From Escherichia coli (GTDB taxonomy: Bacteria; Pseudomonadota; Gammaproteobacteria; Enterobacterales; Enterobacteriaceae): a stretch of 64,000 nucleotides of DNA. The stretch is taken from assembly GCF_044324875.1 (NCBI RefSeq), contig NZ_CP172185.1; one strand, given 5' to 3'. Within the stretch, counting starts at the first letter, position 1. Each line of letters begins with the position of its first letter. Below, piece by piece: positions 1-64,000 of the stretch. The notes below the pieces were generated by a model. It did not search any database, was not told the DNA's origin, and was given only the letters and a program-made list of their open reading frames with translations. The translations under genes were made by a program, and so were the position numbers.

Positions 1-149
1 GGGTTATTGTGGAAATTCTGAAGAACGTATCTTTCGAATTCCTGCGCCTTTGATTTCAGGGTGAAAATCTTACGAATCCGCCTTCCTCCCGCCCCCTGAG
101 GCCTTACATCAACCTGATAACGTCCGTCTTTGAGTTGCTTAATCGACAT
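1..149 (-). CDS. int: P2-type tyrosine integrase, N-terminal ~49 codons only; gene continues beyond the window start
   Basis: Reverse-strand translation from ATG at 147-149 gives MSIKQLKDGRYQVDVRPQGAGGRRIRKIF..., matching the P2 Int N-terminus as I recall it (MAIKKLDDGRYEVDIRP...). Confidence 0.8.
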   Translation of the reverse strand, partial: MSIKQLKDGRYQVDVRPQGAGGRRIRKIFTLKSKAQEFERYVLQNFHNN

Positions 150-218
150 GATCAGCACCTCCGACGGATAAACCTGTTAACCCCTGCTTACTGAACGCCG
201 CCCGTTCAATATACAGCG

Positions 219-560
219 TCAGCCAGCATTGCGGCCTGATTGGGGTGATTTTTGGGTATTGCGGGTTGAAACCTGATCGTCCTCCGACTGCGTGGAGCCA
301 TCAAGAGAGAGAGCCGGGGCGATCTGACCGGCAACAGGTAGCGTCTTATCTTTGATTAGCCAGAACATATATTTTTCAAACCGATCCACTTGAAGGACGG
401 CCTCAACAATCTTTGCTCTGGCGATCTTTTGCCCTGACTCATAATTCCTGACAGTTGCCAGAGATAACCCTGTAATATCAGCAAATTGCTTTTGAGTTAG
501 CCCTTCCGTCTTGCGTATCAAACGCAACTTTTTCGCATAGTCTATTGACAAGATACTCAT
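219..560 (-). CDS. HTH (XRE-type) immunity repressor, in the position of P2 C
   Basis: 113 aa with a helix-turn-helix segment (QKQFADITGLSLATVRNYESGQ); sits between int and the divergent early operon. Confidence 0.75.
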   Translation of the reverse strand: MSILSIDYAKKLRLIRKTEGLTQKQFADITGLSLATVRNYESGQKIARAKIVEAVLQVDRFEKYMFWLIKDKTLPVAGQIAPALSLDGSTQSEDDQVSTRNTQKSPQSGRNAG

Positions 561-663
561 TTGGGGATTAATCTCCTACAAAAGATAACCGTACGATTAT
601 CTTTACAAGTCATCAAAAATCATCAAAAGGCGCAACAAGCGCACCAATGCAAGAGGATAACAA
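561..663. promoter_or_regulatory. Divergent promoter/operator region between repressor and early operon
   Basis: Palindrome AAAGATAA-N8-TTATCTTT at 581-604 and direct repeats ATCAAAA at 611-628, between divergent genes. Confidence 0.45.
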
Positions 664-1185
664 ATGCGGGAGATTATTGCCGACAAAGAGTTATCTGGCG
701 CTCAACCGGTTCAGGATGATGGCGCGGACAATGAATTCATTGAAGCTGCCAACGACAACGAACACCTGGAAACCAAAACCAGACCGTCCTACAAAAAGGG
801 CGCAACCCTACGACTGGACGGCCCAGTCGCAGGACTTGTGTCACTGGAAAAAGGGGCTGCCTATCTGGGGGTAACAAAATCTGCGCTACGCGCCGCCATT
901 CAGCGCGGGCAGATGCCGGGTCACAAAACGCGCTCAAATCCCGAAGATGAAAAGTCAGACGGTACATGGTGGTTTAACGCCAAAGCCTGGGACGAACTAG
1001 CCGACGAACTACTGGAGTGCGAACCGCCAGAGTGGCACAACTGGAAAAGCTACTGGACGTACGACCGCAAGAAAAGAAAGTTTTCACCGGCAAACAAGGA
1101 GGACTGCCAGACCGTTAAAGGTAAGCAGGTTTACTCCCCCAGAGTTTCAAAACTGGAGCAACTCAAAAACAACCAGCCCGGCTAA
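664..1185 (+). CDS. First early-operon protein with central HTH; Cox/Apl-like position but longer (173 aa)
   Basis: ORF with AGAGGA RBS; HTH-like segment LEKGAAYLGVTKSALRAAIQRG. Confidence 0.5.
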   Translation: MREIIADKELSGAQPVQDDGADNEFIEAANDNEHLETKTRPSYKKGATLRLDGPVAGLVSLEKGAAYLGVTKSALRAAIQRGQMPGHKTRSNPEDEKSDGTWWFNAKAWDELADELLECEPPEWHNWKSYWTYDRKKRKFSPANKEDCQTVKGKQVYSPRVSKLEQLKNNQPG

Positions 1186-1193
1186 ACACGAAA

Positions 1194-1400
1194 ATGACCA
1201 GCAATATCATCAATGCCGTTTTGAACATTATATTCCTGGAATTAGGCGTAGTAGTGATTTATCTGCTTGGCAAGCTAACAGGACAAAAAGAACGTTTTAT
1301 TGTCCTCAACGTTCATTACGTCGCAGCTTATTCTAAAGGGCTTTTTCCAATAGTTGTTGGCGCGGGACTTACAGCGTTTGTCATCTGGCTCATCAGGTAG
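1194..1400 (+). CDS. Small hydrophobic protein (68 aa)
   Basis: ORF with two hydrophobic stretches; no clear RBS. Confidence 0.3.
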   Translation: MTSNIINAVLNIIFLELGVVVIYLLGKLTGQKERFIVLNVHYVAAYSKGLFPIVVGAGLTAFVIWLIR

Positions 1401-1682
1401 AGGCACACAACGTAATCATTCGTAGCTATATTTCCGCAATAGTATTCAAGTAAAGGAAGACAACAACATGAAACCAAGACAAAGATTAACCTCCAGAAGT
1501 AGTGACGCATTGCACTTTAAAGCAAAAGACATAATAGCCACAACAAAGGTAGGAGCATAAGTCTATATACACTTTCAGAATTTCTATCTGGAGAGAACAT
1601 TAAAAACGGAAGAGGAAGCCAATGAGTATTTGTTATTCATGAAAGATTGCATAGAAGGAAAAATAAGCGCAGGAGATAAATA

Positions 1683-1991
1683 ATGCGAAAACATTATTCA
1701 CAGCCACATTTCCGCAACAGTGCACCACGCAGCAATAACCGCTGGAGCCTGCGCGAAACACACGCAACGCCGGGCGGTCATGCTGTAAAACAGACTGGTC
1801 AACACACCTGGCTGATTGAGCAGGCCGGACTCGTGATCCACAGATGCCACCGCAATCCGTTTACCGGAAACCGCATTTTTGCACTGAGCAGCGGCGACAA
1901 TCAGTTCGGACAGGATTTCACACTGCACGAAGCCTTGCGAACTGCCGACCGCTTAATCGAGGGGCGCAGCTTTCAGCATACCGACTACTAA
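1683..1991 (+). CDS. Hypothetical early phage protein
   Basis: 102-aa ORF, RBS GCAGGAG upstream, same strand as early operon. Confidence 0.45.
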   Translation: MRKHYSQPHFRNSAPRSNNRWSLRETHATPGGHAVKQTGQHTWLIEQAGLVIHRCHRNPFTGNRIFALSSGDNQFGQDFTLHEALRTADRLIEGRSFQHTDY

Positions 1992-2029
1992 GGCAAAAGG
2001 AGTCTTAATAAGACAGAAGAGGCAGCAAG

Positions 2030-2272
2030 ATGAAAAGAGCCTATAAAGAACTCATTAACGACGCGCTTCAGAATTACCATTACGGACTTACAAGCCGTGG
2101 CACTAACGGTGACGCTGTTTCACTTGCAGCACTGACTACAGCAATCAAGGGCCTGACCTGTTGCGCCTTTGGTTCCGGAGATAATGAAGCTCTGACGGAA
2201 TTACAGGCCATTAATAAAGACCTGTCTGAAGGAAACGTAATAACCCCCTTTGTAATTCAGGAGGAAGCATGA
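2030..2272 (+). CDS. Hypothetical early phage protein
   Basis: 80-aa ORF; stop overlaps next start (ATGA). Confidence 0.5.
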   Translation: MKRAYKELINDALQNYHYGLTSRGTNGDAVSLAALTTAIKGLTCCAFGSGDNEALTELQAINKDLSEGNVITPFVIQEEA

Positions 2273-2394
2273 GCGTATTTATGTCATGGTTAATTCTTAT
2301 CCTTGCCATTATTTGCGCTGTGGGGATTATGCGGGTAATTAACAGCATTAACACCATTGAATCGTTATTTACTGGCGATAAGCGCCGTAAATAA
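2269..2394 (+). CDS. Small membrane peptide (41 aa)
   Basis: GGAGG RBS 6 nt upstream; MSVFMSWLILILAIICAVGIM hydrophobic helix; start overlaps the previous stop. Confidence 0.4.
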   Translation: MSVFMSWLILILAIICAVGIMRVINSINTIESLFTGDKRRK

Positions 2395-2474
2395 ACAGGC
2401 GTTTAACACCAGAAACAACCAGAAACATCCGCTCACGCGGAGGGGTTGACCCGCTCAAAAAGGAGAAATCAGGA

Positions 2475-2768
2475 ATGCTTAATAATAAAAAAAACCGAAT
2501 CATTGATAACAGTGAACAGGTCAACAAAATAATCGAAGGCACAAACAAATTAATTAAGAAAAAAAACAAACTAAGCCGTGAATTAATGGAACATCCGGAA
2601 GAAATATTATTAGCCATGATGCACCAGACAGAAGCGATAGCCATCGCCCTTGCCGTGCAGGCGCTTTCTGAGTTCCGGGAAGAAAACATCAGGCTGGCTC
2701 AGGAGCTGAAAAACCTCAGACGTCAGCTTCAGAGCACTGAGGCTGGCACGTCATCACGAATACACTGA
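2475..2768 (+). CDS. Hypothetical protein, Lys-rich N-terminus
   Basis: 97-aa ORF with AAGGAG RBS; AT-rich patch. Confidence 0.5.
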   Translation: MLNNKKNRIIDNSEQVNKIIEGTNKLIKKKNKLSRELMEHPEEILLAMMHQTEAIAIALAVQALSEFREENIRLAQELKNLRRQLQSTEAGTSSRIH

Positions 2769-2778
2769 GGGCCACACC

Positions 2779-2988
2779 ATGACTGCAATTCTGAGAAGAC
2801 GCAATAAAACGCTTTTTACCGATACATCCGGGATGGAATACGAAGTGGAAAGCAGTGTCATCGCCACCACCACCCGATGCCCGGCAGGTGACGAACTGAT
2901 TTACGTCCACCTGACGGACGGGTCACAGATAACCGTCCTGACAGAGTCATGGCGCGAACTCGAGATAATAAGCGAGGTAAGAACATGA
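2779..2988 (+). CDS. Hypothetical early phage protein
   Basis: 69-aa ORF translationally coupled to the next gene (ATGA). Confidence 0.45.
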   Translation: MTAILRRRNKTLFTDTSGMEYEVESSVIATTTRCPAGDELIYVHLTDGSQITVLTESWRELEIISEVRT

Positions 2989-3197
2989 GCAGCAAACACG
3001 ATACCAACGCACGCAGACCAGGCAAAGAGGCGCGTCACCATATCGCCGTAATGCGCAACCTGCTTATGAGTGAAATCGACGATTTTGTGGCAGGCCTGGG
3101 GCAACCGGGCGAACCAGCAACACCAGGCCAGATACACAGGGAATTACGCCGCCGCGTGGAAAACGTCGTGGATTACGTCATAAACCCGAACGACTGA
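2985..3197 (+). CDS. Hypothetical early phage protein
   Basis: 70-aa ORF with GAGG RBS. Confidence 0.45.
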   Translation: MSSKHDTNARRPGKEARHHIAVMRNLLMSEIDDFVAGLGQPGEPATPGQIHRELRRRVENVVDYVINPND

Positions 3198-3236
3198 CGG
3201 GAACATGGCGAGCGTCAGATGACACACGCAGGGCAC

Positions 3237-3719
3237 TTATCGGGAAAAACCGATCGTAATGGCAGCCATCATCTTTTCAGCGAAAGAGAGAGATTCACGA
3301 TGACTGATATTCAGAGACATACAGGCTTTGTTGTACGCCACATTTTCCATGCATTCCAGGACAGGAGAGTCATGCATCTCAAGCTCTGGAAGGCGTGCCA
3401 GCAGAGCTTCCGTACTGAGGAGGGCGCTTTTGGTAATCAACTCATTGTAGCGATGGGCATGCTCACTCGCCGCCTGCGCACGTTGCCCGAAACGACATAT
3501 GAAATTACAGGCTCCGAGAACCACCACCACTGCCCCAAGCACCCAGCCGAAATGCCAGCCGGCTACGATGAACGCACCCGCCGCAAGGATCAAAATGTTG
3601 ATGATCGCATCAAGGCGACGATTGAATACCGCCGCGATGCGCTCCAGCCAGTAGCTGTACCAGAGACGGAACATGACCTCATCCCGTTCTCTCGATTTTT
3701 TACGTTGGTTGTTTTGCAT
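3237..3719 (-). CDS. Antisense-oriented two-TM membrane protein (160 aa); candidate moron
   Basis: Basic N-terminus (RKKSRER), two adjacent hydrophobic helices (IINILILAAGAFIVAGW / WVLGAVVVVLGACNFI), GAGGGA RBS; a competing plus-strand ORF 3219-3854 overlaps it. Confidence 0.4.
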   Translation of the reverse strand: MQNNQRKKSRERDEVMFRLWYSYWLERIAAVFNRRLDAIINILILAAGAFIVAGWHFGWVLGAVVVVLGACNFICRFGQRAQAASEHAHRYNELITKSALLSTEALLARLPELEMHDSPVLECMENVAYNKACMSLNISHRESLSFAEKMMAAITIGFSR

Positions 3720-3953
3720 GGTGTTTTATCCCTCATCGTCATCGCTCTGCCCCTAATCAGCGCAGAGTGCAGGGTAACCTGGCTCGTGGAATTTTTGCAG
3801 CCAGACATCTTTACCCCCGGGCGTGTTGAACAAAGTGTCCGCCAGATCCACTGAACGGCGGATTCATCAATGCTAACACGCCCTTCTTTTCCGGTTGAAG
3901 GCGAAAAAACCGGACCATTACCCCGACACAAAACAGAACAACGGAGAACAACT

Positions 3954-4508
3954 ATGCCCGCACTTAAACCTATGGGTGTATCAGGTGTACCACCGAAGCA
4001 TGTCAGAGCCTGGACACAACAGGAAGATGCTCTACTGGTCGGTTTATACCCCTCCCACACCGTACCAGAACTGACAAAACACTTTCAGAGAACCGGGCCA
4101 GCAATACGAAGCCGCATCCGTCTTTTGCTCTCTCAGGGGGTTATCCACACCAAACAACCCCCCCTGAATACAAAAGAACTCAACACGCTCATCAGGAATC
4201 GCCACACAAAAACCATCCGGGAACTCGCGAATGAACTGGGGCGCTCGACATCCACGGTGGGACTGAACCTGAGAAAAAGAGGGTACCGGTTCAGGAAATA
4301 CGGGGAACTCCACCACAGAGCCAGATACAGCGATCACCTGGTGGAGTTGGTAACTGAACTGCGCGATGAACAGGGGATGACATTCAGCGAAATCAGAAAG
4401 TACATCCGGGACATGGCCGGGATATCCCTTAAAAGATGGGTCCTCGCCCGGCTTTACGCACGATATACCGCCGCTGACACCGTGCTTTGCGAACTGCTAC
4501 CGGACTGA
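3954..4508 (+). CDS. DNA-binding protein with three tandem HTH-like repeats
   Basis: GGAGA RBS before ATG at 3954; three repeated helix-turn-helix-like segments. Confidence 0.55.
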   Translation: MPALKPMGVSGVPPKHVRAWTQQEDALLVGLYPSHTVPELTKHFQRTGPAIRSRIRLLLSQGVIHTKQPPLNTKELNTLIRNRHTKTIRELANELGRSTSTVGLNLRKRGYRFRKYGELHHRARYSDHLVELVTELRDEQGMTFSEIRKYIRDMAGISLKRWVLARLYARYTAADTVLCELLPD

Positions 4509-4828
4509 GTAACCACTATGCACACACAAAAAAACCGCTTGCCATGCCGCAATCAGTCAGGTTACATTTCCGCTGCACCTCATAAAACGGGTGCCGGGAT
4601 TGCAACCCCCGCTGACAACTACAGCGCACAACCGCGCCAGCGGTTTTTTTGTGCGTACCGTATCGCCACGTCTTTTTCGCGCCAGAATTATGGCGGGGCG
4701 TATGGGGCCGACTTCGGTCGGGCCGGTTTCTGTAGTTGCCGGTGGTTGCAACCCTGTACGTCTCGCCACCCAGAATTGCAACCTCTGGATGGTGAGTTTT
4801 CAAAACTTGCAACTACAGAGGCCACACC

Positions 4829-5053
4829 ATGGCAAACCGCAAACAACAGCGCGCATACGCTGCGCGTCGTCACATCCAGACTGAAATCAACCGCAGACTT
4901 TTCCGCGCATTCCGCGTCGCGCATATCATGCACATCAATATGCTGCATGAGCGCAGCCACGCACTGTCAAACATGTATTCCGCCGCTGTATTCAGCTACC
5001 TGGCGGATGACCTGCGCGAGCTGCAGGACCTCATTAACCAGCACCACCACTAA
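4829..5053 (+). CDS. Small hypothetical protein (74 aa)
   Basis: ORF immediately after a TTGCAAC repeat cluster; weak RBS. Confidence 0.3.
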   Translation: MANRKQQRAYAARRHIQTEINRRLFRAFRVAHIMHINMLHERSHALSNMYSAAVFSYLADDLRELQDLINQHHH

Positions 5054-5121
5054 TCAACATCCCGGAGCCATCCCGCCCCCGTACGCGGGAGGCTTCCGCA
5101 CGTCCGTTTCCGGAGGTTCTC

Positions 5122-5535
5122 ATGAAGAGCGTTAAGGGACTTTCAGATATTCAGGATTTTTTTAACTGGATGTGGGCGGTGGATCCACGCCTCGCTTCCC
5201 GTCTCAATGACCTGCACGACTATTACCGCCGCGCCTGTAAACAGGCAGCCCGCAGCGCTGCCACATACGGGGATTTTTCCTTCACCGTTGACGACCGTTA
5301 CCGCGTGGATGTCAGAGACCAGAACCACAGCCTGGAGCTGGGCCTGTTCCACATCAACGGGTGCGACAGCAGCGTTATCAGCTGGTCATCGTCAGAAATG
5401 GTGCTCGTTCTGGAAATGACCACCCACAGCGTGGTCGTGAAAGGGATTAAAACAGCAGAAGACTTTATCGCTGAATACCAGCGCCTTCTTGTGCTGTACC
5501 GGGCTGCATTTCAGAAGGCAACAGCAGGGGAGTAA
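5122..5535 (+). CDS. Hypothetical protein upstream of the replication gene
   Basis: 137-aa ORF with GGAGG RBS. Confidence 0.5.
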   Translation: MKSVKGLSDIQDFFNWMWAVDPRLASRLNDLHDYYRRACKQAARSAATYGDFSFTVDDRYRVDVRDQNHSLELGLFHINGCDSSVISWSSSEMVLVLEMTTHSVVVKGIKTAEDFIAEYQRLLVLYRAAFQKATAGE

Positions 5536-5540
5536 GCGGA

Positions 5541-8051
5541 ATGAGCCATCACCACACGCACCTGGCGTACCCGTGGAACGCCCCGCTGCCGGTTATTGAT
5601 CCTGAGACATTCGGCAGAGCATTACCGCAGAAGCCAACCGCATTACAACGGGCAATCCGTGACTACCTCACCGAAGACATTCGCACTGAGGCCCGGCTGG
5701 ATGAAGAAACCGTGGCCTTCCTGACAACCACGGACAAAGGTAAGCAAATTAATTCACACCTTCACCGGGACGAAGAGCGGCAGATAAGGCTGGATAAGCT
5801 GGCACGACACAGACGCGAAAATCCGCCAACGGCGGTATCGGAGGCGATAGCCGAACTTCGCACCCTGCCCTCGTTTCTTGCCAGTGTGTTGATCCGTGAT
5901 CTGGCACGACTGAACCGGAAACAGCAAAGTGCCCGCAGTGAAGGTGTAAAAAACAACAGCGCATACGTGGCCGATAATTTCGTTCGCCGTGGACTGCGTG
6001 CGCGCCTGAAACGTATTGAAAGGGTTAACGACCGCTTTGCAACGCCGGCATTCAAAACCACCGTCGTGCGCCATCGCCTTGAAGAACTGCTCACACTGCC
6101 GCAACTCACCCGTGACGAAATCCAGCGCATCGCCACACTGACAGCCCAGGCATTCGCCGCAGAATTTGAACGCATATGTGATGAAGTTCTTGAACGGACA
6201 GGCAAGGATAATGACAGCCCGGTTATCTGGCTGCTGGCCTACCAGAAGGTGGCACGCACAGCCTTAATTCTGGGCATGGTCCCGCCATACTGGCCGGAAC
6301 TCGAAATCAGGCACAACCGACGCACACCGCCGGACCCTGAACGGGTTCCGGGTGCGGTACTGCGCATCACCTGCGCGACCTGGTGGAACAACCAGTTACG
6401 CCACGTCGCCGATCTCTGGCGGGAGGAGTTACTGCGCGCCGCCGGCAGAGTGTCACGTAAACAATCCCCCTATATCAGCCATGAGTCACTACTGGAGTTC
6501 CGCGAGAAGCGCCAGCGCACCTGTGACTTTCTCAAAAGCTGGGATATTGAAAACGAAGACGGCGAGCGCCTGAGTCTGGAGGACGTGTACTGGGCTGGCC
6601 TGGGTAATCCACGCAACCGCCGCAATGAAATGATGGTCTGCGTCAGAGGGATGGAGATGGTGGCCGAATTACGGGCTGACGTCGCATTCTTCATCACAGT
6701 AACCACCCCTTCCCGCTTTCACAGCGTGAACGAGAACGGCAGCCTGAACCCGAAATACAACGGTGCCACAGTACGAGATGCCAGTGATTATCTGGTTTAC
6801 GACTTCTTCGCAGCCGTAAGAAAAAAAATAAAAAAAGAGGGGCTGGGCTGGTACGGCGTGCGAACCGCTGAGCCACACCATGACGGCACGCCACACTGGC
6901 ATATGCTGGTATTCACTTCCCCGGAGAACGCAGAGCGCATCATCGAAATTATGCGCGAAGCAGCAATTAAATCAGATCGCCACGAACTGGGGGACGATAT
7001 TTCACCGCGCTTTAAATGCGAGAAGATAGACCCGGAAAAAGGCACACCGGCAAGCTATATCGCAACCTATATCGGTAAGAACCTGGACGCCAGCGCTTTC
7101 CACAACAATGATCCGAAAACCGGAAAACCTTACGTTGATGAGGAATCCGGGAAAACCATGGCGGAAACCGTGGAGAACGCCATTGCCTGGGCAAGCCTTC
7201 ACCGCATCCGTCAGTTCCAGTTTTTCGGCATTCCGCCCCGCCAGGTATGGCGTGAACTCCGCCGCCTTGCAAGCCAGATGGAGCGCAACCCGGCATCACC
7301 GAAGCACCTCGATCATGACGATATTGACGCCATTATGGCTGCCGCAGATGTGGGATGTTTTGCCACCTACATCATGAAACAGGGTGGTGTGCTCATTCCG
7401 CGCAACCAGTATCTGGTCCGCACCGCATACGAAACCGCAGACGAAGCCAACGACTACGGTGAATTCCCTCAACGTATCTACGGAATCTGCGCCCCGTCGC
7501 TCGGAGAGCGGTACACCATATGCACCCATCCGGACGAGTGGAAACTGGTTAAAAAAGAAACAATACCAGACAACCGCACGGGCGAGGGTTTTGACCTTCA
7601 GGGCGACCCCGTCGCCCCTTGGACTCGTGGCAATAACTGTCCCCGGGATGAAAAAACAGACAATCACGGACCAGAAAACAGGCAGGACCCCGGACGACTG
7701 ACGCTTCCCGAAGAGAACCTGGAAAGCTGGCTGAATACGTTAAGCAGGGGCGATCGGAGAAAACTGCGTAATCAGATTAAAAATCAGCCGTCGGGCGCAA
7801 AAACCGGACAAAACGACACCACACCGGCATCTGACACCCCTGTAAGGGTGGGGATTGTCGTGCCTGCGGATACCGCGACGGACACGCAAATCGCCCGCGA
7901 ACTTGATGCGCTGGGTGTGCAGTTGCCTGACGCGGCCATCATCTCCGTGCGTAACGGTGCCCGTGTGCGTCTGGATAACGGGGGAACAGCGTACTGGGAT
8001 GAGTCAGCCCGTCACATCATCACAGAGCAGCCAGTGGAGGCGGGAGCATGA
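5541..8051 (+). CDS. A: P2 gpA-like rolling-circle replication initiator (HUH endonuclease)
   Basis: 836 aa; HxH motif context TPHWHMLVF; position and size match the P2 A family. Confidence 0.85.
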   Translation: MSHHHTHLAYPWNAPLPVIDPETFGRALPQKPTALQRAIRDYLTEDIRTEARLDEETVAFLTTTDKGKQINSHLHRDEERQIRLDKLARHRRENPPTAVSEAIAELRTLPSFLASVLIRDLARLNRKQQSARSEGVKNNSAYVADNFVRRGLRARLKRIERVNDRFATPAFKTTVVRHRLEELLTLPQLTRDEIQRIATLTAQAFAAEFERICDEVLERTGKDNDSPVIWLLAYQKVARTALILGMVPPYWPELEIRHNRRTPPDPERVPGAVLRITCATWWNNQLRHVADLWREELLRAAGRVSRKQSPYISHESLLEFREKRQRTCDFLKSWDIENEDGERLSLEDVYWAGLGNPRNRRNEMMVCVRGMEMVAELRADVAFFITVTTPSRFHSVNENGSLNPKYNGATVRDASDYLVYDFFAAVRKKIKKEGLGWYGVRTAEPHHDGTPHWHMLVFTSPENAERIIEIMREAAIKSDRHELGDDISPRFKCEKIDPEKGTPASYIATYIGKNLDASAFHNNDPKTGKPYVDEESGKTMAETVENAIAWASLHRIRQFQFFGIPPRQVWRELRRLASQMERNPASPKHLDHDDIDAIMAAADVGCFATYIMKQGGVLIPRNQYLVRTAYETADEANDYGEFPQRIYGICAPSLGERYTICTHPDEWKLVKKETIPDNRTGEGFDLQGDPVAPWTRGNNCPRDEKTDNHGPENRQDPGRLTLPEENLESWLNTLSRGDRRKLRNQIKNQPSGAKTGQNDTTPASDTPVRVGIVVPADTATDTQIARELDALGVQLPDAAIISVRNGARVRLDNGGTAYWDESARHIITEQPVEAGA

Positions 8052-8479
8052 CGCGATTTTGCTGCACCATGCAGCGCCCACAGTTTGAGGCCATCATGCG
8101 CCAGCGTATGCCGGTGCTGACACTGTTCAGGCCTGCCACAAGGCCACAACCGGGCGACGAGCTGGAAATCACGATAGTCAGCCCCGATCGCACCACGGAG
8201 ACCACCATCGCCGACATACTCAACAGGCGGCCGGGCAGCGAGAGCCATAGCTGGACTGTCGTCATTCGTCCGCGCCGTTCGCCGGAGGAACCGGAGCCGT
8301 GCACGCCTGCCGGGAAAATCATGCAGAGATATCACGAAGAGCGGACACGCAGGCACAACGGCGGACTGGCCAGAACACTGAACACAGTCAATCACAAGGC
8401 CGCGCTGGCGCGAATGGTCTTTTCACCACAACGCAATTCATTCGCCAGACCAGCACAGAACGGGAGGAAACAACAGTGA
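8048..8479 (+). CDS. Hypothetical cargo protein, first gene of the accessory operon
   Basis: 143-aa ORF, start overlaps A stop (ATGA), GGAGG RBS. Confidence 0.5.
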   Translation: MTRFCCTMQRPQFEAIMRQRMPVLTLFRPATRPQPGDELEITIVSPDRTTETTIADILNRRPGSESHSWTVVIRPRRSPEEPEPCTPAGKIMQRYHEERTRRHNGGLARTLNTVNHKAALARMVFSPQRNSFARPAQNGRKQQ

Positions 8480-8670
8480 GCAGAATATTACTTTTTCTGC
8501 TGTTTTTCGCGCCATTCGCACAATCAGCCACGCCGAACTGCGTAGCGAAAAAGAGCAACACCGTTGTCATTGTCCAGTGTGATGACGGCACGGTAACAAT
8601 CACCGACTCGAGCAAAGGAAGCGTCATTGTCTGCCGTAAAGAGAAACCCTGTCAGCGAACCGAACTTTGA
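8476..8670 (+). CDS. Small secreted Cys-containing protein (64 aa, GTG start)
   Basis: GGGAGG RBS; signal-peptide-like N-terminus ILLFLLFFAPFAQSA; four Cys in the mature part. Confidence 0.45.
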   Translation: MSRILLFLLFFAPFAQSATPNCVAKKSNTVVIVQCDDGTVTITDSSKGSVIVCRKEKPCQRTEL

Positions 8671-8681
8671 AGGAAAAATAT

Positions 8682-8761
8682 ATGAACAGGAAACAGAAGC
8701 AGGAACTGAAAGGCTTCTTACGTAAAGAAATTGCCAGGCTGGAAGATGTGGAATCTCAGTC
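8682..8761 (+). pseudogene. 5' part of a cargo gene split by the IS insertion
   Basis: AAGGA RBS and ATG at 8682; reading frame runs into the IS end at 8762. Confidence 0.6.
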
Positions 8762-8860
8762 TGCGTATTCCGCTCTATTCGATCACGGATTGGCATCGAA
8801 GTCCGATCAGCGATTCGCATCCATTCGATCAACCGGGAACTTAACTTTTTCTACCGCTTT

Positions 8861-9616
8861 TTAACGCGTTTTTTCGCTGCTTTCCACTACCGGGGGATTT
8901 TTCCTCAGTGACTCTCCCTGAAGGACCACTCGGTGTGAGTTATGTACCAGTCTGTCCAGGATGGCATCTGCTGTTGTTGGGTTCTCCATCAGACCATGCC
9001 ATTTATCTACCGGGAACTGGCTTACCACTATCGTGCTGCTTTGTCCGTAACGATCCTCTATGAGCTCCAGAAGGTCATTACACTGGGCGTTACTTAACTG
9101 TTCCAGCCCCAGATCGTCCAGGATTAGAACCTGTATTTTTTGCAACTGTTTCAGATATTTCAGCCAGCTGCCATCAACACGTCCCTGAGCCAGTTGTTCC
9201 AGTAATCGCCCGGTTCTACAGTACCGGACGCTGTGTTTCTGTCGACATGCCTGTTCGCCCAGCGCATTGGCTATCCAGCTCTTGCCACATCCTGTCGGAC
9301 CGGTTATCAGCAGGTTTTTCCTGTGGGTTATGTAGTGGCCGTTCAGCAGTTCTCTCATCTGTTCAGCCCGCAGACCTCTTGAGGCCGGATAGCGCAGCCC
9401 TTCCGGTGTTGCCTGGTATTTCAGGCCGGCATTTTTTCTCAACCGTGCCACACGGCTGTTTTCCCTGCTCAGAAGCTCGTCATCAACCAGCAGCGTCAGC
9501 CTTTCCTCGAACGACAGTTCGTCGTAGGTCTGAGGCGTTTCCCGCTGCCGTATCAGGCTCCCGGCCATCGCCGGGAGTTTCAGTTGGGTCAGTTTGTTTA
9601 ACAGGTTATCACTCAT
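8861..9616 (-). CDS. istB: IS21-family helper ATPase IstB
   Basis: Walker A GPTGCGKS; start taken at MSDNLLNKL. Confidence 0.85.
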   Translation of the reverse strand: MSDNLLNKLTQLKLPAMAGSLIRQRETPQTYDELSFEERLTLLVDDELLSRENSRVARLRKNAGLKYQATPEGLRYPASRGLRAEQMRELLNGHYITHRKNLLITGPTGCGKSWIANALGEQACRQKHSVRYCRTGRLLEQLAQGRVDGSWLKYLKQLQKIQVLILDDLGLEQLSNAQCNDLLELIEDRYGQSSTIVVSQFPVDKWHGLMENPTTADAILDRLVHNSHRVVLQGESLRKNPPVVESSEKTR

Positions 9617-9632
9617 ACTGTTGTTCCTTCTG

Positions 9633-11168
9633 TCAGTGGTAGTAGCCCGGACCACGCAGGTTTTCATGCTCTGAAGCATATGCCGGATGTTGTTCGCCCT
9701 GGCGGGATAATGGAAGCTCCAGGTTCTCCCGATGGTGACGCAGCAGATTGTCGATAAAGCGTCTGTCAGGGGCGTTATAGTGCAGGGCAACGTAACAGGC
9801 CTTTTCCAGCCGTTCCGGGCCGTATTTTTTCTGAAGTGCCAGCAGCCCCAGAACTGCACGATAAGCCAGTTCCGGATGGGGTTTTGCCTTCAGCATGGAT
9901 TCAACCACCCGGCCTGTGGACGGGCCCGTACGTTTTCCCTGCTCGATCAGGCGTTCCGGTGTCCATGTCCCGTGCTGCCGGTGGCGCTCTGGCATGTGAA
10001 GCGGATTGGTTGTGTGTTTATATTCATGTGTGCTGCGCGGATGTTGCGCCACACACTGCCCCTTGTGCCAGAGCTGTACCACCGACTGCCCCGCCTTCAG
10101 TGACAGACGCTGACCGACCAGTTCGTGTGGAACGGAGTACCAGTGACGGGCATATTCAACGTGGTAGTCAGGGCCAACCTTCACAGCTTTGTATTCCGTG
10201 TATTCATAAGGTGCCAGAGGCAGCGGAGAGAGTGCTGGCGCATCCAGTATGCGGAAGCGTTCTGCACGGGTTTGATTGCCGTACCCCTTCATTGGCCGGT
10301 TATTCATGTCTGTCAGTAACTCCCTAAGGCGCGCATTCAGCGCCCTGAGCGTGTGGAAGGTTTCATTACGGATGCGGGCAAGAAGCCATCGTTCAACGAT
10401 GAGGACGCCGTTTTCTGCTTTTGGTTTATCTTTAGGTTTGCGTGGTCGGGCCGGGATGATAACCGTGCCATAGTGCTCAGCCAGTGCCTGATAACTGTCG
10501 TTGATGACAGGCTCATATCGATCGGCCTTTTTCACTGCGCTTCTGAGGTTATCGGGGATGAGCAGCTTCGGTACGCCGCCCAGGAAGGTCAGGCAACGGC
10601 TGTGGGCATTTAACCATGACATCATGTCCTGACCTTCGCACGCTTCAACGTAGGTATAGTTGGACGCCCCCATTACGGCCACGAAGATTGCCACGCGGCG
10701 TATCTCACCGGTGTCCGGATTAATAACAGGAACCGTAGGACCACAGAAGTCGATAAAAAGCTTTTCGCCGGCACGATGCTCCTGGCGCATGGAGAGACGT
10801 CGCGTTTTTTTCCACTCCCGGTAGCAACGGCAGAAGTGCGAGTATCCCATCGCTTTGTTACCCGCCTGTGCCTTGTATTCCATCCACAACAGTTGCCGCG
10901 TCACACCTGGTTTTCTCATTTCCGTATCGAAGTACAACATGTCAGGCATTACAAGCTCTGATGCAAAGGTGTCTTTGGGCGGAAAAATGAGTTTCTCCAG
11001 CGTGTCATGGGATATATCAGCAGGTAATGGCCATGACAGAGAAGAGGCTTTGAAGCGGGCAAGAACCTCAAAAACGGTTGAGGCGCTGATGTGTAACGTC
11101 AGTCCGATACAACGGTTAGTCAGCTTCTTGTCGAACTTGAGCTGAAGGATCTTAAAACAGGTTTCCAT
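9633..11168 (-). CDS. istA: IS21-family transposase IstA
   Basis: ~512 aa from METCFKILQ; N-terminal HTH and integrase-like catalytic core typical of IstA. Confidence 0.85.
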   Translation of the reverse strand: METCFKILQLKFDKKLTNRCIGLTLHISASTVFEVLARFKASSLSWPLPADISHDTLEKLIFPPKDTFASELVMPDMLYFDTEMRKPGVTRQLLWMEYKAQAGNKAMGYSHFCRCYREWKKTRRLSMRQEHRAGEKLFIDFCGPTVPVINPDTGEIRRVAIFVAVMGASNYTYVEACEGQDMMSWLNAHSRCLTFLGGVPKLLIPDNLRSAVKKADRYEPVINDSYQALAEHYGTVIIPARPRKPKDKPKAENGVLIVERWLLARIRNETFHTLRALNARLRELLTDMNNRPMKGYGNQTRAERFRILDAPALSPLPLAPYEYTEYKAVKVGPDYHVEYARHWYSVPHELVGQRLSLKAGQSVVQLWHKGQCVAQHPRSTHEYKHTTNPLHMPERHRQHGTWTPERLIEQGKRTGPSTGRVVESMLKAKPHPELAYRAVLGLLALQKKYGPERLEKACYVALHYNAPDRRFIDNLLRHHRENLELPLSRQGEQHPAYASEHENLRGPGYYH

Positions 11169-11400
11169 AGTGCTCCTGGATTTTCTCTTTCTGGACATTG
11201 ACGTCTCCACTGGTTTAAACACGGCAATGGAGACTGTGGTGAAAAGAGTTAATTCCCGGAGTGACTGGCAGGATGCCAATCAATGATCGGAAGCATGCCA
11301 AATCGTGATCGATTGTGATGCCAAACTGTGATCGGAGATGGATGCCAAATCATGATCGATTCGAATGCCAAACTGCGATCGATTCAGATGCCATTTTGCA

Positions 11401-11641
11401 TCAGTCATCAGATATTCCATTCGGAATGGATATCAACGACGCCTGTATGCTCCAGGTATACCGCATAGCTCAGGCTGCACTACAGGCAAAACCGTCAGAT
11501 GGACTGGTTAGAGCAGTACGTTTCTATGAACTGGTAAAGCGTGAGAATCCGCCAGTCGAAACCGGAGCATGGCAAGACGCTGTTGACTGGGTGCTCAAAG
11601 AGGCTTGTCAGGTTGTAAACACTGGCATCAAAGGAGACTGA
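11401..11641 (+). pseudogene. 3' part of the cargo gene split by the IS insertion
   Basis: Removing the IS and one TSD copy joins 8682-8761 in frame to this segment, giving a 104-aa ORF. Confidence 0.6.
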
Positions 11642-11642
11642 T

Positions 11643-11852
11643 ATGGCTATTGCCGCAAGTTACACCATGCATCTCTATTGTGATTGTCGCCAGTGTACAA
11701 ATGGTAAATATCAAACGCCAGACTTCGGTGAATATATCGGTACGTCATGGACTGGCTGTGCAAAAGAGGCGCGTAAGGATGGCTGGCGAATAAGCAAAGA
11801 CAAAACTCGTGCTTTTGCGCCCGGGCATAAAGTTTTGAGGATTAACAAATGA
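11643..11852 (+). CDS. Small Cys-rich protein (69 aa), possible zinc ribbon
   Basis: AAGGAG RBS; CDC-x2-C ... C pattern; tightly packed in the operon. Confidence 0.5.
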   Translation: MAIAASYTMHLYCDCRQCTNGKYQTPDFGEYIGTSWTGCAKEARKDGWRISKDKTRAFAPGHKVLRINK

Positions 11853-12250
11853 CCACTATAACCAAAGAGCGACTACTGACAATCAGGCAGTGGCGCGAAA
11901 CATACGGACCTGGTAGCAACGTTGTACTGCCAGCCGAAGAAGCGGAAAAACTGGCACGGATTGCTTTGGCATCGCTGGAAGCAAAACCAATAGGTGCTTT
12001 CCACATTGCAGAACAGCAGGTCGATGGCACAAGTGACTACATCAAGGATGGGGAGTACCGCTTGCTGACATCTGAAGAACAAAAGATAGCCCAACTTTTA
12101 GGCGATGCATGGAACCTGTATTTTACATTGCCAGTTGAGCATCCAATGGGTAGAGATGAATTTTGCCGGGCAATTCATCATTGCCAAAATATGGTGTTGG
12201 CACGCCCTGCCATCAGGGCGCTGGCCAGTAAGGGGCAAGGCTATAAATAG
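11849..12250 (+). CDS. Hypothetical cargo protein (133 aa)
   Basis: Start overlaps the previous stop (ATGA); followed by a strong terminator. Confidence 0.5.
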   Translation: MTTITKERLLTIRQWRETYGPGSNVVLPAEEAEKLARIALASLEAKPIGAFHIAEQQVDGTSDYIKDGEYRLLTSEEQKIAQLLGDAWNLYFTLPVEHPMGRDEFCRAIHHCQNMVLARPAIRALASKGQGYK

Positions 12251-12256
12251 ATGAGC

Positions 12257-12285
12257 AAAACGCCCTCCTCCAGGGCGTTTATTTC
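12257..12285 (+). terminator. Rho-independent terminator closing the cargo operon
   Basis: Hairpin AACGCCCTCCTCCAGGGCGTT followed by a T-rich run. Confidence 0.6.
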
Positions 12286-12741
12286 AATGCACAATAGTGC
12301 ACAAATTTGCACAATTTTTTTGAACGACTTTTTGCCCTTCCGGCCCGTGTGGCGTCTGGATCCGTCGGGGATCCGTGCGTGCACGAAAAAAGGCCTTTTT
12401 CTGCGCGCAGGTGACGGGGGAACAGCCCGCGTTTCAGGGGGTAAATAGCATTCCCTGAACGATGTTGCAGTGACACAACAGAATGGCTGTATTTCTCACG
12501 CTGAGCGTGAAAAAGACGTAAGGGCTTTTGATTTGATGGGGTGAAAGATAAGGCCGTCAAAATCGCACTGAGGCAGCGAGAATATGTCGTCAGAGTTGCG
12601 GGGTTGCGTAAGCATCCGCCCGGCGATGATGGCTACAGGGCTGGAGATGTTGTGAAATTATCTGAAGGAATAACCAGCTTGCAGGAGAACCCGGGCAAAG
12701 TCAGAATAGCGGCAGGCATCAACTCAAAAGAGGATAATGTC

Positions 12742-13245
12742 ATGAGCCACTTTAATGATTTATGCCAGATCAATCGTGAAGCTGAAGAAAAACGCGCTGA
12801 GGCAGCTCAAATTTTGCGGGATGAAGCGGCAAGGCTGATTGATTTCTATGAAGAATGGCTGGGGCTTCCATCCATGTACTGGGAAGACGATGATGGCGAC
12901 CTGCACCGCTACGTGGAGACAGGCTTGCCATGTAAGACAGCGGCGGATTTTAGTCCTCTTTCAGTCCACAATATCGCATCTGCACCAGACAATATTTTCC
13001 GCATGGCCGTGCGAACCTGGGTTAAGTCATCTGACAGCAGCTACCCGGTAAGCGTGGTTATTGCACTTGAATTATATTCAGTAGATGCGGAACGGGTGTC
13101 TCTGAGAGTCCGGGTGGAAGACGATATTTCTGTTCGCGTATTTATCAATAAACCCAGCGAAGAAGCCTGGGGCGATGTTGTTATGCACATGAAAAAGCAC
13201 ATCGCTAATCACCTGAAAAAGCGAGCGCCATCAGCACTTCGTTAA
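12742..13245 (+). CDS. Hypothetical acidic protein (167 aa) next to the portal gene
   Basis: AGAGGA RBS before ATG at 12742; an upstream in-frame GTG at 12541 is an alternative start. Confidence 0.45.
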   Translation: MSHFNDLCQINREAEEKRAEAAQILRDEAARLIDFYEEWLGLPSMYWEDDDGDLHRYVETGLPCKTAADFSPLSVHNIASAPDNIFRMAVRTWVKSSDSSYPVSVVIALELYSVDAERVSLRVRVEDDISVRVFINKPSEEAWGDVVMHMKKHIANHLKKRAPSALR

Positions 13246-13311
13246 GCAGAGCTGGAGAGTCGGGGCATAAATTTTTTATGCCCCGGCGAAGCAGCAGACA
13301 AGCGAAGCGCG

Positions 13312-14367
13312 TCAGGATATGGGCTGGGTGTCTAACAGTGCGTAAGGGTTAAAACGGATCACCTCTTCGCCCAGCCAGTCGTTGACGTGTTTCATTGCTT
13401 CCATGACGGGCATCAGTTCGTTAATGGCAAACACACGGGCTGCCTTCTCCACATCCCCGAATGACCCCTTCTCACCCGGCATGGCCCCCATCAGCTGCGG
13501 CGGTACACGGTGCACGGACAGCACATCATCACGCGATGCAGCCTTGACGTTCATGAACTCATCCTTTGCGGTGATTTGCTGAAACGGCAAAATCTGTACG
13601 CCATCCTTACCACCTCCCGCCGCGTGGATGAGCAGATTTTTAAACGCCCCGCCACCACGCGCGCTTTGCAGTGTTTCCCGCAGTTTTTCCATGCTTTCAC
13701 GGTCAACCTGCGCCGCACCGATGTAGACAATACAGCCCGCGTGTGAGCCGTTATCGTAGTAGAGCTTGCGGAAGATATCGGCGGAATGTGACAGGCTGGC
13801 AGACAGCAGGCCGCCCAGGTAATCCGGCATCCCGTAAATCTCCTGGTTGATATCAGGATTCATCAGGTGGCATATCGTCCCCTCACGAAAGCGGTACTCT
13901 TCCTGTCCTTCCTGTATATACCACCATGATTTCATATCGCTGCCACGTCGCATGTATTTCGCCAGCGCCCGGCGCAGGGCCAGCGGTTCGCCAAGCATGT
14001 TGCGCCGCAGCTCAAGACAGGCATTACCGAACACAAACCAGTCCATCGCCACCCCGGCGAACTCCTGGCGGGACAGCAGAGGATGTGGAATATAGCAGCC
14101 CAGCAGCACATTACGTTTGAAGCTGAGCGCCGACTGGTGCCAGGACGTCTGGCGGGCAGCCCGTGCCAGTCCGTACCAGTCAACGGGCGTTTCAAACCAC
14201 CGCCCGTTGTCGGCGCAGTACATGCTGTCCAGCAGGTCGGCCCCTGACAGCCGGTAAGGTCCTTCAAACGTGAAGGCACTCAGTGTCGGGTCGCTTCGCA
14301 GGGAATCCGCAAGGCTGCCCTGCGCTGCGCGGGCGTTCGTACGTCGTTGTTTATTTTTTCTGCTCAT
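13312..14367 (-). CDS. Q: Portal protein, P2 gpQ-like
   Basis: 351 aa, adjacent to and co-oriented with the large terminase, as in P2. Confidence 0.85.
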   Translation of the reverse strand: MSRKNKQRRTNARAAQGSLADSLRSDPTLSAFTFEGPYRLSGADLLDSMYCADNGRWFETPVDWYGLARAARQTSWHQSALSFKRNVLLGCYIPHPLLSRQEFAGVAMDWFVFGNACLELRRNMLGEPLALRRALAKYMRRGSDMKSWWYIQEGQEEYRFREGTICHLMNPDINQEIYGMPDYLGGLLSASLSHSADIFRKLYYDNGSHAGCIVYIGAAQVDRESMEKLRETLQSARGGGAFKNLLIHAAGGGKDGVQILPFQQITAKDEFMNVKAASRDDVLSVHRVPPQLMGAMPGEKGSFGDVEKAARVFAINELMPVMEAMKHVNDWLGEEVIRFNPYALLDTQPIS

Positions 14368-16118
14368 CAGAACTCCGTAACACTGAAGGGGGCGGCATCA
14401 TGTTCACCGCCGACAGGTTCGTTGATAACGGCCAGCATGGTGGCCCATGCAAGATCGCCATGGCTTACGCCTCTTGCGCGATCTGTTTCGTAGGTGATAA
14501 ATCCGGCCTGCGTTTTTGTTTTGCGTACCGCGTTAAAGGCGCTCACCAGTTCGCGCTCGCTGCGGTCGTACTCCCACCGCCCGGCGCGCATGAGCTGCAG
14601 CATCTTCAGAACCAGCGTGCGCTTTGATGACAGGGTGAAGGTGTAGGGAATGGCTGCCGGAAAAAAGCGCTTCACAATCTGATACACCGCATCCCCGTGA
14701 CCGCCGGTTACGTCAATACCGATATGCTCAACGTTATAGCGAAAGGTGAACTCTTCAATCACCTTCGCCTGCGCCTCAAACTCCAGCCCCTGCACCCGCC
14801 GCGTCTCCACGGTGCGAAAACGCCCGCCCGGTACGGCTGGCGGCACCACCACGACAACCGCCCCGCTGTCACCGTTCCCGCTACTGCCGTTGGCGTCGTA
14901 CCCAATCCACACAGGGCGGTTCCCCATCGGACGCGGTGCAAACGGCTTCCAGTCCGGCCACTCGTCGTATCCGTCAACACCGCAGCCAATCAGGATATTC
15001 AGGTTAAATGCCGATTCCCCTTCGCGAGCAAATTCACACATGTAGAGATTGCGGAACTCGTCTTCAGTGTTATTGCGCCGGATTTTGTCAATGTTGGTTA
15101 ACGTCCATCCCTGACTGACCACATCTTCCAGCGTCACAATTTGCCGCCAGATATAGTCAGGACAGATAAGGCCGTTATGAAGCGCATTCCAGCTCACATC
15201 AAAATGCTGACGTTTATGAGTACGAAGCCCTTCATTCCAGTGATCGCCGTTCCAGTATGCATACGCCTCATGTGTTTCACTTGATGGCGTGGAAAAATAG
15301 GTACACCGCAAACCATCCAGCGTTGCCATAGCAGCAGCCACCTTGCGCAGCTCTGCGAAACGCCCCGTCCAGAAAAACTCATCAAAATACAGATTCCCTG
15401 TGTACGCTTGCGCGGTGGCCGCAGAAGTGCCGAGAAAATGCAGCTCTGCACCGTTGGAGAGGATGACTTTATCGCCCCCTTTCAGTTCCACATCAACTTC
15501 AGATGCAGCCTTCTGAATAATGCTTTTAAACTGGAGCGCCTGACGACGAGACGCAGACAAAAAAATCTGGTTACGCTGGTAAGGTTGTGCCACATCGTCA
15601 CGCAGCGCCATCAGCAGCGCTTCCTGCGCAAAATACCAGGTCGCCCCAATCTGGCGGGATTTCAGGATCATCCTGTCAGTAATTCCGGCACGCTCACAGG
15701 CACCGATAGCATCAAGCCATTTGCGCTGGTGTCCGGCCAGCCTGTCGGTAATTTTTTCCCGCAGCGCCGCGATCTGTTCCGGCGTGAAATGATTTTTGCG
15801 TTTTTTCGCCCGGCCTTTCTTTCCTGTTGCCGTCTCATCCGGCAGACCGTCATGCAGCTTTTTAAGCTGACGGGTCAGCAAATCAATTTCCTTAAAGTCC
15901 CCGCCTGTTTTATTCTGTTTTTCCGTGAGCTGAATGAGTCGCGCATCCATGGACTGCGTGACACGCTGAACCGGGGGCGTCTCATCCCACTGGTCGCGTT
16001 TTTTCCACGAATGGATCGTGTTCTGGTTGATACCCATAAGGCGGGAAATTTCCGCAACAGGGTAACCCTGCCAGTACAGCTGGCGTGCCCGCTGGCGAAC
16101 AAATGTATCCTGAATCAT
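14367..16118 (-). CDS. P: Terminase large subunit (ATPase), P2 gpP-like
   Basis: 583 aa; divergent from the scaffold gene as in P2. Confidence 0.85.
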   Translation of the reverse strand: MIQDTFVRQRARQLYWQGYPVAEISRLMGINQNTIHSWKKRDQWDETPPVQRVTQSMDARLIQLTEKQNKTGGDFKEIDLLTRQLKKLHDGLPDETATGKKGRAKKRKNHFTPEQIAALREKITDRLAGHQRKWLDAIGACERAGITDRMILKSRQIGATWYFAQEALLMALRDDVAQPYQRNQIFLSASRRQALQFKSIIQKAASEVDVELKGGDKVILSNGAELHFLGTSAATAQAYTGNLYFDEFFWTGRFAELRKVAAAMATLDGLRCTYFSTPSSETHEAYAYWNGDHWNEGLRTHKRQHFDVSWNALHNGLICPDYIWRQIVTLEDVVSQGWTLTNIDKIRRNNTEDEFRNLYMCEFAREGESAFNLNILIGCGVDGYDEWPDWKPFAPRPMGNRPVWIGYDANGSSGNGDSGAVVVVVPPAVPGGRFRTVETRRVQGLEFEAQAKVIEEFTFRYNVEHIGIDVTGGHGDAVYQIVKRFFPAAIPYTFTLSSKRTLVLKMLQLMRAGRWEYDRSERELVSAFNAVRKTKTQAGFITYETDRARGVSHGDLAWATMLAVINEPVGGEHDAAPFSVTEF

Positions 16119-16272
16119 TTCTCCCCCTCATGTGATTCAGGCAGTTTACTCACCCCTTACAGGCCTCCTGCCATGCCCGGTGTTGTCGGCATTCGCTTAC
16201 AACAAACGCACTTTGTCTGTCCCTGCCCCGTTTTGCCATCATGAGACAAACGATCATCACGAGGGCCCGACA

Positions 16273-17109
16273 ATGCCTGAACAGAAAAAAACATCCCGTA
16301 AAACATTCCGCGTGGCCGTTTCCGGTCCCACCGCAGACGGTCGCGAAATCAGCGCCGCAGATTTGCGCGCGGCGGCCAGTAACTTCAACCCTGAGATTTA
16401 CGGCGCACGCGTGAACGTGGAGCACTGGCTTTCACCGGTTCCGTCCAGTGAATTTTCCGCCATGGGTGATGTGACGGCACTGAGCACAGAAGAAATCACC
16501 GAAGGTCCGCTGGTCGGTCGTACTGCGCTGTATGCGGAAATCGAACCCACCGACCGCATGAAAAATCTGGTCTCCCGGGGTAAGAAAATTTACTCCAGTA
16601 TTGAGCTGGCACGAAATTTCACCCCTACGGGCACCCCGTATCTTATTGGCCTTGCCATGACAGACACCCCGGCAAGCATCGGCACGGAGCGTCTTCAGTT
16701 CGCCCTGCAGCAGCGCCGTTCGGTCATGACCTTCAATAATCAGCAGACGGAAGCACCGATGTTCTCTGACGCCATTGAGGCTGAAGTGATCGAACTGACG
16801 GAGCGCCGCAGCGAGGAAGGTGCGCAGTGGTTTAACCGCGTGATGAACATGATTGGGCGAGGACGCAGGGCTGACGACACCCGGTTCTCCCGCATTCATG
16901 ACGCCGTTGAGGGGATAGCCTCATCGCATGCCGACCTTCTCGACCGCTTCAGTGCACTGGAATCGCGCCATCAGGCAGACAGACAGAAAGTCGCCACCCT
17001 GTCCACTGAGCTGGCAGAGCTGAAAAACAGACTGCGCGGACTGGACGCTGATCAGCAAAGTCGTTTTACGGCAACCGGCGGGCAGTCCAGACAACTGGCT
17101 GACTACTGA
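16273..17109 (+). CDS. O: Capsid scaffolding protein, P2 gpO-like
   Basis: Start at MPEQKK; size and position between P and the capsid gene. Confidence 0.75.
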   Translation: MPEQKKTSRKTFRVAVSGPTADGREISAADLRAAASNFNPEIYGARVNVEHWLSPVPSSEFSAMGDVTALSTEEITEGPLVGRTALYAEIEPTDRMKNLVSRGKKIYSSIELARNFTPTGTPYLIGLAMTDTPASIGTERLQFALQQRRSVMTFNNQQTEAPMFSDAIEAEVIELTERRSEEGAQWFNRVMNMIGRGRRADDTRFSRIHDAVEGIASSHADLLDRFSALESRHQADRQKVATLSTELAELKNRLRGLDADQQSRFTATGGQSRQLADY

Positions 17110-17137
17110 CAGAAATAACCACAAGAGGTGATAACCG

Positions 17138-18277
17138 ATGAATCGGATCATGAGCGATGCCGCGCGGGCCGAGCTTTTTGCTTACCAGGCACAACAGGCG
17201 GAGATGAATAACATCACGATATCTGCGCTCTCCTCCCGCTTTTCGGTACAGCCGGCAGTGCAGCAGAGATTTGAAAACGCATCAAAGGAAAGCCATGATT
17301 TTCTTCAGAAAGCCAACAGCATTGGTGTGACAGAGCAGAAAGGTGAAAAGGTACTCCTGGACACCACCGGGCCGGTTGCGCGCACGAACAGCAGTTATGA
17401 CGGTACAAATCGTCGTAACCCGCTGAATGTGGTGGACATGAAAGCGCGACGCTATGAGTGCGAGCAGGTGAACTACGACACCTTCATCTCCTACCCTCAG
17501 CTTGACATGTGGGCCGGACACCCTGACTTCCAGCTGCGTGTGAGTCGCCAGATTGCCAGACAGGTGGCACTTGATCGCATCATGACAGGTTTTAACGGTA
17601 CGCACCATGCGGAAGTCTCGGATATAAAAAAACACCCGCGACTTGAGGACGTCAATAAGGGGTGGCTGCAGGATATCAGGGACCAGGCCCCGCAACGCGT
17701 CATGAAAGACGTGATGCTGACTGCGCGCAATATGGACAATTCGGTGGCATACACAGGCAGATACGCCAATCCCGATGCACTGGTCCAGGATGCACGCTCA
17801 TCCCTGCTTGACGAATGGCACAAGGACGCAGACGACCTCGTTGTCATCATGGGGCGAAACCTCTTTAACTCCCTGCGCCTGCCGGTCCTGAACAGTATCA
17901 GCATGCAGAATGCGAATGCCGAACTGCTTGCCGGACAGCTCATTGTGTCAACGCGGACCATTGGCGGCCTTGATGTGTACCTTGCGCCATTTTTCCCGGC
18001 TCAGTCAATGCTCATCACCTCATTCAGCAACCTGTCGGTTTACTGGCAGAAGGGGTCCATGCGTCGTCTCATGAAGGATGAGCCCGAATACAACCGTATC
18101 GCCATCTATCAGTCCGTTAACGACTGCTATGTGGTTGAGGACCATGGTAAGTGCGCACTGATTGAGAATATCAGCTTTGCCGAATATGACCATGACGCGC
18201 CGGACTGGTACCGGGACGCCACAAAAGCACTGTCAGCGCAGGCTGAAGACAGGGATGCAGGGGAAGAGGAGGATTAA
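17138..18277 (+). CDS. N: Major capsid protein, P2 gpN-like
   Basis: 379 aa; position after scaffold. Confidence 0.8.
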   Translation: MNRIMSDAARAELFAYQAQQAEMNNITISALSSRFSVQPAVQQRFENASKESHDFLQKANSIGVTEQKGEKVLLDTTGPVARTNSSYDGTNRRNPLNVVDMKARRYECEQVNYDTFISYPQLDMWAGHPDFQLRVSRQIARQVALDRIMTGFNGTHHAEVSDIKKHPRLEDVNKGWLQDIRDQAPQRVMKDVMLTARNMDNSVAYTGRYANPDALVQDARSSLLDEWHKDADDLVVIMGRNLFNSLRLPVLNSISMQNANAELLAGQLIVSTRTIGGLDVYLAPFFPAQSMLITSFSNLSVYWQKGSMRRLMKDEPEYNRIAIYQSVNDCYVVEDHGKCALIENISFAEYDHDAPDWYRDATKALSAQAEDRDAGEEED

Positions 18278-18279
18278 CC

Positions 18280-19062
18280 ATGCTGACACCGGCACAGGCT
18301 CATTTCCAGCGCGTGATGGCTTTACGGGCAGGAACGGCAGCAGAAAACGAGGATATCGTGGCCCGCACGGCTCATGAGCAGGTCCTTCACCGTCTGCGCC
18401 TGGCACAGCAACGCATAAAGGGCGTCCAGGCAAAAGCGGCAAAGGCCGCGCTCAAGCGTGAAATGCTGCCGGGTTTTGCAGGCTGGATAGACGGCACGCT
18501 GGAAGCCGACGGCGGACAGCAGGATGAGGTGATAGCCACACTCATGGTGTGGGCCGTGGACTGTGGCGACCTGGCGCTTGCACTGCGCATCGGGGATTAT
18601 GTGGTTCGCCACAACCTCACGATGCCTGACAACTTCGGGCGTACGGCAGCCACGGTACTGACCGAGGAAATCTGCAACCCTGTTCTGACACAGGCCGGAA
18701 CGGATGCACACGCCGATTTGTCCGGCTACATCGAACCGCTGGACACCCTCTGGCAAATTGTCGCGAACCGGGACATGCCCGATGAGGTCCGCGCCAAGCT
18801 GTGCAAGGCATGCGCCTTTGCCCGTCGTGGCCTGACCGATGCCGACAGCATGGCGGTGAGTCTGAAGCTGTTCCGTGAGGCAATGCACCTTAACCCGAAT
18901 GCGGGGGTAAAACGTGAGATTGCCACGCTTTCACGGGCCCTGAAAAAGGCCGGACAGGATGAAGCCGCTGCCGCACAGGAGCCTGCGGCACAGAAAGATA
19001 CAACCAGAGAACAGACCACGACGCCGAAGGCGAAAGCGAAAGCGAAGGCGAAACGTGGTTAA
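18280..19062 (+). CDS. M: Terminase small/endonuclease subunit, P2 gpM-like
   Basis: 260 aa with basic C-terminal KAKAKAKAKRG tail; position after capsid gene. Confidence 0.75.
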   Translation: MLTPAQAHFQRVMALRAGTAAENEDIVARTAHEQVLHRLRLAQQRIKGVQAKAAKAALKREMLPGFAGWIDGTLEADGGQQDEVIATLMVWAVDCGDLALALRIGDYVVRHNLTMPDNFGRTAATVLTEEICNPVLTQAGTDAHADLSGYIEPLDTLWQIVANRDMPDEVRAKLCKACAFARRGLTDADSMAVSLKLFREAMHLNPNAGVKREIATLSRALKKAGQDEAAAAQEPAAQKDTTREQTTTPKAKAKAKAKRG

Positions 19063-19164
19063 CGGCTGACCCCGTCAGAAGGCGGCGTGCCGGGCGTTCC
19101 GGTTACGGTTTTCCGTTCCCCTTACACCCGGCACCCACCGCTTTTTTTTCTGAAGGAGCGATTT

Positions 19165-19659
19165 ATGAGCATGGTCGCAAGACCGGAAGCCGCCCCTGCG
19201 CGGGACGACATCACCGACACCGACGACGGCGACGCCACCATCACCGCCGGGGCATTCTGGCCGGAGATTGTGCTGCGGGAGCTGCGCCTTGCAGTACGCC
19301 TGCCGGGCCGCATCACCTCCACACGTCTGGCGCACGTTGCCACGGGAGCCGTGGCTCACGTCACGCGGGAGCTGGAAGAGTGGCAGAAGGCGCAGTCTGC
19401 CGCAGGGTTCAGCATCCTCGCAGAAGTGCCTGCCGCCACCATCAACGGTGAGAGCGTCAACGTATGGCATTACCGCAACGCCGTCTACAGCGCCACCCGC
19501 GCCCTGATTCTGGAACGCTGGCGGGATGTGGACACCACTGATAAAGGGGACCGCCGGGCTGACGCACTGGATGAGCAGATGGAAGACTTATGGCGCGATG
19601 TGCGCTGGTCCGTGGCAGATATTCTGGGTCGCCCCCGTCTTTTTGCGGAGCTGGTGTGA
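19165..19659 (+). CDS. L: Head completion protein, P2 gpL-like
   Basis: AAGGAG RBS, start at MSMVAR; ~164 aa. Confidence 0.7.
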   Translation: MSMVARPEAAPARDDITDTDDGDATITAGAFWPEIVLRELRLAVRLPGRITSTRLAHVATGAVAHVTRELEEWQKAQSAAGFSILAEVPAATINGESVNVWHYRNAVYSATRALILERWRDVDTTDKGDRRADALDEQMEDLWRDVRWSVADILGRPRLFAELV

Positions 19660-19856
19660 TGAAAGTGAGGGCACTCCAGGGGGATACCGTCGATTTACTC
19701 TGTTTCCGGCACTACGGCACCACGCAGGGGGTGACCGCACAGGTACTTGATGCCAATCCAGGGCTCTGCCGCCAGGTAATTCTGGAAGCGGGACAGGAGG
19801 TGGAGATGCCGGAGCCGGAAAGGAAACAGCAACGCGAAAAGGTAAAGCTATGGTGA
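19659..19856 (+). CDS. X: Tail protein X-like (65 aa)
   Basis: Start overlaps L stop; small ORF preceding the holin as in P2. Confidence 0.6.
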   Translation: MKVRALQGDTVDLLCFRHYGTTQGVTAQVLDANPGLCRQVILEAGQEVEMPEPERKQQREKVKLW

Positions 19857-20140
19857 CGGGATTTTTTCAGCGCGTCAGTGACTGGATCACCTTCTGGGCG
19901 TCAGTGACGGCAACAACCATTGGTGTTATGACCATCAGCGAAAAAATTGCGCTGGCCGGGCTGCTTCTGGGGTCACTTTCCGCCATCCATGCCTGGTGCC
20001 ACCGCAGGCGTACGGAGCAGGCAATGAAGCGCCGCAATGACCTTATCGCCCGCATCCTGGCACGTTCAGAAAACCGCGAGCTTCACGACGGTGAGAGACG
20101 GGCACTGGACAGCGTGAGACAGGACGGAGAAGAGCGGTGA
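19850..20140 (+). CDS. Y: Holin, P2 gpY-like
   Basis: 96 aa with hydrophobic TM segments and charged C-terminus. Confidence 0.7.
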   Translation: MVTGFFQRVSDWITFWASVTATTIGVMTISEKIALAGLLLGSLSAIHAWCHRRRTEQAMKRRNDLIARILARSENRELHDGERRALDSVRQDGEER

Positions 20141-20682
20141 AACTGCCGGTAAAACGTTATGCGGTGGCGGCCATTGTGGCGCTGGGCGTCTCCATGGCAC
20201 CCGGTGAACTGAGAACCTCACGGGAAGCACAGATAAAAATCGCCACCCGGGAAGAGTGCCGGGCGACACCGTACCGTGATATTGCAGGAGTAATGACCGT
20301 GGGATGTGGTTCAACAGGGGGCGTGGAGAACCGGGTTTACGGAGAAAAGGAGGTGGCCCGCCGCTGGGTGAATGACCTGCGGCACGCGGAAAACTGTATC
20401 AACCAGAACTTCAGCGGTGCCGCCATGCCCCAGTCCGCCTTTGAGGCGATGACCGACGCGGCGTTCAACGTCGGCTGTACCGGCCTGATGTGGTACCGGG
20501 ACAGGAGCGGCAACCGGCAGCGCACCACCATCTGGAAGCACGCACAGGCGCACCGCTGGGTGGCGATGTGCGGGAGACTGACCGATTTTGTCAACAGTGG
20601 CGGACGCCGCTCACAGGGGCTGGTTAACCGCCGGGAGGAGTTCAGACAGTGGTGTCTTCGCGACACGGGAGGCAGCACATGA
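20137..20682 (+). CDS. K: Endolysin, P2 gpK-like
   Basis: 181 aa between holin and spanins; N-terminal hydrophobic segment. Confidence 0.7.
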   Translation: MKLPVKRYAVAAIVALGVSMAPGELRTSREAQIKIATREECRATPYRDIAGVMTVGCGSTGGVENRVYGEKEVARRWVNDLRHAENCINQNFSGAAMPQSAFEAMTDAAFNVGCTGLMWYRDRSGNRQRTTIWKHAQAHRWVAMCGRLTDFVNSGGRRSQGLVNRREEFRQWCLRDTGGST

Positions 20683-21086
20683 GACCGGTTTACGCCGTGA
20701 TTGTTGCCCTCATGGTGACCACCCTGACGGCGGCGGCCATGTGGCAGTCATACCGGCTGGGGCGTGCCGGTGAGGCACGTGACGCCGCAGAGCAGCAGCT
20801 GGGCGAATACAGCCGGGCGCTGCGTGAGTCCTCCGCCGTTATCAGCGATGCCTCCGCCGTACTGCATGAGGTGATGACGCAGCGACAGAAAAGGGCACAG
20901 GAAGGAGAAGTCAGACGTGAACAGCTTCGCGAAATTGCTGCGACGGATGAGTGCGCCGGCACTCTTCCTGACCACCGTTTTACTGACCGGCTGCGCGAAC
21001 ACACGGAACGCGCCACTGCCCGCGCCCTCCTTCCGGTTCATTCCGGCGGGACTGACGACGGGAACACGGCCCCCGCCCTTCCCTGA
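20679..21086 (+). CDS. lysB: Inner-membrane spanin (Rz-like), P2 LysB-like
   Basis: N-terminal TM helix then charged coiled-coil-like region; GGGAGG RBS. Confidence 0.7.
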   Translation: MRPVYAVIVALMVTTLTAAAMWQSYRLGRAGEARDAAEQQLGEYSRALRESSAVISDASAVLHEVMTQRQKRAQEGEVRREQLREIAATDECAGTLPDHRFTDRLREHTERATARALLPVHSGGTDDGNTAPALP

Positions 21087-21231
21087 ACACCCCACATGGG
21101 GAAATATCGGGATATGGAGCGACAGCCTCCTGGATGCACTGGAAACCTGCAACGCAGACAAACAGGCCATTGAGGCGCTGGAGCGCCGGAGACTCAACCG
21201 ACAGAACGGAGGGGGACATGCTGAAAAGTAA
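20917..21231 (+). CDS. lysC: Outer-membrane lipoprotein spanin (Rz1-like), P2 LysC-like
   Basis: Starts inside lysB in another frame; signal peptide with lipobox LLTGC; Pro-rich. Confidence 0.65.
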   Translation: MNSFAKLLRRMSAPALFLTTVLLTGCANTRNAPLPAPSFRFIPAGLTTGTRPPPFPEHPTWGNIGIWSDSLLDALETCNADKQAIEALERRRLNRQNGGGHAEK

Positions 21232-21682
21232 ATCCCTGAGCACACACATGAGTACAGCGTGCCGGTGGTGCAGGGCCAACCCGGAAAAGTTCACCGTGTT
21301 CATTGAACGTGGCGGGATAGAGACCACCGGCGAGACGCCGACGTTCGTGTACAACTACCGGCTGGTGATGTTCGTGATGGACTACACGGGCGATCTGGAC
21401 AACCTGACGCTTCCACTGATTGTCTGGCTGGCAGAGAACCAGCCGCAGTTGCTGCTTAATCCTGAGCGCAACAACGATATTCAGTTCACGGCGGCCATTA
21501 ACGACGACGACAGCGCGGACGTGCTGTTTGAGCTGCCGTTACGTGAACGCGTGCGCGTCACCCGCAGGGATGACGGCACCCTCATGACAGAACATCTACC
21601 GGAGCCGAAATCACGCATCCCGCAGGACGGCGACTGGTCACACATTCTGGAGGATGTGACGTGGAACATTGTCACCGGATAA
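21218..21682 (+). CDS. R: Tail completion protein, P2 gpR-like
   Basis: GGAGGGGGA RBS, start MLKSKS; ~154 aa. Confidence 0.7.
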   Translation: MLKSKSLSTHMSTACRWCRANPEKFTVFIERGGIETTGETPTFVYNYRLVMFVMDYTGDLDNLTLPLIVWLAENQPQLLLNPERNNDIQFTAAINDDDSADVLFELPLRERVRVTRRDDGTLMTEHLPEPKSRIPQDGDWSHILEDVTWNIVTG

Positions 21683-21739
21683 CACGCGGAGAATGTTATG
21701 GGGAAACTGAGATACCGTAACCTCGTTCCCGCTGAAGGA

Positions 21740-22354
21740 ATGAGTAACATGTTTGTCAATATCCGGCTGGCAACCAGCCCGCAGGCAGTGAAGCGCATTG
21801 CCGCGCATGTGGGTAAGGAGCTGCGGCGCGTGAACCAGAGCCGGATGCGCGCCCAGAAAGCGCCGGACGGTTCGGTGTGGACACGCCGTAAACGCCGTAT
21901 ATCACGCCTTCAGGAGCGCATCAGCTTTATCTGGCAAAACCAGAACCGCACCCTGAAAAACTGGCATCACGGTTCAGGAAAATACGGCCAGACCATCACC
22001 GGCTGGGATGAAGACCGGAGCGGCATACGTACCTTTTACCGGAGTGATATCCTCCGTTTCCTTGAAATCAGGACACGCCGCATCAACCGTGACACCACAA
22101 AAACGGTGCCGATGTTTGCGAAGCTGCGCACGGCCCGTTATCTGAAAGTGAAGGCGGACGCATCAGGCGTGACGGTGGGCTACAGCGGCGTGGCGGCACG
22201 CATTGCCCGCGTTCACCAGTTCGGGGAGCGCGACCGGGTGGCCGCAGGGATGTATACGGATTATCCGGCCCGTGAACTTCTTGGAATAACACCGGCAGAT
22301 GAACGACTTATTCAGCGTATCATTATGGACAATATCGCGAGGGCTGTGGCATGA
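21740..22354 (+). CDS. S: Tail completion/virion morphogenesis protein, P2 gpS-like
   Basis: Position between R and V; start uncertain (21698 or 21740). Confidence 0.6.
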   Translation: MSNMFVNIRLATSPQAVKRIAAHVGKELRRVNQSRMRAQKAPDGSVWTRRKRRISRLQERISFIWQNQNRTLKNWHHGSGKYGQTITGWDEDRSGIRTFYRSDILRFLEIRTRRINRDTTKTVPMFAKLRTARYLKVKADASGVTVGYSGVAARIARVHQFGERDRVAAGMYTDYPARELLGITPADERLIQRIIMDNIARAVA

Positions 22355-22932
22355 ACGCGGAATTAATGCGCCTTATCAGCAACATCATCAGAACCGGCGT
22401 GATTTTCGACGTGAACCCGCAGACCTGGGAGGTCCGGGTGCGCAGTGGCGGACTGGAGACAGGCTGGCTTCGCTGGAGCACCGCGCGGGCGGGCGCGTTC
22501 AGTGTCTGGGTGCCGCCAGCCACCGGTGAACAGGTGGCGTTCGTCTGTATCGGTGGTAATCCCGAAACCGCGATAATCATCGGCAGCCTCTGGAGCGATG
22601 ATATCCCGGCACCGGGCAGCACACTGAAGGAAATCATCATGACAGCACCGGACGGTGCGGTATTCCGCTACGATGCAGACGCCGGTGCACTGGAGGTTAA
22701 GGGGATTAAAACAGCCAGCATTCAGGCCGACACGCGCATCACCCTGGACACGCCGGAGGTGGTGTGTACCCGCAAACTTATCACCGCCACCCTGGAGGTG
22801 CAGAACGGCGGCGAGATGCGCGGCAGCATATCCCACAGCGGCGGCAGCCTGACATCCAACGGTATCACCGTTCATACGCACACCCACGGTGGCGTCAGGA
22901 CGGGCCCGGGCACCACGGGAGGCCCGCAATGA
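22351..22932 (+). CDS. V: Baseplate spike protein, P2 gpV-like
   Basis: 193 aa; position before W-J-I. Confidence 0.75.
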   Translation: MNAELMRLISNIIRTGVIFDVNPQTWEVRVRSGGLETGWLRWSTARAGAFSVWVPPATGEQVAFVCIGGNPETAIIIGSLWSDDIPAPGSTLKEIIMTAPDGAVFRYDADAGALEVKGIKTASIQADTRITLDTPEVVCTRKLITATLEVQNGGEMRGSISHSGGSLTSNGITVHTHTHGGVRTGPGTTGGPQ

Positions 22933-23279
22933 CCGCTGTTTACAGGGGGATGAACCCGCAGGGAACCGGCACGCTGAGCGACAGCGAACACCTGAAAAAC
23001 AGCGTGCGGGATATCCTGACCACACCGCCAGGCAGCCGGGTGATGCGCCGCGAATACGGCAGCCTGTTACCGGACCTCATCGACGAGCCCATGAACGACA
23101 CCACGCGTTTACAGTGCATGAGCGCCACGGTGACTGCGCTGGCGCGCCATGAACCCCGTATAGCACTGCAGAACGTCGATGTGAACTGGCGGGCTGGCGG
23201 ACGCGCCGTGGTGACGTTATCCGGCATCATCACCGAAACCATGCAGAACATCACATTCAGTATCACCCTGAGGGAGTAA
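22929..23279 (+). CDS. W: Baseplate protein, P2 gpW-like
   Basis: 116 aa; start overlaps V stop. Confidence 0.75.
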   Translation: MTAVYRGMNPQGTGTLSDSEHLKNSVRDILTTPPGSRVMRREYGSLLPDLIDEPMNDTTRLQCMSATVTALARHEPRIALQNVDVNWRAGGRAVVTLSGIITETMQNITFSITLRE

Positions 23280-23282
23280 ATC

Positions 23283-24179
23283 ATGCCTTCCGTTGACCTG
23301 TCACAGTTACCGGAACCGGCCATCATCGCGCAGCCGGATTTTGAGTCCATCCTGGCAGACATTAAAACCATGATGGTGAGCTCCTTCCCGGAAGAATACC
23401 GCGCCGCCGTCACCCGTGCCCTTACTCTGGAATCCGAGCCATTGAACATCATTTCCCAGGCCATGGCCTTTCGTGAAATGCTGCTTCGCCAGCGCATCAA
23501 TGAAGCCGCCCGCGCCTGCATGCTCAGCCACAGCCGGGGCAGTGACCTGGACAATCTGGCCGCCAACAACAACACCCGCCGCCTGGTCATTCATCCGGCC
23601 ACTGATACCACGGAAGCAGTGATGGAAAGCGACACATCGCTGCGTCTGCGTGCCCAGTCAGCCTGGGACGGCCTGAGTGTGGCCGGACCGTCCGGCGCGT
23701 ATGAGTATTTTGCCCGGAGCGCAAGCGGTCTTGTCCGTGATGCGCGCGCCATCAGCCCGTCACCGGCCACAGTCACCGTCTCCATCCTGTCAGCAGACGG
23801 TGACGGCACCGCCGGTGAGGCGTTACTGAACACGGTGCGCACCGCCCTGAATGCCGAGAACGTGCGCCCGGTTGCCGACCGCCTGACTGTGCAGAGTGCT
23901 ACCATCGTGAACTGGGTAATGGAAGCGAAGCTGTATTTTTATCCAGGGCCGGAGTCTGAACCCATGCTTGCGGCCGCTGACGCCGCTTTCCGTGCATGGC
24001 TGGCAGACCAGGGCCGTATCGGTCAGGACGTGGCCCTGTCAGCCATCACTGCAGCGCTGCATGTTCACGGTGTCCAGCGCGTTGAGGTCATAAAACCCAC
24101 GCAGAACATCACCATCAGTGACACTCAGGCAGCCAGATGTACCACATTCAGCATCAGCGAAGGAGGACGCAATGAGTGA
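23283..24179 (+). CDS. J: Baseplate assembly protein, P2 gpJ-like
   Basis: 298 aa. Confidence 0.8.
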   Translation: MPSVDLSQLPEPAIIAQPDFESILADIKTMMVSSFPEEYRAAVTRALTLESEPLNIISQAMAFREMLLRQRINEAARACMLSHSRGSDLDNLAANNNTRRLVIHPATDTTEAVMESDTSLRLRAQSAWDGLSVAGPSGAYEYFARSASGLVRDARAISPSPATVTVSILSADGDGTAGEALLNTVRTALNAENVRPVADRLTVQSATIVNWVMEAKLYFYPGPESEPMLAAADAAFRAWLADQGRIGQDVALSAITAALHVHGVQRVEVIKPTQNITISDTQAARCTTFSISEGGRNE

Positions 24180-24735
24180 CAGGAAAAAAACAGACAGCGC
24201 ACAGCACAGTACATCACTGCTTCCACCGTCCGCAGGGCCATTCATGCGCGCCACAGAGGCGACAGGAGTACGCATCAGTGCCATACCGGTGGACGCCGAC
24301 ACCCTGTGGTCGCCGGACCGCTGCCCTGCTCACCTCCTGCCCTACCTTGCATGGGCATGTTCCGTTGACAGCTGGGACCGCAACTGGCCGGAAGAGACCA
24401 GGCGACAGGTGATTCGGGACGCATGGATGATACATCGCCACAAAGGGACCATCAGTGCACTCCGCCGCATCGTTGAACCACTGGGCTACCTCATCCGTGT
24501 ATCAGAATGGTGGGAGTTTGACGGCTCGCCCGGGACCTTCACCATTGAGATTGGCACACTTGAAACCGGAGTAAGTGAAGAGCTGCATGAAGAAATGGAG
24601 CGTCTGATTGCCGATGCGCGCCCCGTCAGCCGCCACCTCGTGGGGCTTAGTATCATCCAGGAAATACACGGTGCCATTTACGCCGCTGCCGCAGGTTACG
24701 ACGGCGACATCATCACCATTTACCCGGAAGACTGA
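24172..24735 (+). CDS. I: Baseplate protein, P2 gpI-like
   Basis: AAGGAGGA RBS, start MSDRKK; ~187 aa. Confidence 0.7.
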   Translation: MSDRKKTDSAQHSTSLLPPSAGPFMRATEATGVRISAIPVDADTLWSPDRCPAHLLPYLAWACSVDSWDRNWPEETRRQVIRDAWMIHRHKGTISALRRIVEPLGYLIRVSEWWEFDGSPGTFTIEIGTLETGVSEELHEEMERLIADARPVSRHLVGLSIIQEIHGAIYAAAAGYDGDIITIYPED

Positions 24736-24738
24736 ACC

Positions 24739-26973
24739 ATGAGCACGAGAAAATTCAGAACCCTTATCACCGACATCGGGCTGGCAAAGCTGGCCGCAAC
24801 AACGGCGCCTGGCGGTAGACCTGTACGCCTTACGCACATGGCTGTAGGGGACGGCAATGGAGAGCTTCGTCAGCCGCAGAAAAACCAGACATCGCTTTAC
24901 AATGAGGTTTGGCGCCAGTCTGTCAACCGCGTCTTCACCGACCCGGAGAACCCGAACCGCCTCATCGCCGAACTGGTCATTCCTCCTGAAACCGGCGGAT
25001 TCTGGGTGCGTGAAATTGGTGTGTTTGATGATACAGGTACAATGATTGCAGTAGGAAATACCGCTGAAAGTTACAAGCCCACCAGAGAGGAAGGTTCAGG
25101 GCGGGCGCAGATATTCCGTGCAGTAATCACCGTCACCTCCGACGCCGTGGTGGAACTGGTCATGGACACAACAACAATTCTGCCGACCACGGACTACATT
25201 GATGAGAAAATGGCGGAACACGCACGTTCCCGTAACCACCCTGACGCGACACTGACAGAAAAAGGATTCACCCAACTGAGCAGCGCCACAAACAGCACCT
25301 CTGAAACACTGGCCGCCACACCGAAGGCCGTCAAGGCTGCATATGACCTTGCAGCCGGTAAAGCACCCGCCAGCCACACCCACCCGTGGAATCAGATAAC
25401 TGGTGTGCCATCAGCCTCGCTGACGGCAAAAGGCACCGTACAGCTGAGCAGTGCCACAAACAGTGAGTCAGAGACTGAGGCGGCCACCCCCAAAGCGGTT
25501 AAAGCCTTACACGATATGGTGACGAGCAAGTATACAGGACAGGATGCAACCACCGGACGCAAAGGCATCGTACAGCTGAGCAGCGCCACAAACAGCAATT
25601 CCGAAACACTGGCGGCCACACCGAAGGCAGTAAGTGATGCACTGAGCATGGCGTTCGTGAAGCCAACAACATCCCTGGGGGAAACAGACCTGAACACTCT
25701 GGGGCGTAAGGAAGACGCGGGAGATTATTACCAGCAGAGTGACTCAGGTGCGAGAACAGACAGAAACTATCCTGTAGAGAAGGCAGGAGAGTTACGCATC
25801 CGTGTTGGTGCATGGGGATTCTGCCAGCATGAATACACGAGCTGGGATCCGCCACGAAAATTTATCAGGACAGTTACCGGAAACTTTAACGGTAACGGCC
25901 CATGGTCAGAGTGGGTGGAGGTGACAAACACAGATGCAACAACTGGACGCAAAGGCATCGTACAGCTGAGCAGCGATACAAACAGCAATTCCGAAACGCT
26001 GGCGGCCACACCAAGAGCCGTCAAGGCTGCATATGACCTTGCAGCCGGTAAAGCACCCGCCAGCCACACCCACCCGTGGAATCAGATAACAGGTGTGCCA
26101 TCAGCCTCGCTGACGGCAAAAGGCACCGTACAGCTGAGCAGTGCCACAAACAGTGAGTCAGAGACTGAGGCCGCCACCCCCAAAGCGGTTAAAGCCTTAC
26201 ACGATATGCTGACGAGCAAGTATACAGGACAGGATGCAACCACCGGACGCAAAGGCATCGTACAGCTAAGCAGCGCCACAAACAGCAATTCCGAAACGCT
26301 GGCGGCCACACCAAAAGCTGTTAAAGCTGCGTATGACCTTGCCAACAGCAAAGCCTCGGCAGCCCACACTCATCGCTGGGCTCAGATCACAGACGCCCCT
26401 GTTTTTTCGTCTGTTGCCCGCGTCATCATGGGTAAACAAAGCATAAAAGATATTCTTGATTACTTTGGTTTAGGAGAAGGCTCGACGCTGCCAGTTGGCG
26501 TACCCGTTCCGTGGCCTTCGTCAAGACCACCTGAGGGGTGGTTACAGTGCAACGGTGCCGCATTCACGCGTACAAAATACCCAAAACTGGCGGTGGCCTA
26601 CCCTGACCTCAGGCTACCAGATTTGCGCGGGGAATTTATTCGTGGATGGGATGACCTGCGAATGATTGACAGGGGACGCTTATTGTTATCCACACAGGAA
26701 GCAACATATATTTGTACCGCCATACAGGCGTACCACGGCGTAGCGGGAGGTGCAGATATTCAGGCAGGGATTTCATTTGCATCACATGATAACGACATCA
26801 TAAACATAACCCCTGATCAACCCAGAACCGGTAACGGCATCCTGTACGGCACAAAACCAGTTGACAGATGGGCAATAGCCAGAGCCGGTAAGCTGGTGAG
26901 TAATGAAAAAGACAGATGGATAGCGATCAGACCGCGCAATATCGCTTTTAATTATATTGTGAGGGCAGTTTAA
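24739..26973 (+). CDS. H: Tail fibre protein, P2 gpH-like, with internal repeats
   Basis: 744 aa; conserved N-terminal domain followed by repeated LSSATNS-SET(L/E)AATPKAVKA motifs. Confidence 0.85.
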   Translation: MSTRKFRTLITDIGLAKLAATTAPGGRPVRLTHMAVGDGNGELRQPQKNQTSLYNEVWRQSVNRVFTDPENPNRLIAELVIPPETGGFWVREIGVFDDTGTMIAVGNTAESYKPTREEGSGRAQIFRAVITVTSDAVVELVMDTTTILPTTDYIDEKMAEHARSRNHPDATLTEKGFTQLSSATNSTSETLAATPKAVKAAYDLAAGKAPASHTHPWNQITGVPSASLTAKGTVQLSSATNSESETEAATPKAVKALHDMVTSKYTGQDATTGRKGIVQLSSATNSNSETLAATPKAVSDALSMAFVKPTTSLGETDLNTLGRKEDAGDYYQQSDSGARTDRNYPVEKAGELRIRVGAWGFCQHEYTSWDPPRKFIRTVTGNFNGNGPWSEWVEVTNTDATTGRKGIVQLSSDTNSNSETLAATPRAVKAAYDLAAGKAPASHTHPWNQITGVPSASLTAKGTVQLSSATNSESETEAATPKAVKALHDMLTSKYTGQDATTGRKGIVQLSSATNSNSETLAATPKAVKAAYDLANSKASAAHTHRWAQITDAPVFSSVARVIMGKQSIKDILDYFGLGEGSTLPVGVPVPWPSSRPPEGWLQCNGAAFTRTKYPKLAVAYPDLRLPDLRGEFIRGWDDLRMIDRGRLLLSTQEATYICTAIQAYHGVAGGADIQAGISFASHDNDIINITPDQPRTGNGILYGTKPVDRWAIARAGKLVSNEKDRWIAIRPRNIAFNYIVRAV
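25331..26315 (+). repeat. Near-identical ~295-bp direct repeats inside the tail-fibre gene
   Basis: 25331-25625 and 26021-26315 are almost identical at nucleotide level (offset 690 bp); shorter repeat at 25947-26015. Confidence 0.8.
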
Positions 26974-27584
26974 TGAGTAACACTGCAGTTCTGGATGAAA
27001 ACGGTATCGCCACTTTCGCAGGCGATATCACTGTATATCACTATGATGAGGAAACCCGGGAATACACCTCATCCTCTGTGGAGTATCTCGCCCTGGGGGT
27101 GGGTACCCCGGCACATTCATGCGCCGATGCCCCGCCAGAGGCAATGCCGGGTTACGTGATTTGCCGGACGTCCACGCTGGACGGGTGGGAGTATGTCCCC
27201 GATCATCGTGGAGAGACGGTATACAGCACAGAGAACGGTAATCCGGTCCAGATTACCCAACCAGGTGACTACCCGGAAGGGACAACGACAAAACAGCCTG
27301 CCACACCATGGGATACCTGGAACGGTGAGGCGTGGGTAACCGATACAGAACGGCAGCAAGCCGAAGAGCTGGAGGTTGCCAGACAGCAACGCAAGGAACG
27401 GGTGGATCAGGCGATGAAGTCCATCGACCTCATCAACCTTAAGTTGCGGGCAGGTCGCAGTCTGACACCAGAAGAAACGGCAAAACTGAATGCCGTGCTG
27501 GATTATATCGACGAGCTGAACGCACTGGATATCAGCACGGAGCCTGAAATAAGCTGGCCGGAAACACCACCAGAAATGGAATGA
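26973..27584 (+). CDS. G: Tail fibre assembly chaperone, P2 gpG-like
   Basis: 203 aa directly after the tail fibre gene. Confidence 0.75.
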   Translation: MSNTAVLDENGIATFAGDITVYHYDEETREYTSSSVEYLALGVGTPAHSCADAPPEAMPGYVICRTSTLDGWEYVPDHRGETVYSTENGNPVQITQPGDYPEGTTTKQPATPWDTWNGEAWVTDTERQQAEELEVARQQRKERVDQAMKSIDLINLKLRAGRSLTPEETAKLNAVLDYIDELNALDISTEPEISWPETPPEME

Positions 27585-27624
27585 GCGGGGAAAAGGAACG
27601 GGCATTCATAAATAATTCATCATG

Positions 27625-27652
27625 CAGGTGCCGCAAGAATGCGGCACATTAC
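27625..27652. terminator. Hairpin between convergent tail-fibre-assembly and gpU genes
   Basis: Perfect 8-bp stem GTGCCGCA-AGAA-TGCGGCAC at 27628-27647. Confidence 0.5.
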
Positions 27653-27654
27653 CT

Positions 27655-28143
27655 TCACATCAGATCATTTACGCCGCTTACTGTGGTATTCCAGACCGAA
27701 CTTAACTTCCCTTTCATTCCCGAAAGCATATCAGACACCGGCGACGAGGCCATACTCTCCCGCAAATCCTCATCACAGCGTTCCAGACTGACAGTGAACT
27801 CAATTTTTTTGGCCTTACCGTGGCGGTCAAGTTCGCTTCGCGTTGTGCGGACAGCCGTTATCACATACATGCCGTATATCTGCCCCACACCGTCAATCAG
27901 CGGCCATGGGCGACCAGTGTAAGCCTGCGTCGTTAAAAGGCTGAGGGAAACCTCACCGCCGGTAATTTCGGGATAAAGCACACCGGACAACGTGATCTGG
28001 TCGTCACCCGCCCCGATATACTGCCAGCTGGCCGAACGATTGATGCGTTCATTTTTAACGTGGCGCCAGGTTTTATTATGTTGCAGTTGTTGATGAGGCA
28101 GCGTACGCAACTCAAAAACAAACATGCCGTAAATCATCATCAT
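27655..28143 (-). CDS. U: Tail protein, P2 gpU-like
   Basis: 162 aa; recalled gpU motifs (GDDxITLxGVLYPEITGG, KPWPLIDG). Confidence 0.8.
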   Translation of the reverse strand: MMMIYGMFVFELRTLPHQQLQHNKTWRHVKNERINRSASWQYIGAGDDQITLSGVLYPEITGGEVSLSLLTTQAYTGRPWPLIDGVGQIYGMYVITAVRTTRSELDRHGKAKKIEFTVSLERCDEDLRESMASSPVSDMLSGMKGKLSSVWNTTVSGVNDLM

Positions 28144-28154
28144 GCGAGGTACTC

Positions 28155-31100
28155 CTAATCTCTGTCACGGAAACTACCGACTGTCTGGCGGATACGGCGT
28201 TCCATTTCCGCACGGACGGCATCACCCACCATTTTTGCCAGTTCGCGCGGGTTTTGCGTGTGAACATCATGCAGGTGAATATGCAGTTCGCCAGTTAATC
28301 CCCATGGTGCCGGCTCACTCTGGCGCGGTCGGGGCGATGCGGGGGATATGGGCTGGCGCACAGCCTCAACCACCGGACGGGATGTTGCCGCCATCACTGG
28401 TGTCATTAGCGGGGAGAACGTCGGCATGACATCGTGAGTCATAACCGGTTTGATCACCGGCGGAACCACTGGCGTAATATTACCGGACAGTACCGGACGG
28501 ACGACCGGAGGAATAACCGGCACATTATTCACGGACACCACCGGCTTCACGACCGGCGACACGTTCGCCGTGGTGGATATCAGCGGCGAAACACTGACAG
28601 GCGGTGGCGCTGGCAGCGGTGGCAACGAAGGCACACTGACCGACGGCACCTGCGGCAGTCTGACAGGTGGCTCACTGACACTACCCGGTAACAGGGAAGC
28701 TGCTCGGTTAAAGCGTTCCTCCTTCCACTCACCACGAACGGCCAGCGCTTCCGGCAGGTTTTTAAAGATAATATCGCCGGGACCAGCGCGTTTTTTCGCC
28801 TGTTTCGCCTCATCCAGCAGACCACCGGTGTTATCGACGATTTTGTTCAGGCGGCGCATAGTGCCGGTATTCTCCCCCGTCAGGGGTGGTTGCCCCCCTT
28901 TGGGTTTTTCGCCGTCTTTTTTATCCTCGTCCTTTTTCGGCGGATTAATGACGTTAACATCCGCCAGAAGCATGGCAGCTTTCTCGTTCAGCAACTCCTT
29001 CTGTTTTAGTTCTTCCGCCTTTTTCCGGGCGCGCTCAACCGCCGACGGAATCAGCCCGAGTTTTTCCAGCACCCGGGTTAATGAGTCAATCAGCAGCGTA
29101 ACCGGACCGGTCACCAGATTGCTGATAAACTCCCCTACCTTCTGCCCGAACGTACGCCCGGCTTCCGTGCACTTGTCCAGCTCATCCTTTGTTGTGCTTA
29201 CCGGCGCGAACAAATCCACGAACCACTGCCACACACGCCCGATTGTCTGCCCGACATACTCAAACAGCGGTCCCAGTGGTGCCACAGCCTCGCGCAGTGG
29301 CGTAAGCCCCTGCCACAGGCCGGACAAGAACCCGCCCACGACAGCCTTCAGCTGGTCCCAGTGCCGCCAGATAAGCACTGCCGCACCGACCAGTGTCGCC
29401 ACCACAAGGCCCACCGGACTTAACAGAAAACCCAGCGCCCCGCCAAGTGCGCCCACCGCACCACTCACCATCCCCCACAGTGCGGGCAGACCTGACAGTC
29501 TGAGCGCCAGTATTCCGATACCGCGCCCCAGTGAAATCAGTGCGCCGCCAGGTGAAGTGAACGCAGCCAGCAGACCACCACGCAGCGCGCCAAGTCCCGC
29601 CTGCACACCACGAAGCCGCCCCGCAACTACGCCCAGCAGTGCAGCAAACCGTCCGGCACCGGAGGTGATACCGACAAACAGCACGCGCCAGCCACCGATA
29701 CCGCCCAGCGGACCACCGAGTACGCCGCGCAGCTGCGTCAGTAACGGCAGCGCACGACCGAGGCCGGATGTGCCGGTCAGCAGGGCAAACCCAAGACGCA
29801 GTTTTGCCAGCGGCCCCATCAACACACCAGTGGCAAGTGACAGCGCCCCCATGGCCGCAACCGCAGCCAGCAGTACACCACCGGCAATCAGCAGTTGTTT
29901 TGTCAGTTCAGGGTGCGCCTGAGCCAGCGCGGTGACTTTCGCAATAACCCGGGTGAACGACTGCGTGACAGAACGCAGCGGCCCGTCAACGAGGTCAGCG
30001 ACACGGATACGCAGTCCTTCCCATGCGCTGTTCAGTGATTTCAGGTCACCGTCCAGGTTATCAGCCATAACACGGGCAGTGTGATTAAGTTCCCCGGTGG
30101 CCAGTTCAATCTCCTGCGTAAGACGGGGAAGATTATTTTCCCCCGCCGCAGTGACAAGATTCATCAGGGAAACATAGGACTCCTGCCCGGCAATAGCCCT
30201 GAAAAAGGAGACCTGCGCGGCATTACCGTATTTTCGGGTGGCCTGGTACAGCTCATTCAGGATATTTTCCATCCGGCGCATGTTCCCGTAAGCATCCTGC
30301 GTCTCCACGCCAAGCTCTTTCAGTGCCATTGCAGCGGCCTTCGGCGGATCAACCAGACGTGACAGACTGGCACGCAGCGCCGTACCTGCATCACTTCCAC
30401 GGATCCCCACACTGCCAAGGACACCCGTCATGGCTGCCGCCTGTTCAAGGGACAGGCCAAGTGAAGCTGCAACCGGACCCGTGTACTTCATGGTTTCACC
30501 CAGTGAACGGAGATCCGTATTGGTTCGTGTGAAGGTGGCGGCCAGCGTGTCACCCACGCGATCCATCTGGTCAGCGGACAGACCAAACTGTGTGAGGATA
30601 TTCGAACTGATATCGGCAGTCTGTCCCAGGTCCATCCCTGCAGCCATTGCCAGATCAAGCACGCCGGGTAGCGCCGCCTGTATGGCCTGTGGTGTGAAGC
30701 CGGCCATGGCAAGGAACGCCTGACCGCTGGCAGCATCACCGGCGGTAAACTGCGTTTCAGAGCCCAGCTTAATGGCCTGTTCGCGCAGCGCCTTAAACTG
30801 CGGACTGTTTTTGTCAATACGGGTCAGCGCCTGGACGCGTGACATCTCCTTACCAAAACTGACCGCCGGTTGCAGGAAACGTCCGGCCGCATAGCCGCCT
30901 GCCGCCGCCGTACCAACCGCCGTAAGTCCGACCGTTTTAAGTTTTCCCGCCGTCTCCTGAGCACGGGAATATTGCTGGCGTGCCTGCGTGACACGTGCCA
31001 GCGCCTGCCGTTCGCGTTCCAGCTGGTCGTTGTATTGCTGTGTTCGCCGTATGGCCTGTTGAATGGTGTTGTCACTGCCGGAAAGCGCAATACCGTGGCG

Positions 31101-31466
31101 CCGCAGCTCACCACCCAGTTCGCGCATTCGCTGAACTTCACGCGCACGGACCTCATTGAGACGCTCAAGTTTGAGGCTCAAATCGTTCATCAGCTTTTTC
31201 TGTTTGTCAGACAGCACGGTTCCGGCGCGCTGAATTTGCTGAAGTGCGCTTAACTGGCGTTGTGCCCGGGCAATGCCGTTTCCGGCCTTGTTTGCAGCCT
31301 CGCGGGCGCGATCAAATGAACGGGCGTGGCGTTCCAGGTTTTTGATCGCACCCTGCGTTCTCTGTATGGAGTCGCCAAGCTGGCCCATCATGCGACGGGC
31401 GTTTTCGGTGGGACGGGTCAGCCTGTCAACAGCGCTGAAGGCGACCCGTATATCAAGCGTTTTCAT
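28155..31466 (-). CDS. T: Tail tape measure protein, P2 gpT-like
   Basis: ~1100 aa, coiled-coil N-terminus, Gly/Ala-rich TM-like middle, Pro/Val-rich C-terminus; start MKTLDI overlaps the E' stop. Confidence 0.85.
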   Translation of the reverse strand: MKTLDIRVAFSAVDRLTRPTENARRMMGQLGDSIQRTQGAIKNLERHARSFDRAREAANKAGNGIARAQRQLSALQQIQRAGTVLSDKQKKLMNDLSLKLERLNEVRAREVQRMRELGGELRRHGIALSGSDNTIQQAIRRTQQYNDQLERERQALARVTQARQQYSRAQETAGKLKTVGLTAVGTAAAGGYAAGRFLQPAVSFGKEMSRVQALTRIDKNSPQFKALREQAIKLGSETQFTAGDAASGQAFLAMAGFTPQAIQAALPGVLDLAMAAGMDLGQTADISSNILTQFGLSADQMDRVGDTLAATFTRTNTDLRSLGETMKYTGPVAASLGLSLEQAAAMTGVLGSVGIRGSDAGTALRASLSRLVDPPKAAAMALKELGVETQDAYGNMRRMENILNELYQATRKYGNAAQVSFFRAIAGQESYVSLMNLVTAAGENNLPRLTQEIELATGELNHTARVMADNLDGDLKSLNSAWEGLRIRVADLVDGPLRSVTQSFTRVIAKVTALAQAHPELTKQLLIAGGVLLAAVAAMGALSLATGVLMGPLAKLRLGFALLTGTSGLGRALPLLTQLRGVLGGPLGGIGGWRVLFVGITSGAGRFAALLGVVAGRLRGVQAGLGALRGGLLAAFTSPGGALISLGRGIGILALRLSGLPALWGMVSGAVGALGGALGFLLSPVGLVVATLVGAAVLIWRHWDQLKAVVGGFLSGLWQGLTPLREAVAPLGPLFEYVGQTIGRVWQWFVDLFAPVSTTKDELDKCTEAGRTFGQKVGEFISNLVTGPVTLLIDSLTRVLEKLGLIPSAVERARKKAEELKQKELLNEKAAMLLADVNVINPPKKDEDKKDGEKPKGGQPPLTGENTGTMRRLNKIVDNTGGLLDEAKQAKKRAGPGDIIFKNLPEALAVRGEWKEERFNRAASLLPGSVSEPPVRLPQVPSVSVPSLPPLPAPPPVSVSPLISTTANVSPVVKPVVSVNNVPVIPPVVRPVLSGNITPVVPPVIKPVMTHDVMPTFSPLMTPVMAATSRPVVEAVRQPISPASPRPRQSEPAPWGLTGELHIHLHDVHTQNPRELAKMVGDAVRAEMERRIRQTVGSFRDRD

Positions 31467-31979
31467 GCTCTGCGTTCCCGCTGCGAAGGGCCGCCCGCTC
31501 ACGCCAGGCGACCACCTCGCCGGGATCCATCAGGAAGATTTCAGCGGGAGACCAGTTGAAAATAACGGCGATATCCGCCACAAAGTCTTCAATATGCTCA
31601 AAGGGCACGACGGTTATCAGCCTGCCGTCGCCGCCACGCTCTTCCCGCCAGAGTCCTGACCGGCCAAAAAATTAACCGCCACCCCGCACAGCTGAATAAA
31701 ATCAGCGGACCCCATGCGCTTAAGCAGAACCTCGTCCAGTCGCGGCGAAGTGACGCGCGGGAGTAACTCAAACATCGCGTCCGTTTTCATGTTCAGCACG
31801 TCAAGCAGTGACAGCCCGCGCAGTGAACCGGCCTGCTGTACAGCAGGCGTGATTTCCACATACGTGATTTTTTTGTTACCGAGCACAAGGGGCGTTTTCA
31901 GCGTCACGCCGCGCTCACTGGTCACGTCCGCCGCATCAGCACCGTCAGTAACAGGGGCAACAACCGGATTTTCTTTCAT
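31454..31979 (-). CDS. E: Tail assembly chaperones gpE (31617-31979) and frameshift extension E' (to 31454)
   Basis: E is a 120-aa ORF; a -1 frame is open from the slippery site to a stop at 31454 that overlaps the T start. Confidence 0.7.
31665..31671 (-). other. Programmed -1 ribosomal frameshift site (T TTT TTG) for E/E'
   Basis: Heptamer TTTTTTG in X_XXY_YYZ register within E, 15 codons before the E stop. Confidence 0.65.
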
Positions 31980-32029
31980 GCATAAAACCTCAAATCAGGG
32001 GGCGACGCCGCGCGCCGCCGTGGGAAACA

Positions 32030-32548
32030 TTAACCACCAAGACCAATCGCCGAGCGCACGCGGTCCGGGAAGACGTTTTTGCCGTCCTTGCGTTCGATGT
32101 GGTTCAGTAAATCAATCTCCAGCACCGGACGGTCGTTAATGCTGAGTTTGTAGTAGGTACTCCTGACCGCATAGGTGTGAGACGTGACCTCACCCTGTTT
32201 TGCCTCCCCCGTATCAATTTCCGTCACGCGGCCGCGAAGCTCAATTTCATACAGGTCGCTCTGCTCTTCATCGTTGTAGTACTCACCGACAAAGCGCAGC
32301 AGCGTACCGTCGATCGTGCCGCCGTACTTAAGGAACAGTTCGCGGGTCGGCCCGCCCATGGTGAAACTCGCATCCAGCGCGCCGTCATCCAGACCAAGGT
32401 CGATATTCACCGCGCCGGCCATACCACCACCGCGATAGGCTTCCGTTTTACGGGTCAGTTTGGGGGGCGTGAAGCCGGTCACCCTGCCAATCTGGTTCAC
32501 CCCGTCAGTAAACAGCGTGAACACCCTGAGATTTTTTGGTACGGCCAT
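32030..32548 (-). CDS. FII: Tail tube protein, P2 gpFII-like
   Basis: 172 aa directly downstream of the sheath gene. Confidence 0.8.
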   Translation of the reverse strand: MAVPKNLRVFTLFTDGVNQIGRVTGFTPPKLTRKTEAYRGGGMAGAVNIDLGLDDGALDASFTMGGPTRELFLKYGGTIDGTLLRFVGEYYNDEEQSDLYEIELRGRVTEIDTGEAKQGEVTSHTYAVRSTYYKLSINDRPVLEIDLLNHIERKDGKNVFPDRVRSAIGLGG

Positions 32549-33831
32549 TAAGCACCTCCAAGCGTCGCAAATGCAGGACCAAAGAATTCATCAGTAAACG
32601 TCTGGTAAAGTTCCATATCCTCAAGCGGCGGAACGGGCGTGTACTTGTAGCGGATACGCACGCGTCCCTGACGAAGTTCCGTGGTGCTGTTATCCACCAC
32701 GTCATACCAGCACTCCGCACCAACGAGACGTCCTGACGTAACCAGCGCATCCAGTTTTGCGCGAATTGCGCTTAACACGTCTTTCACATTAGCAGGGGTC
32801 AGCGGGGCATCAATCGTTTCAAACTGCGCTTCCGCAATGGAATCAGCCAGCACCTGAGCGGTTCGCGTGTACACCTCAAAGATATACGCCTTCGTTTCCG
32901 GCGTACGGTTGCCCCAGAAGCGGAAACCGTTACGGCAAATGATGGTAGTGATTTCCTTGTTGTTGAGATTGTTGGCATCGCTGTCTTCGGACTGAAGGGA
33001 CCAGAACACCGGGCTGGAAATACCCAGCACATTTCTTACCGGCACGTTGGACAGCGATTTATGCCAGCCCTGTTCGTGGTCAATACGTGCACGTAAACCG
33101 CAGGCGTACGCCGCAGCCGGGAAGACCTCATTAGCGCCGGATTTCGGGTTATGGGCGATGAAGTCCGGCCAGACCAGCATAAGTTCGCGCTCGTTAAATC
33201 TGGCGCGGTAGCTGATTGCATCGGCGGGCTTCTTGCAGTTGTGACAGCCCGCGTAGACAAATGCGCGAAGTTTTTCTGCAATTACACACAGGGATTTTGT
33301 GACAGCTTCAGTATCCAGTCCGGGCGCTGCGATGATGCGCGGACGGTAACCGATGGCATCATCCTGTTCAGCTATCAGAAGTGCATACATACCGGTATAA
33401 TTACCGTCGCCATCCGTGCCACCAATGACATACTGGTCCTGCGTTTTGTGTGGGTATACAGGATGTGCATCTTCAGACTCATCAATACCAAAAAATGCCC
33501 TGTCTTCAGGATCCAGATGACCGAATGATGTAACTCCTGTATCCGGGGCGCCCTGAGAACTGGCATCAGGAACGCGCACCACAATCACCTTCGTGCTCAC
33601 CTGGTCGGCGACAGCCTTAAGCGATTTGTAAAGCGTCCCCTTTGTGCCGGCCTTACCCAGCACATCACTGACGCGGGTCAGCAGTGTGGGTTTGTTCAGC
33701 GGGAACAGAGTTTCATCCGCGTCATCTGCCGTAGCCACAATACCAATAACACTGGAATCCACATCATTAATGGCGGTGGCAAGGCCGGTACTTTCCCTTA
33801 CGCGCGCACCATGAAAGCGTGTTTCACTCAT
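32548..33831 (-). CDS. FI: Tail sheath protein, P2 gpFI-like
   Basis: Start MSETRFHGARV resembles the recalled P2 FI start MSDYHHGVQV; ~427 aa. Confidence 0.85.
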   Translation of the reverse strand: MSETRFHGARVRESTGLATAINDVDSSVIGIVATADDADETLFPLNKPTLLTRVSDVLGKAGTKGTLYKSLKAVADQVSTKVIVVRVPDASSQGAPDTGVTSFGHLDPEDRAFFGIDESEDAHPVYPHKTQDQYVIGGTDGDGNYTGMYALLIAEQDDAIGYRPRIIAAPGLDTEAVTKSLCVIAEKLRAFVYAGCHNCKKPADAISYRARFNERELMLVWPDFIAHNPKSGANEVFPAAAYACGLRARIDHEQGWHKSLSNVPVRNVLGISSPVFWSLQSEDSDANNLNNKEITTIICRNGFRFWGNRTPETKAYIFEVYTRTAQVLADSIAEAQFETIDAPLTPANVKDVLSAIRAKLDALVTSGRLVGAECWYDVVDNSTTELRQGRVRIRYKYTPVPPLEDMELYQTFTDEFFGPAFATLGGA

Positions 33832-33992
33832 ATGTTTCACCCTTGTCTGGCTGGTTGATTTTGCGTAATCATTACCCACACACGCGGTAATCTCACCCCT
33901 TTGATGTTGTCTCCTGACAGCGACAACAAAACAGCCATTCAACGCCGCTGCGGTGCATGAAACCATTACAGAACGCACCAGGAGAGAACACC

Positions 33993-35084
33993 ATGAAAGA
34001 GCTGTCAGTTACCGTTCCGTCACCGGATATCGACATCACCATCAACAACAACACACTGGCAAACCTCACAGAGCGACTCATGACGCTGACCCTGACGGAT
34101 AACCGGGCCTTTGAGGCAGACCGCGTCACCCTCACCCTTGACGATACGGACGGGCAGTTACAGTTGCCACCACGTGGCGCACGCCTGAGAGTGATGATTG
34201 GCTGGCGAGGAGAATCACTGGTTAACAAGGGCACCTACGTCGTTGATGAGGTTGCGTGGGAAGGACCTCCAGATAAACTGATCATCACCGCCAGCAGCGC
34301 AGATTTTCGGGAAGAGTTCAACGTGAGGCGGGAGGTATCCTGGCACGACGTGACCGTAAAACAGGTTGTGTCAGCCATCGCTCACCGCTACGGCCTGAAG
34401 ACACAGATAAGCGAAATCCTCATGGATATCGAAATTGACCACGCTGACCAGACCGAAGAGAGCGATATATCCTTCCTGACCCGCATGGCTGAAATGCTGG
34501 GTGCGATTGCCACCGTAAAAAACGGCAGCCTGTTATTCATTCTGCCGGGTGGCGGAACCGGGCCGGACGGAAAAGCCCTGCCTTCGTTCGCCATTACCCG
34601 CAGCAGCGGCGACAGTCACCGCTTTCGCATTGCTGACCGTGATGCGTATACGGGGGTCCGGGCGCACTGGCTCGATCTGAAGTTCGGGCACAAGAAAAAA
34701 GTGAACGTGAAGCGACGCAGGGAAGCCGGGAAACAGAAACAGGAGAAGAGCAGCAGCCGGGAGGGTGATTACATGGAAGGCGCGGAAGGGAACGTCTACG
34801 TTCTGCGCAGGACTTACCAGAATGAAGAAACCGCACGACGTGCAGCTGCGGCAAAGTGGCAGGAGTTACAGCGGGGAGCAGCGGCATTCTCCATCACTCT
34901 GGCACGGGGTCGTGCCGACCTGTATCCCGAAATGCACGGCAGGGTAACAGGTTTTAAAAGCGAGGTGGACAATCAGGACTGGATTATTGCCAGGGTGGAG
35001 CACATCATAGATGAAAGCGGCTTCACCACACAACTGGAGCTGGAAGCGAAAATCCCCGAATGGATAGCAGATTCAGGCGGATAA
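33993..35084 (+). CDS. D: Tail protein, P2 gpD-like (late control D family)
   Basis: GGAGAG RBS before ATG at 33993; ~363 aa; followed by ogr as in P2. Confidence 0.75.
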   Translation: MKELSVTVPSPDIDITINNNTLANLTERLMTLTLTDNRAFEADRVTLTLDDTDGQLQLPPRGARLRVMIGWRGESLVNKGTYVVDEVAWEGPPDKLIITASSADFREEFNVRREVSWHDVTVKQVVSAIAHRYGLKTQISEILMDIEIDHADQTEESDISFLTRMAEMLGAIATVKNGSLLFILPGGGTGPDGKALPSFAITRSSGDSHRFRIADRDAYTGVRAHWLDLKFGHKKKVNVKRRREAGKQKQEKSSSREGDYMEGAEGNVYVLRRTYQNEETARRAAAAKWQELQRGAAAFSITLARGRADLYPEMHGRVTGFKSEVDNQDWIIARVEHIIDESGFTTQLELEAKIPEWIADSGG

Positions 35085-35127
35085 AATTAAAATGAGCCAT
35101 CTCCACTCAGCCAGATAAGGAGAAGCC

Positions 35128-35379
35128 ATGTTCCGTTGTCCCCTATGCGGTGCATCCGCACGTATCCGCACCAGTCGCAATGAAAATGATTCAGGCACAG
35201 TTCGCCTGAAGTACTACCAGTGCAATAACCTCGAATGCGGGATCGGCTTTACCACACTGGAGGGTTTTAACAAATTCACATCAAAACGCGCCCCGTCGCC
35301 GCAGGGTACAGAGCGGATACCGTGGGAAGATTTTCCGGGATCTCACAGGGGGAATGCTCAGATGAATCTTGATATTTAA
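35128..35379 (+). CDS. ogr: Ogr/Delta-family zinc-finger late-gene activator
   Basis: MFRCPLCGASARIRTSR...YYQCNNLECG resembles the recalled P2 Ogr MFHCPLC...HQCQNVNC. Confidence 0.8.
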   Translation: MFRCPLCGASARIRTSRNENDSGTVRLKYYQCNNLECGIGFTTLEGFNKFTSKRAPSPQGTERIPWEDFPGSHRGNAQMNLDI

Positions 35380-35521
35380 GAACAATAATCAGGTTGAGAG
35401 GACATCATAAGGCAAGTAGATTAACGGCAGATACTTTCCCGCAACCACGGGCAAGTATTTAATTATCCATGATGAAATATGACCTAAATTGTTTTTTGCC
35501 CGCCGGAAAGCGGGCATTTTT

Positions 35522-35737
35522 TTATTCTTTTGTGGTTATGGGGTCATCAGGAACCACGTGCAGATTATATTTTTGTTTTTTTGGCGTTCCTCCGGCAGCA
35601 ACGAGTTCATCAATAAGACACTGACACGCCTGAACATCCCGGGCATGTCTTAGTTTCACCTTTATTGATTTAACCTTATCCTCACCGGAGGAGAAATGCA
35701 GTTCAATCTCAATATCGTTTCTTCGGAACAATCTCAT
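35522..35737 (-). CDS. Small hypothetical protein (71 aa); the only intact copy of a thrice-repeated gene
   Basis: AGGGGGG RBS; decayed paralogues at ~36840-36905 and ~37500-37560; palindromic AT-rich upstream region. Confidence 0.4.
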   Translation of the reverse strand: MRLFRRNDIEIELHFSSGEDKVKSIKVKLRHARDVQACQCLIDELVAAGGTPKKQKYNLHVVPDDPITTKE

Positions 35738-36094
35738 ACGCCCCCCTGAATATATCAGAAATGCTAGTATCGAAAAATGAGAAAACAGTTAGACAGGAGA
35801 AACATATTAACACAAATCATTTATACCTATAGATGAAATTATAATTTCATTCATGAATATGATAGATAACTATATTGTGAACAAAATGAAAAATGGCTAA
35901 ATTAAAAATGGGCATGGAGGAATGCCCGGTTATCAATATAATGTGACGTAGATCATTGTTTTGCCCGCCGGAGAGCGGGCATTTTTTTTGCGCCTGCCAT
36001 CGAGGCGCCTTCCCTGGCGCACACAAAGCAGCCCTGATTTTCCATGAAAACTTCAGGGTTGAGCTGCGGGCACAAAGTGAGTAGATTAGCTACG

Positions 36095-36189
36095 GGTACC
36101 TCCCCCTGACAACAGGAAGGGTGTCCATTATCCATGATATACAAACGAAAAGTCTTGTTTTTTGCCCGCCGAAGCGCGGGCATTTTTTT
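36095..36189 (+). ncRNA. Candidate sRNA unit S1 (promoter plus intrinsic terminator)
   Basis: -35 TTGAGC (36059-36064), 17-bp spacer, -10 TAGATT (36082-36087), then ~95 nt with a CCTTCC/GGAAGG stem-loop ending in the hairpin and T-run. Confidence 0.35.
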
Positions 36190-36315
36190 ATGCATCAGAC
36201 AAGATACAGCCCACCCCAACTGACACCTGAAATATTGCCGCAACAAAAAGAAACAGTTAAATTACGCGCGGGTGCCTTTCGGCTGATGGCCGGAGGGAAA
36301 ACCTGAAGGCCGGAT

Positions 36316-36549
36316 GTGGAAAGGCCCCGGAAAACATTTCTGTTTAACCGAGGCCCTAACCGCATTACCTTGACAAGTGAAAGGTTAGCGCCTCTCCGGA
36401 AAAGGAGCAAGTGCTATGTCGCAAAAATCGCTTACGGCCATCACGTTCTGCGTGACGGCAATCCTCATCATCTGGATATTGCACGGTTCGCTGTGCGAAA
36501 TACGGATGAGCTTCTGGGGAGCGGAGTTTGCGGCGTTCTTACAATGTAA
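36316..36549 (+). CDS. mok-like overlapping reading frame of the hok-like locus
   Basis: 77-aa ORF starting ~100 nt upstream of and overlapping the hok-like ORF in another frame. Confidence 0.4.
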   Translation: MERPRKTFLFNRGPNRITLTSERLAPLRKRSKCYVAKIAYGHHVLRDGNPHHLDIARFAVRNTDELLGSGVCGVLTM

Positions 36550-36556
36550 GAAGTAA
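36416..36556 (+). CDS. Hok/Gef-family type I toxin (46 aa)
   Basis: MSQKSLTAITFCVTAILIIWILHGSLCEIRMSFWGAEFAAFLQCKK: TM helix then SLCEIR and E(V/F)AAF motifs as in plasmid R1 Hok; AAGGAG RBS. Confidence 0.7.
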   Translation: MSQKSLTAITFCVTAILIIWILHGSLCEIRMSFWGAEFAAFLQCKK

Positions 36557-36645
36557 GGAAACCGCGACGGGGGAGCAATCCCCCGTCAATCGGTTGCCAG
36601 GGTAAGGTCGATAAGGCACCCTATCTCACAGACATGAACAACAAA

Positions 36646-36676
36646 CCCGCAGCATAAAAACTGCGGGTTTTCTTTT
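36646..36676 (+). terminator. Intrinsic terminator of the hok-like transcript
   Basis: Hairpin CCCGCAG-CATAAAAA-CTGCGGG followed by TTTTCTTTTT. Confidence 0.6.
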
Positions 36677-37265
36677 TGGTGTCCTCACCGACTTGAAACA
36701 GTGATCAGACTATAAGACAAAGCCCGCAATGTTGCGGGCTTACTCTACCTCTCGAAAATGTGGTCACTGCGTGGACATACGCTGATACAAATCCTTTATA
36801 TCAATAAATTAAATCTTTGTTTTTTTCATCAACAATGATTTAACCTTATCCTCACCGGAGGAGAAATGCAGTTCAATCTCAATATCGTTTCTGTGGAACA
36901 GCCTCATAAGACAACCTCCTGAATTCATCAGAAACACAGTCAACTGAAAACCAGAAAGCAGACAAACAGTGGACACACATTAATACAAATCATTTATACC
37001 TATAGATGAAATTGCAGTTTCATCTATAACATGACAGGTAACAATATTGTGAAAAAACTCAAAACTCGTTAGATTAAAGACGGACAGAGCAATGCTACTT
37101 TATCAATAACATGTAACCTGTACTTCCTTATTTTGCCCGCCGAAGCACGGGCATTTTTTTTGCGCCTGCCATCGAGGCGCCTTCCCTGGCGCACACAAAG
37201 CAGCCCTGATTTTCCATGAAAACTTCAGGGTTGAGCCAAAAGCACAAAGACAGTAGATTAACCAC

Positions 37266-37359
37266 GGGTGCCTTCCACCTGACAACAGGAAGGGTGTCCA
37301 GTATCAATGACAGACAACTCACATTGCTGTTTTGCCCGCCGGAAAGCGGGCATTTTTTT
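37266..37359 (+). ncRNA. Candidate sRNA unit S2
   Basis: Same -35/17 bp/-10 (TTGAGC...TAGATT at 37231/37254) and terminator architecture as S1. Confidence 0.3.
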
Positions 37360-37914
37360 ATTCTTTTGTGGTTATTGGGTCATCAGGAACAACATGCAGA
37401 TTATGCTTTGATTTTTTTGGTGTTATTACAGCAGCAACGAGTTTATTAATAAGACACTGACATGCCTGAACATCCCTGACATATCATAATTTCACTTTAT
37501 TTTTTTAGCTTGTCCTTTCTGGAGCAGAAATATCTCAACATCGTTTCTGTGGAACAACCTCATTTGCCCCTGAATGTATCATAAATATCAGCATCGGAAA
37601 ACCAACAGCAATACAGAAGAAACATGTTAATGCAAATCACTTATACCTATAGATGAAATTACAGTTTTGTTCATAAATATGATAAGTAACTATATTGTGA
37701 ATAAAATGAAAACTAGCTAAATTAAACGTGGGCATGGTGGAATGCCTCGTAATCAATAATACATGATCCGTACTTCCTTGTTTTGCCCGCCGGAAAGCGG
37801 GCATTTTTTTGGCGGTTACCATCGCCTCACCTTCCTGGTTCACATGAAGCAACCCTGATTTTCCATGAAAACTTCAGGGTTGAGACAAAAGCACAAAGAC
37901 AGTAGATTAACCAC

Positions 37915-38007
37915 GGGTACCTTCCACCTGACAACAGGAAGGCTGTCCAGTATCAATGACAGACAACTCACATTGCTGTTTTGCCCGCCGGAAAGCGGGC
38001 TTTTTTT
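37915..38007 (+). ncRNA. Candidate sRNA unit S3
   Basis: -35 TTGAGA 37879, -10 TAGATT 37902, terminator hairpin 37983-38000. Confidence 0.3.
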
Positions 38008-38112
38008 GGCAGTTATCATAGCCGCACCTTCCTGGCACATATGAAGCAACCCTGATTTTCCATGAAAACTTCAGGGTTGAGACAAAAGCACAAAAACAGT
38101 AGATTAACCACG

Positions 38113-38208
38113 GGTGCCTGCCACCTGACAACAGGAAGGGGTGTCCATTATCCATGATATACAAACGAAAAGTCTTGTCTTTTGCCCGCCAAAGCGCGGG
38201 CATTTTTT
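38113..38208 (+). ncRNA. Candidate sRNA unit S4
   Basis: -35 TTGAGA 38077, -10 TAGATT 38100, terminator hairpin 38184-38201. Confidence 0.3.
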
Positions 38209-38420
38209 TATGCATCAGACAAGATACAGCCCACCCCAACTGACACCTGAAATATTGCCGCAACAAAAAGAAACGGGTGCCTTTCGGCTGATGGCCGGAG
38301 GGAAAACCTGAAGGCCGGATGTGGAAAGGCCCCGGAAAACATCTGTGTTTAACCGAGGCCTGACCCTTCCTACCGTGACAAGTGGAAGGTTAGCGCCTCT
38401 TTGTAAAAGGAGCAAGCGCT

Positions 38421-38561
38421 ATACCGCAAAAAACGATTATTGTTGGCATTTTATGCCTGACAATAACCCTGGTCATCTGGATGGTCCACGATTCGTTATG
38501 TGAATTCAGCTTTGATATCTGGGGAGCGCGTTTTGCGGCGTTCTTGCAGTGTAAACCGTAA
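38421..38561 (+). pseudogene. Degenerate second hok-like copy
   Basis: Start codon ATG replaced by ATA, LCEIR changed to LCEFSF; the matching mok-like frame (38321-38503) is truncated. Confidence 0.6.
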
Positions 38562-38711
38562 GAAACCGCAGCGGGGGAGAAATTCCCCGCTATCCGGTTG
38601 TTGGGGTGGGCCGATATGGCGCCCTTTCCCTGTAGAGACAAAACAAAAAACCAGATTTGCCCGCCATTGAGAGGGCTTTTTTGTCACCCTCACCAGTGAG
38701 GGCATCATCAT

Positions 38712-38939
38712 TCAGAGGCGCGTAAGCCACCCGGCGTTAACATCCTGCCTGTCAACCCTGGCCGCAGAGTCTGAACGGCAGGTACCGGAAGGAGTACCAA
38801 AAACATCCCTGACAAGTTCCGCCACCTTCCCGATATCATCAGGTGTCACATTCCTCACCTCGGCCGTGATCCGTGGCGTACCATCATCGTTAACAAGAGT
38901 GGCTTTAAAGCTGGTGCGAAGGGAAAACAACATCAACAT
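38712..38939 (-). CDS. Hypothetical small protein (75 aa)
   Basis: ORF only; between the repeat array and serS. Confidence 0.25.
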   Translation of the reverse strand: MLMLFSLRTSFKATLVNDDGTPRITAEVRNVTPDDIGKVAELVRDVFGTPSGTCRSDSAARVDRQDVNAGWLTRL

Positions 38940-39094
38940 CCCCTCCCTTTGGTTCGTTGCACTGACGGCACGACACCATCAGGAAAAAGAAAAGCCCACA
39001 ACGTCAGTATTGTGGACTTTTTTCTTCAAAGATGGACATTATCTGGACACATGAAAATAAAATCCATTTATTTTCATATAGTTAAGTACCATGC

Positions 39095-39117
39095 AAAAGC
39101 GCCCGCAGGCGCTTTTT
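39095..39117. terminator. Intrinsic terminator downstream of serS
   Basis: AAAAGCGCCCGCAGGCGCTTTTT hairpin, symmetric A/T flanks. Confidence 0.6.
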
Positions 39118-39137
39118 AGATTCAGAAAAATTGGGTA

Positions 39138-40451
<1,314 letters not shown>

Positions 40452-40520
40452 TTAAATGGGAGATGTGGCCACAGCCTGCGACCACAGGGATACAGTAACA
40501 ACATTACCGCAACGATAACA

Positions 40521-41864
40521 TTAACGGTAGCGTTTTATGGGGCTATTTTGATCCTGTTCAGCCAGCCAGGCGAGCTTTTCGCCAATCTTGCCTTCAAGGC
40601 CCCTGTTTGTCGGGAAATAATAGCGTGTTTGTGCTATTTCCGGCGGGAAGTAAACCTCACCGGCAGCATAAGCGTTTGCTTCATCATGAGCGTAACGATA
40701 TTCCTGCCCGTAGCCCATTTCCTTCATTAATTTCGTCGGCGCATTACGCAAATGAACCGGCACGTCATAATCCGGACGTTCGCGAGCATCGGCCAGCGCG
40801 GCTTTAAACGCGGTGTAGACAGCGTTGCTTTTTGGCGCGCAGGCGAGGTAAACAATCGCCTGAGCAATGGCGCGTTCTCCTTCCGCCGGGCCAACTCGGG
40901 TAAAGCAATCCCAGGCCGCAATTGCCACCTGCATCGCTCGTGGATCAGCATTACCCACATCTTCCGACGCTATCGCCAGACAGCGACGCGCGACATATAA
41001 CGGATCGCCACCGGCAGTAATAATTCGCGCATACCAGTACAGCGCCGCATCGGGTGCGCTACCACGTACCGACTTATGCAGTGCGGAAATGAGATCGTAA
41101 AAGCGATCGCCTTTGTTATCAAAGCGGGCGCTACGTTCACCGGCGATTTCGGTCAGTAATTCAGGCTTCAGGACCCGCTTACCGCTATCATCGACTTCGG
41201 CCATATCCGCCATCATTTCCAGCGTATTTAACGCCCGGCGCGCGTCGCCATTCACCACTTCAGCAATGGCGCGTCGCGTTTCATCTGGCAGAACTATATC
41301 CTGACCACCATAGCCACGGGTTTTGTCTTCCATCGCCTGAGTAAGCACCTGCTCAATATCCTCTGTACTCAGGGATTTCAGCAGATAGACACGGGCACGG
41401 GAAAGCAGTGCCGAGTTAAGTTCAAACGACGGGTTTTCAGTGGTTGCGCCAATAAAAGTGATGGTGCCGTCTTCAATATGTGGCAGAAATGCATCCTGCT
41501 GGCTTTTGTTGAATCGGTGAACTTCGTCAACAAAAAGAATAGTGCGGCGACCAGCATTGCGGTTTTGCCGAGCGCGCTCGATCGCCTCGCGAATCTCTTT
41601 CACGCCAGAAGTAACGGCAGAAATACGTTCCACATCAGCGTTCGCATAGCGGGCAATCACTTCAGCGAGGGTTGTTTTGCCGGTACCCGGCGGCCCCCAG
41701 AGGATCATAGAATGCAAATGCCCGGCTTCGATAGCGCGCGGCAACGGCTTCCCCGCAGCCAGCAAATGTTGCTGGCCGATATACTGTGCTAAATTTTCTG
41801 GCCGCATACGCGCGGCCAGAGGTTGAAAAGTATTATCCGAAAAATCGAGCGACAGATTGCTCAC
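40521..41864 (-). CDS. rarA: Replication-associated recombination protein A (AAA+ ATPase)
   Basis: 447 aa, Walker [10 protein letters not shown]; conserved position next to lolA. Confidence 0.9.
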
Positions 41865-41874
41865 TCAGGTGCCT

Positions 41875-42489
41875 CTACTTACGTTGATCATCTACCGTGA
41901 CGCCTTGCGGCGGGGTGAAGGTAAATTTCGCTGCTTCCACAGCCCCATTTTGCTGGGATTTCAGTTGATAACTGCTGCGCTGATCGTCCTGCTCCACCGC
42001 GCTAAACTGATGGATCGTGCCATCACGTCCCACGTTAATGGTGAACTGCTTCAGATTGCCATTGCTGGCTTTCGGCGTCAGGACAAAGTCATCGCCATTC
42101 TGTTTGATATTGTACTGCTGCCAGTCGCTGGACTGGTTGCGGGCAATCAGCATAAACGGCGTATTACCGGTGGCATCTTTCAGCCAGGTTGCCGTAGCTT
42201 GCTCAACGAACGGGTTATAGAACCACAGTGTTTTACCGTCAGAAACCAGAATGCTTTCATCAGGTTGAGTCATATGCCAGTTGAATAAGTTTGGACGTTT
42301 CACCCACAGATCGCCCTGACCTTCCTGCACCGCCGCGCCGCTACCGTCAGTCACTTTTTGTGTGAAGCTGGCGTGGAAGCTGCTGACTTTATCCAGGCGG
42401 CTTTTCAGATCGCTTGCGGCATCAGCCCAAACGCTGCTTGCTACTAAGCTTGAGAGTAATGCACAGGTGATGGCAATTTTTTTCATCAT
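41875..42489 (-). CDS. lolA: Periplasmic lipoprotein chaperone LolA
   Basis: 204 aa with signal peptide; synteny between ftsK and rarA. Confidence 0.9.
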
Positions 42490-42644
42490 TATTCCTCAAA
42501 TTACGTCACTCCCGACCGGGAGTTCCCTCTACTCTCTATTCCAGGCTAATAATCAGCTTGAGGAAAGAAGAAAATACTGAATTTTCAGTTGATAGAGTGC
42601 CGGATGCAACGCTACCGCGCCTTATCCGGCCTACGATGCATTAA

Positions 42645-45600
42645 TTAGTCAAACGGCGGTGGGGCCAGCACTTCACGATTACCGTTGTGCCCCTGTTCGC
42701 TGACAATCCCCTGCGCTTCCATCTGTTCGATAATACGCGCTGCACGGTTATAACCAATGCGGAACTGACGCTGTACGCCAGAAATTGATGCTTTGCGTTT
42801 TTCAGTGACAAACTGCACCGCCTGATCGAACAACGGATCCAGTTCTTCAGCGCCATCGAAACCGCCCGCGCCACCTTCGCTTTCACTGTCGGAGGTGATG
42901 CCATCAACATACTGTGGGCGACCACGCGCTTTCCAGTCCTGCACCACGGCATGAACTTCCTGATCGCGAACAAAAGCACCATGAACACGTACCGGCAACG
43001 TGGAGTTCGGCCCAGAGTAAAGCATATCCCCCATACCCAGCAGTGATTCCGCGCCAGCCTGATCAAGAATGGTACGTGAGTCAATCTTACTGGATACGGT
43101 AAAGGCGATACGGGTCGGAATATTCGCTTTAATCAGACCAGTAATAACATCAACCGATGGACGCTGCGTTGCCAGTACGAGGTGGATACCCGCGGCACGG
43201 GCTTTTTGCGCAAGACGTGCTATAAGCTCTTCCACTTTTTTACCTACCGTCATCATCAGGTCGGCAAATTCGTCCACCAACACCACAATGTACGGTTCTT
43301 TTTTCAGCACCGGATGCTGGGCATCCATACTGTCACCCGGCTTCCAGTACGGGTCTGGAATCGGACGCATCATGCGATCGGCTTCAGCAATTTTTTCGTT
43401 ATAACCCGCCAGATTACGCACACCTAGGGCGGACATCAGCTTATAACGACGTTCCATTTCATTTACGCACCAGCGCAAAGCGTTGGCAGCATCTTTCATG
43501 TCGGTAACGACTTCCGTTAACAGATGCGGAATGCCTTCATAAACCGAAAGCTCCAGCATTTTCGGGTCGATCATGATGAAACGCACATCTTCTGGCTGTG
43601 CTTTATAAAGCATGCTCAGGATCATCGCGTTCACCCCGACAGACTTACCGGAACCGGTAGTCCCCGCAACCAACAAGTGCGGCATTTTCGCCAGATCGGC
43701 AACCACCGGCTCACCGGCGATATCTTTACCCAGCACCACGGTTAATGGCGACGGATTATCGCGGAATTTGGCGTTATCCAATACTTCGCGCAGATAAACG
43801 GTTTGTCGTTTTTTATTCGGTAACTCCAGACCTACATAGGGTTTGCCAGGAATAACTTCAACGACACGCACCGCCACCGTCGAAAGTGAACGGGCAAGGT
43901 CCCGTGACAAGTTAGAAATGCGCGCCGCTTTTACGCCCGGTGCCAGGTTAAGTTCAAAGCGAGTGATAACCGGCCCCGGAGAGTAATTGACGACATCGGC
44001 TTTAATACGGAAATCAGCCAGACGCGCTTCCACCAGACGCGCCATTTGTTCAAGCGCAAAGGTATCTACCGGCTCCACTTCGCTCGGCGGAGGTGTCAAC
44101 AAATCCAAAGAAGGCAGCGGCGTCGTCGGTTTATGCAACGGACGGCTGTCGCCATTACGCATCAACAGCGGATGAAGCAGGGTATCCTGCGGCTGTGGCG
44201 CAACTGGCTGTTGTGGCTGCTGATACTGCTGCTGCGGTGCAACCGGTTGTTGCGGCTGCTGTACAGGTTCAACAATTGGCGTAAACAACGGTTCGTGTGG
44301 ACCATCATCCAGCAACGCTTTCATTGGCGAAAATTCAAAATCATCCAGCGAGAACGGATTCGCCCCAGCCGGTTGTTCGCCGGAATAACGTTGTTGTTGA
44401 GTTTGCGCAAACTGACGAGCCAGTTCAGCCTCTGCCGCAGCATCTGCATCTTCTGCGTTTACGGGCACATCATGTTGATACTGTTCGCCATAGCGTTGCT
44501 GCTGTGTCTGGGCGAACTGACGTGCCAGTTCATCCTGCTGCATCGCATCGATTTCATCATCGTTGTACTGATCGCCAGAATCGTACTGATTGCGCTGGGC
44601 TTCACGGGCTTTTTCTTCTGCCGCACGCTGTGAGGGCAGCTTAATACCGTAAGACGCCAATTCACGACGAGTTGGCACGCGGATACGTTTCGGTCGTGGC
44701 AACTGCGGGCCAATCCCCTCTTTGACCTGCGGACGCGGTCCACCGCTATTTGCCAGACTGAAGACTGGCGCGGCAACGGTTGCGGCAGCCCCCGTCGCCA
44801 GTGTCGCTTTTTTCACGCCAGATGCCAGCGGAGAAACAGCGGCAGCGGCTTCTACTGGAGGTACTGCTGCAACAGAAGGTGCTTTCAGCGAAGATTTGAT
44901 CGGTTCTGGTTCTTTAACCGGTTCAGGAATCGGTTGATACCAGGCCGCAAGTTGTTCACGTTCACGGGCACGCTTCTCTTCCACTTCTTCAAAATAGTAA
45001 AGCGGCGGACGCGCGGGTTTTGTCTCTTCTACAACGGGCTCAGGCTCCACAACAGGGTGCTGTTCAACGGGTTGCGGCTGTTGGTACAACGGCTCCTGAG
45101 CGGCTGGCTGCTGATAAGTTTGCTCAGTCTGGTATGTAGACTGTGGAGCAAAAGTGGATTGCTGCTCTTCGGCTTGCCAGGCGTTACCTGCCGCCGTTTG
45201 TTCTGGCGCAGGGGCGTAATACGGCTGTTGCGCAGACTGTTCCGCCGCAGTTGCATAATACGGCTGCTGAACAGGTTGTTCCGCCGCAGGAGCGTAGTAA
45301 GGTTGTTGCACAGGTTGTTCCGCTGCTGGCGCATAATACGGCTGCTGTGGCTGTACAGGTTGTTGCAGCGGCTCATTATATTGCACTGCAGGCTGCGCAT
45401 ATTGTGGCTGCTGTGGGTAACCTTCCTGTGCAGGAGCAATAACCGGCTCTCCCGTTTGTGGCCCCGGTACAGGCTGCCAGGCTACTGTAGGTTGTGCAGG
45501 TGGAACATCAACAGAGGCAACAGGCGGCGTCTGAGTCACAGGTTCAACCGGCGCAGCCCAGCTTTGTGTCGCCGTGGTAGCAGCAGCTGCTACAGCAACA

Positions 45601-46556
45601 GGTTCGGTAATTGGCGCACCGTTTAATAATGGATCGTATTCGTCATATTCTGGCTGCGTTGCACGATTGCCCGAAAAGAGGACGTCGTCCGGGTCGGCAG
45701 CCACACCGCGTGCAGTGTAGGTAATCTCTTCTTCATCATCCATCCGCTTACCGGAGAACAACGCAGCATCTGTTTGCCGCCCCATCGGATTAATGAATTT
45801 TTCCGCCAACCGTTTACGACGCGCTAACGCGCCGCGAAGAATACGGGCACGGCGTGATTCATGCTGTTTGCCGTGATTTTCATCTTCATACTCTTCGTCA
45901 TCTTCATACTCATCTTCATCGACCCAGGTATCATCGCGACGTGTACGATTACTGGCGAAGGTGAGAATGTTTAAAATCCAGCCGCCGAGTTTTTCAGCAA
46001 TGGTCACCCATGACCAACCGGTGAACAGCGTCAGACCCGCAGCCCAAACGCAGAGCAGCGCAATAGTTCCCCCGCTACTGTGTAGCAGTGGTTGTAGCGT
46101 AGTGCTTAGTAAGCTGCCAATGACGCCACCGGAGGCAAAATACCAGATATCGTCAGCGTTGATTGCCGCCAGACCACAGGAGGTAAGGATGAGCGCCAAA
46201 ACGCCAATGATGCGTAGCGAAACGGCAAAATAATCAATGTATTCGTCGCTGGACTGATGACGCCAGGCAAACCAACAACCGCCGACAATAATGACGGGAA
46301 TGGTGTAAGCCATCACGCCAAAAATAAAGAACAGCGTATCTGCCAGCCACGCACCGGGCATCCCACCTAAATTATGGATAGGTTCATGCCAGGCCGTTTG
46401 CGACCAGCTGGGGTCCGAAGGGTTAAAGCTTAGTAAGGCAGCCATCAACCAGACGGCAAACAGGACAATAAGGATCAGCAACGCCTCCAGAAGGCGGCGG
46501 CCGCTACTTAACTTTGTCAATGTGACTTCTTTGTCTTCAGTGTATTCCTGGCTCAA
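42645..46556 (-). CDS. ftsK: DNA translocase FtsK
   Basis: 1303 aa; N-terminal TM domain, long Pro/Gln-rich linker, C-terminal motor with Walker A GTTGSGKS. Confidence 0.95.
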
Positions 46557-46690
46557 GAAAGGCTCTCCAGGTTACAGGCTTTTCCTGCCCGATGCTAAAA
46601 CGGACAACAGTACCAGGTTACCCCAGTACTGTTGCTGTATGGATTAACAGGAGTGTAATCAAAATACGCCGATTTTGCACCTGTTCCGTG

Positions 46691-47185
46691 TTAGCGCGTC
46701 TTAATAACCAGACGATTACTCTGCTTGACTTCTTCCATAACAACGTATGTCCGTGTGTCATTGACGCCAGGCAGACGCAGCAGGGTTTCCCCCAGCAACT
46801 TACGGTAAGCTGACATATCCGGCACGCGTGTTTTCAACAGGTAGTCGAAATCACCGGATACTAAATGACACTCCTGAATTTCTTCAAGTTTTTGTACAGC
46901 GGTATTGAATTGTTCAAACACATCCGGTGCGCCACGATTCAGAGTAATCTCAACGAATACCAGAAGTGATGCATCCAGATAATGGGGGTTCAGCAGCGCC
47001 GTATAGCCCTGAATAAACCCTTGTCTTTCCAGCCGACGCACACGCTCAAGGCACGGCGTTGGGGAAAGTCCCACACGTTTAGAAAGCTCGACGTTAGAAA
47101 TACGCCCATCCTTTTGCAACTCATTAAGAATGTTACGATCGATACGGTCGAGATCTTTGCCAGGGCGCTTCTTGCTATCTACCAT
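46691..47185 (-). CDS. lrp: Leucine-responsive regulatory protein
   Basis: 164 aa from MVDSKKRPGKDLDRIDRNIL, matching the recalled E. coli Lrp. Confidence 0.95.
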   Translation of the reverse strand: MVDSKKRPGKDLDRIDRNILNELQKDGRISNVELSKRVGLSPTPCLERVRRLERQGFIQGYTALLNPHYLDASLLVFVEITLNRGAPDVFEQFNTAVQKLEEIQECHLVSGDFDYLLKTRVPDMSAYRKLLGETLLRLPGVNDTRTYVVMEEVKQSNRLVIKTR

Positions 47186-47612
47186 TATTATTGTCTCTCT
47201 GTATTCCTTCCCTACTCCTGTCTGACCCTGAAACATCACTGTTCAGAGTCGCTACCCGTCACGATAGACCGAAATCATGAAGATTCACGGCGCGCAATGC
47301 CTGGGTCTACGGTGAGAAGACCGTTGCCTTGTGGCAGCTATCGACATCACGAATGGCGTCTGTCCACGCCATACGTAGATTTCACTAGCACGGTAAACAT
47401 GGTATTTACATGCATGGTTATGCGCATATAAGAATACTGTTTTTTTTCTTCCTCGAATGTTTTCGCAAAACACCAGGGGATTGTCAAAGCAAAACATCGA
47501 TTTTTAGTACAACATGCCAGATATTCATTAACAGGGGCGTTTATTCATCATTTAATCGGCTTATAAAGCGGGAAATTTAAGTAGCAGAGGTGATAATGAC
47601 GGGAGAATTTGA

Positions 47613-48695
<1,083 letters not shown>

Positions 48696-48817
48696 TTTTA
48701 CAAATCAGTAACAAAAGTAAAGAAGGCGACACCATGCGACTATGGGTCGCCTTTATTTTTTCCTCGTTGTAACATTGCTCTGCAAATAATTCTGATAACT
48801 CACCTGCTAAGCGTGCA

Positions 48818-50584
48818 ATGAATAAATCCCGTCAAAAAGAGTTAACCCGCTGGTTAAAACAGCAAAGCGTCATCTCCCAACGTTGGCTGAATATTTCTCG
48901 TCTGCTGGGCTTTGTGAGCGGCATATTGATCATTGCCCAGGCCTGGTTCATGGCGCGAATTCTGCAACATATGATTATGGAGAATATTCCCCGTGAAGCC
49001 CTGCTGCTTCCCTTTACGTTACTGGTTCTGACCTTTGTACTGCGCGCATGGGTGGTCTGGTTACGCGAACGGGTGGGTTATCACGCCGGGCAGCATATCC
49101 GCTTTGCCATCCGCCGTCAGGTTCTCGACCGTCTGCAACAAGCAGGGCCAGCGTGGATTCAGGGTAAACCGGCGGGGAGCTGGGCGACGCTGGTACTCGA
49201 GCAAATTGACGATATGCATGATTACTATGCACGCTACCTGCCGCAAATGGCGCTGGCAGTGTCGGTGCCGTTGCTGATTGTGGTGGCTATCTTCCCCTCT
49301 AACTGGGCTGCGGCGCTCATTCTGCTGGGCACTGCTCCGTTAATTCCGTTATTTATGGCGCTGGTTGGAATGGGGGCTGCCGATGCTAACCGACGTAACT
49401 TTCTCGCTCTTGCTCGCTTAAGTGGGCATTTTCTCGATCGCCTGCGCGGCATGGAAACATTGCGTATTTTTGGTCGTGGTGAAGCTGAAATTGAAAGTAT
49501 TCGTTCTGCTTCGGAAGATTTCCGCCAACGGACAATGGAAGTGCTACGGCTGGCGTTTTTATCCTCCGGCATTCTCGAATTTTTTACCTCGCTGTCAATT
49601 GCTCTGGTGGCGGTCTACTTTGGTTTTTCCTATCTCGGCGAGCTGGATTTTGGTCACTACGATACTGGCGTGACGCTGGCTGCGGGTTTTCTGGCCCTGA
49701 TCCTTGCGCCGGAGTTTTTCCAGCCATTACGCGATCTCGGTACGTTTTATCATGCTAAAGCCCAGGCTGTTGGCGCAGCTGACAGTCTGAAAACGTTTAT
49801 GGAAACCCCGCTCGCCCATCCGCAACGTGGTGAGGCGGAATTAGCATCACCCGATCCGGTGACCATTGAAGCCGAGGATCTGTTTATTACATCACCAGAA
49901 GGTAAAACGCTGGCTGGACCGCTGAACTTTACTTTGCCAGCAGGCCAACGTGCCGTGTTGGTTGGTCGCAGCGGTTCAGGTAAAAGCTCACTGCTGAACG
50001 CGCTTTCTGGTTTTCTCTCATATCAGGGATCGCTACGAATCAACGGGATAGAATTACGCGATTTATCACCGGAATCATGGCGTAAACATCTCTCCTGGGT
50101 TGGGCAAAACCCACAATTACCGGCAGCAACACTACGGGATAACGTACTACTGGCACGACCTGATGCCAGCGAACACGAGTTACAAACAGCGCTGGATAAC
50201 GCCTGGGTCAGTGAGTTTCTACCGCTCCTGCCACAAGGCGTTGATACGCCTGTTGGCGACCAGGCTGCCCGCCTTTCCGTGGGGCAGGCACAGCGCGTGG
50301 CGGTGGCCCGAGCATTACTAAATCCCTGTTCGCTATTACTGTTGGATGAACCCGCTGCCAGCCTTGATGCTCACAGTGAACAGCGCGTAATGGAGGCGCT
50401 TAATGCCGCCTCTCTGCGCCAGACAACGTTAATGGTCACCCACCAGTTAGAAGATCTTGCTGACTGGGATGTCATTTGGGTAATGCAGGATGGTCAGATT
50501 ATTGAGCAAGGACGTTACGCGGAATTAAGCGTGGCTGGTGGTCCTTTCTCCACATTGCTGGCCCATCGTCAGGAGGAGATTTAA
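48818..50584 (+). CDS. cydD: Cysteine/glutathione ABC exporter subunit CydD
   Basis: 588 aa ABC transporter (TM domain plus NBD); synteny. Confidence 0.9.
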   Translation: MNKSRQKELTRWLKQQSVISQRWLNISRLLGFVSGILIIAQAWFMARILQHMIMENIPREALLLPFTLLVLTFVLRAWVVWLRERVGYHAGQHIRFAIRRQVLDRLQQAGPAWIQGKPAGSWATLVLEQIDDMHDYYARYLPQMALAVSVPLLIVVAIFPSNWAAALILLGTAPLIPLFMALVGMGAADANRRNFLALARLSGHFLDRLRGMETLRIFGRGEAEIESIRSASEDFRQRTMEVLRLAFLSSGILEFFTSLSIALVAVYFGFSYLGELDFGHYDTGVTLAAGFLALILAPEFFQPLRDLGTFYHAKAQAVGAADSLKTFMETPLAHPQRGEAELASPDPVTIEAEDLFITSPEGKTLAGPLNFTLPAGQRAVLVGRSGSGKSSLLNALSGFLSYQGSLRINGIELRDLSPESWRKHLSWVGQNPQLPAATLRDNVLLARPDASEHELQTALDNAWVSEFLPLLPQGVDTPVGDQAARLSVGQAQRVAVARALLNPCSLLLLDEPAASLDAHSEQRVMEALNAASLRQTTLMVTHQLEDLADWDVIWVMQDGQIIEQGRYAELSVAGGPFSTLLAHRQEEI

Positions 50585-52306
50585 ATGCGCGCTTTGCTAC
50601 CCTATCTGGCACTGTATAAACGTCATAAATGGATGTTAAGTCTTGGTATTGTGCTGGCAATTGTCACACTGCTCGCTAGTATCGGTCTGTTGACACTTTC
50701 CGGCTGGTTCCTCTCCGCCTCAGCGGTAGCGGGGGTTGCCGGACTGTATAGCTTCAACTATATGCTACCCGCTGCGGGCGTGCGTGGCGCAGCAATCACC
50801 CGTACTGCCGGGCGCTATTTTGAACGTCTGGTAAGTCACGACGCGACTTTCCGCGTGTTGCAGCATCTGCGCATTTACACCTTCAGCAAATTGCTGCCCC
50901 TATCCCCTGCCGGACTGGCGCGCTATCGTCAGGGCGAATTGCTCAACCGCGTGGTGGCGGATGTTGATACGCTCGATCATCTTTACCTGCGCGTTATCTC
51001 GCCGCTGGTGGGCGCTTTTGTGGTGATTATGGTGGTGACAATCGGGTTAAGTTTCCTTGATTTCACCCTCGCCTTTACGCTGGGCGGCATTATGTTACTG
51101 ACGCTTTTCCTGATGCCACCACTGTTTTATCGTGCGGGAAAAAGCACCGGGCAAAATCTGACTCATCTACGCGGGCAGTATCGCCAACAACTGACGGCCT
51201 GGCTGCAAGGGCAAGCTGAGCTGACCATTTTTGGTGCCAGCGATCGTTATCGGACGCAATTAGAGAATACAGAAATTCAGTGGCTGGAAGCGCAACGTCG
51301 TCAATCTGAACTCACCGCATTGTCGCAAGCGATAATACTGCTCATTGGCGCGTTAGCGGTGATCCTGATGCTGTGGATGGCGTCTGGCGGCGTTGGCGGC
51401 AATGCTCAACCCGGCGCGTTAATTGCCCTGTTTGTCTTCTGCGCGTTAGCCGCGTTTGAAGCACTGGCACCAGTAACGGGTGCATTTCAGCATCTGGGGC
51501 AAGTCATTGCCTCTGCCGTACGGATCACTGACTTAACGGATCAAAAACCGGAGGTCACCTTCCCTGATACCCAAACTCGTGTTGTCGATCGCGTTTCGCT
51601 GACGTTACGGGATGTTCAGTTCACTTATCCGGAGCAATCCCAACAGGCACTTAAAGGGATTTCTCTTCAGGTAAACGCCGGAGAACATATAGCGATTCTC
51701 GGGCGAACCGGATGCGGCAAATCAACGCTGTTACAACTGCTGACCCGCGCATGGGACCCGCAACAGGGCGAGATTTTGCTTAACGATAGCCCCATAGCCA
51801 GCCTGAATGAAGCGGCTCTAAGACAGACCATCAGCGTTGTTCCTCAGCGAGTGCATCTGTTTAGCGCCACGCTGCGTGATAATCTGTTACTCGCCTCGCC
51901 TGGCAGTAGTGATGAGGCTCTGGCGGAGATCTTACGTCGCGTTGGTCTGGAGAAGCTGCTCGAGGATGCAGGTCTCAACAGTTGGTTAGGTGAAGGCGGA
52001 CGCCAGCTCTCCGGTGGTGAACTACGCCGTCTGGCTATCGCCCGTGCGCTGTTACATAATGCGCCGCTGGTATTGCTGGATGAACCTACAGAAGGCTTAG
52101 ATGCCACAACCGAAAGTCAGATCCTTGAATTGCTTGCAGAAATGATGCATGAGAAAACGGTGTTAATGGTCACCCATCGACTTCGCGGACTCTCTCGTTT
52201 CCAACAGATAATAGTGATGGACAACGGGCAAATTATTGAGCAAGGTACTCACGCAGAACTGCTTGCCAGACAGGGGCGTTATTACCAGTTTAAGCAGGGT
52301 TTGTAA
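50585..52306 (+). CDS. cydC: Cysteine/glutathione ABC exporter subunit CydC
   Basis: 573 aa ABC transporter, Walker A GRTGCGKST; immediately after cydD. Confidence 0.9.
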   Translation: MRALLPYLALYKRHKWMLSLGIVLAIVTLLASIGLLTLSGWFLSASAVAGVAGLYSFNYMLPAAGVRGAAITRTAGRYFERLVSHDATFRVLQHLRIYTFSKLLPLSPAGLARYRQGELLNRVVADVDTLDHLYLRVISPLVGAFVVIMVVTIGLSFLDFTLAFTLGGIMLLTLFLMPPLFYRAGKSTGQNLTHLRGQYRQQLTAWLQGQAELTIFGASDRYRTQLENTEIQWLEAQRRQSELTALSQAIILLIGALAVILMLWMASGGVGGNAQPGALIALFVFCALAAFEALAPVTGAFQHLGQVIASAVRITDLTDQKPEVTFPDTQTRVVDRVSLTLRDVQFTYPEQSQQALKGISLQVNAGEHIAILGRTGCGKSTLLQLLTRAWDPQQGEILLNDSPIASLNEAALRQTISVVPQRVHLFSATLRDNLLLASPGSSDEALAEILRRVGLEKLLEDAGLNSWLGEGGRQLSGGELRRLAIARALLHNAPLVLLDEPTEGLDATTESQILELLAEMMHEKTVLMVTHRLRGLSRFQQIIVMDNGQIIEQGTHAELLARQGRYYQFKQGL

Positions 52307-52347
52307 GCTATTATTGAACGATCCGACTTGCGTGGAGTTTTGCGGTC

Positions 52348-63473: not shown

Positions 63474-63669
63474 GGTTTTATTTTCCTGTCAGTGATTCCG
63501 GCTTTATTCCGGCGCGAATACAGGCTTCAGAAAAAAAGCCAGAGAACCAATAACCTCATTATTTCTAAGGCGGCATTGCGATTTCACTTTCCCTTTATCC
63601 AGAAATATCAAAACGCGCCCCGTATAATCAGATGGCACATTAAGCACTACAGGTAAGTGCGCTTCATGA

Positions 63670-63987
63670 TTATTCATGGCTAACCACCTCCTGGAATTTT
63701 CTTCTGTAACGCGCCTCTGCCACATATTCAGCATAGTCCGACGCAATATTGAGAATATCGCTACCCGTTCCTGAATGTTCGGCGGTTTCCAGTAAAAAAC
63801 ATGCAGCTTTTACCATGTCAGCAACACATAACAGCGCAATATCTGTATCTTCCGGTGTGCCATCAAATTCCTGTTTCAGGGCATTAAAACGATCATCACG
63901 CATAACCCCATATTCACAATCAGCAATCAGGATGGCTTTGGCCTCATTCAGTGCCATATTAGCGGTAAGCTGTGCGTAGGCCAGCAA
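63670..63987 (-). CDS. Hypothetical island protein
   Basis: 105-aa ORF co-oriented with the island operon. Confidence 0.35.
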   Translation of the reverse strand: MLAYAQLTANMALNEAKAILIADCEYGVMRDDRFNALKQEFDGTPEDTDIALLCVADMVKAACFLLETAEHSGTGSDILNIASDYAEYVAEARYRRKFQEVVSHE

Positions 63988-64000
63988 ATGCGGGATTATT

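Follow-up and report, generated by a model that had tools for sequence, protein, structure and literature searches.

The gpA-gpQ interval of P2-like phages, which runs from the replication gene to the portal gene, has been treated as one cos-adjacent hotspot (PMC9122126, Rousset et al. 2022; "moron position 1" in PMC3573123). In phage phiCTX, an annotated cosL is accompanied by one plus-strand gene, ctx, with its own -35/-10 promoter, by terminators and by the convergent portal gene Q, and in phiRSA1 cargo genes start 353 nt from the left end of the record. The layout, a moron beside cos, is thus a known and ordinary one. In the 64,000-nucleotide stretch of Escherichia coli DNA analysed here (hereafter, the window), we found a similar arrangement, in which a predicted cos region is followed by a single plus-strand gene convergent with the portal gene. 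It differs from phiCTX in that ctx encodes a pore-forming toxin, an unrelated protein, and in that the window cos is a predicted one. The window gene lies within the same replication-to-portal interval as the P2 hotspot; however, old and tin of P2 are on the gpA side of cos, whereas the window gene is on the portal side of the predicted cos. The gpA-gpQ hotspot would accordingly be made of two compartments split by cos, a division that we offer as a modest addition to the published view. Unlike the P2 hotspot, the portal-side compartment is small and, in the loci that we sampled, it is dominated by one uncharacterised family, which fills it almost alone.

The window prophage is P88-like (Xuanwuvirus, P2 family). 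The portal gene, a homologue of P2 gpQ recognised from the open reading frame (ORF) list and from the annotation of near-identical loci, occupies 13312-14367 on the minus strand. The ORF list also gives the large terminase gene (14367-16118, minus strand) and the scaffold gene (from 16132), and the three genes are in P2 order. P88 and its relatives align with 12251-13311 at 86-90% identity over about 45% of the length, in two pieces; pairwise BLAST against P88 itself returned 12236-12665 at 88% and 13249-13398 at 95%. Our census of E. coli comprised 5426 complete genomes, with a P88-like prophage, or the flanks of the locus, in about 1140 to 1157 of them (1139 of 5426 in one count).

The cargo operon upstream ends at an intrinsic terminator at 12260-12285 (plus strand), 3' of a 133-aa ORF, in which the stem ACGCCCT/AGGGCGT is followed by TTTATTT. 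With its stem-loop, its U-run and a fold of -18.8 kcal/mol (z -4.5), this element is indeed the terminator that the initial annotation had placed upstream of the stretch of interest. The operon itself (11315-12250) consists of three small genes, encoding proteins of 108 aa (phrog_26213/660), 69 aa (phrog_926) and 133 aa (phrog_13916/60). In strain LH50-c, the same position holds different cargo, namely a DUF6516/HVO_A0114 pair and a RelE-family toxin. Also in the cargo region downstream of the replication gene, at 8861-11279 on the minus strand, are two adjacent ORFs of 548 and 332 aa, the latter with a GPTGCGKS nucleotide-binding motif; judged from their translations only, they resemble an IS21-type transposase and its helper.

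After the terminator, the initial annotation had noted about 450 bp without a convincing ORF, which it took as a long leader preceding the next gene. We concur on the first point, as the 456 bp at 12286-12741 contain nothing that is credible as a coding sequence. A single in-frame candidate, the GTG ORF that starts at 12541, is equivalent to an annotated 42-aa ORF in P88. Across 50 distinct relatives in IMG/VR, the variability of this ORF at the three codon positions is 7.0/6.6/5.8, that is, with no third-position bias; among the copies, the start codon is variable and frameshifts are present in several. The leader itself gives way to another interpretation, in which the 456 bp comprise a cos site and a lineage-specific spacer, the gene having a promoter-like motif of its own. 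The first 165 bp (12288-12452, plus strand) are most likely the cos packaging site of this P88-type phage, as predicted from conservation, sharing with a satellite, position and box geometry, and cos would most likely lie some 850 bases upstream of its earlier placement. The spacer (12453-12665) is non-coding, about 88% identical to P88, and includes the equivalent of the 42-aa ORF; it is not conserved in Salmonella, in Edwardsiella or in the satellite. No Rfam match was obtained in 11200-13600.

Homology among the roughly 1140 E. coli prophages starts at about 12288, right after the terminator and the variable cargo. The 165-bp block is kept in E. coli, Salmonella, Edwardsiella and other P2-like prophages, while its flanks diverge. 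We aligned six sequences, including P88, the Salmonella and Edwardsiella relatives, a further E. coli P2-like prophage and the satellite. Three TGCACAA boxes, a GTGCAC(A)AAAAA motif and the core GCGCGCAGGTGACGGGGG (12403-12420, plus strand) are retained, the core being unchanged in all six sequences. An exact-match scan of IMG/VR with this core yielded at least 120 stretches, and an ungapped profile of 113 distinct sequences among the matches listed delineates the same island of about 165 bp. The core is found 189 to 945 bp from the 3' end of the convergent portal gene in 110 of the 110 portal-bearing IMG/VR loci listed. In the window, the block sits between the gpA-side cargo and the portal 3' end, as a P2-family cos should. 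Distances from the core to the contig end showed no consistent value among the IMG/VR matches listed.

We also considered the start of the linear P88_4B11 record, which corresponds to 12333 and not to 12410, as a possible physical end. This candidate was rejected, the junction being seamless and devoid of a terminal repeat; since the paper describing P88_4B11 reports no end mapping, we view the record start as uninformative rather than contrary. Two further observations concern the block. Two GGATCC sites 5 bp apart (12358-12374) form a small hairpin inside it, which is conserved in the E. coli P88-like phages and not in Salmonella, Edwardsiella or the satellite. One IMG/VR locus (L111) has the whole block, TGCA boxes and core, in two tandem copies about 290 bp apart, with 543 bp from the first core to the portal gene.

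Is the internal organisation of the block compatible with a cos site? In P2, TGCAT boxes are located at -123, -111, -101 and -29 from the annotated top-strand cos nick, and in 186 TGCA occurs at -124 (and -120), -111, -101, -35 and -29 from the annotated nick. The window presents three TGCACAA boxes exactly 10 bp apart (starting at 12288, 12298 and 12308, thus covering 12288-12314) and a fourth box, TGCAC, at 12380-12384, all on the plus strand. Relative to 12410, these putative terminase-binding boxes are at -122/-112/-102/-30. The best match to the P2 cohesive end in 12251-13330 is GGTGACGGGGGAACAGCCC, with 13 of 19 positions identical, and it starts at 12410, exactly where the P2/186 box geometry predicts. 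Taken alone, the P2 19-mer is uninformative and 13/19 is a chance-level score, because 17 sites reach it on the two strands of the whole window. By our own estimate, the top 19-mer out of about 1060 positions would come to lie within 2 nt of the box-predicted place by chance with a probability of about 0.005. The annotated left ends of P2, 186, phiRSA1 and phiCTX all start with GGYGWGGCGGGG.

The predicted site resembles the P2 and 186 cos sites in its boxes, set at about the same distances, in a candidate G-rich 19-mer starting GGYGA and in its location 3' of the portal gene; it differs from them in that the candidate cohesive end is only 13/19 identical to that of P2. The distance from the 19-mer to the portal stop also differs, with 883 nt here, about 310 nt in P88-like phages that lack the cassette described below, and 167-176 nt in P2 and 186. 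Because conservation, the satellite, position and geometry converge, the cos region is well supported, while the exact nick, at about 12410, is a prediction from homology of architecture. The corresponding 19-nt cohesive end would span 12410-12428 on the plus strand, with the nick placed to within 1-2 nt. This prediction for P88-type phages is an addition of the present analysis, and it would revise where the genome ends lie in a prophage type carried by about one fifth of complete E. coli genomes.

Among the genes of the satellite mentioned above (L010; NZ_CM145715.1, 3800572-3812737) are those for an Icd-like protein, a toprim primase, an integrase and an Ogr/Delta-like protein, and it has neither a portal nor a terminase gene. 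Its positions 6001-6166 match 12288-12452 at 82% identity (E 1e-36), and BLAST of the satellite against the whole 64-kb window returned only this block and a weak match in the Icd-like gene. Three of the IMG/VR loci listed have the core and no portal gene within more than 3 kb, and these proved to be the same satellite, at 95-96% identity. The sharing of the block mirrors that of the cos signal by P2 and P4 (PMC9122126). We infer that the satellite depends on the terminase of a P88-like helper. A satellite family carrying the P88-type signal is, like the cos prediction, an addition of this work. In IMG/VR, this P4-like satellite corresponds to L061, L118 and L128. L010 carries its own "P2 family major capsid protein" gene, which is unusual for a P4-like element.

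Sequences shared by a satellite and its helper may have other functions, as the two also share late-promoter logic in the case of P2 and P4. The block at 12288-12452 could then be a common regulatory element, for instance an Ogr/Delta-dependent late promoter, or an origin, and the presence of the Ogr/Delta-like gene about 225 bp downstream of the block in the satellite would be consistent with this. However, where phages lack the cassette, the block is flanked by a terminator and by the portal 3' end and has nothing downstream to transcribe. In addition, the satellite has separate GGTTACA iterons as its origin candidate, and the boxes of the block are spaced as in the annotated P2 and 186 cos sites, with a candidate G-rich 19-mer that resembles theirs. 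A regulatory element is, in our opinion, very unlikely, and we retain cos as the interpretation of this block.

Where the initial annotation had suspected cos, at 13262-13303, it had noticed a hairpin and a loose resemblance to the P2 cos ends. The hairpin is indisputable: a perfect palindrome with an 11-bp stem and a 3-nt loop occupies 13261-13285, between the convergent 167-aa and portal genes, and it folds with a z of -5.4 on the plus strand and -3.8 on the minus strand. It is probably a transcript-end or terminator element, although termination is not assured because a U-tract is absent beside it on both strands. In Salmonella and Edwardsiella, this position is also taken by a hairpin, but its sequence differs; a terminator that separates convergent genes would be expected to show such a pattern. 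The P2 and 186 records annotate terminators, tQ and tW, just past the portal stop. Between the hairpin and the portal stop, 13285-13311 (minus strand) is a conserved 27-nt element, GGCGAAGCAGCAGACAAGCGAAGCGCG, within the 3' untranslated part of the portal transcript. Its identity is 95-100% across more than 1100 E. coli genomes, and the satellite lacks it. We observed it as nearly identical in Edwardsiella, although the nearby DNA has diverged, and did not find it in the Salmonella relative; besides the window, copies are present in loci L006 (about 6545-6571) and L017 (about 3399-3430). Phages with a gene inserted next to the portal gene (variant B, see below) retain the element upstream of the inserted gene.

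If cos were at 13262-13303, the 167-aa gene would be the last gene at the right end, like old in P2. Over 1100 E. coli genomes have the whole block 13249-13311 at 95-100% identity, above the adjacent spacer, and GGAGAGTCGGGGCATAAAT at 13254 matches the ends of P2, 186 and phiRSA1 at 12 of 19 positions, two facts that could be taken to favour this location. Yet 12/19, the best score near 13254-13304, is at chance level, and the alignment to the P2/186 cos that had been suggested as a check gives 13/19 together with the box geometry at 12410; no TGCA boxes are present at P2-like distances from the downstream candidate. The block is also absent from the satellite, which must carry the packaging signal of its helper. 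The Salmonella relative has no 27-nt element and the hairpins of both relatives differ in sequence, so that the hairpin sequence is not conserved across genera, and in variant-B phages an insertion of 600 bp separates the block from the portal gene. We thus consider this placement extremely improbable, the P2/186 geometry pointing to about 12410.

The spacer and the hairpin block are separated by a 583-bp cassette (12666-13248, plus strand), where phage P88 has 9 bp instead. The cassette was found in 28 of the 5426 complete E. coli genomes, compared with about 1140-1157 for its flanks. Its G+C content is 48%, versus 57% for the phage late region, and its junctions display only a weak AGCT..GGAGA similarity. 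It contains the gene for a 167-aa protein of family phrog_5091 (12742-13245 with the stop, plus strand), identified by a profile match, by homologues and by a dN/dS of 0.15 relative to the Salmonella orthologue. A Shine-Dalgarno sequence, AAGAGGA (12728-12734), stands 8 nt before 12742. Upstream of it is a promoter-like element at 12679-12707 (plus strand), which consists of TTGCAG (12679-12684), a 17-nt spacer and CAGAAT (12702-12707), this -10 box ending 34 nt before the ATG. Its agreement with the consensus is weak (3/6 for the -35 box and 4/6 for the -10 box), and a simple consensus promoter scan did not list it. The case for this element comes from motif conservation: TTGC(A/T/C)(G/A)-N17-CA(G/A/C)AAT, its -10 box ending 30-39 nt upstream of the ATG, recurs in five independent contexts, which are the window gene, its Salmonella and Edwardsiella orthologues, a third variant (L058) and variant B, the divergent variants B and C being among them.

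Owing to the promoter-like motif, the Shine-Dalgarno sequence, the lower G+C content and the terminal hairpin, the cassette reads as a textbook moron, a moron being an accessory transcription unit that some related phages have and others lack. Strain LH50-c has an identical gene with different gpA-side cargo, and the 167-aa gene is therefore independent of that cargo. The initial annotation had described this gene as a second cargo gene, encoding an acidic protein and ending 66 bp before the portal gene. It is a genuine accessory gene, which phage P88 and most P88-like prophages lack, and the 66 bp are borne out by the portal stop at 13312. The ORF at 12742-13245 is likewise sound, but the acidity of its product is only mild (pI 5.4, with 28 D+E versus 21 K+R).

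The start assigned to this gene within 12541-13245 depends on the gene caller: JGI gives 234 aa, UniProt 236 and 197 aa, and PGAP 197 aa (WP_001354611.1). The frame is open from 12541, and the real product might be a longer protein of 234 aa from the GTG at 12541 or of 197 aa from a GTG at about 12652, in which case the presumed leader would be partly coding. Against this stand the Salmonella, Edwardsiella and E. coli orthologues, which are 167-169 aa long with an MSHF start, and the position of the Shine-Dalgarno sequence 8 nt before 12742. Moreover, the extension would span the cassette junction at 12665/12666, and its first part is without a coding signature in relatives. A longer product seems quite improbable to us, and we keep the 167-aa ORF.

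The two parts, cos at 12288-12452 and a moron at 12666-13248, are unrelated in our reading of the locus, and we hold this joint reading with reasonably good confidence. Four TGCA boxes would precede a G-rich cohesive end, with terminase nicking at about 12410. Such a nick would therefore set the portal gene at the left end of the virion DNA and the variable cargo downstream of gpA at the right end. The initial annotation would then be right in placing the gene just inside a genome end, but the end would be the other one, with the gene as the first at the left, in the interval from cosL to the portal gene, and not the last at the right. In this short interval, the moron would comprise a sigma-70-like promoter (TTGCAG-N17-CAGAAT), a Shine-Dalgarno sequence and the 167-aa ORF. 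The gene would be expressed from its own promoter, and its transcript would end at the hairpin common to the convergent portal operon. The product is probably dispensable for virion production and could bind another protein in a phage-host or phage-phage conflict, through exclusion or counter-defence.

What could this product be? A homology search had been proposed for it, and the protein matches phrog_5091 over its full length (E 3e-52, residues 1-166 of 167), a family with no assigned function. A set of 5.8 billion proteins contains only nine clusters at the 90% identity level, with E. coli, Salmonella and Edwardsiella as their sources and, for the most part, a length of 167 aa. The AlphaFold2 model (pLDDT 83.5, pTM 0.78) has a long N-terminal helix, an antiparallel sheet and a C-terminal helix. 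We describe the product as soluble and of 19 kDa, with a helix/beta-sheet/helix organisation. No domain or solved-structure relative was found, no family of the PADLOC-DB 2.0 defence-protein models matched at E up to 0.1, and neither enzyme, membrane nor DNA-binding signatures were detected in the protein. A literature search with the protein accessions and the PHROG number retrieved no paper. From its context, we tentatively propose a cytoplasmic accessory protein that binds a partner in a phage-host or phage-phage conflict, a proposal to which we give somewhat less than an even chance.

Relatives in AFDB are all uncharacterised, and one of them is labelled "phage tail protein". Since in P2-like contexts the gene always adjoins the portal gene, one may wonder whether the protein is a virion or assembly component tied to the portal and terminase genes rather than an accessory factor. 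However, about 63% of the E. coli genomes with a P88-like prophage have no member of the family, and P88 and the virion-derived P88_4B11 have none in the cos-to-portal interval. The gene runs towards the portal gene and is preceded by a promoter-like motif of its own, and in lambdoid phages its relatives are found between the Q antiterminator and holin genes, away from the head genes. A virion component is highly improbable on these grounds, and we continue to regard the gene as accessory.

The Salmonella and Edwardsiella copies are placed like that of the window: a non-coding cos region precedes them and the portal gene faces them in convergent orientation. Searching 1.84 billion representatives with a profile produced 31 relatives, and all those tested match phrog_5091; tblastn of the 167-aa protein against GenBank phage records gave nothing. 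When a remote relative was used as the query, and only then, a divergent member of 174 aa was revealed between the hairpin block and the portal gene. This variant B is present in 397 of the 5426 complete E. coli genomes, and its carriers include phage vB_EcoM-705R2 and the ST131 strain EC958. The variant-B relative WP_000236495 appears at least 167 times as "hypothetical" in a published table (PMC9122126). Variants A (the window type) and B are inserted at two different points that flank the hairpin block. With 28 and 397 genomes respectively, they account for a cos-to-portal interval occupied by the family in about 37% of the genomes with a P88-like prophage, which number roughly 1140-1157. 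In the P2 and 186 records, the initial 1.3 kb, a stretch that begins at cosL and reaches into the portal gene, contains no family member. As for whether this is a conserved gene of the P2 family, the family thus recurs in the slot of P88-like phages and is absent from P2 and 186.

Among the IMG/VR loci listed, all 12 with a core-to-portal spacing of at least 700 bp have an ORF of the family there, and no family member was seen elsewhere in the locus. The slot is not exclusive to phrog_5091, because two IMG/VR loci carry an Ogr/Delta-like ORF in it: in L053 and L117, a minus-strand ORF of 108 aa, of the Ogr/Delta-like zinc-finger type, replaces the phrog_5091 gene in the cos-to-portal interval. 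It seems unlikely to us, if conceivable, that phrog_5091 proteins form a new class of conflict factors in phages, serving counter-defence or exclusion, for which genomic position matters. Should they do so, a P88-like slot filled almost only by phrog_5091, with at least three independently inserted variants and the same promoter architecture in each, could mean that the gene must be first or last on the linear genome.

In lambdoid phages, the slot between the Q antiterminator and the lysis genes is that of the stx genes. We read the context of the remote members of the family where contigs were long enough, several being on contigs too short for this. Three lambdoid loci, with two Q families, have a remote member in exactly that slot, between the Q antiterminator and holin genes. 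These loci differ from the window in the phage type and in expression, which there is probably from the late promoter and not from a promoter of the gene's own. Given the P2-like and lambdoid placements, the family thus behaves as a mobile accessory gene in standard moron slots of different phage types. Its presence in the lambdoid slot also makes phrog_5091 a reasonable, if not urgent, candidate for functional testing. In a fourth locus, a remote member lies between an endolysin gene and HNH and terminase genes.

Follow-up and report, generated by a model that had tools for sequence, protein, structure and literature searches.

Modules of a P2-family prophage tail-fibre gene in Escherichia coli are probably reshuffled by homologous recombination

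The window analyzed here, a 64-kb stretch of Escherichia coli DNA, contains at 24739..26973 on the plus strand a P2 gpH-like tail-fibre gene encoding 744 aa with the module order N-A-B-K-A-B-T, recognized from its ORF, its translation and matches to Pfam PF12571, PF03406 (six times) and PF07484. Upstream lie baseplate genes, where Pfam places Baseplate_J at 23283-24179 and Tail_P2_I at 24118-24735 in agreement with the public annotation, and directly downstream a plus-strand gene at 26973..27584 encodes a tail-fibre assembly chaperone of the gpG/Tfa type (203 aa; PF02413, Caudo_TAP, E 4.5e-27; phrog_105 ‘tail fiber assembly’, E 2e-87). The fibre gene has counterparts of 99.7-100% identity in 22 complete-genome records, where they are annotated as ‘tail fiber protein’. 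Its identification as a tail-fibre gene in a preliminary description of the locus thus agrees with its own PF12571, PF03406 and Collar domains, with gpJ and gpI upstream and with the Caudo_TAP gene downstream. Minus-strand ORFs across the repeats (e.g. 25392-25697 and 26082-26369), which have neither family matches nor annotation in relatives, were discarded as spurious, and so was a 113-aa ORF at 27581-27922, which is without family matches and unannotated in every relative.

The protein begins with a tail-collar-fibre domain (aa 4-151, 24748..25191; PF12571, E 6.1e-50) that is presumed to attach the fibre to the baseplate. In the shaft Pfam finds six PF03406 units (E 1.3e-104; 342 bits against a cut-off of 22), in keeping with the repeated LSSATNS..SETLAATPKAVKA motifs read from the sequence earlier. 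Module parsing resolved A modules of 56 aa (168 nt, with an HxH motif), B modules of 44 aa (132 nt) and a 390-nt module K, composed of a repeat head and a pyocin-knob-like domain. All lie on the plus strand, in the order A1 (aa 176-231, 25264..25431; PF03406 repeat with HTHPW as its HxH motif and the linker SASLTAK), B1 (aa 232-275, 25432..25563; PF03406 repeat without HxH, linker DATTGRK), the repeat head of K (aa 276-299, 25564..25635; GIVQLSSATNSNSETLAATPKAV), the knob-like domain between the two repeat blocks (aa 300-398, 25636..25932), A2 (aa 406-461, 25954..26121), B2 (aa 462-505, 26122..26253) and T (aa 506-744, 26254..26970). Module T combines the last PF03406 unit, which carries an HTHRW motif and aligns to Mu gpS 5YVQ (residues 110-166), with a predicted receptor-binding tip that includes the Collar domain (PF07484, aa 587-634, 26497-26640, E 2.7e-13) and matches the T4 gp37 tip 2XGF in sequence (E 3.5e-12). 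The knob-like domain shows the antiparallel beta-sheet knob fold of R1/R2 pyocin fibres; no Pfam model covers the knob, and NCBIfam returned nothing meaningful for fibre or knob. By analogy with T4 gp37 and the pyocin shaft, where Fe is bound by the HxH motifs of three symmetry-related chains, the HTH motifs at aa 213-215 (A1), 443-445 (A2) and 543-545 (T) are putative Fe-coordinating HxH sites.

Two segments of the gene are almost identical at the DNA level. Gapless alignment of 25331-25625 with 26021-26315, the pair of ~295-bp copies with few differences noted in the preliminary description, gave 6 mismatches in 295 nt, and the maximal near-identical block extends slightly further, to 299 nt with 6 mismatches (25327..25625 and 26017..26315, both on the plus strand). 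Copy 1 comprises the 3' two-thirds of A1, the whole of B1 and the first 62 nt of the K head, and copy 2 the 3' two-thirds of A2, the whole of B2 and the first 62 nt of the T head. The duplicated block can accordingly be written as ‘A tail, B, next head’, present once on each side of the knob. The copies differ at positions 25401, 25482, 25519, 25578, 25608 and 25623 of copy 1 (T/A, G/C, G/C, G/A, A/G and G/A); five of these differences are synonymous and one exchanges Val and Leu, and the longest exact stretch common to both copies is 80 nt. Both copies follow the reading frame of ORF 24739-26973, with an offset between them of 690 nt, i.e. 230 codons and a multiple of 3. No third copy of the block was found elsewhere in the 64-kb window, and Tandem Repeats Finder detected no tandem array between 24000 and 27600, because the copies are interspersed and not arranged head-to-tail. 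It is clear that a 299-nt match at 98% identity cannot have arisen by chance in 64 kb.

The borders of the block are informative about its origin. Within the core, 98 of 99 codons specify the same amino acid and only 5 of those 98 differ synonymously. In the 28 codons directly upstream, in contrast, 8 of the 20 codons with the same amino acid differ, and in the 20 codons directly downstream all of them do (6/6). Weaker similarity (~75-80% identity) extends 5' of the block from ~25243/25261, and the first 63 nt of A1 are peculiar to that module, with 16-17 mismatches to the other A modules, while B1 and B2 are 99% identical in nucleotide sequence. This leap in synonymous divergence at both borders points to a recent duplication or a gene-conversion tract and not to constraint on the protein, and we therefore read the identity of the repeats as a trace of recent DNA copying by one or the other route. 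If old paralogous modules had instead been held identical by the requirements of the peptide, without recent DNA exchange, as might be suspected from the conservation of PF03406 modules at the protein level in many phages, then neither the near-identity of synonymous sites inside the core and their strong divergence outside it nor the abruptness of the borders would be expected. Other module pairs, which share 79-96% amino-acid identity, have only 67-90% nucleotide identity, and we regard protein selection alone as a very improbable explanation.

Comparison with related prophages revealed a series of alleles. When 120 close homologues and 8 loci were parsed into modules, 13 architectures emerged, and at least seven besides the window allele ABKABT (744 aa, 22 complete-genome records) sit on chromosome-scale contigs and encode 626-868 aa. 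Among them are ABKAAT and AABKAT (both 756 aa), AABKABT (800 aa), AABKAAT (812 aa), AABKAAAT (868 aa) and the knob-less ABAAT (626 aa). Architectures 700, 856, ABKABAT 800 and ABKAAAT 812 were found on short contigs only and could be chimeric assemblies of polylysogens. Few differences separate the alleles in their unique parts, with 0-4 nt in the N-terminal 525 nt, 0 of 297 nt in the knob and 0-7 nt in the final 600 nt. The predicted receptor-binding tip is nearly invariant, and the number of modules varies from 2 to 4 before the knob and from 1 to 4 after it. The repeat number thus differs among related prophages, and the recombinational length variation anticipated in the preliminary description is found in prophages that are otherwise almost the same. 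Its choice of the ~295-bp block as the varying unit was correct in part: this block does vary, but so do whole modules of 168, 132 and 390 nt, and the knob-like domain had been missed. The A2 module of the window is identical (0 of 168 nt different) to the second pre-knob A of two other alleles (L002 and L003), and at the six sites that tell the window copies apart, other alleles have the variants mixed between their copies. In a second P2-like fibre family the A module likewise occurs 1, 2, 3 or 4 times. The knob is found at 29 places in 25 complete genomes, with a DNA identity of at least 99.7% throughout; these places are separate prophages, and no two-knob allele, the reciprocal duplication, was present in the complete genomes. 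Three strains harbour two or three related prophages with differing fibre alleles, which provides recombination partners within one cell. Megablast of the gene against a phage collection gave only partial repeat matches, to phage 503046 and the Mu-like PhiKM, and no sequenced phage in that collection carries the window allele; our literature searches found no account of this particular allele series.

One of the alleles retains the point at which modules were joined. The junction module of the knob-less allele in SCU-115, a complete genome, is identical to the K head over nt 1-59 and to the first post-knob A over nt 25-168; the two parts overlap in a 35-nt identical stretch, and exactly 390 nt have been removed. 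Judged from its sequence, this K-head/A hybrid carries the signature of one homologous crossover.

The corresponding event between the 299-nt copies would delete 690 bp and leave A-B-T, a protein of 514 aa. Exact look-up of seven such predicted proteins found three of them in public data, only on short-read metagenome or draft contigs, whose sources include ERZ27280763, ERZ27280452, GCA_008917245.1 and GCA_958430685.1, and several of these contigs have multi-switch mosaic patterns at the diagnostic sites. Assembly collapse could explain the 514-aa versions at least as well as true recombination, and we have set them aside as proof of the latter. The same observations raise the question whether the window itself was misassembled, with a wrong second copy or 690-nt spacing and a different true copy number. 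Many IMG/VR contigs stop inside the gene, the ‘collapsed’ versions are confined to short-read assemblies, and a 447-nt orphan contig equals window 25562-26008, exactly the inter-repeat interval, although the look-up (P0121) placed it in a sample other than those of the 514-aa contigs. The assembly risk raised in the preliminary description is thus real in general. The 2235-nt gene is, however, 99.7-100% identical in the 22 complete-genome records, which represent ~15 distinct strains from several countries, and the exact 744-aa protein is present on several hundred contigs of up to 5.8 Mb. The copies hold six fixed differences with a maximum exact match of 80 nt, which standard assemblies are able to resolve. 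Given this recurrence, the window allele is not an artefact and its copy number is backed by the complete-genome records; we give misassembly of the window hardly any credence. The identity of the 744-aa allele in hundreds of contigs also shows that the repeats are stable over the time scale of strain spread.

Tail fibres are classic targets of diversification systems, as in the Mu G segment and the BPP-1 DGR, and the repeats are in frame, so we considered whether the locus could be a DGR template/variable pair, an invertase-switched segment or a contingency locus that slips at high frequency. A DGR target was rejected because the prophage has no annotated reverse transcriptase, each copy is part of the coding sequence and the differences are not directed at adenines. 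A segment switched as in Mu G, P1 C or e14 P was rejected on the absence of an annotated invertase, the presence of a single tfa gene and the lack of significant inverted repeats, those of at least 20 nt around the gene occurring only at chance level with 70-74% matches. A simple-sequence contingency locus or tandem VNTR was rejected likewise, as Tandem Repeats Finder detected no array and the units of 132-690 nt are interspersed with unique sequence. Combined with the stability of the allele across hundreds of isolates, this makes programmed diversification of any type extremely improbable.

Horizontal mosaicism, in which the post-knob A-B block was imported from the fibre gene of another phage via PF03406 homology, is more credible but still unlikely. 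PhiKM and the fibre genes of a further 587 complete E. coli genomes do contain these repeats at 80-90% nucleotide identity, some strains are polylysogenic for two or three related prophages, and fibre-segment exchange among unrelated phages is described as established where PMC8986868 cites Haggard-Ljungquist 1992 and Sandmeier 1994. The donor, however, must be 98-100% identical, and such identity occurs only within this allele family, so any exchange would have been between sister alleles, which is a version of the explanation given below and not a true rival.

Collectively, the comparisons make it likely that the modules of this fibre are reshuffled by ordinary homologous recombination and that the window array is one product of this process. 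Module heads and tails share long identical DNA stretches, and the length of every module is a multiple of 3 nt. Unequal crossover or non-allelic gene conversion between modules, whether inside a single prophage or between related ones resident in the same cell, would therefore add, remove, move or homogenize whole modules and leave the reading frame intact. The A-B-K-A-B-T array of the window would then have arisen by recent copying of an ‘A-B-head’ tract across the knob. The evidence for rearrangement is comparative throughout, and from it we infer the order of events and a dependence on host RecA. The rearrangements may also alter the length of the fibre, the distance from knob to tip and adsorption, and an influence of module variation on host range is plausible. 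Such a mechanism is ordinary and well precedented, and is the expected route of phage fibre evolution.

A more speculative reading, which we consider possible but doubtful, is that the modules may serve as portable homology arms. The knob would then be a cassette that can be inserted or excised, the module number on each side would be tunable, and the knob-tip distance would act as an adjustable ‘ruler’ selected for the thickness of the surface polysaccharide on E. coli hosts. Architecture changes among the alleles outnumber point substitutions (0/297 in the knob). If the ‘ruler’ reading is true, the knob is a secondary and the tip the primary binding site, and the excess of architecture changes reflects positive selection on fibre geometry and not neutral repeat instability.

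In practical terms, short-read assemblies are not to be trusted for the fibre genes of this prophage family, given breaks within the gene or a possible 690-bp collapse, and fibre gene length alone (514-868 aa) is no sign of different genes. The allele series offers natural variation in shaft length and in the presence of the knob, combined with an identical predicted receptor-binding tip, and could serve to test fibre geometry against adsorption, e.g. once engineered into P2-type phages or tailocins. With its finished genomes and exact crossover junction, the series is a clean further example of module reshuffling, an established idea that it leaves unchanged.

The prophage resembles the P2 family in its backbone (int, cox, A, Q, P, O, N, M, L, V, W, J, I, D, ogr), and its fibre resembles gpH of P2 and other Peduovirinae, with the gpG (Tfa) chaperone, in the N-terminal PF12571 domain, the order J-I-H-G and the PF02413 Tfa gene directly 3'. 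Unlike P2 gpH, it has a shaft in which five PF03406 modules and the T head are combined with a knob-like domain placed internally, and a tip with a T4 gp37/gp12-type collar domain. Set against the gene order of P2, the FI-FII-E-T-U tail operon of the window is on the opposite strand. PF03406 repeats are also present in Mu gpS (PDB 5YVQ/8JU3), whereas the units of the window fibre follow two fixed formats, 56 aa long where HxH is present and 44 aa where it is absent, and some of them are near-identical in DNA. Compared with the knobs of R1/R2 pyocins (PDB 6CL5, 6CL6, 6CT8/6CU2; Buth et al. 2018, PMC6116203), the window fibre has a single knob instead of a tandem pair, flanked by PF03406 modules instead of a helix-plus-turn rod and shaft, and its role in ligand binding is putative. 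Repeats tune the length of fibres, which evolve by motif duplication, and HxH motifs bind iron (PMC6116203); the pyocin knob has been described as a mobile pseudo-domain (PMC12143355).

Tetart et al. 1996 and 1998, as listed in PMC10791045, reportedly describe conserved-motif recombination in T-even gp37 and duplication of a small domain that expands host range. The window fibre is similar to this adhesin in that its architecture is altered by duplication inside the gene and by recombination between repeated, conserved motifs, and its collar domain matches the gp37 tip 2XGF. The T4 gp37 duplications were reportedly selected in the laboratory and are said to have been shown to change host range, whereas the variants of the window fibre are natural prophage alleles known from sequence, in which the shaft varies and not the adhesin tip.

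The tail-fibre ORF at 24739-26973 (+, 744 codons, 2235 nt) is of the P2 gpH type and carries an N-terminal phage tail-collar-fibre domain (aa 4-151, Pfam PF12571), an array of six 'phage tail fibre repeat' units (PF03406), a pyocin-knob-like domain (see below) and a collar-type tip with a Collar domain at aa 587-634 (PF07484). By sequence match the tip resembles the T4 gp37 tip (2XGF) and a short-tail-fibre structure, and the last fibre repeat resembles Mu gpS (5YVQ/8JU3). Modules were defined by splitting the protein at every 'G-x-V-Q-L-S-S' head, which gave the architecture N-A-B-K-A-B-T. N is the N-terminal domain (175 aa, residues 1-175), A a 56-aa PF03406 repeat with an HTHPW motif and the linker SASLTAK (A1 176-231, A2 406-461), and B a 44-aa PF03406 repeat with an ALHDM.. 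end and the linker DATTGRK (B1 232-275, B2 462-505). K (130 aa, residues 276-405) consists of a 24-aa repeat head, a ~99-aa unannotated domain and DATTGRK, and T (239 aa, residues 506-744) of a repeat, HTHRW and the collar tip.

A near-identical duplication within the fibre gene had been proposed in the preliminary description and is borne out, since 25331-25625 and 26021-26315 form an ungapped alignment with six mismatched positions over 295 nt (25401, 25482, 25519, 25578, 25608 and 25623). Comparison of the gene with itself, shifted by 690 nt, showed the near-identical block to be 299 nt long (25327-25625 and 26017-26315); the shift equals 230 codons and both copies are in frame. On the 5' side the repeat extends back to ~25243/25261 with identity down to ~75-80%, while 3' of 25625 identity is at background at once, and no third copy is present in the 64-kb window. 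The duplicated tract, found once 5' of K and once 3' of it, takes in the tail of A and the entire B module and reaches 62 nt into the head that follows. Tandem Repeats Finder reported nothing for the pair because unique sequence separates the copies, and the gene does not qualify as a tandem slippage locus.

Within the 299-nt core the same residue is encoded at 98 of 99 codons with only five synonymous differences, the sixth difference being Val/Leu. Among the 28 codons directly upstream, 8 of 20 same-residue codons differ in the codon used, and among the 20 directly downstream 6 of 6 do so; other module pairs show 79-96% amino-acid identity but only 67-90% nucleotide identity. Because the borders are abrupt and the silent sites between them nearly identical, the tract points to recent duplication or gene conversion and not to protein constraint. 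The 3' border is a forced end of homology, since the knob follows one copy and the A-like part of T the other.

Close homologues share the N, K and T parts and differ in their module strings. The alleles found were ABKAT (700 aa), ABKAAT and AABKAT (756 aa), AABKABT and ABKABAT (800 aa), AABKAAT, AABAKAT and ABKAAAT (812 aa), ABKABAAT (856 aa), AABKAAAT (868 aa) and the knob-less ABAAT (626 aa); chromosome-scale contigs vouch for ABKABT, ABKAAT, AABKAT, AABKABT, AABKAAT, AABKAAAT and ABAAT. Compared with the window, the alleles on these contigs are 0-4 nt apart in the first 525 nt, 0-7 in the last 600 nt and 0 in the 297-nt knob, and across 25 complete genomes all 29 places with knob DNA show an identity of no less than 99.7%. 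Judged from this near-invariant N-terminal, knob and tip DNA, architecture has changed faster than point substitutions built up. Between the window's post-knob A and the A that stands second before the knob in the 756- and 812-aa alleles, 0/168 nt differ, so one and the same module variant precedes the knob in some alleles and follows it in another, and the six sites separating the window's copies are distributed differently between the copies in other alleles.

The suggestion that such repeats allow recombinational length variation is supported by this series of whole-module alleles, and also by an exact junction in SCU-115, a finished genome whose fibre allele lacks the knob. Here nt 1-59 of the third module equal the K head and nt 25-168 the A that comes first after the knob in the 812-aa alleles, the trace of a single crossover in a 35-nt identical stretch with loss of exactly the 390-nt K module. 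A second P2-like fibre family in IMG/VR (60% identical) has 1, 2, 3 or 4 A modules in proteins of 527, 583, 639 and 695 aa, so that in this fibre type module number varies generally. In three finished genomes, TUM9803, Ch1 and F374 (locus L060), two or three related prophages coexist and their fibre alleles are not the same, those of TUM9803 being 744, 812 and 868 aa (NZ_CP135671.1: 3709446-3711680 and a further locus, L059). The co-resident prophages of these chromosomes are closely related members of the P2 family whose fibre genes differ only in module architecture, and such relatives provide recombination partners inside one cell.

The repeats had also been regarded as a risk for assembly collapse, which holds in general but not for the window's own allele. 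Many IMG/VR contigs stop inside the fibre gene, and a 447-nt orphan contig of a draft assembly (GCA_044080055.1 DBADNZ010000348.1) equals window 25562-26008, the interval between the repeat heads; apart from the K module it contains only the beginning of the following A, has both ends in shared module-head sequence, and directly illustrates how short-read assemblies fragment at the module repeats. Crossover between the 299-nt copies is predicted to give N-A-B-T of 514 aa. Of the seven predicted 514-aa sequences, three have exact counterparts in the public collection, spread over 12 contigs of 3-30 kb that all come from short-read metagenomes or drafts. These contigs show six different patterns at the six sites diagnostic for the copies, three with several switches, which is no proof of collapse because finished alleles also have shuffled sites; the contigs cannot count as real recombinants. 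The whole 2235-nt gene of the window recurs at 99.7-100% identity in 22 complete-genome records that represent ~15 different strains, isolated in several countries and mostly from poultry or humans, and the 744-aa protein is found exactly or near-exactly on several hundred contigs, the largest of 5.8 Mb. The window's repeat arrangement is not an artefact.

Between the copies lies the ~99-aa segment (25636-25932), which matches no Pfam or NCBIfam model. An exhaustive profile-free search found it in 254 cluster representatives, all fibre-like proteins, where it is nearly always internal and often present in 2-4 copies. An AlphaFold2 model from a 40-sequence alignment was confident (pLDDT 90), and its best solved Foldseek matches were the R1 and R2 pyocin fibres 6CL5, 6CL6 and 6CT8 (prob 1.0, TM 0.52-0.61); the matches below these were other phage receptor-binding proteins that have knob-like domains. 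On these matches the segment is a pyocin-knob-like domain, a fold described as a mobile pseudo-domain of fibres (PMC12143355) with a probable role in surface binding (PMC6116203).

The surrounding DNA is E. coli chromosome, where the fibre gene is part of a P2-family prophage that sits between dmsA and serS and has the usual genes int, cox, A, Q, P, O, N, M, L, V, W, J, I, H, G, D and ogr. Baseplate_J and Tail_P2_I ORFs lie upstream of the fibre gene and a Caudo_TAP fibre-assembly chaperone (tfa, 26973-27584, +) downstream, Pfam and PHROGs agreeing. The genes for gpU, tape measure, E/E', tube and sheath are on the minus strand (27655-33978), flanked by tfa and gpD (33957-35084, +). In P2 gene order the FI-to-U tail operon has the opposite orientation, and the operon is thus inverted relative to P2; an inverted repeat of at least 40 nt flanking it was not found, and the arrangement is common to all relatives examined. 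In E. coli LH10-b-1 (NZ_CP100530.1 3140196-3158046) the same prophage is a ~18-kb remnant that keeps integrase, cox and tail/baseplate/fibre genes, has a frameshifted tape-measure gene and is without replication, portal, terminase, capsid and lysis genes, and in NRZ14408 the tape-measure gene of the prophage is interrupted and the prophage carries an inserted ISEc12. Within the early part of the window's prophage, gathering-level Rfam matches to isrK (4575-4650, +, 60 bits) and C4 antisense RNA (4686-4773, +, 80 bits) adjoin, suggesting a regulatory module that is P1-immI-like or of the IsrK type. The interval from ogr (35128-35379) to serS (39138-40430) contains a nest of direct repeats (35494-38600; spacing ~0.65, 1.2 and 2.0 kb, 66-99% identity) with sub-threshold sok-like RNA matches at 36270-36429 and 38275-38432 (46-48 bits, gathering score 59); the Hok-like ORF at 36416-36556 is the one intact, and the second hok copy looks decayed. 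Elsewhere, a tRNA (53809-53893) and an RtT RNA (53940-54074) are present, and an isolated 28-nt CRISPR-DR4 match (54176-54203, minus strand) adjoining a 54-nt direct repeat pair (53882/54060) is probably chance or REP-like, not an array.

Neither a reverse transcriptase nor an invertase was found in the P2-family prophage, and the fibre gene fits neither a DGR target nor an invertase-switched segment. The rearrangements would instead proceed via general homologous recombination, by unequal crossover or non-allelic gene conversion, either inside a single prophage or between related ones in the same cell. An A-B-head tract copied across the knob may have given rise to the window's allele, one plausible route being conversion of an AABKAT- or ABKAAT-like allele followed by an A1 x A crossover losing one pre-knob A. 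Module number would set shaft length and knob-to-tip spacing, and the HTH motifs may bind metal, with gp37 and pyocin shafts as precedent (PMC6116203). Since the tip, the presumed receptor binder, is nearly invariant among alleles, any host-range effect would stem from geometry or knob presence and not from a new adhesin. A published description of this particular allele series was not found in the literature. Duplication of repeated motifs and recombination between them have long been recognised as a route of fibre evolution (Haggard-Ljungquist 1992 and Sandmeier 1994, cited in PMC8986868; Tetart 1996 and 1998, among the references of PMC10791045; Buth 2018, PMC6116203).

Follow-up and report, generated by a model that had tools for sequence, protein, structure and literature searches.

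The FI-to-U tail block of an Escherichia coli prophage has the inverted orientation of P88-like phages and probably shares one Ogr-type dyad with D-ogr

In phage P2, V-W-J-I-H-G and FI-FII-E-E'-T-U-D-ogr all lie on one strand according to the P2 record, which bears out the comparison made in an earlier note on the present sequence; the latter genes form the F operon (pF-FI-FII-E-E'-T-U-D, then ogr). The four Ogr-dependent late promoters of P2 have the consensus TGT-N12-ACA (PMC3931495). The P2 record assigns a single activator site (3057-3087) to both pO and pP, whose transcripts start 111 bp apart, at 3016 and 3127.

A second layout is found in P88 and its relatives (Xuanwuvirus; Senquatrovirus, SEN4/SEN5; Novemvirus, phiT5282H; Reginaelenavirus, 3LV2017; Reipivirus, ST16-OXA48phi5.4), where V to H-G run rightward, U-T-E'-E-FII-FI leftward and D-ogr rightward again, and FI and D diverge from a spacer of about 150-205 bp with a GACAAC dyad. 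Phages of this layout are functional, induction or plaque formation being described for P88 and PhiSM (PMC5285337, PMC6456863). In the P88 paper (PMC5285337) the words orientation, inversion, synteny and operon do not occur, the PhiSM paper (PMC6456863) sets its phage beside P88 with no comment on layout, a Burkholderia P2-like phage paper mentions only IS repeats, and a literature search on P2-like phages found no description of this FI-U inversion.

Gene layout and its prevalence

The window (the whole 64,000-nucleotide stretch of E. coli DNA analysed here) carries a prophage of the second kind. Genes were assigned from the listing of open reading frames, PHROG profiles and the RefSeq annotation of a near-identical E. 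coli prophage (99.9% identity), which has the same gene calls:

24739-26973, plus strand: tail fibre H (PHROG tail fibre family, E 1e-194; RefSeq annotation of the near-identical prophage)
26973-27584, plus strand: fibre assembly protein G (PHROG fibre-assembly family, E 2e-87; RefSeq annotation of the same prophage)
27585-27654: convergent G/U spacer, 70 bp (from the sequence)
27655-28143, minus strand: gpU-like tail protein (phrog_76, E 3e-71)
28155-31466, minus strand: tape measure T, 1103 aa, ATG at 31466 (phrog_28, E 7e-183; start as in the RefSeq coordinates of the near-identical prophage, the longest T reading frame extending to 31502)
31617-31979, minus strand: tail chaperone E (phrog_103, E 4e-31)
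31453-31979, minus strand: tail chaperone E+E' by a predicted -1 frameshift (slippery heptamer TTTTTTG at 31671-31665)
32030-32548, minus strand: tail tube FII (phrog_55, E 1e-54; RefSeq 'phage major tail tube protein')
32548-33831, minus strand: tail sheath FI, 427 aa, ATG at 33831 (phrog_23, E 2e-117)
33832-33992: divergent FI/D spacer, 161 bp, a predicted bidirectional late control region (sequence; conservation over 18 divergent relatives)
33993-35084, plus strand: gpD, late control D or VgrG-like tail hub protein (phrog_52, E 7e-148; RefSeq start)
35128-35379, plus strand: ogr, Ogr/Delta-family zinc-finger late activator (phrog_603, E 4e-14; RefSeq 'ogr/Delta-like zinc finger family protein')
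35497-35516, plus strand: strong intrinsic terminator ending the D-ogr unit, TGCCCGC-cggaaa-GCGGGCA followed by T7 (terminator scan)

A full P2-like (Peduoviridae) set of tail and late genes is thus present together, with FI, FII, E/E', T, U, D and Ogr recognized by PHROG profiles (E 1e-14 to 1e-183), by tblastn with P2 proteins and by RefSeq names. The set would include the programmed -1 frameshift that is characteristic of P2-like tail modules: the open -1 frame after TTTTTTG reads PFEHIEDFVADIAVIF... and encodes a segment to 31453 that RefSeq names 'GpE family phage tail protein' in the near-identical prophage. The Ogr translation, read directly, shows a CX2C-X24-CX4C motif.

H and G (24739-27584) form the end of a rightward late operon and face a block on the minus strand, U-T-E/E'-FII-FI (27655-33831), beyond which D-ogr (33993-35379) is again on the plus strand, with gpD detached from the FI-U operon. 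The reading frames, PHROG and RefSeq agree with the earlier note that FI to U lies on the minus strand between plus-strand H-G and D-ogr, so that G and U converge across one gap and FI and D diverge across the other; they also support its view of a block inverted relative to P2 with internal order kept. The canonical P2 order, with FI-FII-E-T-U-D as a single operon sharing the strand of V-W-J-I-H-G, is absent from the window; the arrangement is that of P88, with U-T-E-FII-FI antiparallel to H-G and D-ogr and an FI/D spacer within the 150-205 bp range. It matches, in order and strands, the annotated maps of P88-type phages and every IMG/VR locus in which D is at least 61% identical.

The layout is widespread. 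The 8.9-kb span 26500-35400 is present, unbroken, collinear and at least 99% identical, in 26 complete E. coli genomes. A junction query covering FI, spacer and D (33350-34450) finds a one-piece match in 1139, or about a fifth, of the 5426 complete E. coli genomes. Among the best 80 hits in IMG/VR, the orientation is inverted in all 71 loci with D at least 61% identical, and collinear in all nine at about 51%. The synteny comparison that the earlier note had proposed, with P2 and related phages, finds P2 collinear and the inverted layout common to P88-like phages of five ICTV genera (Xuanwuvirus/P88, Senquatrovirus, Novemvirus, Reginaelenavirus and Reipivirus). It is seen on the annotated maps of P88, P88_4B11, SEN4, phiT5282H, 3LV2017, ST16-OXA48phi5.4 and 520873, and tblastn coordinates add PhiR44_2, Chuche, Shae_phiSM, KSP20, Kp48xx phages and 503458; the P2-like order is that of P2, Fels-2, Gegevirus, ENT90, Dobby and FLC10. 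D and FI are encoded in roughly 520 phage records. Prophages of the P88 type abound in E. coli, Klebsiella, Enterobacter, Citrobacter, Salmonella and Serratia.

The orientation is thus ordinary, the normal, ancient architecture of a large P88-like family, and almost certainly a fixed trait of that lineage. The earlier note had named routine sharing by close relatives as the finding that would speak against its reading, and the orientation is common to all 80 relatives with about 60% identity or higher in D. As an anomaly it is a false lead and matters little in itself; it does show that the P2 order is not universal for Peduoviridae, which calls for caution in annotators and in synteny-based prophage classifiers, and the divergent FI/D junction offers a clean marker for the P88-like clade.

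The FI/D spacer and late control

A search for Ogr-type motifs in 33832-33992, also proposed in the earlier note, finds a perfect dyad, around which the following elements are placed:

33868-33873, minus strand: predicted -10 box of the FI promoter, AATGAT (conserved AT.AT columns at a fixed distance from the dyad)
33906-33927: Ogr-type dyad GTTGTC-N10-GACAAC, a perfect palindrome centred at 33916.5 that contains TGT-N12-ACA
33958-33966, plus strand: predicted extended -10 box of a D promoter, TG-a-AACCAT (conserved tG..A.cAT columns at a fixed distance on the D side)
33980-33985, plus strand: AGGAGA ribosome site upstream of D
16182-16203: second dyad, GTTGTC-N10-TACAAC, in the gap between terminase P and scaffold O, counterpart of the activator site shared by P2 pP and pO

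From the dyad centre it is 85.5 bp to the ATG of FI and 76.5 bp to that of D. In the 64 kb this is the sole dyad with no mismatch, and the sole match with one mismatch is the second dyad, flanked by the starts of terminase P (16118, minus strand) and scaffold O (about 16274, plus strand). The exact TGT-N12-ACA is not enriched over the window (13 found, 16 expected) and the relaxed 22-mer dyad at up to three mismatches occurs at chance (28, against 27.8 expected), so that only the matches with no or one mismatch are meaningful. Both contain partial dyads of the TGT-N12-ACA type (TGTCTCCTGACAGCGACA at 33908-33925 and TGTCGGCATTCGCTTACA at 16184-16201), and the FI/D spacer thus has, upstream of a late operon, the element typical of Ogr/Delta-dependent promoters; the cognate C4 zinc-finger activator gene is present in the same prophage, as ogr.

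Among relatives, the dyad scores at least 9 of 12 in 61 unique spacers, and its distance to the FI ATG is 81.5-88.5 bp, compared with 82.5-84.5 bp for the centre of the pF dyad in P2 and collinear relatives. In the conservation profile of 18 divergent relatives the half-sites carry 1.50 bits per position and the N10 spacer, which varies freely, 0.52. Boxes resembling a -10 element occur on both sides of the dyad, at about 45 bp in the window and at 41-50 bp across relatives, the right distance for a dyad centred near -55 from the predicted starts. In the window these starts are predicted near 33861 for FI (minus strand), about 55 bp from the dyad centre, and near 33973 for D (plus strand), about 56 bp from it. 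A sigma-70 scan of 27400-35600 finds no consensus promoter in the FI/D spacer, as is expected for activator-dependent promoters.

This geometry suggests that one Ogr-type site drives FI-U leftward and D-ogr rightward, which we consider rather probable. The earlier note had argued that the FI/D gap must hold two promoters; the gap does look like a promoter region, but two independent promoter systems are not needed, since one dyad sits symmetrically between two -10-like boxes, as annotated for pP and pO of P2. Independent control, with the dyad restricted to the FI operon, like pF in P2, and D-ogr read from an Ogr-independent promoter or from another activator site, appears unlikely, though it is the alternative that survives best. 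It would account for the asymmetry of the site in relatives, where the left half-site is often degenerate (GTTCTC, GGTCTG) and the D-proximal GACAAC(AAAA) nearly invariant; in the P88 subgroup the left half is GTTCTC, so that the exact TGT-N12-ACA is missing there. It would also fit the separate promoter of ogr in the P2 record and a TAAAAT box at 35090-35095, in the gap between D and ogr of the window. However, the FI/D spacer has one dyad only, the -10-like box on the D side keeps its distance from the dyad centre in spacers that cannot otherwise be aligned, the scan shows no sigma-70 consensus promoter in the spacer, and the geometry equals that of the pP/pO pair.

With the site shared, the FI-U transcript would end within the 70-bp gap facing G, and the D-ogr transcript at the terminator at 35497-35516. 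The G/U gap contains a G+C-rich hairpin of 8 bp (GTGCCGCA/TGCGGCAC, at about 27628-27647) with no canonical T-run, whose folding z-scores are only -1.4 (plus strand) and -2.2 (minus strand), marginally better than shuffled sequences; the terminator scan of 27400-35600 finds no canonical terminator in this gap, and the hairpin is a candidate for a two-way transcript end.

Origin of the inverted block

Neighbor-joining trees, built without support values, show the inverted loci as monophyletic for D, FI, FII and U, with identities within the clade down to 52-55%. Collinear phages (those listed above, from P2 to FLC10) surround this one inverted clade, and the inversion is thus most probably derived, single and old. 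In the corresponding trees of baseplate J and tape measure T the inverted clade is not monophyletic, so that the late region is mosaic. Traces of the breakpoints were sought at the U C-terminus and the D N-terminus; both are variable but homologous in the two layouts, and alignable with those of P2, Fels-2 and P88, with no truncation.

The proposed course of events is that a segment of roughly 6.3 kb, comprising the late promoter pF with its Ogr-binding dyad and FI-FII-E/E'-T-U, inverted once in the ancestor of the lineage and was then fixed. This would have moved the dyad-symmetric activator site of pF next to D and cut D from its upstream operon; D and ogr would then have come to be transcribed from a new rightward promoter reading the same dyad from the opposite side, in the way that one site serves pP and pO in P2. 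The predicted shared dyad would thus be a simple, testable case in which a palindromic activator site lets an inversion split an operon without loss of late control. Taken whole, the reading as the standard late-gene layout of a large and old lineage of temperate Peduoviridae in Enterobacterales, comprising the P88/Xuanwuvirus group and allied genera, with one ancestral inversion and shared-dyad late control, is very probably right.

A more far-reaching proposal, on which our judgement is evenly poised, is that the inversion gave rise to a second bidirectional Ogr-dependent control region, and that the whole late regulon of the clade might run from two bidirectional sites (P/O and FI/D), against three sites and four promoters in P2, with ogr under its own activator site. 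Two sites might suffice because S and V overlap at 22351-22354, which leaves no intergenic room for a pV-type promoter. The literature search found no paper describing a two-site bidirectional late regulon with ogr under its own activator site.

The FI-U module may instead have been acquired in opposite orientation from another P2-like phage, the FI/D junction being a recombination joint. The mosaicism of the region, with J and T outside the pattern of the other genes, speaks for such an exchange, as does the uncoupling of D and FI identities to the window in some loci (D 76% and FI 67% in L008; D 74% and FI 75% in L042). Against it, D, which lies outside the block, and FI, FII and U, which lie within, give the same monophyletic inverted clade; the closest identities between inverted and collinear phages are nearly equal for D (56.9%) and FI (56.7%); the pF dyad and the ATG are spaced as in collinear enterobacterial relatives; and among collinear lineages no donor with a closer FI was seen. 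Inversion in situ and module swap are not separable with certainty, and we regard the swap as quite unlikely.

Far less probable still is a programmed invertible segment under a Gin/Cin/Pin-type invertase, like the tail-fibre switch that adjoins the block in P88. Its appeal lies in the DNA invertase genes that adjoin the U end of the block in P88-type relatives and the FI end in Fels-2 and ENT90, but no invertase gene lies between H and U in the window, nor in 37 of the 45 inverted loci that could be evaluated, the window lacks the crossover core AAACCNNGGTTT, which P88 has only at the two fibre-switch sites, and the other orientation is found in none of the 80 clade members and none of the 26 near-identical E. 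coli prophages. Inverted repeats were sought in 27300-34300, and none has arms at both junctions. As flanking repeats, invertase gene and crossover sites are all missing, the block is not a switch: an active Din-family (Gin/Cin/Pin/Hin) system is rejected and an ongoing one effectively refuted, a rejection that does not extend to an ancient aberrant invertase event as the origin. Nor is the orientation a noteworthy feature of this prophage. That it is an artefact of assembly, or arose recently in this strain alone, finds no supporting evidence and has next to no probability, the same junctions being present in the 26 independent complete genomes, at lower identity in the 1139 E. coli genomes, and in phages that were isolated and sequenced.

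Comparison with P88, Smp131 and P2

The proteins nearest to those of the window are those of P88 (D 79%, FI 77% identity), although a megablast of the 10.7-kb late region against deposited phages covers only about 13% of the query, at about 78%; the prophage extends leftward beyond the window. P88 has an invertible fibre cassette and a DNA invertase between G and U, both of which this prophage lacks, whereas the prophage has a 33-aa insertion in its sheath, a longer tape measure (1103 aa) and, in place of the imperfect P88 dyad, a perfect palindrome. In Smp131, a P2-like phage of Stenotrophomonas, late operons have also exchanged members by rearrangement, yet TGT-N12-ACA-like promoters and an activator resembling Ogr are retained (PMC3931495); there, however, it is V and W that moved between operons, in another host lineage, and FI-U is not inverted.

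The P2 F operon has the same genes in the same internal order, the same E/E' frameshift site TTTTTTG and an equivalent terminator after ogr, which the P2 record assigns to ogr and the F operon alike; its pF dyad stands 82.5 bp from the FI ATG, against the same distance of 85.5 bp in the window. In the window, however, the segment running from pF to U has the strand opposite to that of V-G and D-ogr, and D is uncoupled from U both translationally and transcriptionally, whereas the two genes overlap in P2, at the stop of U and the start of D. The closest parallel to the FI/D junction is the pP/pO pair of P2, where one dyad also lies midway between two divergent late units and the annotated starts are spaced almost exactly as those predicted around 33916.5 (about 112 bp). 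The window keeps the true P/O counterpart of this pair in addition, at 16182-16203; pP and pO serve packaging and head genes, and the FI/D pair is predicted to serve tail genes, FI-U and D-ogr.

Gene layout of the late region

The prophage belongs to the P2-like tail-module family and lies in an E. coli chromosome segment, where it adjoins serS, rarA, lolA and ftsK. Its late genes, assigned by ORF listing and PHROG profiles, are distributed over both strands:

portal Q and terminase P, leftward
O-N-M-L-X-lysis-R-S-V-W-J-I-H-G, rightward, last base 27584
27655-28143, leftward, U
28155-31466, leftward, tape measure T
31453-31979, leftward, E/E'
31671-31665, minus strand, E/E' frameshift site TTTTTTG
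32030-32548, leftward, FII
32548-33831, leftward, FI
33993-35084, rightward, D
35128-35379, rightward, ogr
35497-35516, strong terminator after ogr (terminator scan)

In the P2 record, by contrast, V to G and FI to D-ogr all lie on one strand, and the stop of U overlaps the start of D. Set against this record, the gene map bears out both the observation and the coordinates of the earlier note, which had described the FI-U block as opposite in strand to its P2 counterpart: G and U converge over 70 bp, and FI and D diverge over 161 bp. The prophage thus departs from the canonical P2 order, and in gene order and strands it agrees with the P88-type layout (here "inverted"), in which FI-U is antiparallel to H-G and D-ogr; the single-strand P2 type is here called "collinear".

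Relatives and history of the layout

At the DNA level, the closest deposited phages are P88, P88_4B11, 500465-2 (Xuanwuvirus) and Citrobacter Shae_phiSM, all with the same layout in their annotated maps. By tblastn, D and FI are also adjacent on opposite strands in PhiR44_2, Chuche, Enterobacter phiT5282H, Serratia KSP20, Klebsiella 3LV2017, ST16-OXA48phi5.4 and the Kp48xx phages, Salmonella SEN4 and SEN5, and E. coli 520873 and 503458; according to their records, inverted phages span five ICTV genera (Xuanwuvirus, Senquatrovirus, Novemvirus, Reginaelenavirus, Reipivirus). IMG/VR was surveyed by D-protein alignment followed by tblastn with the tail proteins of the window and of P2. Among the best 80 hits, all 9 loci with a D about 51% identical to that of the window are collinear, and all 71 with a D 61-99% identical are inverted, so that the orientation pointed out in the earlier note is routine among close relatives. 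Together with the named phages, this gives 80 inverted and 15 collinear loci.

P2, Fels-2, Klebsiella ST437-OXA245phi4.1 (Gegevirus), Erwinia ENT90, Pseudomonas Dobby (Citexvirus) and Burkholderia FLC10 are all collinear, which makes the P2 order the ancestral one. Neighbour-joining trees with P2 as root, computed without support values, group the inverted loci in a single clade for each of D, FI, FII and U; the clade is not recovered for J and T, a sign of the mosaicism that is usual in baseplate, fibre and tape-measure genes. Within the clade, D identity goes down to 55% and FI identity to 52%, versus at most 57% to collinear relatives, so that its depth approximates the split from these, as would fit a single old inversion. 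A swap of the module, instead of a flip of FI-U in place, is conceivable, but D, outside the block, gives the same clade as FI, FII and U inside it, and all four are equally distant from collinear relatives.

The block as an active switch is rejected: no inverted repeats were found bounding it, the late-gene region of the window lacks an invertase gene in the H-U interval, the Din-family crossover core AAACCNNGGTTT does not occur anywhere in the window (in P88 it is found only at two tail-fibre switch sites), and the other orientation was seen in no clade member examined. An invertase between H and U is missing in 37 of the 45 evaluable inverted loci, so its lack here is typical. An assembly artefact, raised in the earlier note, or a private event is ruled out, as megablast against 5426 complete E. 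coli genomes finds 26500-35400 (8.9 kb) collinear and unbroken at ≥99% identity in 26 of them, and a 1.1-kb junction query (33350-34450: FI 5' end, spacer, D 5' end) unbroken over 80% or more of its length in 1139, where sheath and gpD annotations underlie the matches; about one in five complete E. coli genomes therefore has the divergent FI/D junction.

Other features of the tail proteins and the window

The tape measure has 1103 residues, versus 815 in P2 and 935 in P88, with a Pro/Val-rich repetitive stretch close to its C-terminus; its gene is a single open frame here, whereas the annotation of the 99.9% identical prophage in strain NRZ14408 lists a partial pseudogene. Compared with the P88 sheath, FI has an insertion of 33 residues (90-122; 33466-33564) and is otherwise 77% identical to it over its full length. 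Tail fibre H (24739-26973) has 4-6 matched stretches in PHROG and a long internal duplication, GRKGIVQLSSxTNSNSETLAATP...HTHPWNQITGVPSASLTAKGTVQLSSATNSESETEAATPKAVKALHDM being present twice.

The 3.7-kb ogr-serS interval (35380-39200) is a patchwork of repeated modules, with nine copies of a terminator-like hairpin (TTTGCCCGCC-gRRR-GCGGGCATTTTTTT) and units of 95-230 bp repeating at offsets of about 650, 1170, 1836 and 2005-2020 bp; 36269-36499 and 38274-38504, 82% alike, are two copies of the stretch that is the Hok/Gef gene site in the NRZ14408 prophage. The interval could represent stacked right-end remnants of prophages or an array of small toxin loci. Rfam gathering-level matches in the early region, both on the plus strand, are isrK (4575-4650, 60 bits) and, beside it, C4 antisense RNA (4686-4773, 80 bits). 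C4 controls the antirepressor of P1/P7, so an immunity RNA module of the P1 type may be present in the prophage. Between the replication and portal genes, the accessory region holds an IS21-family element on the minus strand; in broadly this region the NRZ14408 prophage has ISEc12 (IS21-like), there on the plus strand:

8861-11279, minus strand, IS21-family element
8861-9859, minus strand, IstB helper ATPase
within 9633-11279, minus strand, IS21 transposase

A single CRISPR-DR4 match (Rfam, 54176-54203, minus strand, 50 bits), an isolated repeat and not an array, lies just downstream of tRNA-Ser (53809-53896) and an RtT element (53940-54074).

A predicted bidirectional Ogr site between FI and D

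Late operons of P2 depend on Ogr via TGT-N12-ACA dyads (PMC3931495). The search of the FI/D spacer (33832-33992) for Ogr-type motifs, suggested in the earlier note, returned exactly one such dyad, the perfect palindrome GTTGTC-tcctgacagc-GACAAC (33906-33927). The only other dyad with at most one mismatch in the 64 kb lies between P and O (16182-16203); by our own estimate, about 0.1-0.3 would be expected by chance. In 61 unique spacers of the clade the best dyad matches at least 9/12, at a distance of 81.5-88.5 bp from the FI ATG. In an anchored profile built from 18 divergent spacers, the half-sites carry 1.50 bits per position, the N10 spacer 0.52 and the rest of the region 0.59. The better-kept half-site is the D-proximal GACAAC(AAAA); the left one is GTTCTC in the P88 subgroup, unlike GTTGTC here, which is why that subgroup lacks the strict TGT-N12-ACA. 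Conserved boxes flank the dyad at 41-50 bp on each side, AT.AT towards FI and tG..A.cAT, which resembles an extended -10, towards D:

33873 to 33868, minus strand, predicted FI-side -10-like box AATGAT (conserved AT.AT columns)
33958-33966, predicted D-side extended -10-like box TG-a-AACCAT (conserved tG..A.cAT columns)

These boxes place the predicted transcript starts around 33861 and 33973, with 55-57 bp between each start and the dyad centre.

The distance from the pF dyad to the FI ATG is similar in collinear relatives, at 82.5-84.5 bp, which argues that the FI promoter moved with the block, its geometry intact. In the simplest reading, the inverted segment would have taken pF and its activator site along, and D, severed from its operon, would have gained a new rightward promoter, which the activator site, being a dyad, could serve as well. 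The terminator after ogr would now close a short D-ogr unit, much as it ends the F operon in P2. We infer this whole model (shared dyad, moved pF, new D promoter) from sequence and conservation; that D instead has an independent promoter seems rather unlikely. P88 and PhiSM, both with this layout, are inducible or plaque-forming (PMC5285337, PMC6456863), so the layout is functional.

The G/U gap holds only an 8-bp hairpin without a T-run (folding z-scores -1.4 and -2.2). S (end 22354) and V (start 22351) overlap by 4 bp, as in P88, and thus leave no intergenic room for a separate pV promoter, terminator and orf30, which in P2 are located between these genes; O through G may form a single operon of some 11 kb. 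In the cargo hotspot immediately ahead of the portal gene, a 234-aa ORF (12541-13245) with no match in NCBIfam or PADLOC is preceded, at 61 bp, by TGTTGCAGTGACACAACA (12463-12480), a palindromic match to TGT-N12-ACA; this may point to an accessory gene that responds to Ogr, or be due to chance.

A literature search found no paper discussing the layout. The layout is ordinary, given that annotated RefSeq phages of five genera and one fifth of complete E. coli genomes have it. What is mildly new is the idea of a second bidirectional Ogr site, as predicted here; in the P2 record, one activator site (3057-3087) is annotated for the divergent pP and pO, whose transcripts start at 3016 and 3127, about 55 bp to either side of it.

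Follow-up and report, generated by a model that had tools for sequence, protein, structure and literature searches.

Within the C-terminal region of a tape measure protein (TMP) encoded by an Escherichia coli prophage, we found a Pro/Val-rich segment that is, on balance, best explained as a lineage-specific, length-tolerant and non-helical expansion, via unequal recombination, of a Pro/Val-rich spacer that the TMP already possessed. The Pro-rich spacer as such is already known, being typical of the subfamily to which the protein belongs, and what is new here is its copy-number-variable expansion. Aside from that expansion, the TMP is an ordinary structural gene in an ordinary P2-like prophage. 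The prophage lies in the window, by which we mean the whole stretch of 64,000 nucleotides that was analyzed, and the tape measure gene and its neighbors occupy the following positions:

31665-31671, minus strand: P2-type slippery site TTTTTTG, from reading of the sequence
31617..31979, minus strand: gpE-like tail assembly chaperone, upstream of the TMP gene (phrog_103; PGAP 'GpE family phage tail protein')
31453-31608, minus strand: E' extension of the gpE-like gene, overlapping the TMP start by 14 nt
28155..31502, minus strand: longest ORF of the tape measure gene, 1115 aa from GTG
28155..31466, minus strand: gene for the tape measure protein, a gpT homologue of 1103 aa, with its stop codon
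27655..28143, minus strand: gpU homologue (tail protein), directly downstream of the TMP gene (PF06995 Phage_P2_GpU, 2.8e-41; phrog_76)

We placed the TMP start at the ATG at 31466 (MKTLDIRV), as in homologues and in the PGAP annotation, which gives a protein of 1103 aa. This protein matches PF10145 (PhageMin_Tail) in Pfam at 6.2e-53 over ORF residues 240-439, TIGR01760 (tape_meas_TP901) in NCBIfam at 6.7e-78 over 344 of 349 profile positions (its sole NCBIfam match) and phrog_28 in PHROG at 7e-183. When we checked the position of the gene, it was found downstream of a frameshifting tail-chaperone pair and upstream of baseplate/hub genes; in P2, the E/E+E' frameshift occurs at TTTTTTG (PMC3091744). 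By both profile matches and gene context, the gene encodes a TMP with a TP901-type core, in agreement with the P2-family identity proposed in an earlier note on this DNA. As read from the sequence, the N-terminal ~190 aa are rich in R, Q and E, and a hydrophobic stretch rich in G, A and L extends over ~540-735.

A prophage region in E. coli genomes including B771 matches the window at 99.9% identity, and the prophage is a complete P2-like element of ~33 kb that runs from an integrase next to dmsA to ogr, on the same side as serS. According to the RefSeq annotation of the 99.9% identical B771 region, it carries int, cox, a gpA-like replication endonuclease, Q/P-like portal and terminase genes, O/N/M-like scaffold, capsid and small terminase genes, lysis genes, the baseplate genes V/W/J/I, the fibre genes H/G, the sheath and tube genes FI/FII, and E/E', T, U, D and ogr. 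The prophage thus has the gene order and hallmark genes of P2-like phages (Peduoviridae), and its closest phages are Peduoviridae. Among TMPs of cultured phages, the best matches come from Xuanwuvirus (P88 and its relatives) at merely 66-68% identity, and the expanded TMP allele was not found in any isolated phage. Two other ways of reading the DNA of the tape measure gene were considered and rejected. An antisense ORF of 490 aa (28450-29922, plus strand) and an alternative-frame ORF of 81 aa gave no PHROG matches and were discarded as coding sequences, and a programmed frameshift inside the TMP or a separate downstream gene was discarded because the conserved blocks that flank the segment lie in one frame.

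The earlier note had described the Pro/Val-rich segment as a repetitive C-terminal tail at 28155-28750. Both runs that it quoted, PVVKPVVSVNNVPVIPPVVRPV and PPLPAPPPVSVSP, are present in frame, but the placing at the terminus did not hold, as that interval takes in the conserved, non-repetitive last ~50 residues of the protein. In an alignment of five TMPs (this protein with those of P88, phiT5282H, ST16-OXA48phi5.4 and 3LV2017), the segment forms a gap against the other four, and by its position between two conserved blocks it is an internal spacer rather than a terminal tail. From the N-terminal side, the region is made up as follows:

28719..28784, minus strand: motif GPGDIIFKNLPEALAVRGEWKE, ORF residues 907-928, conserved; the N-terminal border of the spacer
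28305..28691, minus strand: Pro/Val-rich spacer, ORF residues 938-1066, 129 residues of which 33 are Pro and 27 Val
28368..28577, minus strand: periodic core of the spacer, ORF residues 976-1045, in ~16-aa units with Pro at every 4th residue
28158..28304, minus strand: C-terminal module GELHIHLHDV...NPRELAKMVGDAVRAEMERRIRQTVGSFRDRD, conserved in 5 of 5 aligned TMPs

The block that flanks the spacer on its N-terminal side, GPGDIIFKNLPEALAVRGEW, contains a GPGDIIFKN...RGEW motif (hereafter the FKN motif), which has invariant columns in the five-TMP alignment; its G, I and F are also invariant across an alignment of 25 sequences. On the other side, the last ~50 residues of the TMP form a conserved module (GELHIHLHDV...RELAKMVGDAVRAEMERRIRQTVGSFRDRD, closing with GSFRDRD), and phrog_5431 and phrog_17114 match this module with their C-terminal ends. 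Positions 130-183 of the phrog_5431 profile are matched twice by the TMP, and this double match would fit an internal duplication. No Pfam family matched the C-terminal 201 aa or the C-terminus of the longest allele (see below), and in a sequence search of the PDB the C-terminal third was covered by no solved chain.

Pro makes up 25.6% of the spacer compared with 3.2% elsewhere in the TMP (Fisher p = 4e-16), and Val 20.9% compared with 6.4% (Fisher p = 6e-7), which bears out the enrichment that the earlier note had seen. The repeat check that it had proposed was also positive. The repeating unit spans ~16 aa and can be written roughly as the peptide (NITPVVPPVIKPVMTH)n or as [ND][VI]xP-VVxP-V[IV]xP-V[MLV]xx, and the autocorrelation of Pro peaks at lags 4, 8, 12 and 16 (z = 3.4-6.7 with 2000 shuffles), from z = 3.4 at lag 4 to z = 6.7 at lag 16, the strongest. 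Periodicity at lags 4 and 16 indicates a real repeat beyond compositional bias, and it is also present in a longer allele, the longer alleles being built from like units. At the DNA level, TRF returned just a 12-nt array of 2.5 copies, and the other repeat search gave short, weak families; the units in the window are too diverged to be picked up as tandem repeats in the DNA, and the repeat becomes visible in the protein and in the longer alleles. The PxxxP register is nonetheless kept across diverged units, which hints at selection for a specific conformation instead of a passive spacer.

For the proposed disorder check, we modeled the last 303 residues as a monomer with AlphaFold2 using the homologue alignment, and at a pTM of 0.21 the model serves as a disorder check at most. 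Helices were predicted at ORF residues 821-852, 880-904 and 1085-1109, the last of them (fragment residues 273-297, block pLDDT 74-86) falling in the C-terminal module and being the sole confident helix of the C-terminal region. Between them, ORF residues 905-1084 have zero predicted secondary structure, with block-mean pLDDT of 44-65 over the spacer and 44-51 over the repeat core, in keeping with a disordered segment. Low pLDDT in a monomer model is no proof of disorder for a trimer confined inside a tube.

To place the spacer among its relatives, we used the last 376 residues as a query against 1.84 billion representative proteins and took the distance from the FKN motif to the C-terminus in every sequence retrieved. 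About 60 relatives carry the motif in the form G(D/E)I(I/V)FK(N/D/H), and the TMP shares with them a common architecture of LEKLG, a variable linker 1, the motif itself, a variable linker 2 and the conserved C-terminal module of ~50 aa. We refer to this group as the FKN-motif subfamily, an informal grouping of enterobacterial P2-like TMPs defined in this analysis. In the relatives with a complete C-terminus, 94-129 aa follow the motif (122 in P88), with one at 159, compared with 200 aa in the present protein; linker 2, between the motif and the C-terminal module, is 30-65 aa long in complete relatives and 95 aa in one, compared with 136 aa here. The linker of P88 is 58 aa long and 19% Pro, with one recognizable copy of the unit (NITPVVPAPLPPALVPVVAASSRPVAEAIR). 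Low-complexity sequence also occupies the neighboring variable segment in other relatives, namely KTQVPPAGxxANGTATD three times in P0077, KKTDPLIEDAHKKTAE three times in P0161, and P/A-rich tracts in P0076, P0091 and P0175. One further protein matching the P/V region, the KKPVL(T/P)E(S/T)-repeat protein P0095, was judged a compositional match and rejected as a homolog. A Pro-rich variable linker is therefore a trait of this TMP subfamily, and it is the expansion alone that distinguishes the present lineage. The earlier note had called the low-complexity region unusual for the family: a Pro-rich spacer proved normal in the subfamily, while an expansion to this length, far beyond that of relatives outside the lineage, is indeed unusual. 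Related TMPs sharing the same extension were found only as close E. coli prophage alleles (93-94.5% amino acid identity), some of them longer still, with shorter spacers elsewhere. In the literature searched, we found no description of a Pro/Val-rich TMP repeat.

Comparison with two named phages shows where the additional length resides. The TMP of P88 and other Xuanwuvirus (Peduoviridae), with 935 aa, is 68% identical over the whole protein and is encoded in the same gene order (E/E', T, U). It has the same conserved C-terminal blocks and a homologous Pro/Val-rich spacer containing NITPVVP..LVPVVAASSRPVAEAIR, but it differs in having 122 aa after the FKN motif instead of 200 and a G/A/L hydrophobic region that is ~87 aa shorter. 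P2 gpT is more distant, with the same flanking genes and E/E' slippery site TTTTTTG, and its alignment, at 33% identity, covers the putative N-terminal coiled coil, the TP901-type core and the hydrophobic region but reaches no further than the LEKLG block; only 96 aa come after LEKLG in gpT compared with 302 here, with neither FKN motif nor P/V repeat. Its C-terminal end weakly resembles that of the present TMP (BLAST not significant), and the charged linker of ~110 aa together with the FKN block gave no BLAST alignment to P2. The earlier note had set ~1100 aa against 815 aa for gpT, and both figures are right, at 1103 and 815 aa. By alignment, the excess of ~290 aa consists of a longer G/A/L region, the ~110-aa charged linker with the FKN block, and the P/V spacer. 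TMPs of more than 1000 aa are not unusual among P2-like phages; that of the P2-like KL3 has 1075 aa, with a tail of 160 nm (PMC3091744).

Evidence on the origin of the expansion comes from its own allelic variation. We identified the expanded C-terminus in only 27 of 5426 complete E. coli genomes, in the following forms:

Window form, 22 genomes: TMP of 1103 aa, 200 aa after the FKN motif
CM2, CS5L and 23CRST011, 3 genomes: TMP of 1180 aa (+231 nt), 277 aa after the FKN motif
Br_112_kylling, 1 genome: TMP of 1238 aa, 342 aa after the FKN motif
Strain 135, 1 genome: real frameshift, ORF split into 970 + 135 aa, after-FKN length not applicable
28390..28391, minus strand: junction in the window at which 231 nt (77 aa) are absent relative to CM2, CS5L and 23CRST011, from DNA and protein alignment

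Nearly all carriers (26 of 27) match the window form or either longer form, both of which read as intact ORFs, and a 676-nt sequence is identical in 12 independent complete genomes and 99.7% identical in 10 more. Over the whole TMP, alleles from E. coli prophages are 93-94.5% identical in amino acid sequence, and in the window, B771, CM2 and Br_112, that is, in all alleles read save that of strain 135, the ORF remains in frame through to the C-terminal module. The 231-nt indel is bounded in the long allele by imperfect direct repeats of ~48 nt encoding TPV(M/V)(A/T)A(I/T)SRPV(L/V)EAVR, and the window allele corresponds to the left half of repeat copy 1 joined to the right half of copy 2. In the longest allele (1238 aa), a 195-nt tandem repeat present in 2.3 copies with 95% matches accounts for +65 aa. 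This allele is also 7 aa shorter in the G/A/L region, and the other length difference between alleles lies almost wholly in the proline-periodic segment. The length steps between related prophages, +77 and +65 aa, are thus in frame and are bounded by or made of direct repeats, a pattern characteristic of unequal recombination or replication slippage. Together with the double phrog_5431 match, the allele comparison shows that in-frame length variants are generated by such events between repeat units.

A proline at every fourth residue would make an alpha-helical rod, the form of most of a TMP, impossible, and we infer that the spacer is an extended, flexible tether. Pro-rich low-complexity sequences also act as extended spacers or springs rather than folded domains in the proline-rich spacer of TonB and the PEVK region of titin, built of EP/KP dipeptides and charged PEVK units, respectively, although these proteins are unrelated to the TMP and the analogy is one of mechanism alone. 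TMPs are textbook molecular rulers, for which ~0.15 nm per residue is established in helical segments. Assuming a range of 0.15-0.3 nm per residue (helical to extended), the 77-aa step would correspond to roughly 12-24 nm of extra ruler, and with every unit gained, the ruler, and hence the tail, may grow by a few tube rings. By analogy with other tape measures, the spacer possibly adjusts ruler length.

Phages Mu, T4 and TP901-1 suggest by analogy how the expanded spacer would be accommodated in the tail. The conserved C-terminal module of ~50 residues would anchor in the gpD/gpV hub-spike and nucleate tube assembly, and the P/V spacer would sit beside this anchor, either in the hub cavity or in the part of the tube lumen nearest the baseplate, and would be among the first parts expelled once the sheath contracts. 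Spacer length would drift because its exact value is only weakly constrained. In Mu, order is confined to the C-terminal 17 residues of the TMP, which are held fast between hub and spike (PMC11915804). In T4, a C-terminal loop of the TMP attaches to the distal tube, the C-terminal part is the first to be expelled once contraction has occurred, and the TMP has been noted to contain a proline-rich region (bioRxiv 10.64898/2026.03.06.709160). The C-terminal 60 residues of the TP901-1 TMP are essential, internal deletions lead to proportionally shorter tails, and its repeats have been proposed to aid duplication and deletion (PMC5099701).

Two of these tape measures can be compared with the present one directly. 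Like it, the TP901-1 TMP contains internal tandem repeats, the number of which can change by duplication or deletion (PMC5099701; PMC8616913); its tail length is proportional to TMP length, and the repeats come before the ~60 C-terminal residues, which are essential (PMC5099701). The TP901-1 repeats, however, are centrally placed helical units of 11 or 18 aa that carry aromatic markers, whereas those in the present TMP are of ~16 aa, proline-periodic and so non-helical, without such markers and adjoining the C-terminal module. T4 gp29 is likewise the TMP of a contractile tail, and its functional domains are separated by a proline-rich stretch that is presumably non-helical (bioRxiv 10.64898/2026.03.06.709160). 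In gp29, this stretch is flanked by the N-terminal coiled coil and the transmembrane segment, away from the C-terminus, and the likeness is by description only; no account of repeats or of variable copy number was found for it.

A functional rather than length-tolerant array was also considered, in which the spacer would be a periplasm-spanning rod or tether with a length tuned to envelope geometry, a role that we regard as unlikely. Following sheath contraction and loss of the spike, the TMP would exit the tube with its C-terminal end first, the stiff Pro-rich array would bridge the tube tip to the inner membrane, and the hydrophobic G/A/L region would insert into that membrane; TonB, with its own Pro-rich spacer, offers a periplasm-spanning parallel. 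Conservation of the Pro register across diverged units would be expected of such a rod, ~130-270 residues at ~0.3 nm each would be enough to span a periplasm, and the spacer is suitably placed, C-terminal of the hydrophobic region (~540-735) and just ahead of the putative hub-anchoring module. The T4 TMP, the C-terminal part of which exits first and engages the membrane, adds to this (bioRxiv 10.64898/2026.03.06.709160). On the other hand, P2 and most relatives infect similar hosts with a spacer of 30-65 aa or none, and a 1.7-fold variation in length among E. coli prophages with TMPs otherwise 93-94.5% identical argues against fine tuning.

The same length variation can be given a more adaptive reading, which we offer as a speculative and rather improbable one. 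The P/V array would then be a recombination-driven length rheostat that moves by blocks of 65-77 aa through 935 (P88, ancestor-like), 1103, 1180 and 1238 aa, giving discrete classes of tail length or envelope spanning, with the polymorphism maintained by selection for how far the tail reaches (for instance, across capsule or O-antigen layers). If so, the non-helical segment would add to the ruler at a nm-per-residue value unlike that of the helical part. The natural series of 1103, 1180 and 1238 aa could be used to test if proline-periodic, non-helical segments count toward tail length, as well as how much slack is tolerated at the baseplate-proximal end of the TMP.

Annotation of the gene bears on another possibility, that the prophage is decaying and the expansion is junk, either neutral or mildly deleterious, with repeats of no role in a TMP that is becoming a pseudogene. 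RefSeq/PGAP flags the TMP gene as 'incomplete; missing C-terminus' in all RefSeq genomes inspected despite an intact ORF, leaving ~1.1 kb unannotated (window ~28155-29270), and a protein-database search with the C-terminal 222 aa as query returned just fragments of up to 374 aa (full-length protein not found), probably because the complete protein is missing from PGAP output. This flag, the frameshift in strain 135 (970 + 135 aa) and the absence of the allele from cultured phages would all suit a decaying gene. We nevertheless consider decay quite improbable. The flag is an annotation artifact, as neither the window nor B771 contains a stop or frameshift, and the pseudogene label is wrong for this intact ORF. 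All alleles read other than that of strain 135 are intact to the C-terminal module, with 26 of the 27 carriers matching intact forms, and both characterized length changes (231 nt, and the 195-nt tandem repeat giving +65 aa) are in frame. The prophage itself, spanning integrase to ogr, is complete and lacks none of the P2 morphogenesis genes. Tools that grade prophage completeness may mistakenly call such prophages defective.

Finally, it is scarcely credible that the segment is an assembly error, a separate small gene, a frameshifted product or an opposite-strand gene, although the long antisense ORF (490 aa) and the splitting of TMP C-termini into ORFs of 'unknown function' in some phage annotations (phrog_5431, phrog_17114) might suggest it, because the 676-nt sequence recurs across independent genomes, the repeats are imperfect, which makes assembly collapse unlikely, and the conserved protein blocks on both sides share one frame.

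Tandem repeats also occur in the tail tape measure proteins (TMPs) of two P2-like relatives recovered by the representative-protein search, in the linker N-terminal to the FKN motif, the conserved block that precedes the Pro/Val-rich spacer. P0077 carries three copies of KTQVPPAGxxANGTATD and P0161 three copies of KKTDPLIEDAHKKTAE in this linker. These are unrelated repeats, and repeat expansion thus seems to be recurrent in the C-terminal third of TMPs of the FKN-motif subfamily. Two further parts of the protein vary between alleles (residues counted from the GTG at 31502):

29400-29900, G/A/L-rich hydrophobic region, TMP ORF residues ~540-735
about 28880-28940, second short variable patch, TMP ORF residues ~856-875

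Length varies in the G/A/L-rich region as well, which is shorter than in the window protein by ~87 aa in Escherichia phage P88, by 14 aa in the Klebsiella and Enterobacter phages and by 7 aa in the Br_112_kylling allele. The second patch reads PPKKDEDKKDGEKPKGGQPP in the window versus PPQNDKDKKPPVPAPAATAP in the longer alleles of E. coli CM2 and Br_112, a difference that suggests mosaic exchange in addition to copy-number change.

In all genomes inspected, RefSeq/PGAP presents the intact 1103-aa TMP gene (28155-31466) as a pseudogene labelled 'incomplete; partial in the middle of a contig; missing C-terminus', leaving its 3' ~1.1 kb (28155-29270) without annotation. The protein-database search recovered fragments alone and no full-length TMP. 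In one carrier genome, E. coli strain 135 (NZ_CP080260.1, 3201-6538), the TMP is broken into ORFs of 970 and 135 aa, with a 3' segment that falls ~10 nt short of the window's; the split reflects either real inactivation by a frameshift or an error in sequencing.

The start of the TMP gene adjoins the following features:

31617-31979, - strand, gpE-like chaperone gene
31665-31671, - strand, TTTTTTG, P2-type -1 frameshift heptamer inside the gpE-like gene
31453-31608, E' ORF, overlapping the TMP ATG by 14 nt

This overlap suggests that E' and the TMP are translationally coupled.

Elsewhere in the prophage, whose GC content is 54-62% across most of its length, a large block of the tail fibre protein, THPWNQITGVPSASLTAKGTVQLSSATNSESETEAATPKAVKALHDM.TSKYTGQDATTGRKGIVQLSSATNSNSETLAATPKAV, is duplicated internally and so present twice. 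The short motif GIVQLSSATNSxSETLAATPKAV recurs several times in this protein, and TRF detected no tandem array in its gene at the DNA level.

24739-26973, + strand, tail fibre gene, 744-aa protein
~1800-35400, prophage of ~33 kb, between dmsA and serS

Just outside the prophage, past its ogr end, is a gene (~36415-36555) for a toxin of the Hok/Gef family.

What the first reader, a model, noticed from the sequence alone, without database searches (positions are those of the whole stretch)
31454..31979. Conserved programmed -1 frameshift (TTTTTTG) producing an E/E' fusion
The slippery heptamer T_TTT_TTG is in the correct register 15 codons before the E stop. The -1 frame stays open for 70 codons and ends exactly overlapping the tape-measure start. 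This mirrors the P2 E/E' and lambda G/GT arrangement and supports the tail-module annotation.
Basis: partly seen in the sequence, partly recalled or inferred. Interest (0 to 1): 0.3.

Follow-up and report, generated by a model that had tools for sequence, protein, structure and literature searches.

The report
P2-type tail chaperone frameshift site
This is an ordinary, unannotated copy of the programmed -1 ribosomal frameshift that P2-like phages use to make two tail-assembly chaperones (E and E+E') from one start codon, here in a P88-like prophage of E. coli.

Summary
All features are on the minus strand. Gene E (31979..31617, 120 aa) carries T_TTT_TTG at 31671..31665 in X_XXY_YYZ register, 15 codons before its stop. 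The -1 frame has a TAA immediately 5' of the T-run. It then runs 70 codons to TGA 31455..31453, 14 nt inside the tape-measure gene (ATG 31466).

- The -1 extension matches Pfam Phage_P2_GpE (4e-12).
- E aligns end to end with P2 gpE (35% identity), with the Phe-Leu slip codons at the homologous position.
- In 94 related loci, E' is always in the -1 frame and an in-phase slippery heptamer is always present.
- The base before the T-run is T in 50 of 50 distinct sequences, across seven different amino acids.
- Where the T-run is broken, a heptamer one codon upstream (A_AAT_TTT or C_CCT_TTC) replaces it.
- Codon-position variability switches to the -1 frame exactly at the slip site.
- Most relatives have no start codon for E'.
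- No stimulatory RNA structure was found, as reported for P2.

This is a new member of a well-known kind and of low interest. The practical point is that RefSeq annotates E as "hypothetical" and E' as a separate 51-aa gene.

The parts
31617..31979 (-). Gene E: zero-frame tail assembly chaperone, 120 aa (stop TGA 31619..31617)
   Evidence: ORF and translation. BLASTP to P2 gpE gives 35% identity over 88 aa, E=2e-14. PHROG 103 'tail protein', 4e-31. There is no Pfam hit for this part. RefSeq calls the identical gene 'hypothetical protein'.
31665..31671 (-). Slippery heptamer T_TTT_TTG (zero-frame codons AAT TTT TTG = Asn103-Phe104-Leu105)
   Evidence: Phase checked. It sits at the homologous position in P2, 186 and others. 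The preceding wobble base is T in 50 of 50 distinct relatives, across 7 different amino acids.
31672..31674 (-). TAA stop in the -1 frame immediately 5' of the T-run; it limits productive shifting to the heptamer and the 15 codons after it
   Evidence: the E' frame opens at the heptamer, and the overlap zone is 52 nt.
31453..31665 (-). E' : -1 frame extension, 70 codons plus stop TGA 31455..31453. The fusion E+E' is join(31979..31665, 31665..31453), 175 aa
   Evidence: PHROG 1756, 6e-33, covers fusion residues 98-172 and so spans the junction. The third-codon-position variability pattern switches to this frame directly after the slip site.
31474..31581 (-). Conserved GpE domain of E' (fusion residues 134-169; ADIAVIFNW...WRERA..RSG)
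   Evidence: Pfam PF06528 Phage_P2_GpE, 4e-12, 45.8 bits against a cutoff of 23. All 16 aligned family members hit it. Alignment.
31453..31608 (-). Stand-alone 51-aa ORF from GTG 31608, as annotated in RefSeq ('GpE family phage tail protein'); probably not an independent gene
   Evidence: Annotation of the 99.7%-identical E. coli prophage. There is no Shine-Dalgarno sequence upstream, and 37 of 69 distinct relatives have no start codon in this stretch.
28155..31466 (-). Gene T, tape measure protein (1103 aa from ATG 31466); its start overlaps the E' end by 14 nt
   Evidence: PF10145 PhageMin_Tail, 6e-53. Start and overlap. The same 14-nt overlap is annotated in P88.
32030..32548 (-). Gene FII, tail tube protein, immediately upstream of E
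   Evidence: PF04985 Phage_tube, 1.8e-44.
32548..33831 (-). Gene FI, tail sheath protein
   Evidence: PF04984, PF22671 and PF17482. The RefSeq counterpart has the same length.
27655..28143 (-). Gene U, tail protein downstream of T
   Evidence: PF06995 Phage_P2_GpU, 2.8e-41.

Best explanation
This is a programmed -1 ribosomal frameshift in the tail assembly chaperone gene of a P2-family (P88/Xuanwuvirus-like) prophage.

Ribosomes translating E on the minus-strand late transcript (FI-FII-E-T-U) reach AAU UUU UUG. tRNA-Phe sits on UUU in the P site and tRNA-Leu on UUG in the A site. In a minority of ribosomes both tRNAs slip one base 5' and re-pair on U UUU UU. Decoding then continues with GGC (31665..31663) in the -1 frame for 70 codons.

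Most ribosomes stay in frame and stop 15 codons later, giving the 120-aa E. The shifted ones give the 175-aa E+E'. The two proteins share 105 N-terminal residues and are made at a ratio fixed by the shift efficiency.

By homology with P2 E/E+E', and by analogy with lambda G/GT, the shared E part would bind the tape-measure protein T. The E' domain would link that complex to the tail tube protein so that the tube polymerises around the tape measure.

Shown here: the sequence anatomy, homology of both parts to P2 E and E', and comparative signatures of selection on the slip site and on the -1 frame.

Inferred: that the shift happens in this prophage, its efficiency, and the chaperone function.
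For: 1. Anatomy is exact: the phase, the 15 and 70 codon counts, and a -1 frame bounded by TAA directly 5' of the heptamer.

2. The -1 frame encodes a real protein domain: PF06528 at 4e-12 and PHROG 1756 at 6e-33, spanning the junction. AlphaFold2 models the fusion confidently. Mean pLDDT is 86.7, and blocks 101-130 across the junction score 91-92.

3. E is homologous to P2 gpE, with the Phe-Leu slip codons aligned. 14 of 16 aligned family members hit PF10109 Phage_TAC_7, and 16 of 16 hit PF06528.

4. The gene order tube, E/E', tape measure matches the family.

5. Comparative data:
- In 17 diverse phage loci and 76 distinct viral-contig sequences, E' is always in the -1 frame and an in-phase XXXYYYZ heptamer is always in the overlap.
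- It is TTTTTTG in 14 of 18 sequences (window plus the 17 phage loci) and in 47 of 76 viral-contig sequences.
- Where the T-run is interrupted, a heptamer one codon upstream is kept: A_AAT_TTT in 15 sequences and C_CCT_TTC in 11.
- The wobble base of the preceding codon is T in 50 of 50 distinct T6-type sequences, although that codon encodes P, N, G, D, T, S or Y.

6. Site variability peaks at zero-frame position 3 upstream of the slip (0.85/0.60/1.25). In the 15-codon overlap it peaks at -1-frame position 3 (0.65/1.05/0.79), the same pattern as in E'-only sequence (0.45/1.03/0.62). Amino-acid identity in the overlap is 0.60 in the -1 frame against 0.44 in the zero frame.

7. E' has no dependable start. 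37 of 69 distinct relatives have no ATG, GTG or TTG within 30 codons upstream of the conserved core, and none has a strong Shine-Dalgarno sequence.

8. Literature: P2 shifts -1 at TTTTTTG to give the 91-aa E and 142-aa E+E', and the site is conserved in P2-like phages (PMC3091744, citing Christie et al. 2002 and Xu et al. 2004). My reconstruction from the P2 record gives the same 91 and 142 aa. The lambda G/GT mechanism and its 30:1 ratio are described in PMC5009743.
Against: - There is no direct protein evidence for this prophage.
- No stimulatory element was found. Downstream folds are no better than shuffles (z = -0.46 and -0.37). RNAalifold finds no conserved pairs in 16 relatives. Rfam has no match. 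The efficiency may therefore be low, although P2 is also reported to lack such a structure.
- TTTTTTG alone is common in the window: 25 copies against 17 expected.
- A GTG at 31608 could in principle start E' independently, and RefSeq annotates it that way.
- The E part does not reach the Pfam PF10109 threshold.
- The compared sequences are related, so raw counts overstate the number of independent events.
Confidence: 0.93

Rival explanations
1. E' is an independent small gene, translated from its own start (GTG 31608, 51 aa) as annotated in RefSeq. The heptamer is incidental.
For: A GTG is present in frame 10 codons upstream of the conserved core. It is conserved among the closest P88-like relatives. 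PGAP annotates a stand-alone 'GpE family phage tail protein' there.
Against: - There is no Shine-Dalgarno sequence before the GTG.
- 37 of 69 distinct relatives have no start codon at all in that stretch.
- The -1 frame is already the constrained frame in the 15 codons upstream of the GTG.
- PHROG 1756 and the AlphaFold2 model cover residues upstream of the GTG.
- The slip heptamer is under nucleotide-level selection.
Confidence: 0.04
2. The frame change is made by RNA polymerase slippage on the T6/A6 run, which would add or delete a base in the mRNA, not by the ribosome.
For: A homopolymeric run of six T is present. Transcriptional slippage is a known alternative route to such fusions in some systems (reviewed in PMC5009743).
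Against: Six residues is short for efficient slippage (my knowledge of the field, not tested here). In 26 related distinct sequences the homopolymer is broken to T4 or T3, yet an X_XXY_YYZ pattern is preserved in phase (AAATTTT, CCCTTTC). That fits tandem tRNA re-pairing and not polymerase stuttering. The strict phase requirement has no meaning for a polymerase.
Confidence: 0.02
3. There is no functional recoding. The heptamer and the open -1 frame are a chance coincidence, or a decayed remnant in a defective prophage.
For: The heptamer is common in the window. About 10% of in-phase heptamers in the window are followed by -1 runs of 70 codons or more. In one near-identical E. coli prophage the tape-measure gene is annotated as broken.
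Against: The -1 frame matches a curated family well above threshold. It shows purifying selection. All neighbouring tail genes in the window are intact. The arrangement is universal in 94 related loci.
Confidence: 0.01

Closest known systems
Bacteriophage P2 E / E+E' programmed -1 frameshift (Christie et al. 2002, J Bacteriol 184:6522; cited via PMC3091744)
   Same: - Same slippery heptamer TTTTTTG at the homologous Phe-Leu codons.
- Same -1 direction.
- Homologous E part (35% identity) and E' part (PF06528).
- Same position between tube gene FII and tape-measure gene T.
- No downstream stimulatory structure (PMC3091744).
   Different: - E is 120 aa against 91, and the fusion 175 aa against 142.
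- The zero-frame tail after the slip is 15 codons against 6.
- The -1 extension is 70 codons against 57. It has about 13 extra residues (GLWREERGGDGRL) between the junction and the conserved domain, modelled as a beta-hairpin.
- E' ends 14 nt inside T instead of just before it.
- The E part falls below the PF10109 threshold.
- The whole FI-U block is inverted relative to H-G and D-ogr.
Escherichia phage P88 and other Xuanwuvirus (Peduoviridae), the closest sequenced phages
   Same: - About 77-78% nucleotide identity over E/E'.
- Same gene order and orientation, and the same 15 and 70 codon geometry.
- Same 14-nt E'/T overlap.
   Different: P88 has two overlapping in-phase heptamers (A_AAT_TTT_TTG), while the window has only T_TTT_TTG, preceded by a -1-frame TAA. 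Neither record annotates the frameshift; both list two separate 'tail protein' CDSs.
Phage lambda G / GT tail assembly chaperone frameshift (Levin et al. 1993; Xu et al. 2004, 2013, 2014; via PMC5009743)
   Same: [quoted passage not shown]
- Two products share an N-terminus at a fixed ratio.
- It works without an elaborate stimulator.
   Different: - No detectable sequence similarity. No lambda-type family was hit in Pfam, NCBIfam or PHROGs.
- The heptamer differs; lambda uses G_GGA_AAG (my recollection, not checked here).
- Lambda has a non-contractile tail, and this phage a contractile one.

Membership tests
P2-type E/E+E' tail assembly chaperone pair (Peduoviridae) | The gene pair lies between the tail tube gene (FII) and the tape-measure gene (T) | tested here: met
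   Tube PF04985 at 32548..32030 and tape measure PF10145 at 31466..28155, flanking E/E'.
P2-type E/E+E' tail assembly chaperone pair (Peduoviridae) | The zero-frame product is homologous to P2 gpE (Pfam PF10109 Phage_TAC_7) | tested here: met
   BLASTP to P2 gpE: 35% identity over 88 of 91 residues, E=2e-14. PHROG 103, 4e-31. Conserved motifs appear in the 16-sequence alignment. Caveat: the Pfam model PF10109 does not reach threshold for this protein or for P88, although it hits the other 14 aligned members.
P2-type E/E+E' tail assembly chaperone pair (Peduoviridae) | The -1 frame extension carries the GpE/E' domain (Pfam PF06528) | tested here: met
   45.8 bits against a gathering score of 23, E=4e-12, fusion residues 134-169.
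P2-type E/E+E' tail assembly chaperone pair (Peduoviridae) | An in-phase X_XXY_YYZ slippery heptamer (TTTTTTG in P2) lies within the E/E' overlap, at the conserved Phe-Leu position | tested here: met
   T_TTT_TTG at 31671..31665. It is positionally homologous to the P2 site.
P2-type E/E+E' tail assembly chaperone pair (Peduoviridae) | E' lacks its own translation initiation site | tested here: inconclusive
   In the window a GTG (31608) exists, but without a Shine-Dalgarno sequence. 37 of 69 relatives have no start codon, and constraint on the -1 frame begins upstream of the GTG. Sequence alone cannot exclude weak initiation.
P2-type E/E+E' tail assembly chaperone pair (Peduoviridae) | A fusion polypeptide is actually produced by -1 frameshifting, and both products are needed for tail assembly | not testable with these tools
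   This needs proteomics, reporter assays and genetics. It was shown for P2 only, according to the literature cited in PMC3091744.
Lambda G/GT chaperone family | Sequence homology to lambda gpG/gpGT | tested here: not met
   The only families hit in Pfam and PHROGs are P2-type, and NCBIfam gave nothing. The relationship is one of analogous arrangement only.
Stimulator-dependent bacterial -1 frameshift sites (dnaX / IS-element type) | A downstream hairpin or pseudoknot, or an upstream Shine-Dalgarno-like stimulator | tested here: not met
   Downstream folds score z = -0.46 and -0.37 against shuffles. There are 0 conserved pairs in 16 relatives. Rfam has no match. Flanking sequences show no conserved SD-like motif upstream.

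The most novel reading that the evidence does not exclude
The slip site may be evolutionarily tunable within this clade. Lineages carry one heptamer (the window: T_TTT_TTG only, fenced by a -1-frame TAA), two overlapping heptamers (P88: A_AAT_TTT_TTG; others C_CCT_TTT_TTG), or only the upstream one (A_AAT_TTT or C_CCT_TTC). These could set different E:E+E' ratios.

Separately, the clade-specific 13-residue insert right after the junction is constrained in the -1 frame. It may adapt E+E' to the much longer tape measure (1103 aa) of this prophage.

Neither idea is excluded or supported beyond the sequence patterns.
Probability: 0.15. Interest if true: 0.3.

Novelty: new member of a known kind. 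Interest (0 to 1): 0.12.

Why it matters
The main value is for annotation. In the 99.7%-identical E. coli prophage that I inspected, RefSeq labels E as 'hypothetical protein' and E' as a separate 51-aa gene, so the real 175-aa product is missing from that record. The hit table lists the same labels for the other near-identical prophages, and about 24 E. coli genomes carry a copy at 99% identity or more.

The site also confirms that the surrounding block is an intact P2-type contractile-tail module.

The comparative patterns are a clean textbook illustration of selection acting on a recoding signal. These are the invariant wobble T across seven amino acids, the heptamer that hops by one codon, and the switch of the constrained frame at the slip site. 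They reveal no new mechanism.

Tried and rejected
- NCBIfam gave no hit for E, E' or the fusion.
- Pfam gave no hit for the E part, even at E<=10.
- Rfam found nothing in 31300-32100 at E<=1.
- Downstream RNA structure was tested in two windows and with RNAalifold on 16 relatives. Nothing beat shuffles and no pairs were conserved, so a stimulator-dependent mechanism was rejected.
- PDB sequence search with the family profile gave only a chance-level hit, E=0.13.
- Foldseek of the AlphaFold2 model against the PDB gave no match at E<=0.001. No solved relative could be named.
- The primary P2 paper (PMC135442) is not held, so it is cited second-hand through PMC3091744. My recollection that its abstract reports about 10% frameshifting is unverified.
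- A literature search for the frameshift in Xuanwuvirus found nothing specific.
- Plus-strand ORFs overlapping the region (31273-31659 and 31714-32139) were judged spurious. They lie antisense to genes with family hits, and the codon-position variability follows the minus-strand frames.
- The length of the -1 run was considered as stand-alone evidence and rejected as weak.

Full report
**1. The observation**

The feature is on the minus strand. Gene E runs 31979..31617 (120 aa). TTTTTTG lies at 31671..31665, with zero-frame codons AAT TTT TTG, so it is in X_XXY_YYZ register. Fifteen zero-frame codons follow before the TGA at 31619..31617.

The -1 frame has a TAA (31674..31672) immediately 5' of the T-run. 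After a -1 slip the frame stays open for exactly 70 codons, to the TGA at 31455..31453. The tape-measure ATG is at 31466, so the overlap is 14 nt. The predicted fusion is 175 aa.

The heptamer alone is not informative. It occurs 25 times in the window against 17 +/- 4 expected. In the window's long ORFs, in-phase XXXYYYZ heptamers occur at 0.0029 per codon, and only one other in-phase T_TTT_TTG exists in 17,446 codons. About 10% of in-phase heptamers are followed by a -1 run of 70 codons or more. Position and phase are therefore suggestive, at roughly the 5% level for any heptamer in the 17-codon zone. The case rests on homology and comparative evidence.

**2. What the two frames encode**

- The fusion matches Pfam PF06528 (Phage_P2_GpE) at residues 134-169, with 45.8 bits against a cutoff of 23, E=4e-12.
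- It matches PHROG 1756 over residues 98-172, across the junction. The E part matches PHROG 103 at 4e-31.
- The E part has no Pfam or NCBIfam hit. It does align with P2 gpE over nearly the whole of gpE (35% identity, E=2e-14), and the Phe-Leu slip codons are aligned.
- In a 16-member alignment, all members hit PF06528 and 14 hit PF10109 (Phage_TAC_7). Only the window and P88 miss PF10109.
- The neighbouring genes are sheath, tube, tape measure (PF10145) and gpU on the same strand, with gpD and an Ogr/Delta zinc finger on the other strand.
- AlphaFold2 models the fusion with mean pLDDT 86.7, and with 91-92 across the junction region.

**3. Where it comes from**

The closest phages are P88-like Xuanwuvirus (Peduoviridae), at about 77-78% nucleotide identity. 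About 24 complete E. coli genomes carry a copy at 99% identity or more. In the genome I inspected (99.7% identical), RefSeq annotates E as 'hypothetical protein' and E' as a separate 51-aa 'GpE family phage tail protein' starting at the GTG equivalent to 31608, with no frameshift. The hit table shows the same labels for the other near-identical copies. P88's record does the same.

**4. Comparative test**

I took 17 diverse phage loci (P2, 186, P88, and Klebsiella, Yersinia, Burkholderia, Ralstonia, Mannheimia, Shewanella, Vibrio and Zymomonas elements). I added 80 viral-contig loci, of which 76 are distinct.

- In every one, E' is in the -1 frame relative to E, and at least one in-phase XXXYYYZ heptamer lies in the overlap.
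- TTTTTTG is present in 14 of 18 sequences (window plus the 17 phage loci) and in 47 of 76 viral-contig sequences. My P2 reconstruction gives 91 and 142 aa, matching the literature.
- The other phage loci carry TTTTTTT, TTTTTTC, CCCTTTC or GGGAAAG.
- Among the viral contigs, the T-run is broken in some sequences. These keep an in-phase heptamer one codon upstream instead: AAATTTTATG keeps A_AAT_TTT in 15 sequences, and CCCTTTCTTG keeps C_CCT_TTC in 11.
- In 50 distinct T6-type sequences the preceding codon encodes seven different amino acids (P, N, G, D, T, S, Y). Its wobble base is T in 50 of 50. This is selection on the nucleotide pattern and not on the protein.

**5. Which frame is read after the site**

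I used 70 distinct sequences with the same spacing as the window. Per-site entropy at zero-frame positions 1/2/3 is as follows:

| Region | Position 1 | Position 2 | Position 3 |
|---|---|---|---|
| 50 codons upstream of the slip | 0.85 | 0.60 | 1.25 |
| 15-codon overlap | 0.65 | 1.05 | 0.79 |
| E'-only sequence | 0.45 | 1.03 | 0.62 |

Upstream, variability peaks at the zero-frame wobble position. In the overlap and beyond, it peaks at zero-frame position 2, which is the wobble position of the -1 frame. Amino-acid identity in the overlap is 0.60 in the -1 frame against 0.44 in the zero frame.

The constrained frame therefore switches at the slip site, upstream of the GTG that RefSeq uses as a start. 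In addition, 37 of 69 distinct relatives have no ATG, GTG or TTG within 30 codons upstream of the conserved core, and none has a strong Shine-Dalgarno sequence. Independent initiation cannot be the family's general mode of E' expression. The sequences are related, so these are not independent counts. The relocated heptamers and the varied preceding codons do represent separate events.

**6. Stimulators**

None was found. The 60-nt and 105-nt downstream segments fold no better than shuffles, with z = -0.37 and -0.46. RNAalifold finds no conserved pairs in 16 relatives. Rfam has no match. This agrees with what is reported for P2 and its Burkholderia relatives (PMC3091744).

**7. Mechanism**

The mechanism is tandem -1 slippage of tRNA-Phe (P site, UUU) and tRNA-Leu (A site, UUG) onto U UUU UU, after which GGC is read at 31665..31663. 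The majority product is E and the minority product is E+E'.

By homology with P2 and analogy with lambda G/GT (PMC5009743), the shared part would bind the tape measure. The E' domain would recruit tube subunits. These functional steps are inferred and were not shown here.

**8. Comparison and novelty**

This is a member of the P2 E/E+E' family. It differs as follows:
- longer products (120 and 175 aa against 91 and 142 aa);
- a longer overlap (15 codons against 6);
- a clade-specific insert of about 13 residues after the junction;
- an E'/T overlap of 14 nt;
- an inverted FI-U block.

It resembles lambda G/GT in arrangement only. It is a new member of a known kind and of low interest, apart from correcting the annotation.

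**9. Dead ends**

- NCBIfam gave nothing.
- The PDB sequence search and the Foldseek search found no solved relative.
- The primary P2 paper is not held.
- No paper on the frameshift in Xuanwuvirus was found.

Noticed in passing
window 35400-38700: Between the prophage ogr gene and serS lies a block of diverged direct repeats. It holds 9 copies of a terminator-like hairpin (TTTGCCCGCCGGAAAGCGGGCATTTTTTT) spaced about 200 nt or more apart, and larger repeat units with start-to-start distances of about 1170 and 2005 nt. It contains one intact Hok/Gef-like ORF (36416-36556, +; annotated as such in a near-identical genome). It also contains a second, frame-broken copy around 38420-38561. No Rfam family reaches threshold here.
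   Followed up: partly
window 35522-35737 (-), 36809-36976 (-), and about 37532-37570: A small ORF beginning MRLF(R/H)RNDIEIELHFSSGEDKVKS is duplicated or triplicated within the repeat block. Its function is unknown, and RefSeq calls the first copy 'hypothetical protein'.
   Followed up: no
window 4575-4773 (+): isrK Hfq-binding RNA (60 bits) lies directly next to a C4 antisense RNA (80 bits) in the early region of the prophage. This is a P1/P7- or P22-style antisense immunity or anti-repressor control module inside a P2-family prophage.
   Followed up: no
window 54176-54203 (-), beside tRNA-Ser(GGA) 53809-53896 and RtT 53940-54074: A single CRISPR-DR4 repeat (50 bits, gathering score 35) sits next to the tRNA-Ser gene and a large minus-strand ORF (54417-56708). 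No array or cas genes were seen in the window. It looks like an orphan remnant repeat.
   Followed up: no
window 27655-35379: The FI-FII-E-E'-T-U block is on the minus strand. The tail fibre genes H and G (24739-27584) and D and ogr (33957-35379) are on the plus strand. The block is therefore inverted relative to the P2 gene order as I recall it. P88 shows the same D-versus-sheath orientation.
   Followed up: partly
window 28155-31466 (-), the 3' end of the gene (lower window coordinates): The tape measure is 1103 aa, against 935 aa in P88. Near its C-terminus it has a long Pro/Val-rich low-complexity tract (for example PVVKPVVSVNNVPVIPPVVRPVLSGNITPVVPPVIKPV). In the 99.7%-identical prophage of E. 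coli ECCNB12-2, T is annotated as a broken pseudogene.
   Followed up: no
related loci L020-L040 and L065-L077 (viral contigs): The slip site hops by one codon among close relatives. AAATTTTATG keeps only A_AAT_TTT. CCCTTTCTTG keeps only C_CCT_TTC. P88-type AAATTTTTTG and CCCTTTTTTG carry two overlapping heptamers. This may be a way of tuning the E:E+E' ratio.
   Followed up: partly
window 31636: This is one of two differences from the near-identical E. coli prophages (T in the window, G in them). It changes Val to Gly in the E tail but is synonymous in the E' frame. That fits the -1 frame being the constrained one in the overlap.
   Followed up: yes
window 22902-22911 (+): In-phase GGGCCCG and CCCGGGC heptamers lie 6-7 codons before the end of the gpV spike gene (22351-22932). 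The -1 frame is open for about 123 codons after them. This is most likely just the ordinary overlap with the next baseplate gene.
   Followed up: no

Follow-up and report, generated by a model that had tools for sequence, protein, structure and literature searches.

A hokW-sokW-type locus within a repetitive array of sRNA-like units between ogr and attR of a P2-like Escherichia coli prophage

Organization of the ogr-to-attR interval

The window, a stretch of 64,000 nucleotides from Escherichia coli (NZ_CP172185.1), contains a repetitive array at positions 35392–39094 that lies within a P2-like prophage and reaches from ogr to the right attachment site. The features of this interval are listed below, with the basis of each assignment in parentheses.

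35128–35379, plus strand: ogr/Delta-like zinc-finger late activator, the last core gene of the P2-like prophage (RefSeq annotation, identical locus)
35392–35525, plus strand: S0, first member of the S/U family, 13 nt past the ogr stop codon, with TTGAGA-17-TAGATT, a 5′ hairpin and terminator T (alignment with S1–S4; 117.8 bits; promoter/terminator scan; fold z = −3.3)
35522–35737, minus strand: M, intact gene for a 71-aa orphan protein, convergent with ogr (ORF scan; WP_001236182.1, hypothetical)
35833–35850, no strand: ATGAAATTATAATTTCAT, a perfect palindrome of 18 bp upstream of M (read from the sequence)
35873–35990, plus strand: U1, divergent from M, with TTGTGA-17-TAAATT, a GGGCAU..AUGCCC hairpin and terminator T (48.9 bits, E 1e-8; fold; invariant ATTGTGAA block)
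35991–36190, plus strand: S1, full S unit with an upstream dyad, CCCTGA-N15-TCAGGG, and TTGAGC-17-TAGATT at 36059–36087 (repeats, alignment, fold, covariance model)
36234–36690, plus strand: K1, intact hokW-sokW-type locus (Pfam, PHROG, Rfam, fold, identity to P88 and Sp5)
~36270–36625, plus strand: predicted hok mRNA of K1 with 5′ tac/3′ fbi pairing, followed by a terminator at 36643–36677 (fold and sequence)
36758–36830, no strand: P2-type att-arm-like stretch between K1 and M′, ATGTGGTC-N5-GTGGACA followed by AAATCCTTTATATCAATAAATTA (by eye)
36836–36907, minus strand: M′, truncated M copy retaining the 5′ part only, with ATG at 36907 and 32 open codons (alignment)
37045–37160, plus strand: U2, S/U unit upstream of M′ (covariance model, 39.6 bits)
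37161–37359, plus strand: S2, full S unit (repeat search, alignment; 151.3 bits)
37358–37563, minus strand: M″, M copy decayed through deletions, frameshifting and an internal stop, 23 codons open (alignment)
37693–37810, plus strand: U3, S/U unit upstream of M″ (42.6 bits; weak rseX-like architecture match)
37811–38008, plus strand: S3, full S unit (repeat search, alignment; 143.3 bits)
38009–38209, plus strand: S4, full S unit (repeat family D8; 152.3 bits)
38239–38652, plus strand: K′, dead hok copy (alignment, Rfam sok leader match)
38656–38685, plus strand: T*, diverged copy of the common terminator (repeat family D2, 70%; aligns with the last T of array L004)
38712–38939, minus strand: R, 75-aa orphan ORF, the last before attR (ORF scan)
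39095–39109, no strand: att core AAAAGCGCCCGCAGG, right prophage boundary, in the serS terminator (direct repeat)

In strain LH10-b-1, attL of this prophage repeats the 15-bp att core in direct orientation, and homology to K-12 stops at 39095; the array is therefore internal to the prophage, rather than adjoining it as a reading made earlier from the sequence alone (the sequence-only reading) had it when it set the intact modules next to the prophage. An interpretation of the array as chromosomal DNA beside the prophage is ruled out by this core (39095–39109) and by a block, ogr-S0-T-M-U and onward, that is common to prophages integrated at four att sites (serS, ihfA, copA and zapB). Loci of the “phage A” type proved to be the same array. 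The interval also extends past 38700, taking in T* (38656–38685) and R (38712–38939, minus strand). R is ~90% conserved in prophages at other att sites, and has no match in PHROG, NCBIfam or PADLOC.

Repeat search and alignments reproduce all three recurring module types recognized by the sequence-only reading, each in its original place: K intact at 36316–36556 and decayed at 38321–38561, and M intact alongside decayed copies at ~36840 and ~37500. Residing within the att boundaries, varying among syntenic prophages and carrying its own regulatory signals, the 3.7 kb between ogr and attR displays the properties of P2-like prophage cargo. It makes up the accessory, moron-type end of this prophage, a P2-like relative of Xuanwuvirus P88. 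The att-arm likeness within the array is confined to 36758–36830, and reflects a by-eye comparison, with no statistic behind it, to the real attR arm (39028–39086) and to the arms in L007, L009 and P88. The notion that the M upstream regions are fossil att arms, and the array a pile of dead prophage ends, was rejected on local alignments to the real arm, which score at chance level.

The hok locus and its dead copy

Judged by homology and predicted structure, K1 is a genuine hok/mok/sok locus of the known hokW-sokW type. The hok ORF (36416–36556) overlaps a GTG-initiated mok frame of 77 codons (36316–36549). K1 Hok matches Pfam PF01848 (HOK_GEF; i-E 9.8e-7), with residues 7–44 falling on model positions 5–42 of 42, and K1 matches PHROG 251, “MokW-like host killing,” at E 8.5e-22. 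The NCBIfam HokA score is 30.7 bits, under the curated cut-off of 89, and K1 Hok is therefore not a HokA equivalog. The Rfam sok/hok-leader family (RF01794) aligns to both K1 (46.2 bits) and K′ (48.1 bits) at E ~1e-8, both under the gathering score of 59, and these matches are missing from an Rfam scan at the gathering threshold. The minimum-energy fold of 36270–36625 (−164.9 kcal/mol; z = −8.1; none of 100 shuffles as stable) is closed end-to-end, with GGGUGCCUUUCGGCU pairing with the 3′ end ...AAGGCACCC. Over its whole length, K1 DNA is 90% identical to the hok locus of P88 and 79% identical to hokW of Sp5. The Pfam and PHROG matches, the fold and these identities bear out the earlier placement of K in the hok family.

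The hokW-sokW locus of the Stx2 prophage Sp5 was shown experimentally to be a toxin-antitoxin pair, with a real sokW RNA (Takada et al., 2021; PMC8621323). K1 shares with this locus and with hok of P88 (Xuanwuvirus, NC_026014) the GGGUGCC 5′ end, the overlapping mok frame, a 46-aa Hok containing SLCE..EFAAFLQCK and the 3′ fold-back element, and shares its terminator with P88. Hok directly follows ogr in P88-type P2-like phages; the position in the window, between ogr and the att arm, is alike, except that K1 is parted from ogr by ~850 bp of M, U and S units. The window locus differs further from its Sp5 and P88 counterparts in being duplicated, with a dead second copy, and in being known here from sequence. 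By homology to hok/sok and hokW-sokW, K1 would produce a stable hok mRNA that its base-paired 5′ and 3′ termini keep inactive; translation of Hok would be coupled to that of mok, which an antisense Sok RNA would block, and the membrane toxin would be set free once Sok is lost.

In K′, a 46-codon frame (38425–38561) has lost its start codon (ATG to ATA), and 15 nt containing the hok −10 element are deleted, and so this copy is dead. Its minus strand carries a strong promoter-like site, TTGTCA-16-AATAAT (38463–38436). In K1, P88 and Sp5 the corresponding hexamers match the consensus poorly, and consensus matching did not pinpoint a Sok promoter in K1. A terminator-like hairpin for an antisense RNA can be read from the sequence of the hok leader.

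A family of eight promoter-to-terminator units

Four copies of S had been picked out by the sequence-only reading, and these full copies, ending at 36189, 37359, 38008 and 38209, are confirmed; the family is larger, however, comprising eight homologous units in the window (S0, S1–S4 and U1–U3). A covariance model built from the S copies also recovers S0, right after the ogr stop codon (hit at 35392–35523), and U1–U3, in the M upstream regions (hits at 35873–35988, 37045–37160 and 37693–37810), with E 1e-8 to 1e-6 for the full model. The 3′ part of S4 and the next 65 nt are 99% identical to their S1 counterpart (repeat family D8).

Each unit is a non-coding segment within the 50–300-nt range, bounded by promoter-like hexamers (TTGAGN-17-TAGATT or TTGTGA-17-TAAATT) and by a Rho-independent terminator with a GC-rich stem and at least 7 T. 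These hexamers, together with the 5′ hairpin and the terminator, lend support to the original description of S as a unit with the appearance of an sRNA gene. Among seven distinct S copies, the GGTTGAG block containing the −35 element is invariant in 7 of 7 columns and the AGTAGATTA block containing the −10 element in 9 of 9, whereas just 4 of 16 spacer columns are invariant, with no changes in length; U units retain TTG....TA..TT at the same spacing. Overall, the promoter scan is not enriched (9 sites versus 6.9 ± 2.9 in shuffles). Terminator-like hairpins number 16, compared with 4.5 ± 2.0 in shuffles, and 9 of the 16 are copies of one 30-nt element, TTTTGCCCGCCGGAAAGCGGGCATTTTTTT, found by repeat search.

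The predicted folds consist of a hairpin, an open middle and the terminator, with modest z scores of −1 to −3.3. All 8 pairs of the 5′ hairpin vary, with 85% of cells remaining paired (38–47% in slid controls); the changes are one-sided via G·U at 7 pairs and two-sided at 1. The covariation score is reached by 1 of 500 shuffles, in an alignment of 13 related rows fitted to the model, and the support that it gives is thin because independent S/U sequences are few (effective number 1.4). The units also have a short conserved UAUC(A/C)AUGA stretch and a variable segment of ~20–25 nt, and the latter differs among arrays with identical M. Taken together as a proposed gene structure, each unit would comprise a sigma-70-type promoter, the 5′ hairpin, the UAUC(A/C)AUGA stretch, the variable segment and the same intrinsic terminator, and would give rise to an RNA of ~80–100 nt (~98 nt for S1, ending in T) made in the lysogen and built like Hfq-type base-pairing sRNAs, with the variable segment as the putative target-recognition part. 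S0 could also derive from the ogr 3′ UTR.

Listeria LhrC1–5 form a tandem array of sRNA genes. Like E. coli prophage Hfq-type sRNAs such as Pas, AgvB, AsxR and DicF, the S/U units are autonomous, promoter-to-terminator prophage units of 80–100 nt in which a stem-loop at the 5′ end and a terminator with a U tail flank an open middle, and, like both these sRNAs and the LhrC arrays, they occur as several paralogues with divergent putative seeds. Unlike all of these, S/U are known from sequence alone, and they match none of them in sequence or in Rfam, the best scores being ~20–26 bits against gathering scores of at least 50. A search of Rfam with the units finds no family at the gathering score, and the weak, terminator-driven matches (rseX, RyhB, AgvB, Trp leader) reach 17–26 bits against thresholds of 41–56. 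Pas, AgvB and AsxR sit on lambdoid or Stx prophages rather than P2-like ones (bioRxiv 10.64898/2026.05.13.724894). Identity with Pas or another known sRNA was rejected on the lack of an Rfam match and on distribution, with Pas on lambdoid prophages in >1,300 genomes versus S/U in 30.

To look for S/U relatives elsewhere, IMG/VR and metagenomes were scanned for the terminator pattern and the promoter pair. Apart from the E. coli arrays already described, these scans gave two high-GC loci with nothing but the terminator pattern in common, and single promoter-pair matches that are assumed to be chance. Within the window, complementarity searches for S/U targets yield just self-antisense matches and chance 11–12-mers. 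Small ORFs through the units were ruled out because the frames change from copy to copy. A 12-codon frame is common to U1 and U3 and absent from U2. Derivation of the 5′ half of S or of the U region from ogr, or from the N-terminal part of the long M homologues, was likewise dismissed, with no blastn match in phage records and no tblastn signal.

It is also conceivable, if rather unlikely, that S/U are DNA-level repeats instead of RNA genes, in which copies of the ogr 3′ end and its terminator have spread by recombination between related prophage ends and, if active at all, insulate transcription or provide homology through which cassettes are exchanged. The sequence of S0 is itself that of the ogr 3′ flank plus terminator, cargo (K′ or hicAB) directly follows a T copy, the att-arm-like stretch at 36758–36830 hints at two fused prophage ends, and the T sequence is also an ordinary terminator in unrelated high-GC organisms. 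However, neutral repeats would not hold both hexamers invariant while the spacer diverges, and preservation of the hairpin through G·U and compensatory changes is sensible just on a plus-strand RNA. Moreover, the S 5′ half is without similarity to ogr or any phage record, and the M upstream region resembles a real att arm at chance level.

The M gene and its upstream region

M is homologous to the C-terminal half (domain) of rare 128–133-aa proteins of P2-like prophages, and its relatives occupy the same att-proximal spot in other P2-like prophages and in a P4-like satellite. It has no match in Pfam, NCBIfam, PADLOC or PDB, and its sole PHROG match is to a family of unknown function; a fold search was unjustified because the AlphaFold2 model (pLDDT 49) was too poor. 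By eye, the M N-terminus resembles CsrA, a likeness without profile support. Exactly one intact M is retained in every array variant, and the lesions of M″ are identical in L005, L022 and L023.

The proposed M promoter, TTCACA-17-ATTCAT, is weak and lies below the scan criteria. The palindrome at 35833–35850 is a possible operator; M′ retains its GATGAAA/TTTCATC inverted-repeat arms, which have decayed in M″. M, a small orphan protein, would be expressed in the direction opposite to U, and the palindrome at the M promoter may regulate it.

Among type I toxin-antitoxin systems, tisB/istR-1, shoB/ohsC and zorO/orzO are encoded divergently, and the array resembles them in having a small protein gene with divergent sRNA-like units upstream. 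M could accordingly be imagined as a toxin or regulator under its adjacent RNAs, in which U, S or both would pair with the ribosome-binding site of M, an arrangement that we regard as quite improbable. U and M are divergent, with back-to-back −35 elements (TTGTGA/TTCACA); the S1 5′ arm, CCUCCCCCUGA, can form ~9 bp with the M ribosome-binding site, UCAGGGGGG; U2 and U3 contain an anti-Shine-Dalgarno-like CUUCCUU; and in the decayed M copies the upstream non-coding part is better conserved than the coding part. Nevertheless, this complementarity is short and is not conserved, as prophages with identical M have S units without the C-run and U units with another variable segment. M itself is hydrophilic, in contrast to the toxins of the known pairs, and matches no toxin family in Pfam or PADLOC; its distant homologues stand alone, without an S/U-like unit, and there are eight RNA units to a single intact M.

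Distribution and recombination of the array

M together with S/U is present in 30 of 5,426 complete E. coli genomes (0.55%), always after ogr, at four att sites, and with or without hok; carriers include strains LH10-b-1, F11 and NRZ14408. In all, 1,677 genomes match, almost all of these matches being to the hok part alone, and the hok module also occurs in Stx phages. M and S/U are found without hok in L003, L004 and L015, where hicAB or nothing follows. An annotated hok locus with all modules was not found, RefSeq annotating just hok and M (as hypothetical). Because the modules are distributed independently, the interval is a cargo array reshaped by recombination, and the M-S-K association implied by the sequence-only reading is not supported. 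A single integrated system of M, S and K, in which the S RNA or M protein adds control of Hok, is most improbable and is contradicted by this distribution: S1-K1 and S4-K′ are adjacent pairs, each duplicated together (family D8, 99%), and the M-S-K order repeats in the window, but the hok homology to other phages begins 45 nt past the S terminator and never includes S, M/S arrays have hicAB or no toxin locus at the hok position, and a search within the window finds no S-to-hok complementarity.

Entire modules set the array variants (L005, L022, L003/L004 and the window type) apart, and the junctions fall where the repeats are identical; these differences stem from unequal homologous recombination between the repeats. 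The decayed copies are old and common to the variants, and one copy has an IS1 insertion. Duplication followed by decay, with the intact M-S-K set nearest the prophage and the decayed copies trailing, holds insofar as there is one intact set with decayed M and K copies; as a history it is too simple, and all of the copies lie within the prophage. It is because of its repeats that the region would recombine, with unequal crossing-over duplicating and deleting modules, surplus copies decaying, and the one intact M by ogr being kept.

Overall, it seems probable that the ogr-to-attR interval is a string of independent transcription units, namely a hokW-sokW-type toxin-antitoxin locus, eight S/U sRNA-like units and the orphan M, whose repeats recombine; the S/U units and M would be rare, undescribed passengers rather than parts of one three-part machine. 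A far more ambitious proposal, and a very unlikely one, is that S/U are expressed, diversifying prophage regulatory RNAs on one scaffold (promoter type, 5′ hairpin, UAUCNAUGA stretch, identical terminator and hypervariable targeting segment), with the always-retained M as dedicated protein partner or regulator, the two together making up a so far undescribed RNA-protein system of phages that would serve host reprogramming or phage-satellite conflict.

If transcribed, S/U would represent an undescribed multi-copy sRNA family on a P2-like prophage, and a compact natural case of sRNA genes that duplicate, diversify a targeting segment and decay via promoter/terminator recombination. On the other hand, the toxin part belongs to a type described before, and the RNA and M parts, seen in 0.55% of complete E. 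coli genomes, are rare and known from sequence. In practice, the array is more a guide for RNA-seq and annotation than a surprise.

Classically, P2-like phages carry morons at two positions, A-Q (tin/old) and G-FI (Z/fun) (PMC3573123). The present findings point to the ogr-attR interval, here with hok/sok or hicAB, as a third. Its cargo resembles P2 morons in being non-essential, in having its own promoters and terminators, in varying among syntenic prophages and in holding toxin-antitoxin genes, and differs in consisting mostly of non-coding repeat units instead of protein genes.

The prophage right end and its array

The window is E. coli DNA. The array, a 3.7-kb segment between ogr and attR, has on its left the tail genes, gene D and ogr of a P2-like prophage, and on its right serS and flanking K-12 sequence, matched at 99% and reaching window position 39095. 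The same locus is present at 99.9% identity in strain LH10-b-1, where a 15-bp direct repeat is common to the left (integrase-side) and right junctions. Because this repeat lies at 39095-39109 in the window, all of the DNA from ogr to 39094 belongs to the prophage, and not to chromosome beside it.

35128-35379, ogr, P2-like prophage gene
39095-39109, 15-bp repeat AAAAGCGCCCGCAGG, within the serS terminator
39138-40430, minus strand, serS, K-12 match

The otherwise identical LH10-b-1 prophage lacks approximately 17.5 kb, corresponding to window 4143-21713 and apparently including replication and head genes. It is therefore a defective derivative, in which this right-end array is nevertheless retained.

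Within 35300-39100, a repeat finder returned 15 direct-repeat families, one of which is the nine copies of a 30-nt element, T (TTTTGCCCGCCGGAAAGCGGGCATTTTTTT), that scores as an intrinsic terminator on the plus strand. Terminator-like sites number 16, versus 4.5 +/- 2.0 in shuffles. Together with alignments, the repeats bear out the module calls and coordinates first proposed for the array, which in order reads as follows, S and U denoting paralogous sRNA-gene-like units, M a 71-aa gene and K1 a hok locus.

Left part: ogr; S0-T; M (minus strand) with U1-T upstream; S1-T; K1 and terminator
Middle: att-arm-like stretch; M' (truncated M) with U2-T; S2-T; M'' (frameshifted M) with U3-T; S3-T; S4-T
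Right end: K' (dead second hok copy); T* (diverged T); R (75-aa ORF, minus strand); att arm and core

The observation of an array was right, and its toxin-antitoxin part is already known. The interest that is left lies in a rare, unannotated, eight-member family of sRNA-gene-like units and the orphan protein M, occupants of a third cargo position in a P2-like prophage.

A family of sRNA-gene-like units

By sequence comparison, the S and U units form a single family of eight. The four S copies recognized at the outset share the hexamers TTGAGN-17-TAGATT, and the family extends to S0 and U1-U3 as well. Taken together, the features described here give the units the look of candidate sRNA genes. 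S0, a fifth S copy, starts 13 nt past the ogr stop codon, so the 3' flank and terminator of ogr themselves belong to the family. A covariance model trained on seven distinct S sequences matches the regions upstream of M, M' and M'' (U1-U3) over the full length of the model (E 1e-8 to 1e-6), and these carry the corresponding hexamers TTGTGA-17-TAAATT.

Across distinct S copies, the -35 block GGTTGAG (7/7 columns) and the -10 block AGTAGATTA (9/9) are invariant, and the spacer between them is of constant length with only 4 of 16 columns invariant, the pattern that would be expected of a working promoter. Directly upstream of the -35 element in S1-S4 is a conserved dyad, CCCTGA-N15-TCAGGG, that could be a regulator binding site. 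The 5' hairpin varies in sequence among S0, S1-S4 and the variants in L003, the ihfA prophage of E. coli 23CRST011, and its pairing is kept: none of its 8 pairs is invariant, the hairpin is 85% paired as against 38-47% for slid controls, and many of the pairs are G.U, able to form in plus-strand RNA only. A conserved UAUC(A/C)AUGA follows, then a segment of approximately 20-25 nt that differs by subtype, then T. The predicted RNAs (81-100 nt) fold into a hairpin, an open middle and a terminator, with fold z of -1 to -3.3. No Rfam family matched the units at threshold, and the frame of candidate ORFs through them shifts from copy to copy. U1 (35908-35946, plus strand) and U3 (37728-37766, plus strand) have a common 12-codon frame, MGMEECPVINIM and VGMVECLVINNT respectively, which begins approximately at the predicted transcription start and so would be leaderless; it is not kept in U2.

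The orphan protein M

The M product has no match in Pfam, NCBIfam, PADLOC or PDB, and when 1.8 billion representative proteins were searched exhaustively it had eight matches in total, close copies and fragments from E. coli among them. Also matched were longer proteins, of 128 and 133 aa, that align with M through their C-terminal half (42-47% identity); in other P2-like prophages these occupy the final gene position ahead of attR and run convergent with ogr. A further match, a stand-alone form of 57 aa, belongs to a P4-like satellite with AlpA, Ash, epsilon-like and Toprim genes (L011, 6001-6174), where it lies just past the primase gene, adjoined by an ORF of 159 aa that has no Pfam match on record. 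Among 100,044 species genomes, relatives occur only in Citrobacter (one) and Sodalis (one), and the covariance model finds no S/U-like units at the distant loci. For M, AlphaFold2 gives a model with a pLDDT of 49, too low to rely on, in which no more than a beta-beta-alpha unit is suggested. Upstream of M is a perfect 18-bp palindrome; a weak predicted minus-strand promoter for M may have its -35 element back-to-back with that of U, and perhaps shared with it.

K1 and its dead copy

On its predicted features K1 is an ordinary hok/mok/sok locus, as the toxin-antitoxin assignment had proposed. Its 46-aa ORF matches Pfam HOK_GEF (E 1e-6) and PHROG 251, 'MokW-like host killing' (E 8.5e-22), and is overlapped by the 77-codon mok frame. 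In the predicted hok mRNA (36270-36625), the 5' end pairs with the 3' end (z = -8.1, fold versus shuffles); such a tac/fbi end-to-end lock is typical of hok mRNAs. Its leader is a hit to Rfam RF01794, with E of approximately 1e-8 and a score under the gathering threshold, and consensus comparison gave no placement for the Sok promoter. K1 is 90% identical to a locus directly after ogr in phage P88 and 79% identical to hokW-sokW of the Stx prophage Sp5; experiments on the Sp5 locus have demonstrated its toxicity, rescue by the antisense RNA and involvement in phage release (PMC8621323).

K' retains the reading frame with ATA as its start codon, common to all array variants, and has lost the 15-nt stretch containing the hok -10 element. 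Its minus strand contains a near-consensus promoter-like site (38436-38463, TTGTCA-16-AATAAT) in the orientation that would yield an antisense Sok-like RNA, and K' may persist as an orphan antitoxin gene.

Association of M, S/U and K

The distribution of these elements speaks against the reading of M, S and K as one three-component system. M and S/U occur together in only 30 of the 5,426 complete E. coli genomes, always preceded by ogr, in prophages integrated at serS, ihfA, copA and zapB, and are absent from all GenBank phage and PLSDB plasmid records. The hok part alone accounts for nearly all of the matches found in 1,677 genomes and about 200 phage records, the homology beginning 45 nt past the S terminator. 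Conversely, some carriers have ogr-S0-T-M-U-T-S-S-T followed by hicAB or directly by R, without hok.

The S/U units as the cognate antitoxin of M are likewise disfavored, because their variable segments differ between arrays with identical M and a 9-bp pairing of S1 with the ribosome-binding site of M lacks conservation.

Array variants and cargo

The 5' halves of S1 and S2 are identical; across the 72 nt kept in M', identity to M is 94%. One variant (L005) equals the window less the S1-to-S2 interval and another (L022) the window less the M-to-M' interval; in a metagenomic copy (L021, approximately 13752 onward), an IS1 end is inserted within truncated M'. All variants have the same lesions in M', M'' and K', which are therefore old. 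Every variant also has exactly one intact M beside ogr, a pattern pointing to selection for a single copy.

In L003 (5955-6555), a hicA/hicB type II pair lies directly after the last T, the site of K' in the window, so that the spot past the final S unit resembles a point of cargo insertion. Between K1 and M', 36758-36830 is built like a P2-type att arm, with two GTGG(T/A)C repeats and then AAATCC..TATCAATAAATTA, the latter IHF-site-like. This stretch may be the scar of two fused prophage ends, and hints that a different P2-like phage may have contributed the K1-bearing segment, from its end.

Other RNA elements in the window

An Rfam scan gave the following matches.

4575-4650, plus strand, isrK Hfq-binding RNA (60 bits, above the gathering score)
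4686-4773, plus strand, C4 antisense RNA (80 bits, above the gathering score)
53809-53893, tRNA
53940-54074, RtT-like element
54176-54203, minus strand, CRISPR-DR4, single 28-nt repeat

The isrK and C4 matches adjoin each other in the early region of this P2-like prophage and resemble an antirepressor control module of the P1/P7 or Gifsy type. The remaining three are grouped at 53809-54203, a position that presumably corresponds to the serW / clpA-infA region, site of the remnant type I-F CRISPR repeat of E. coli.
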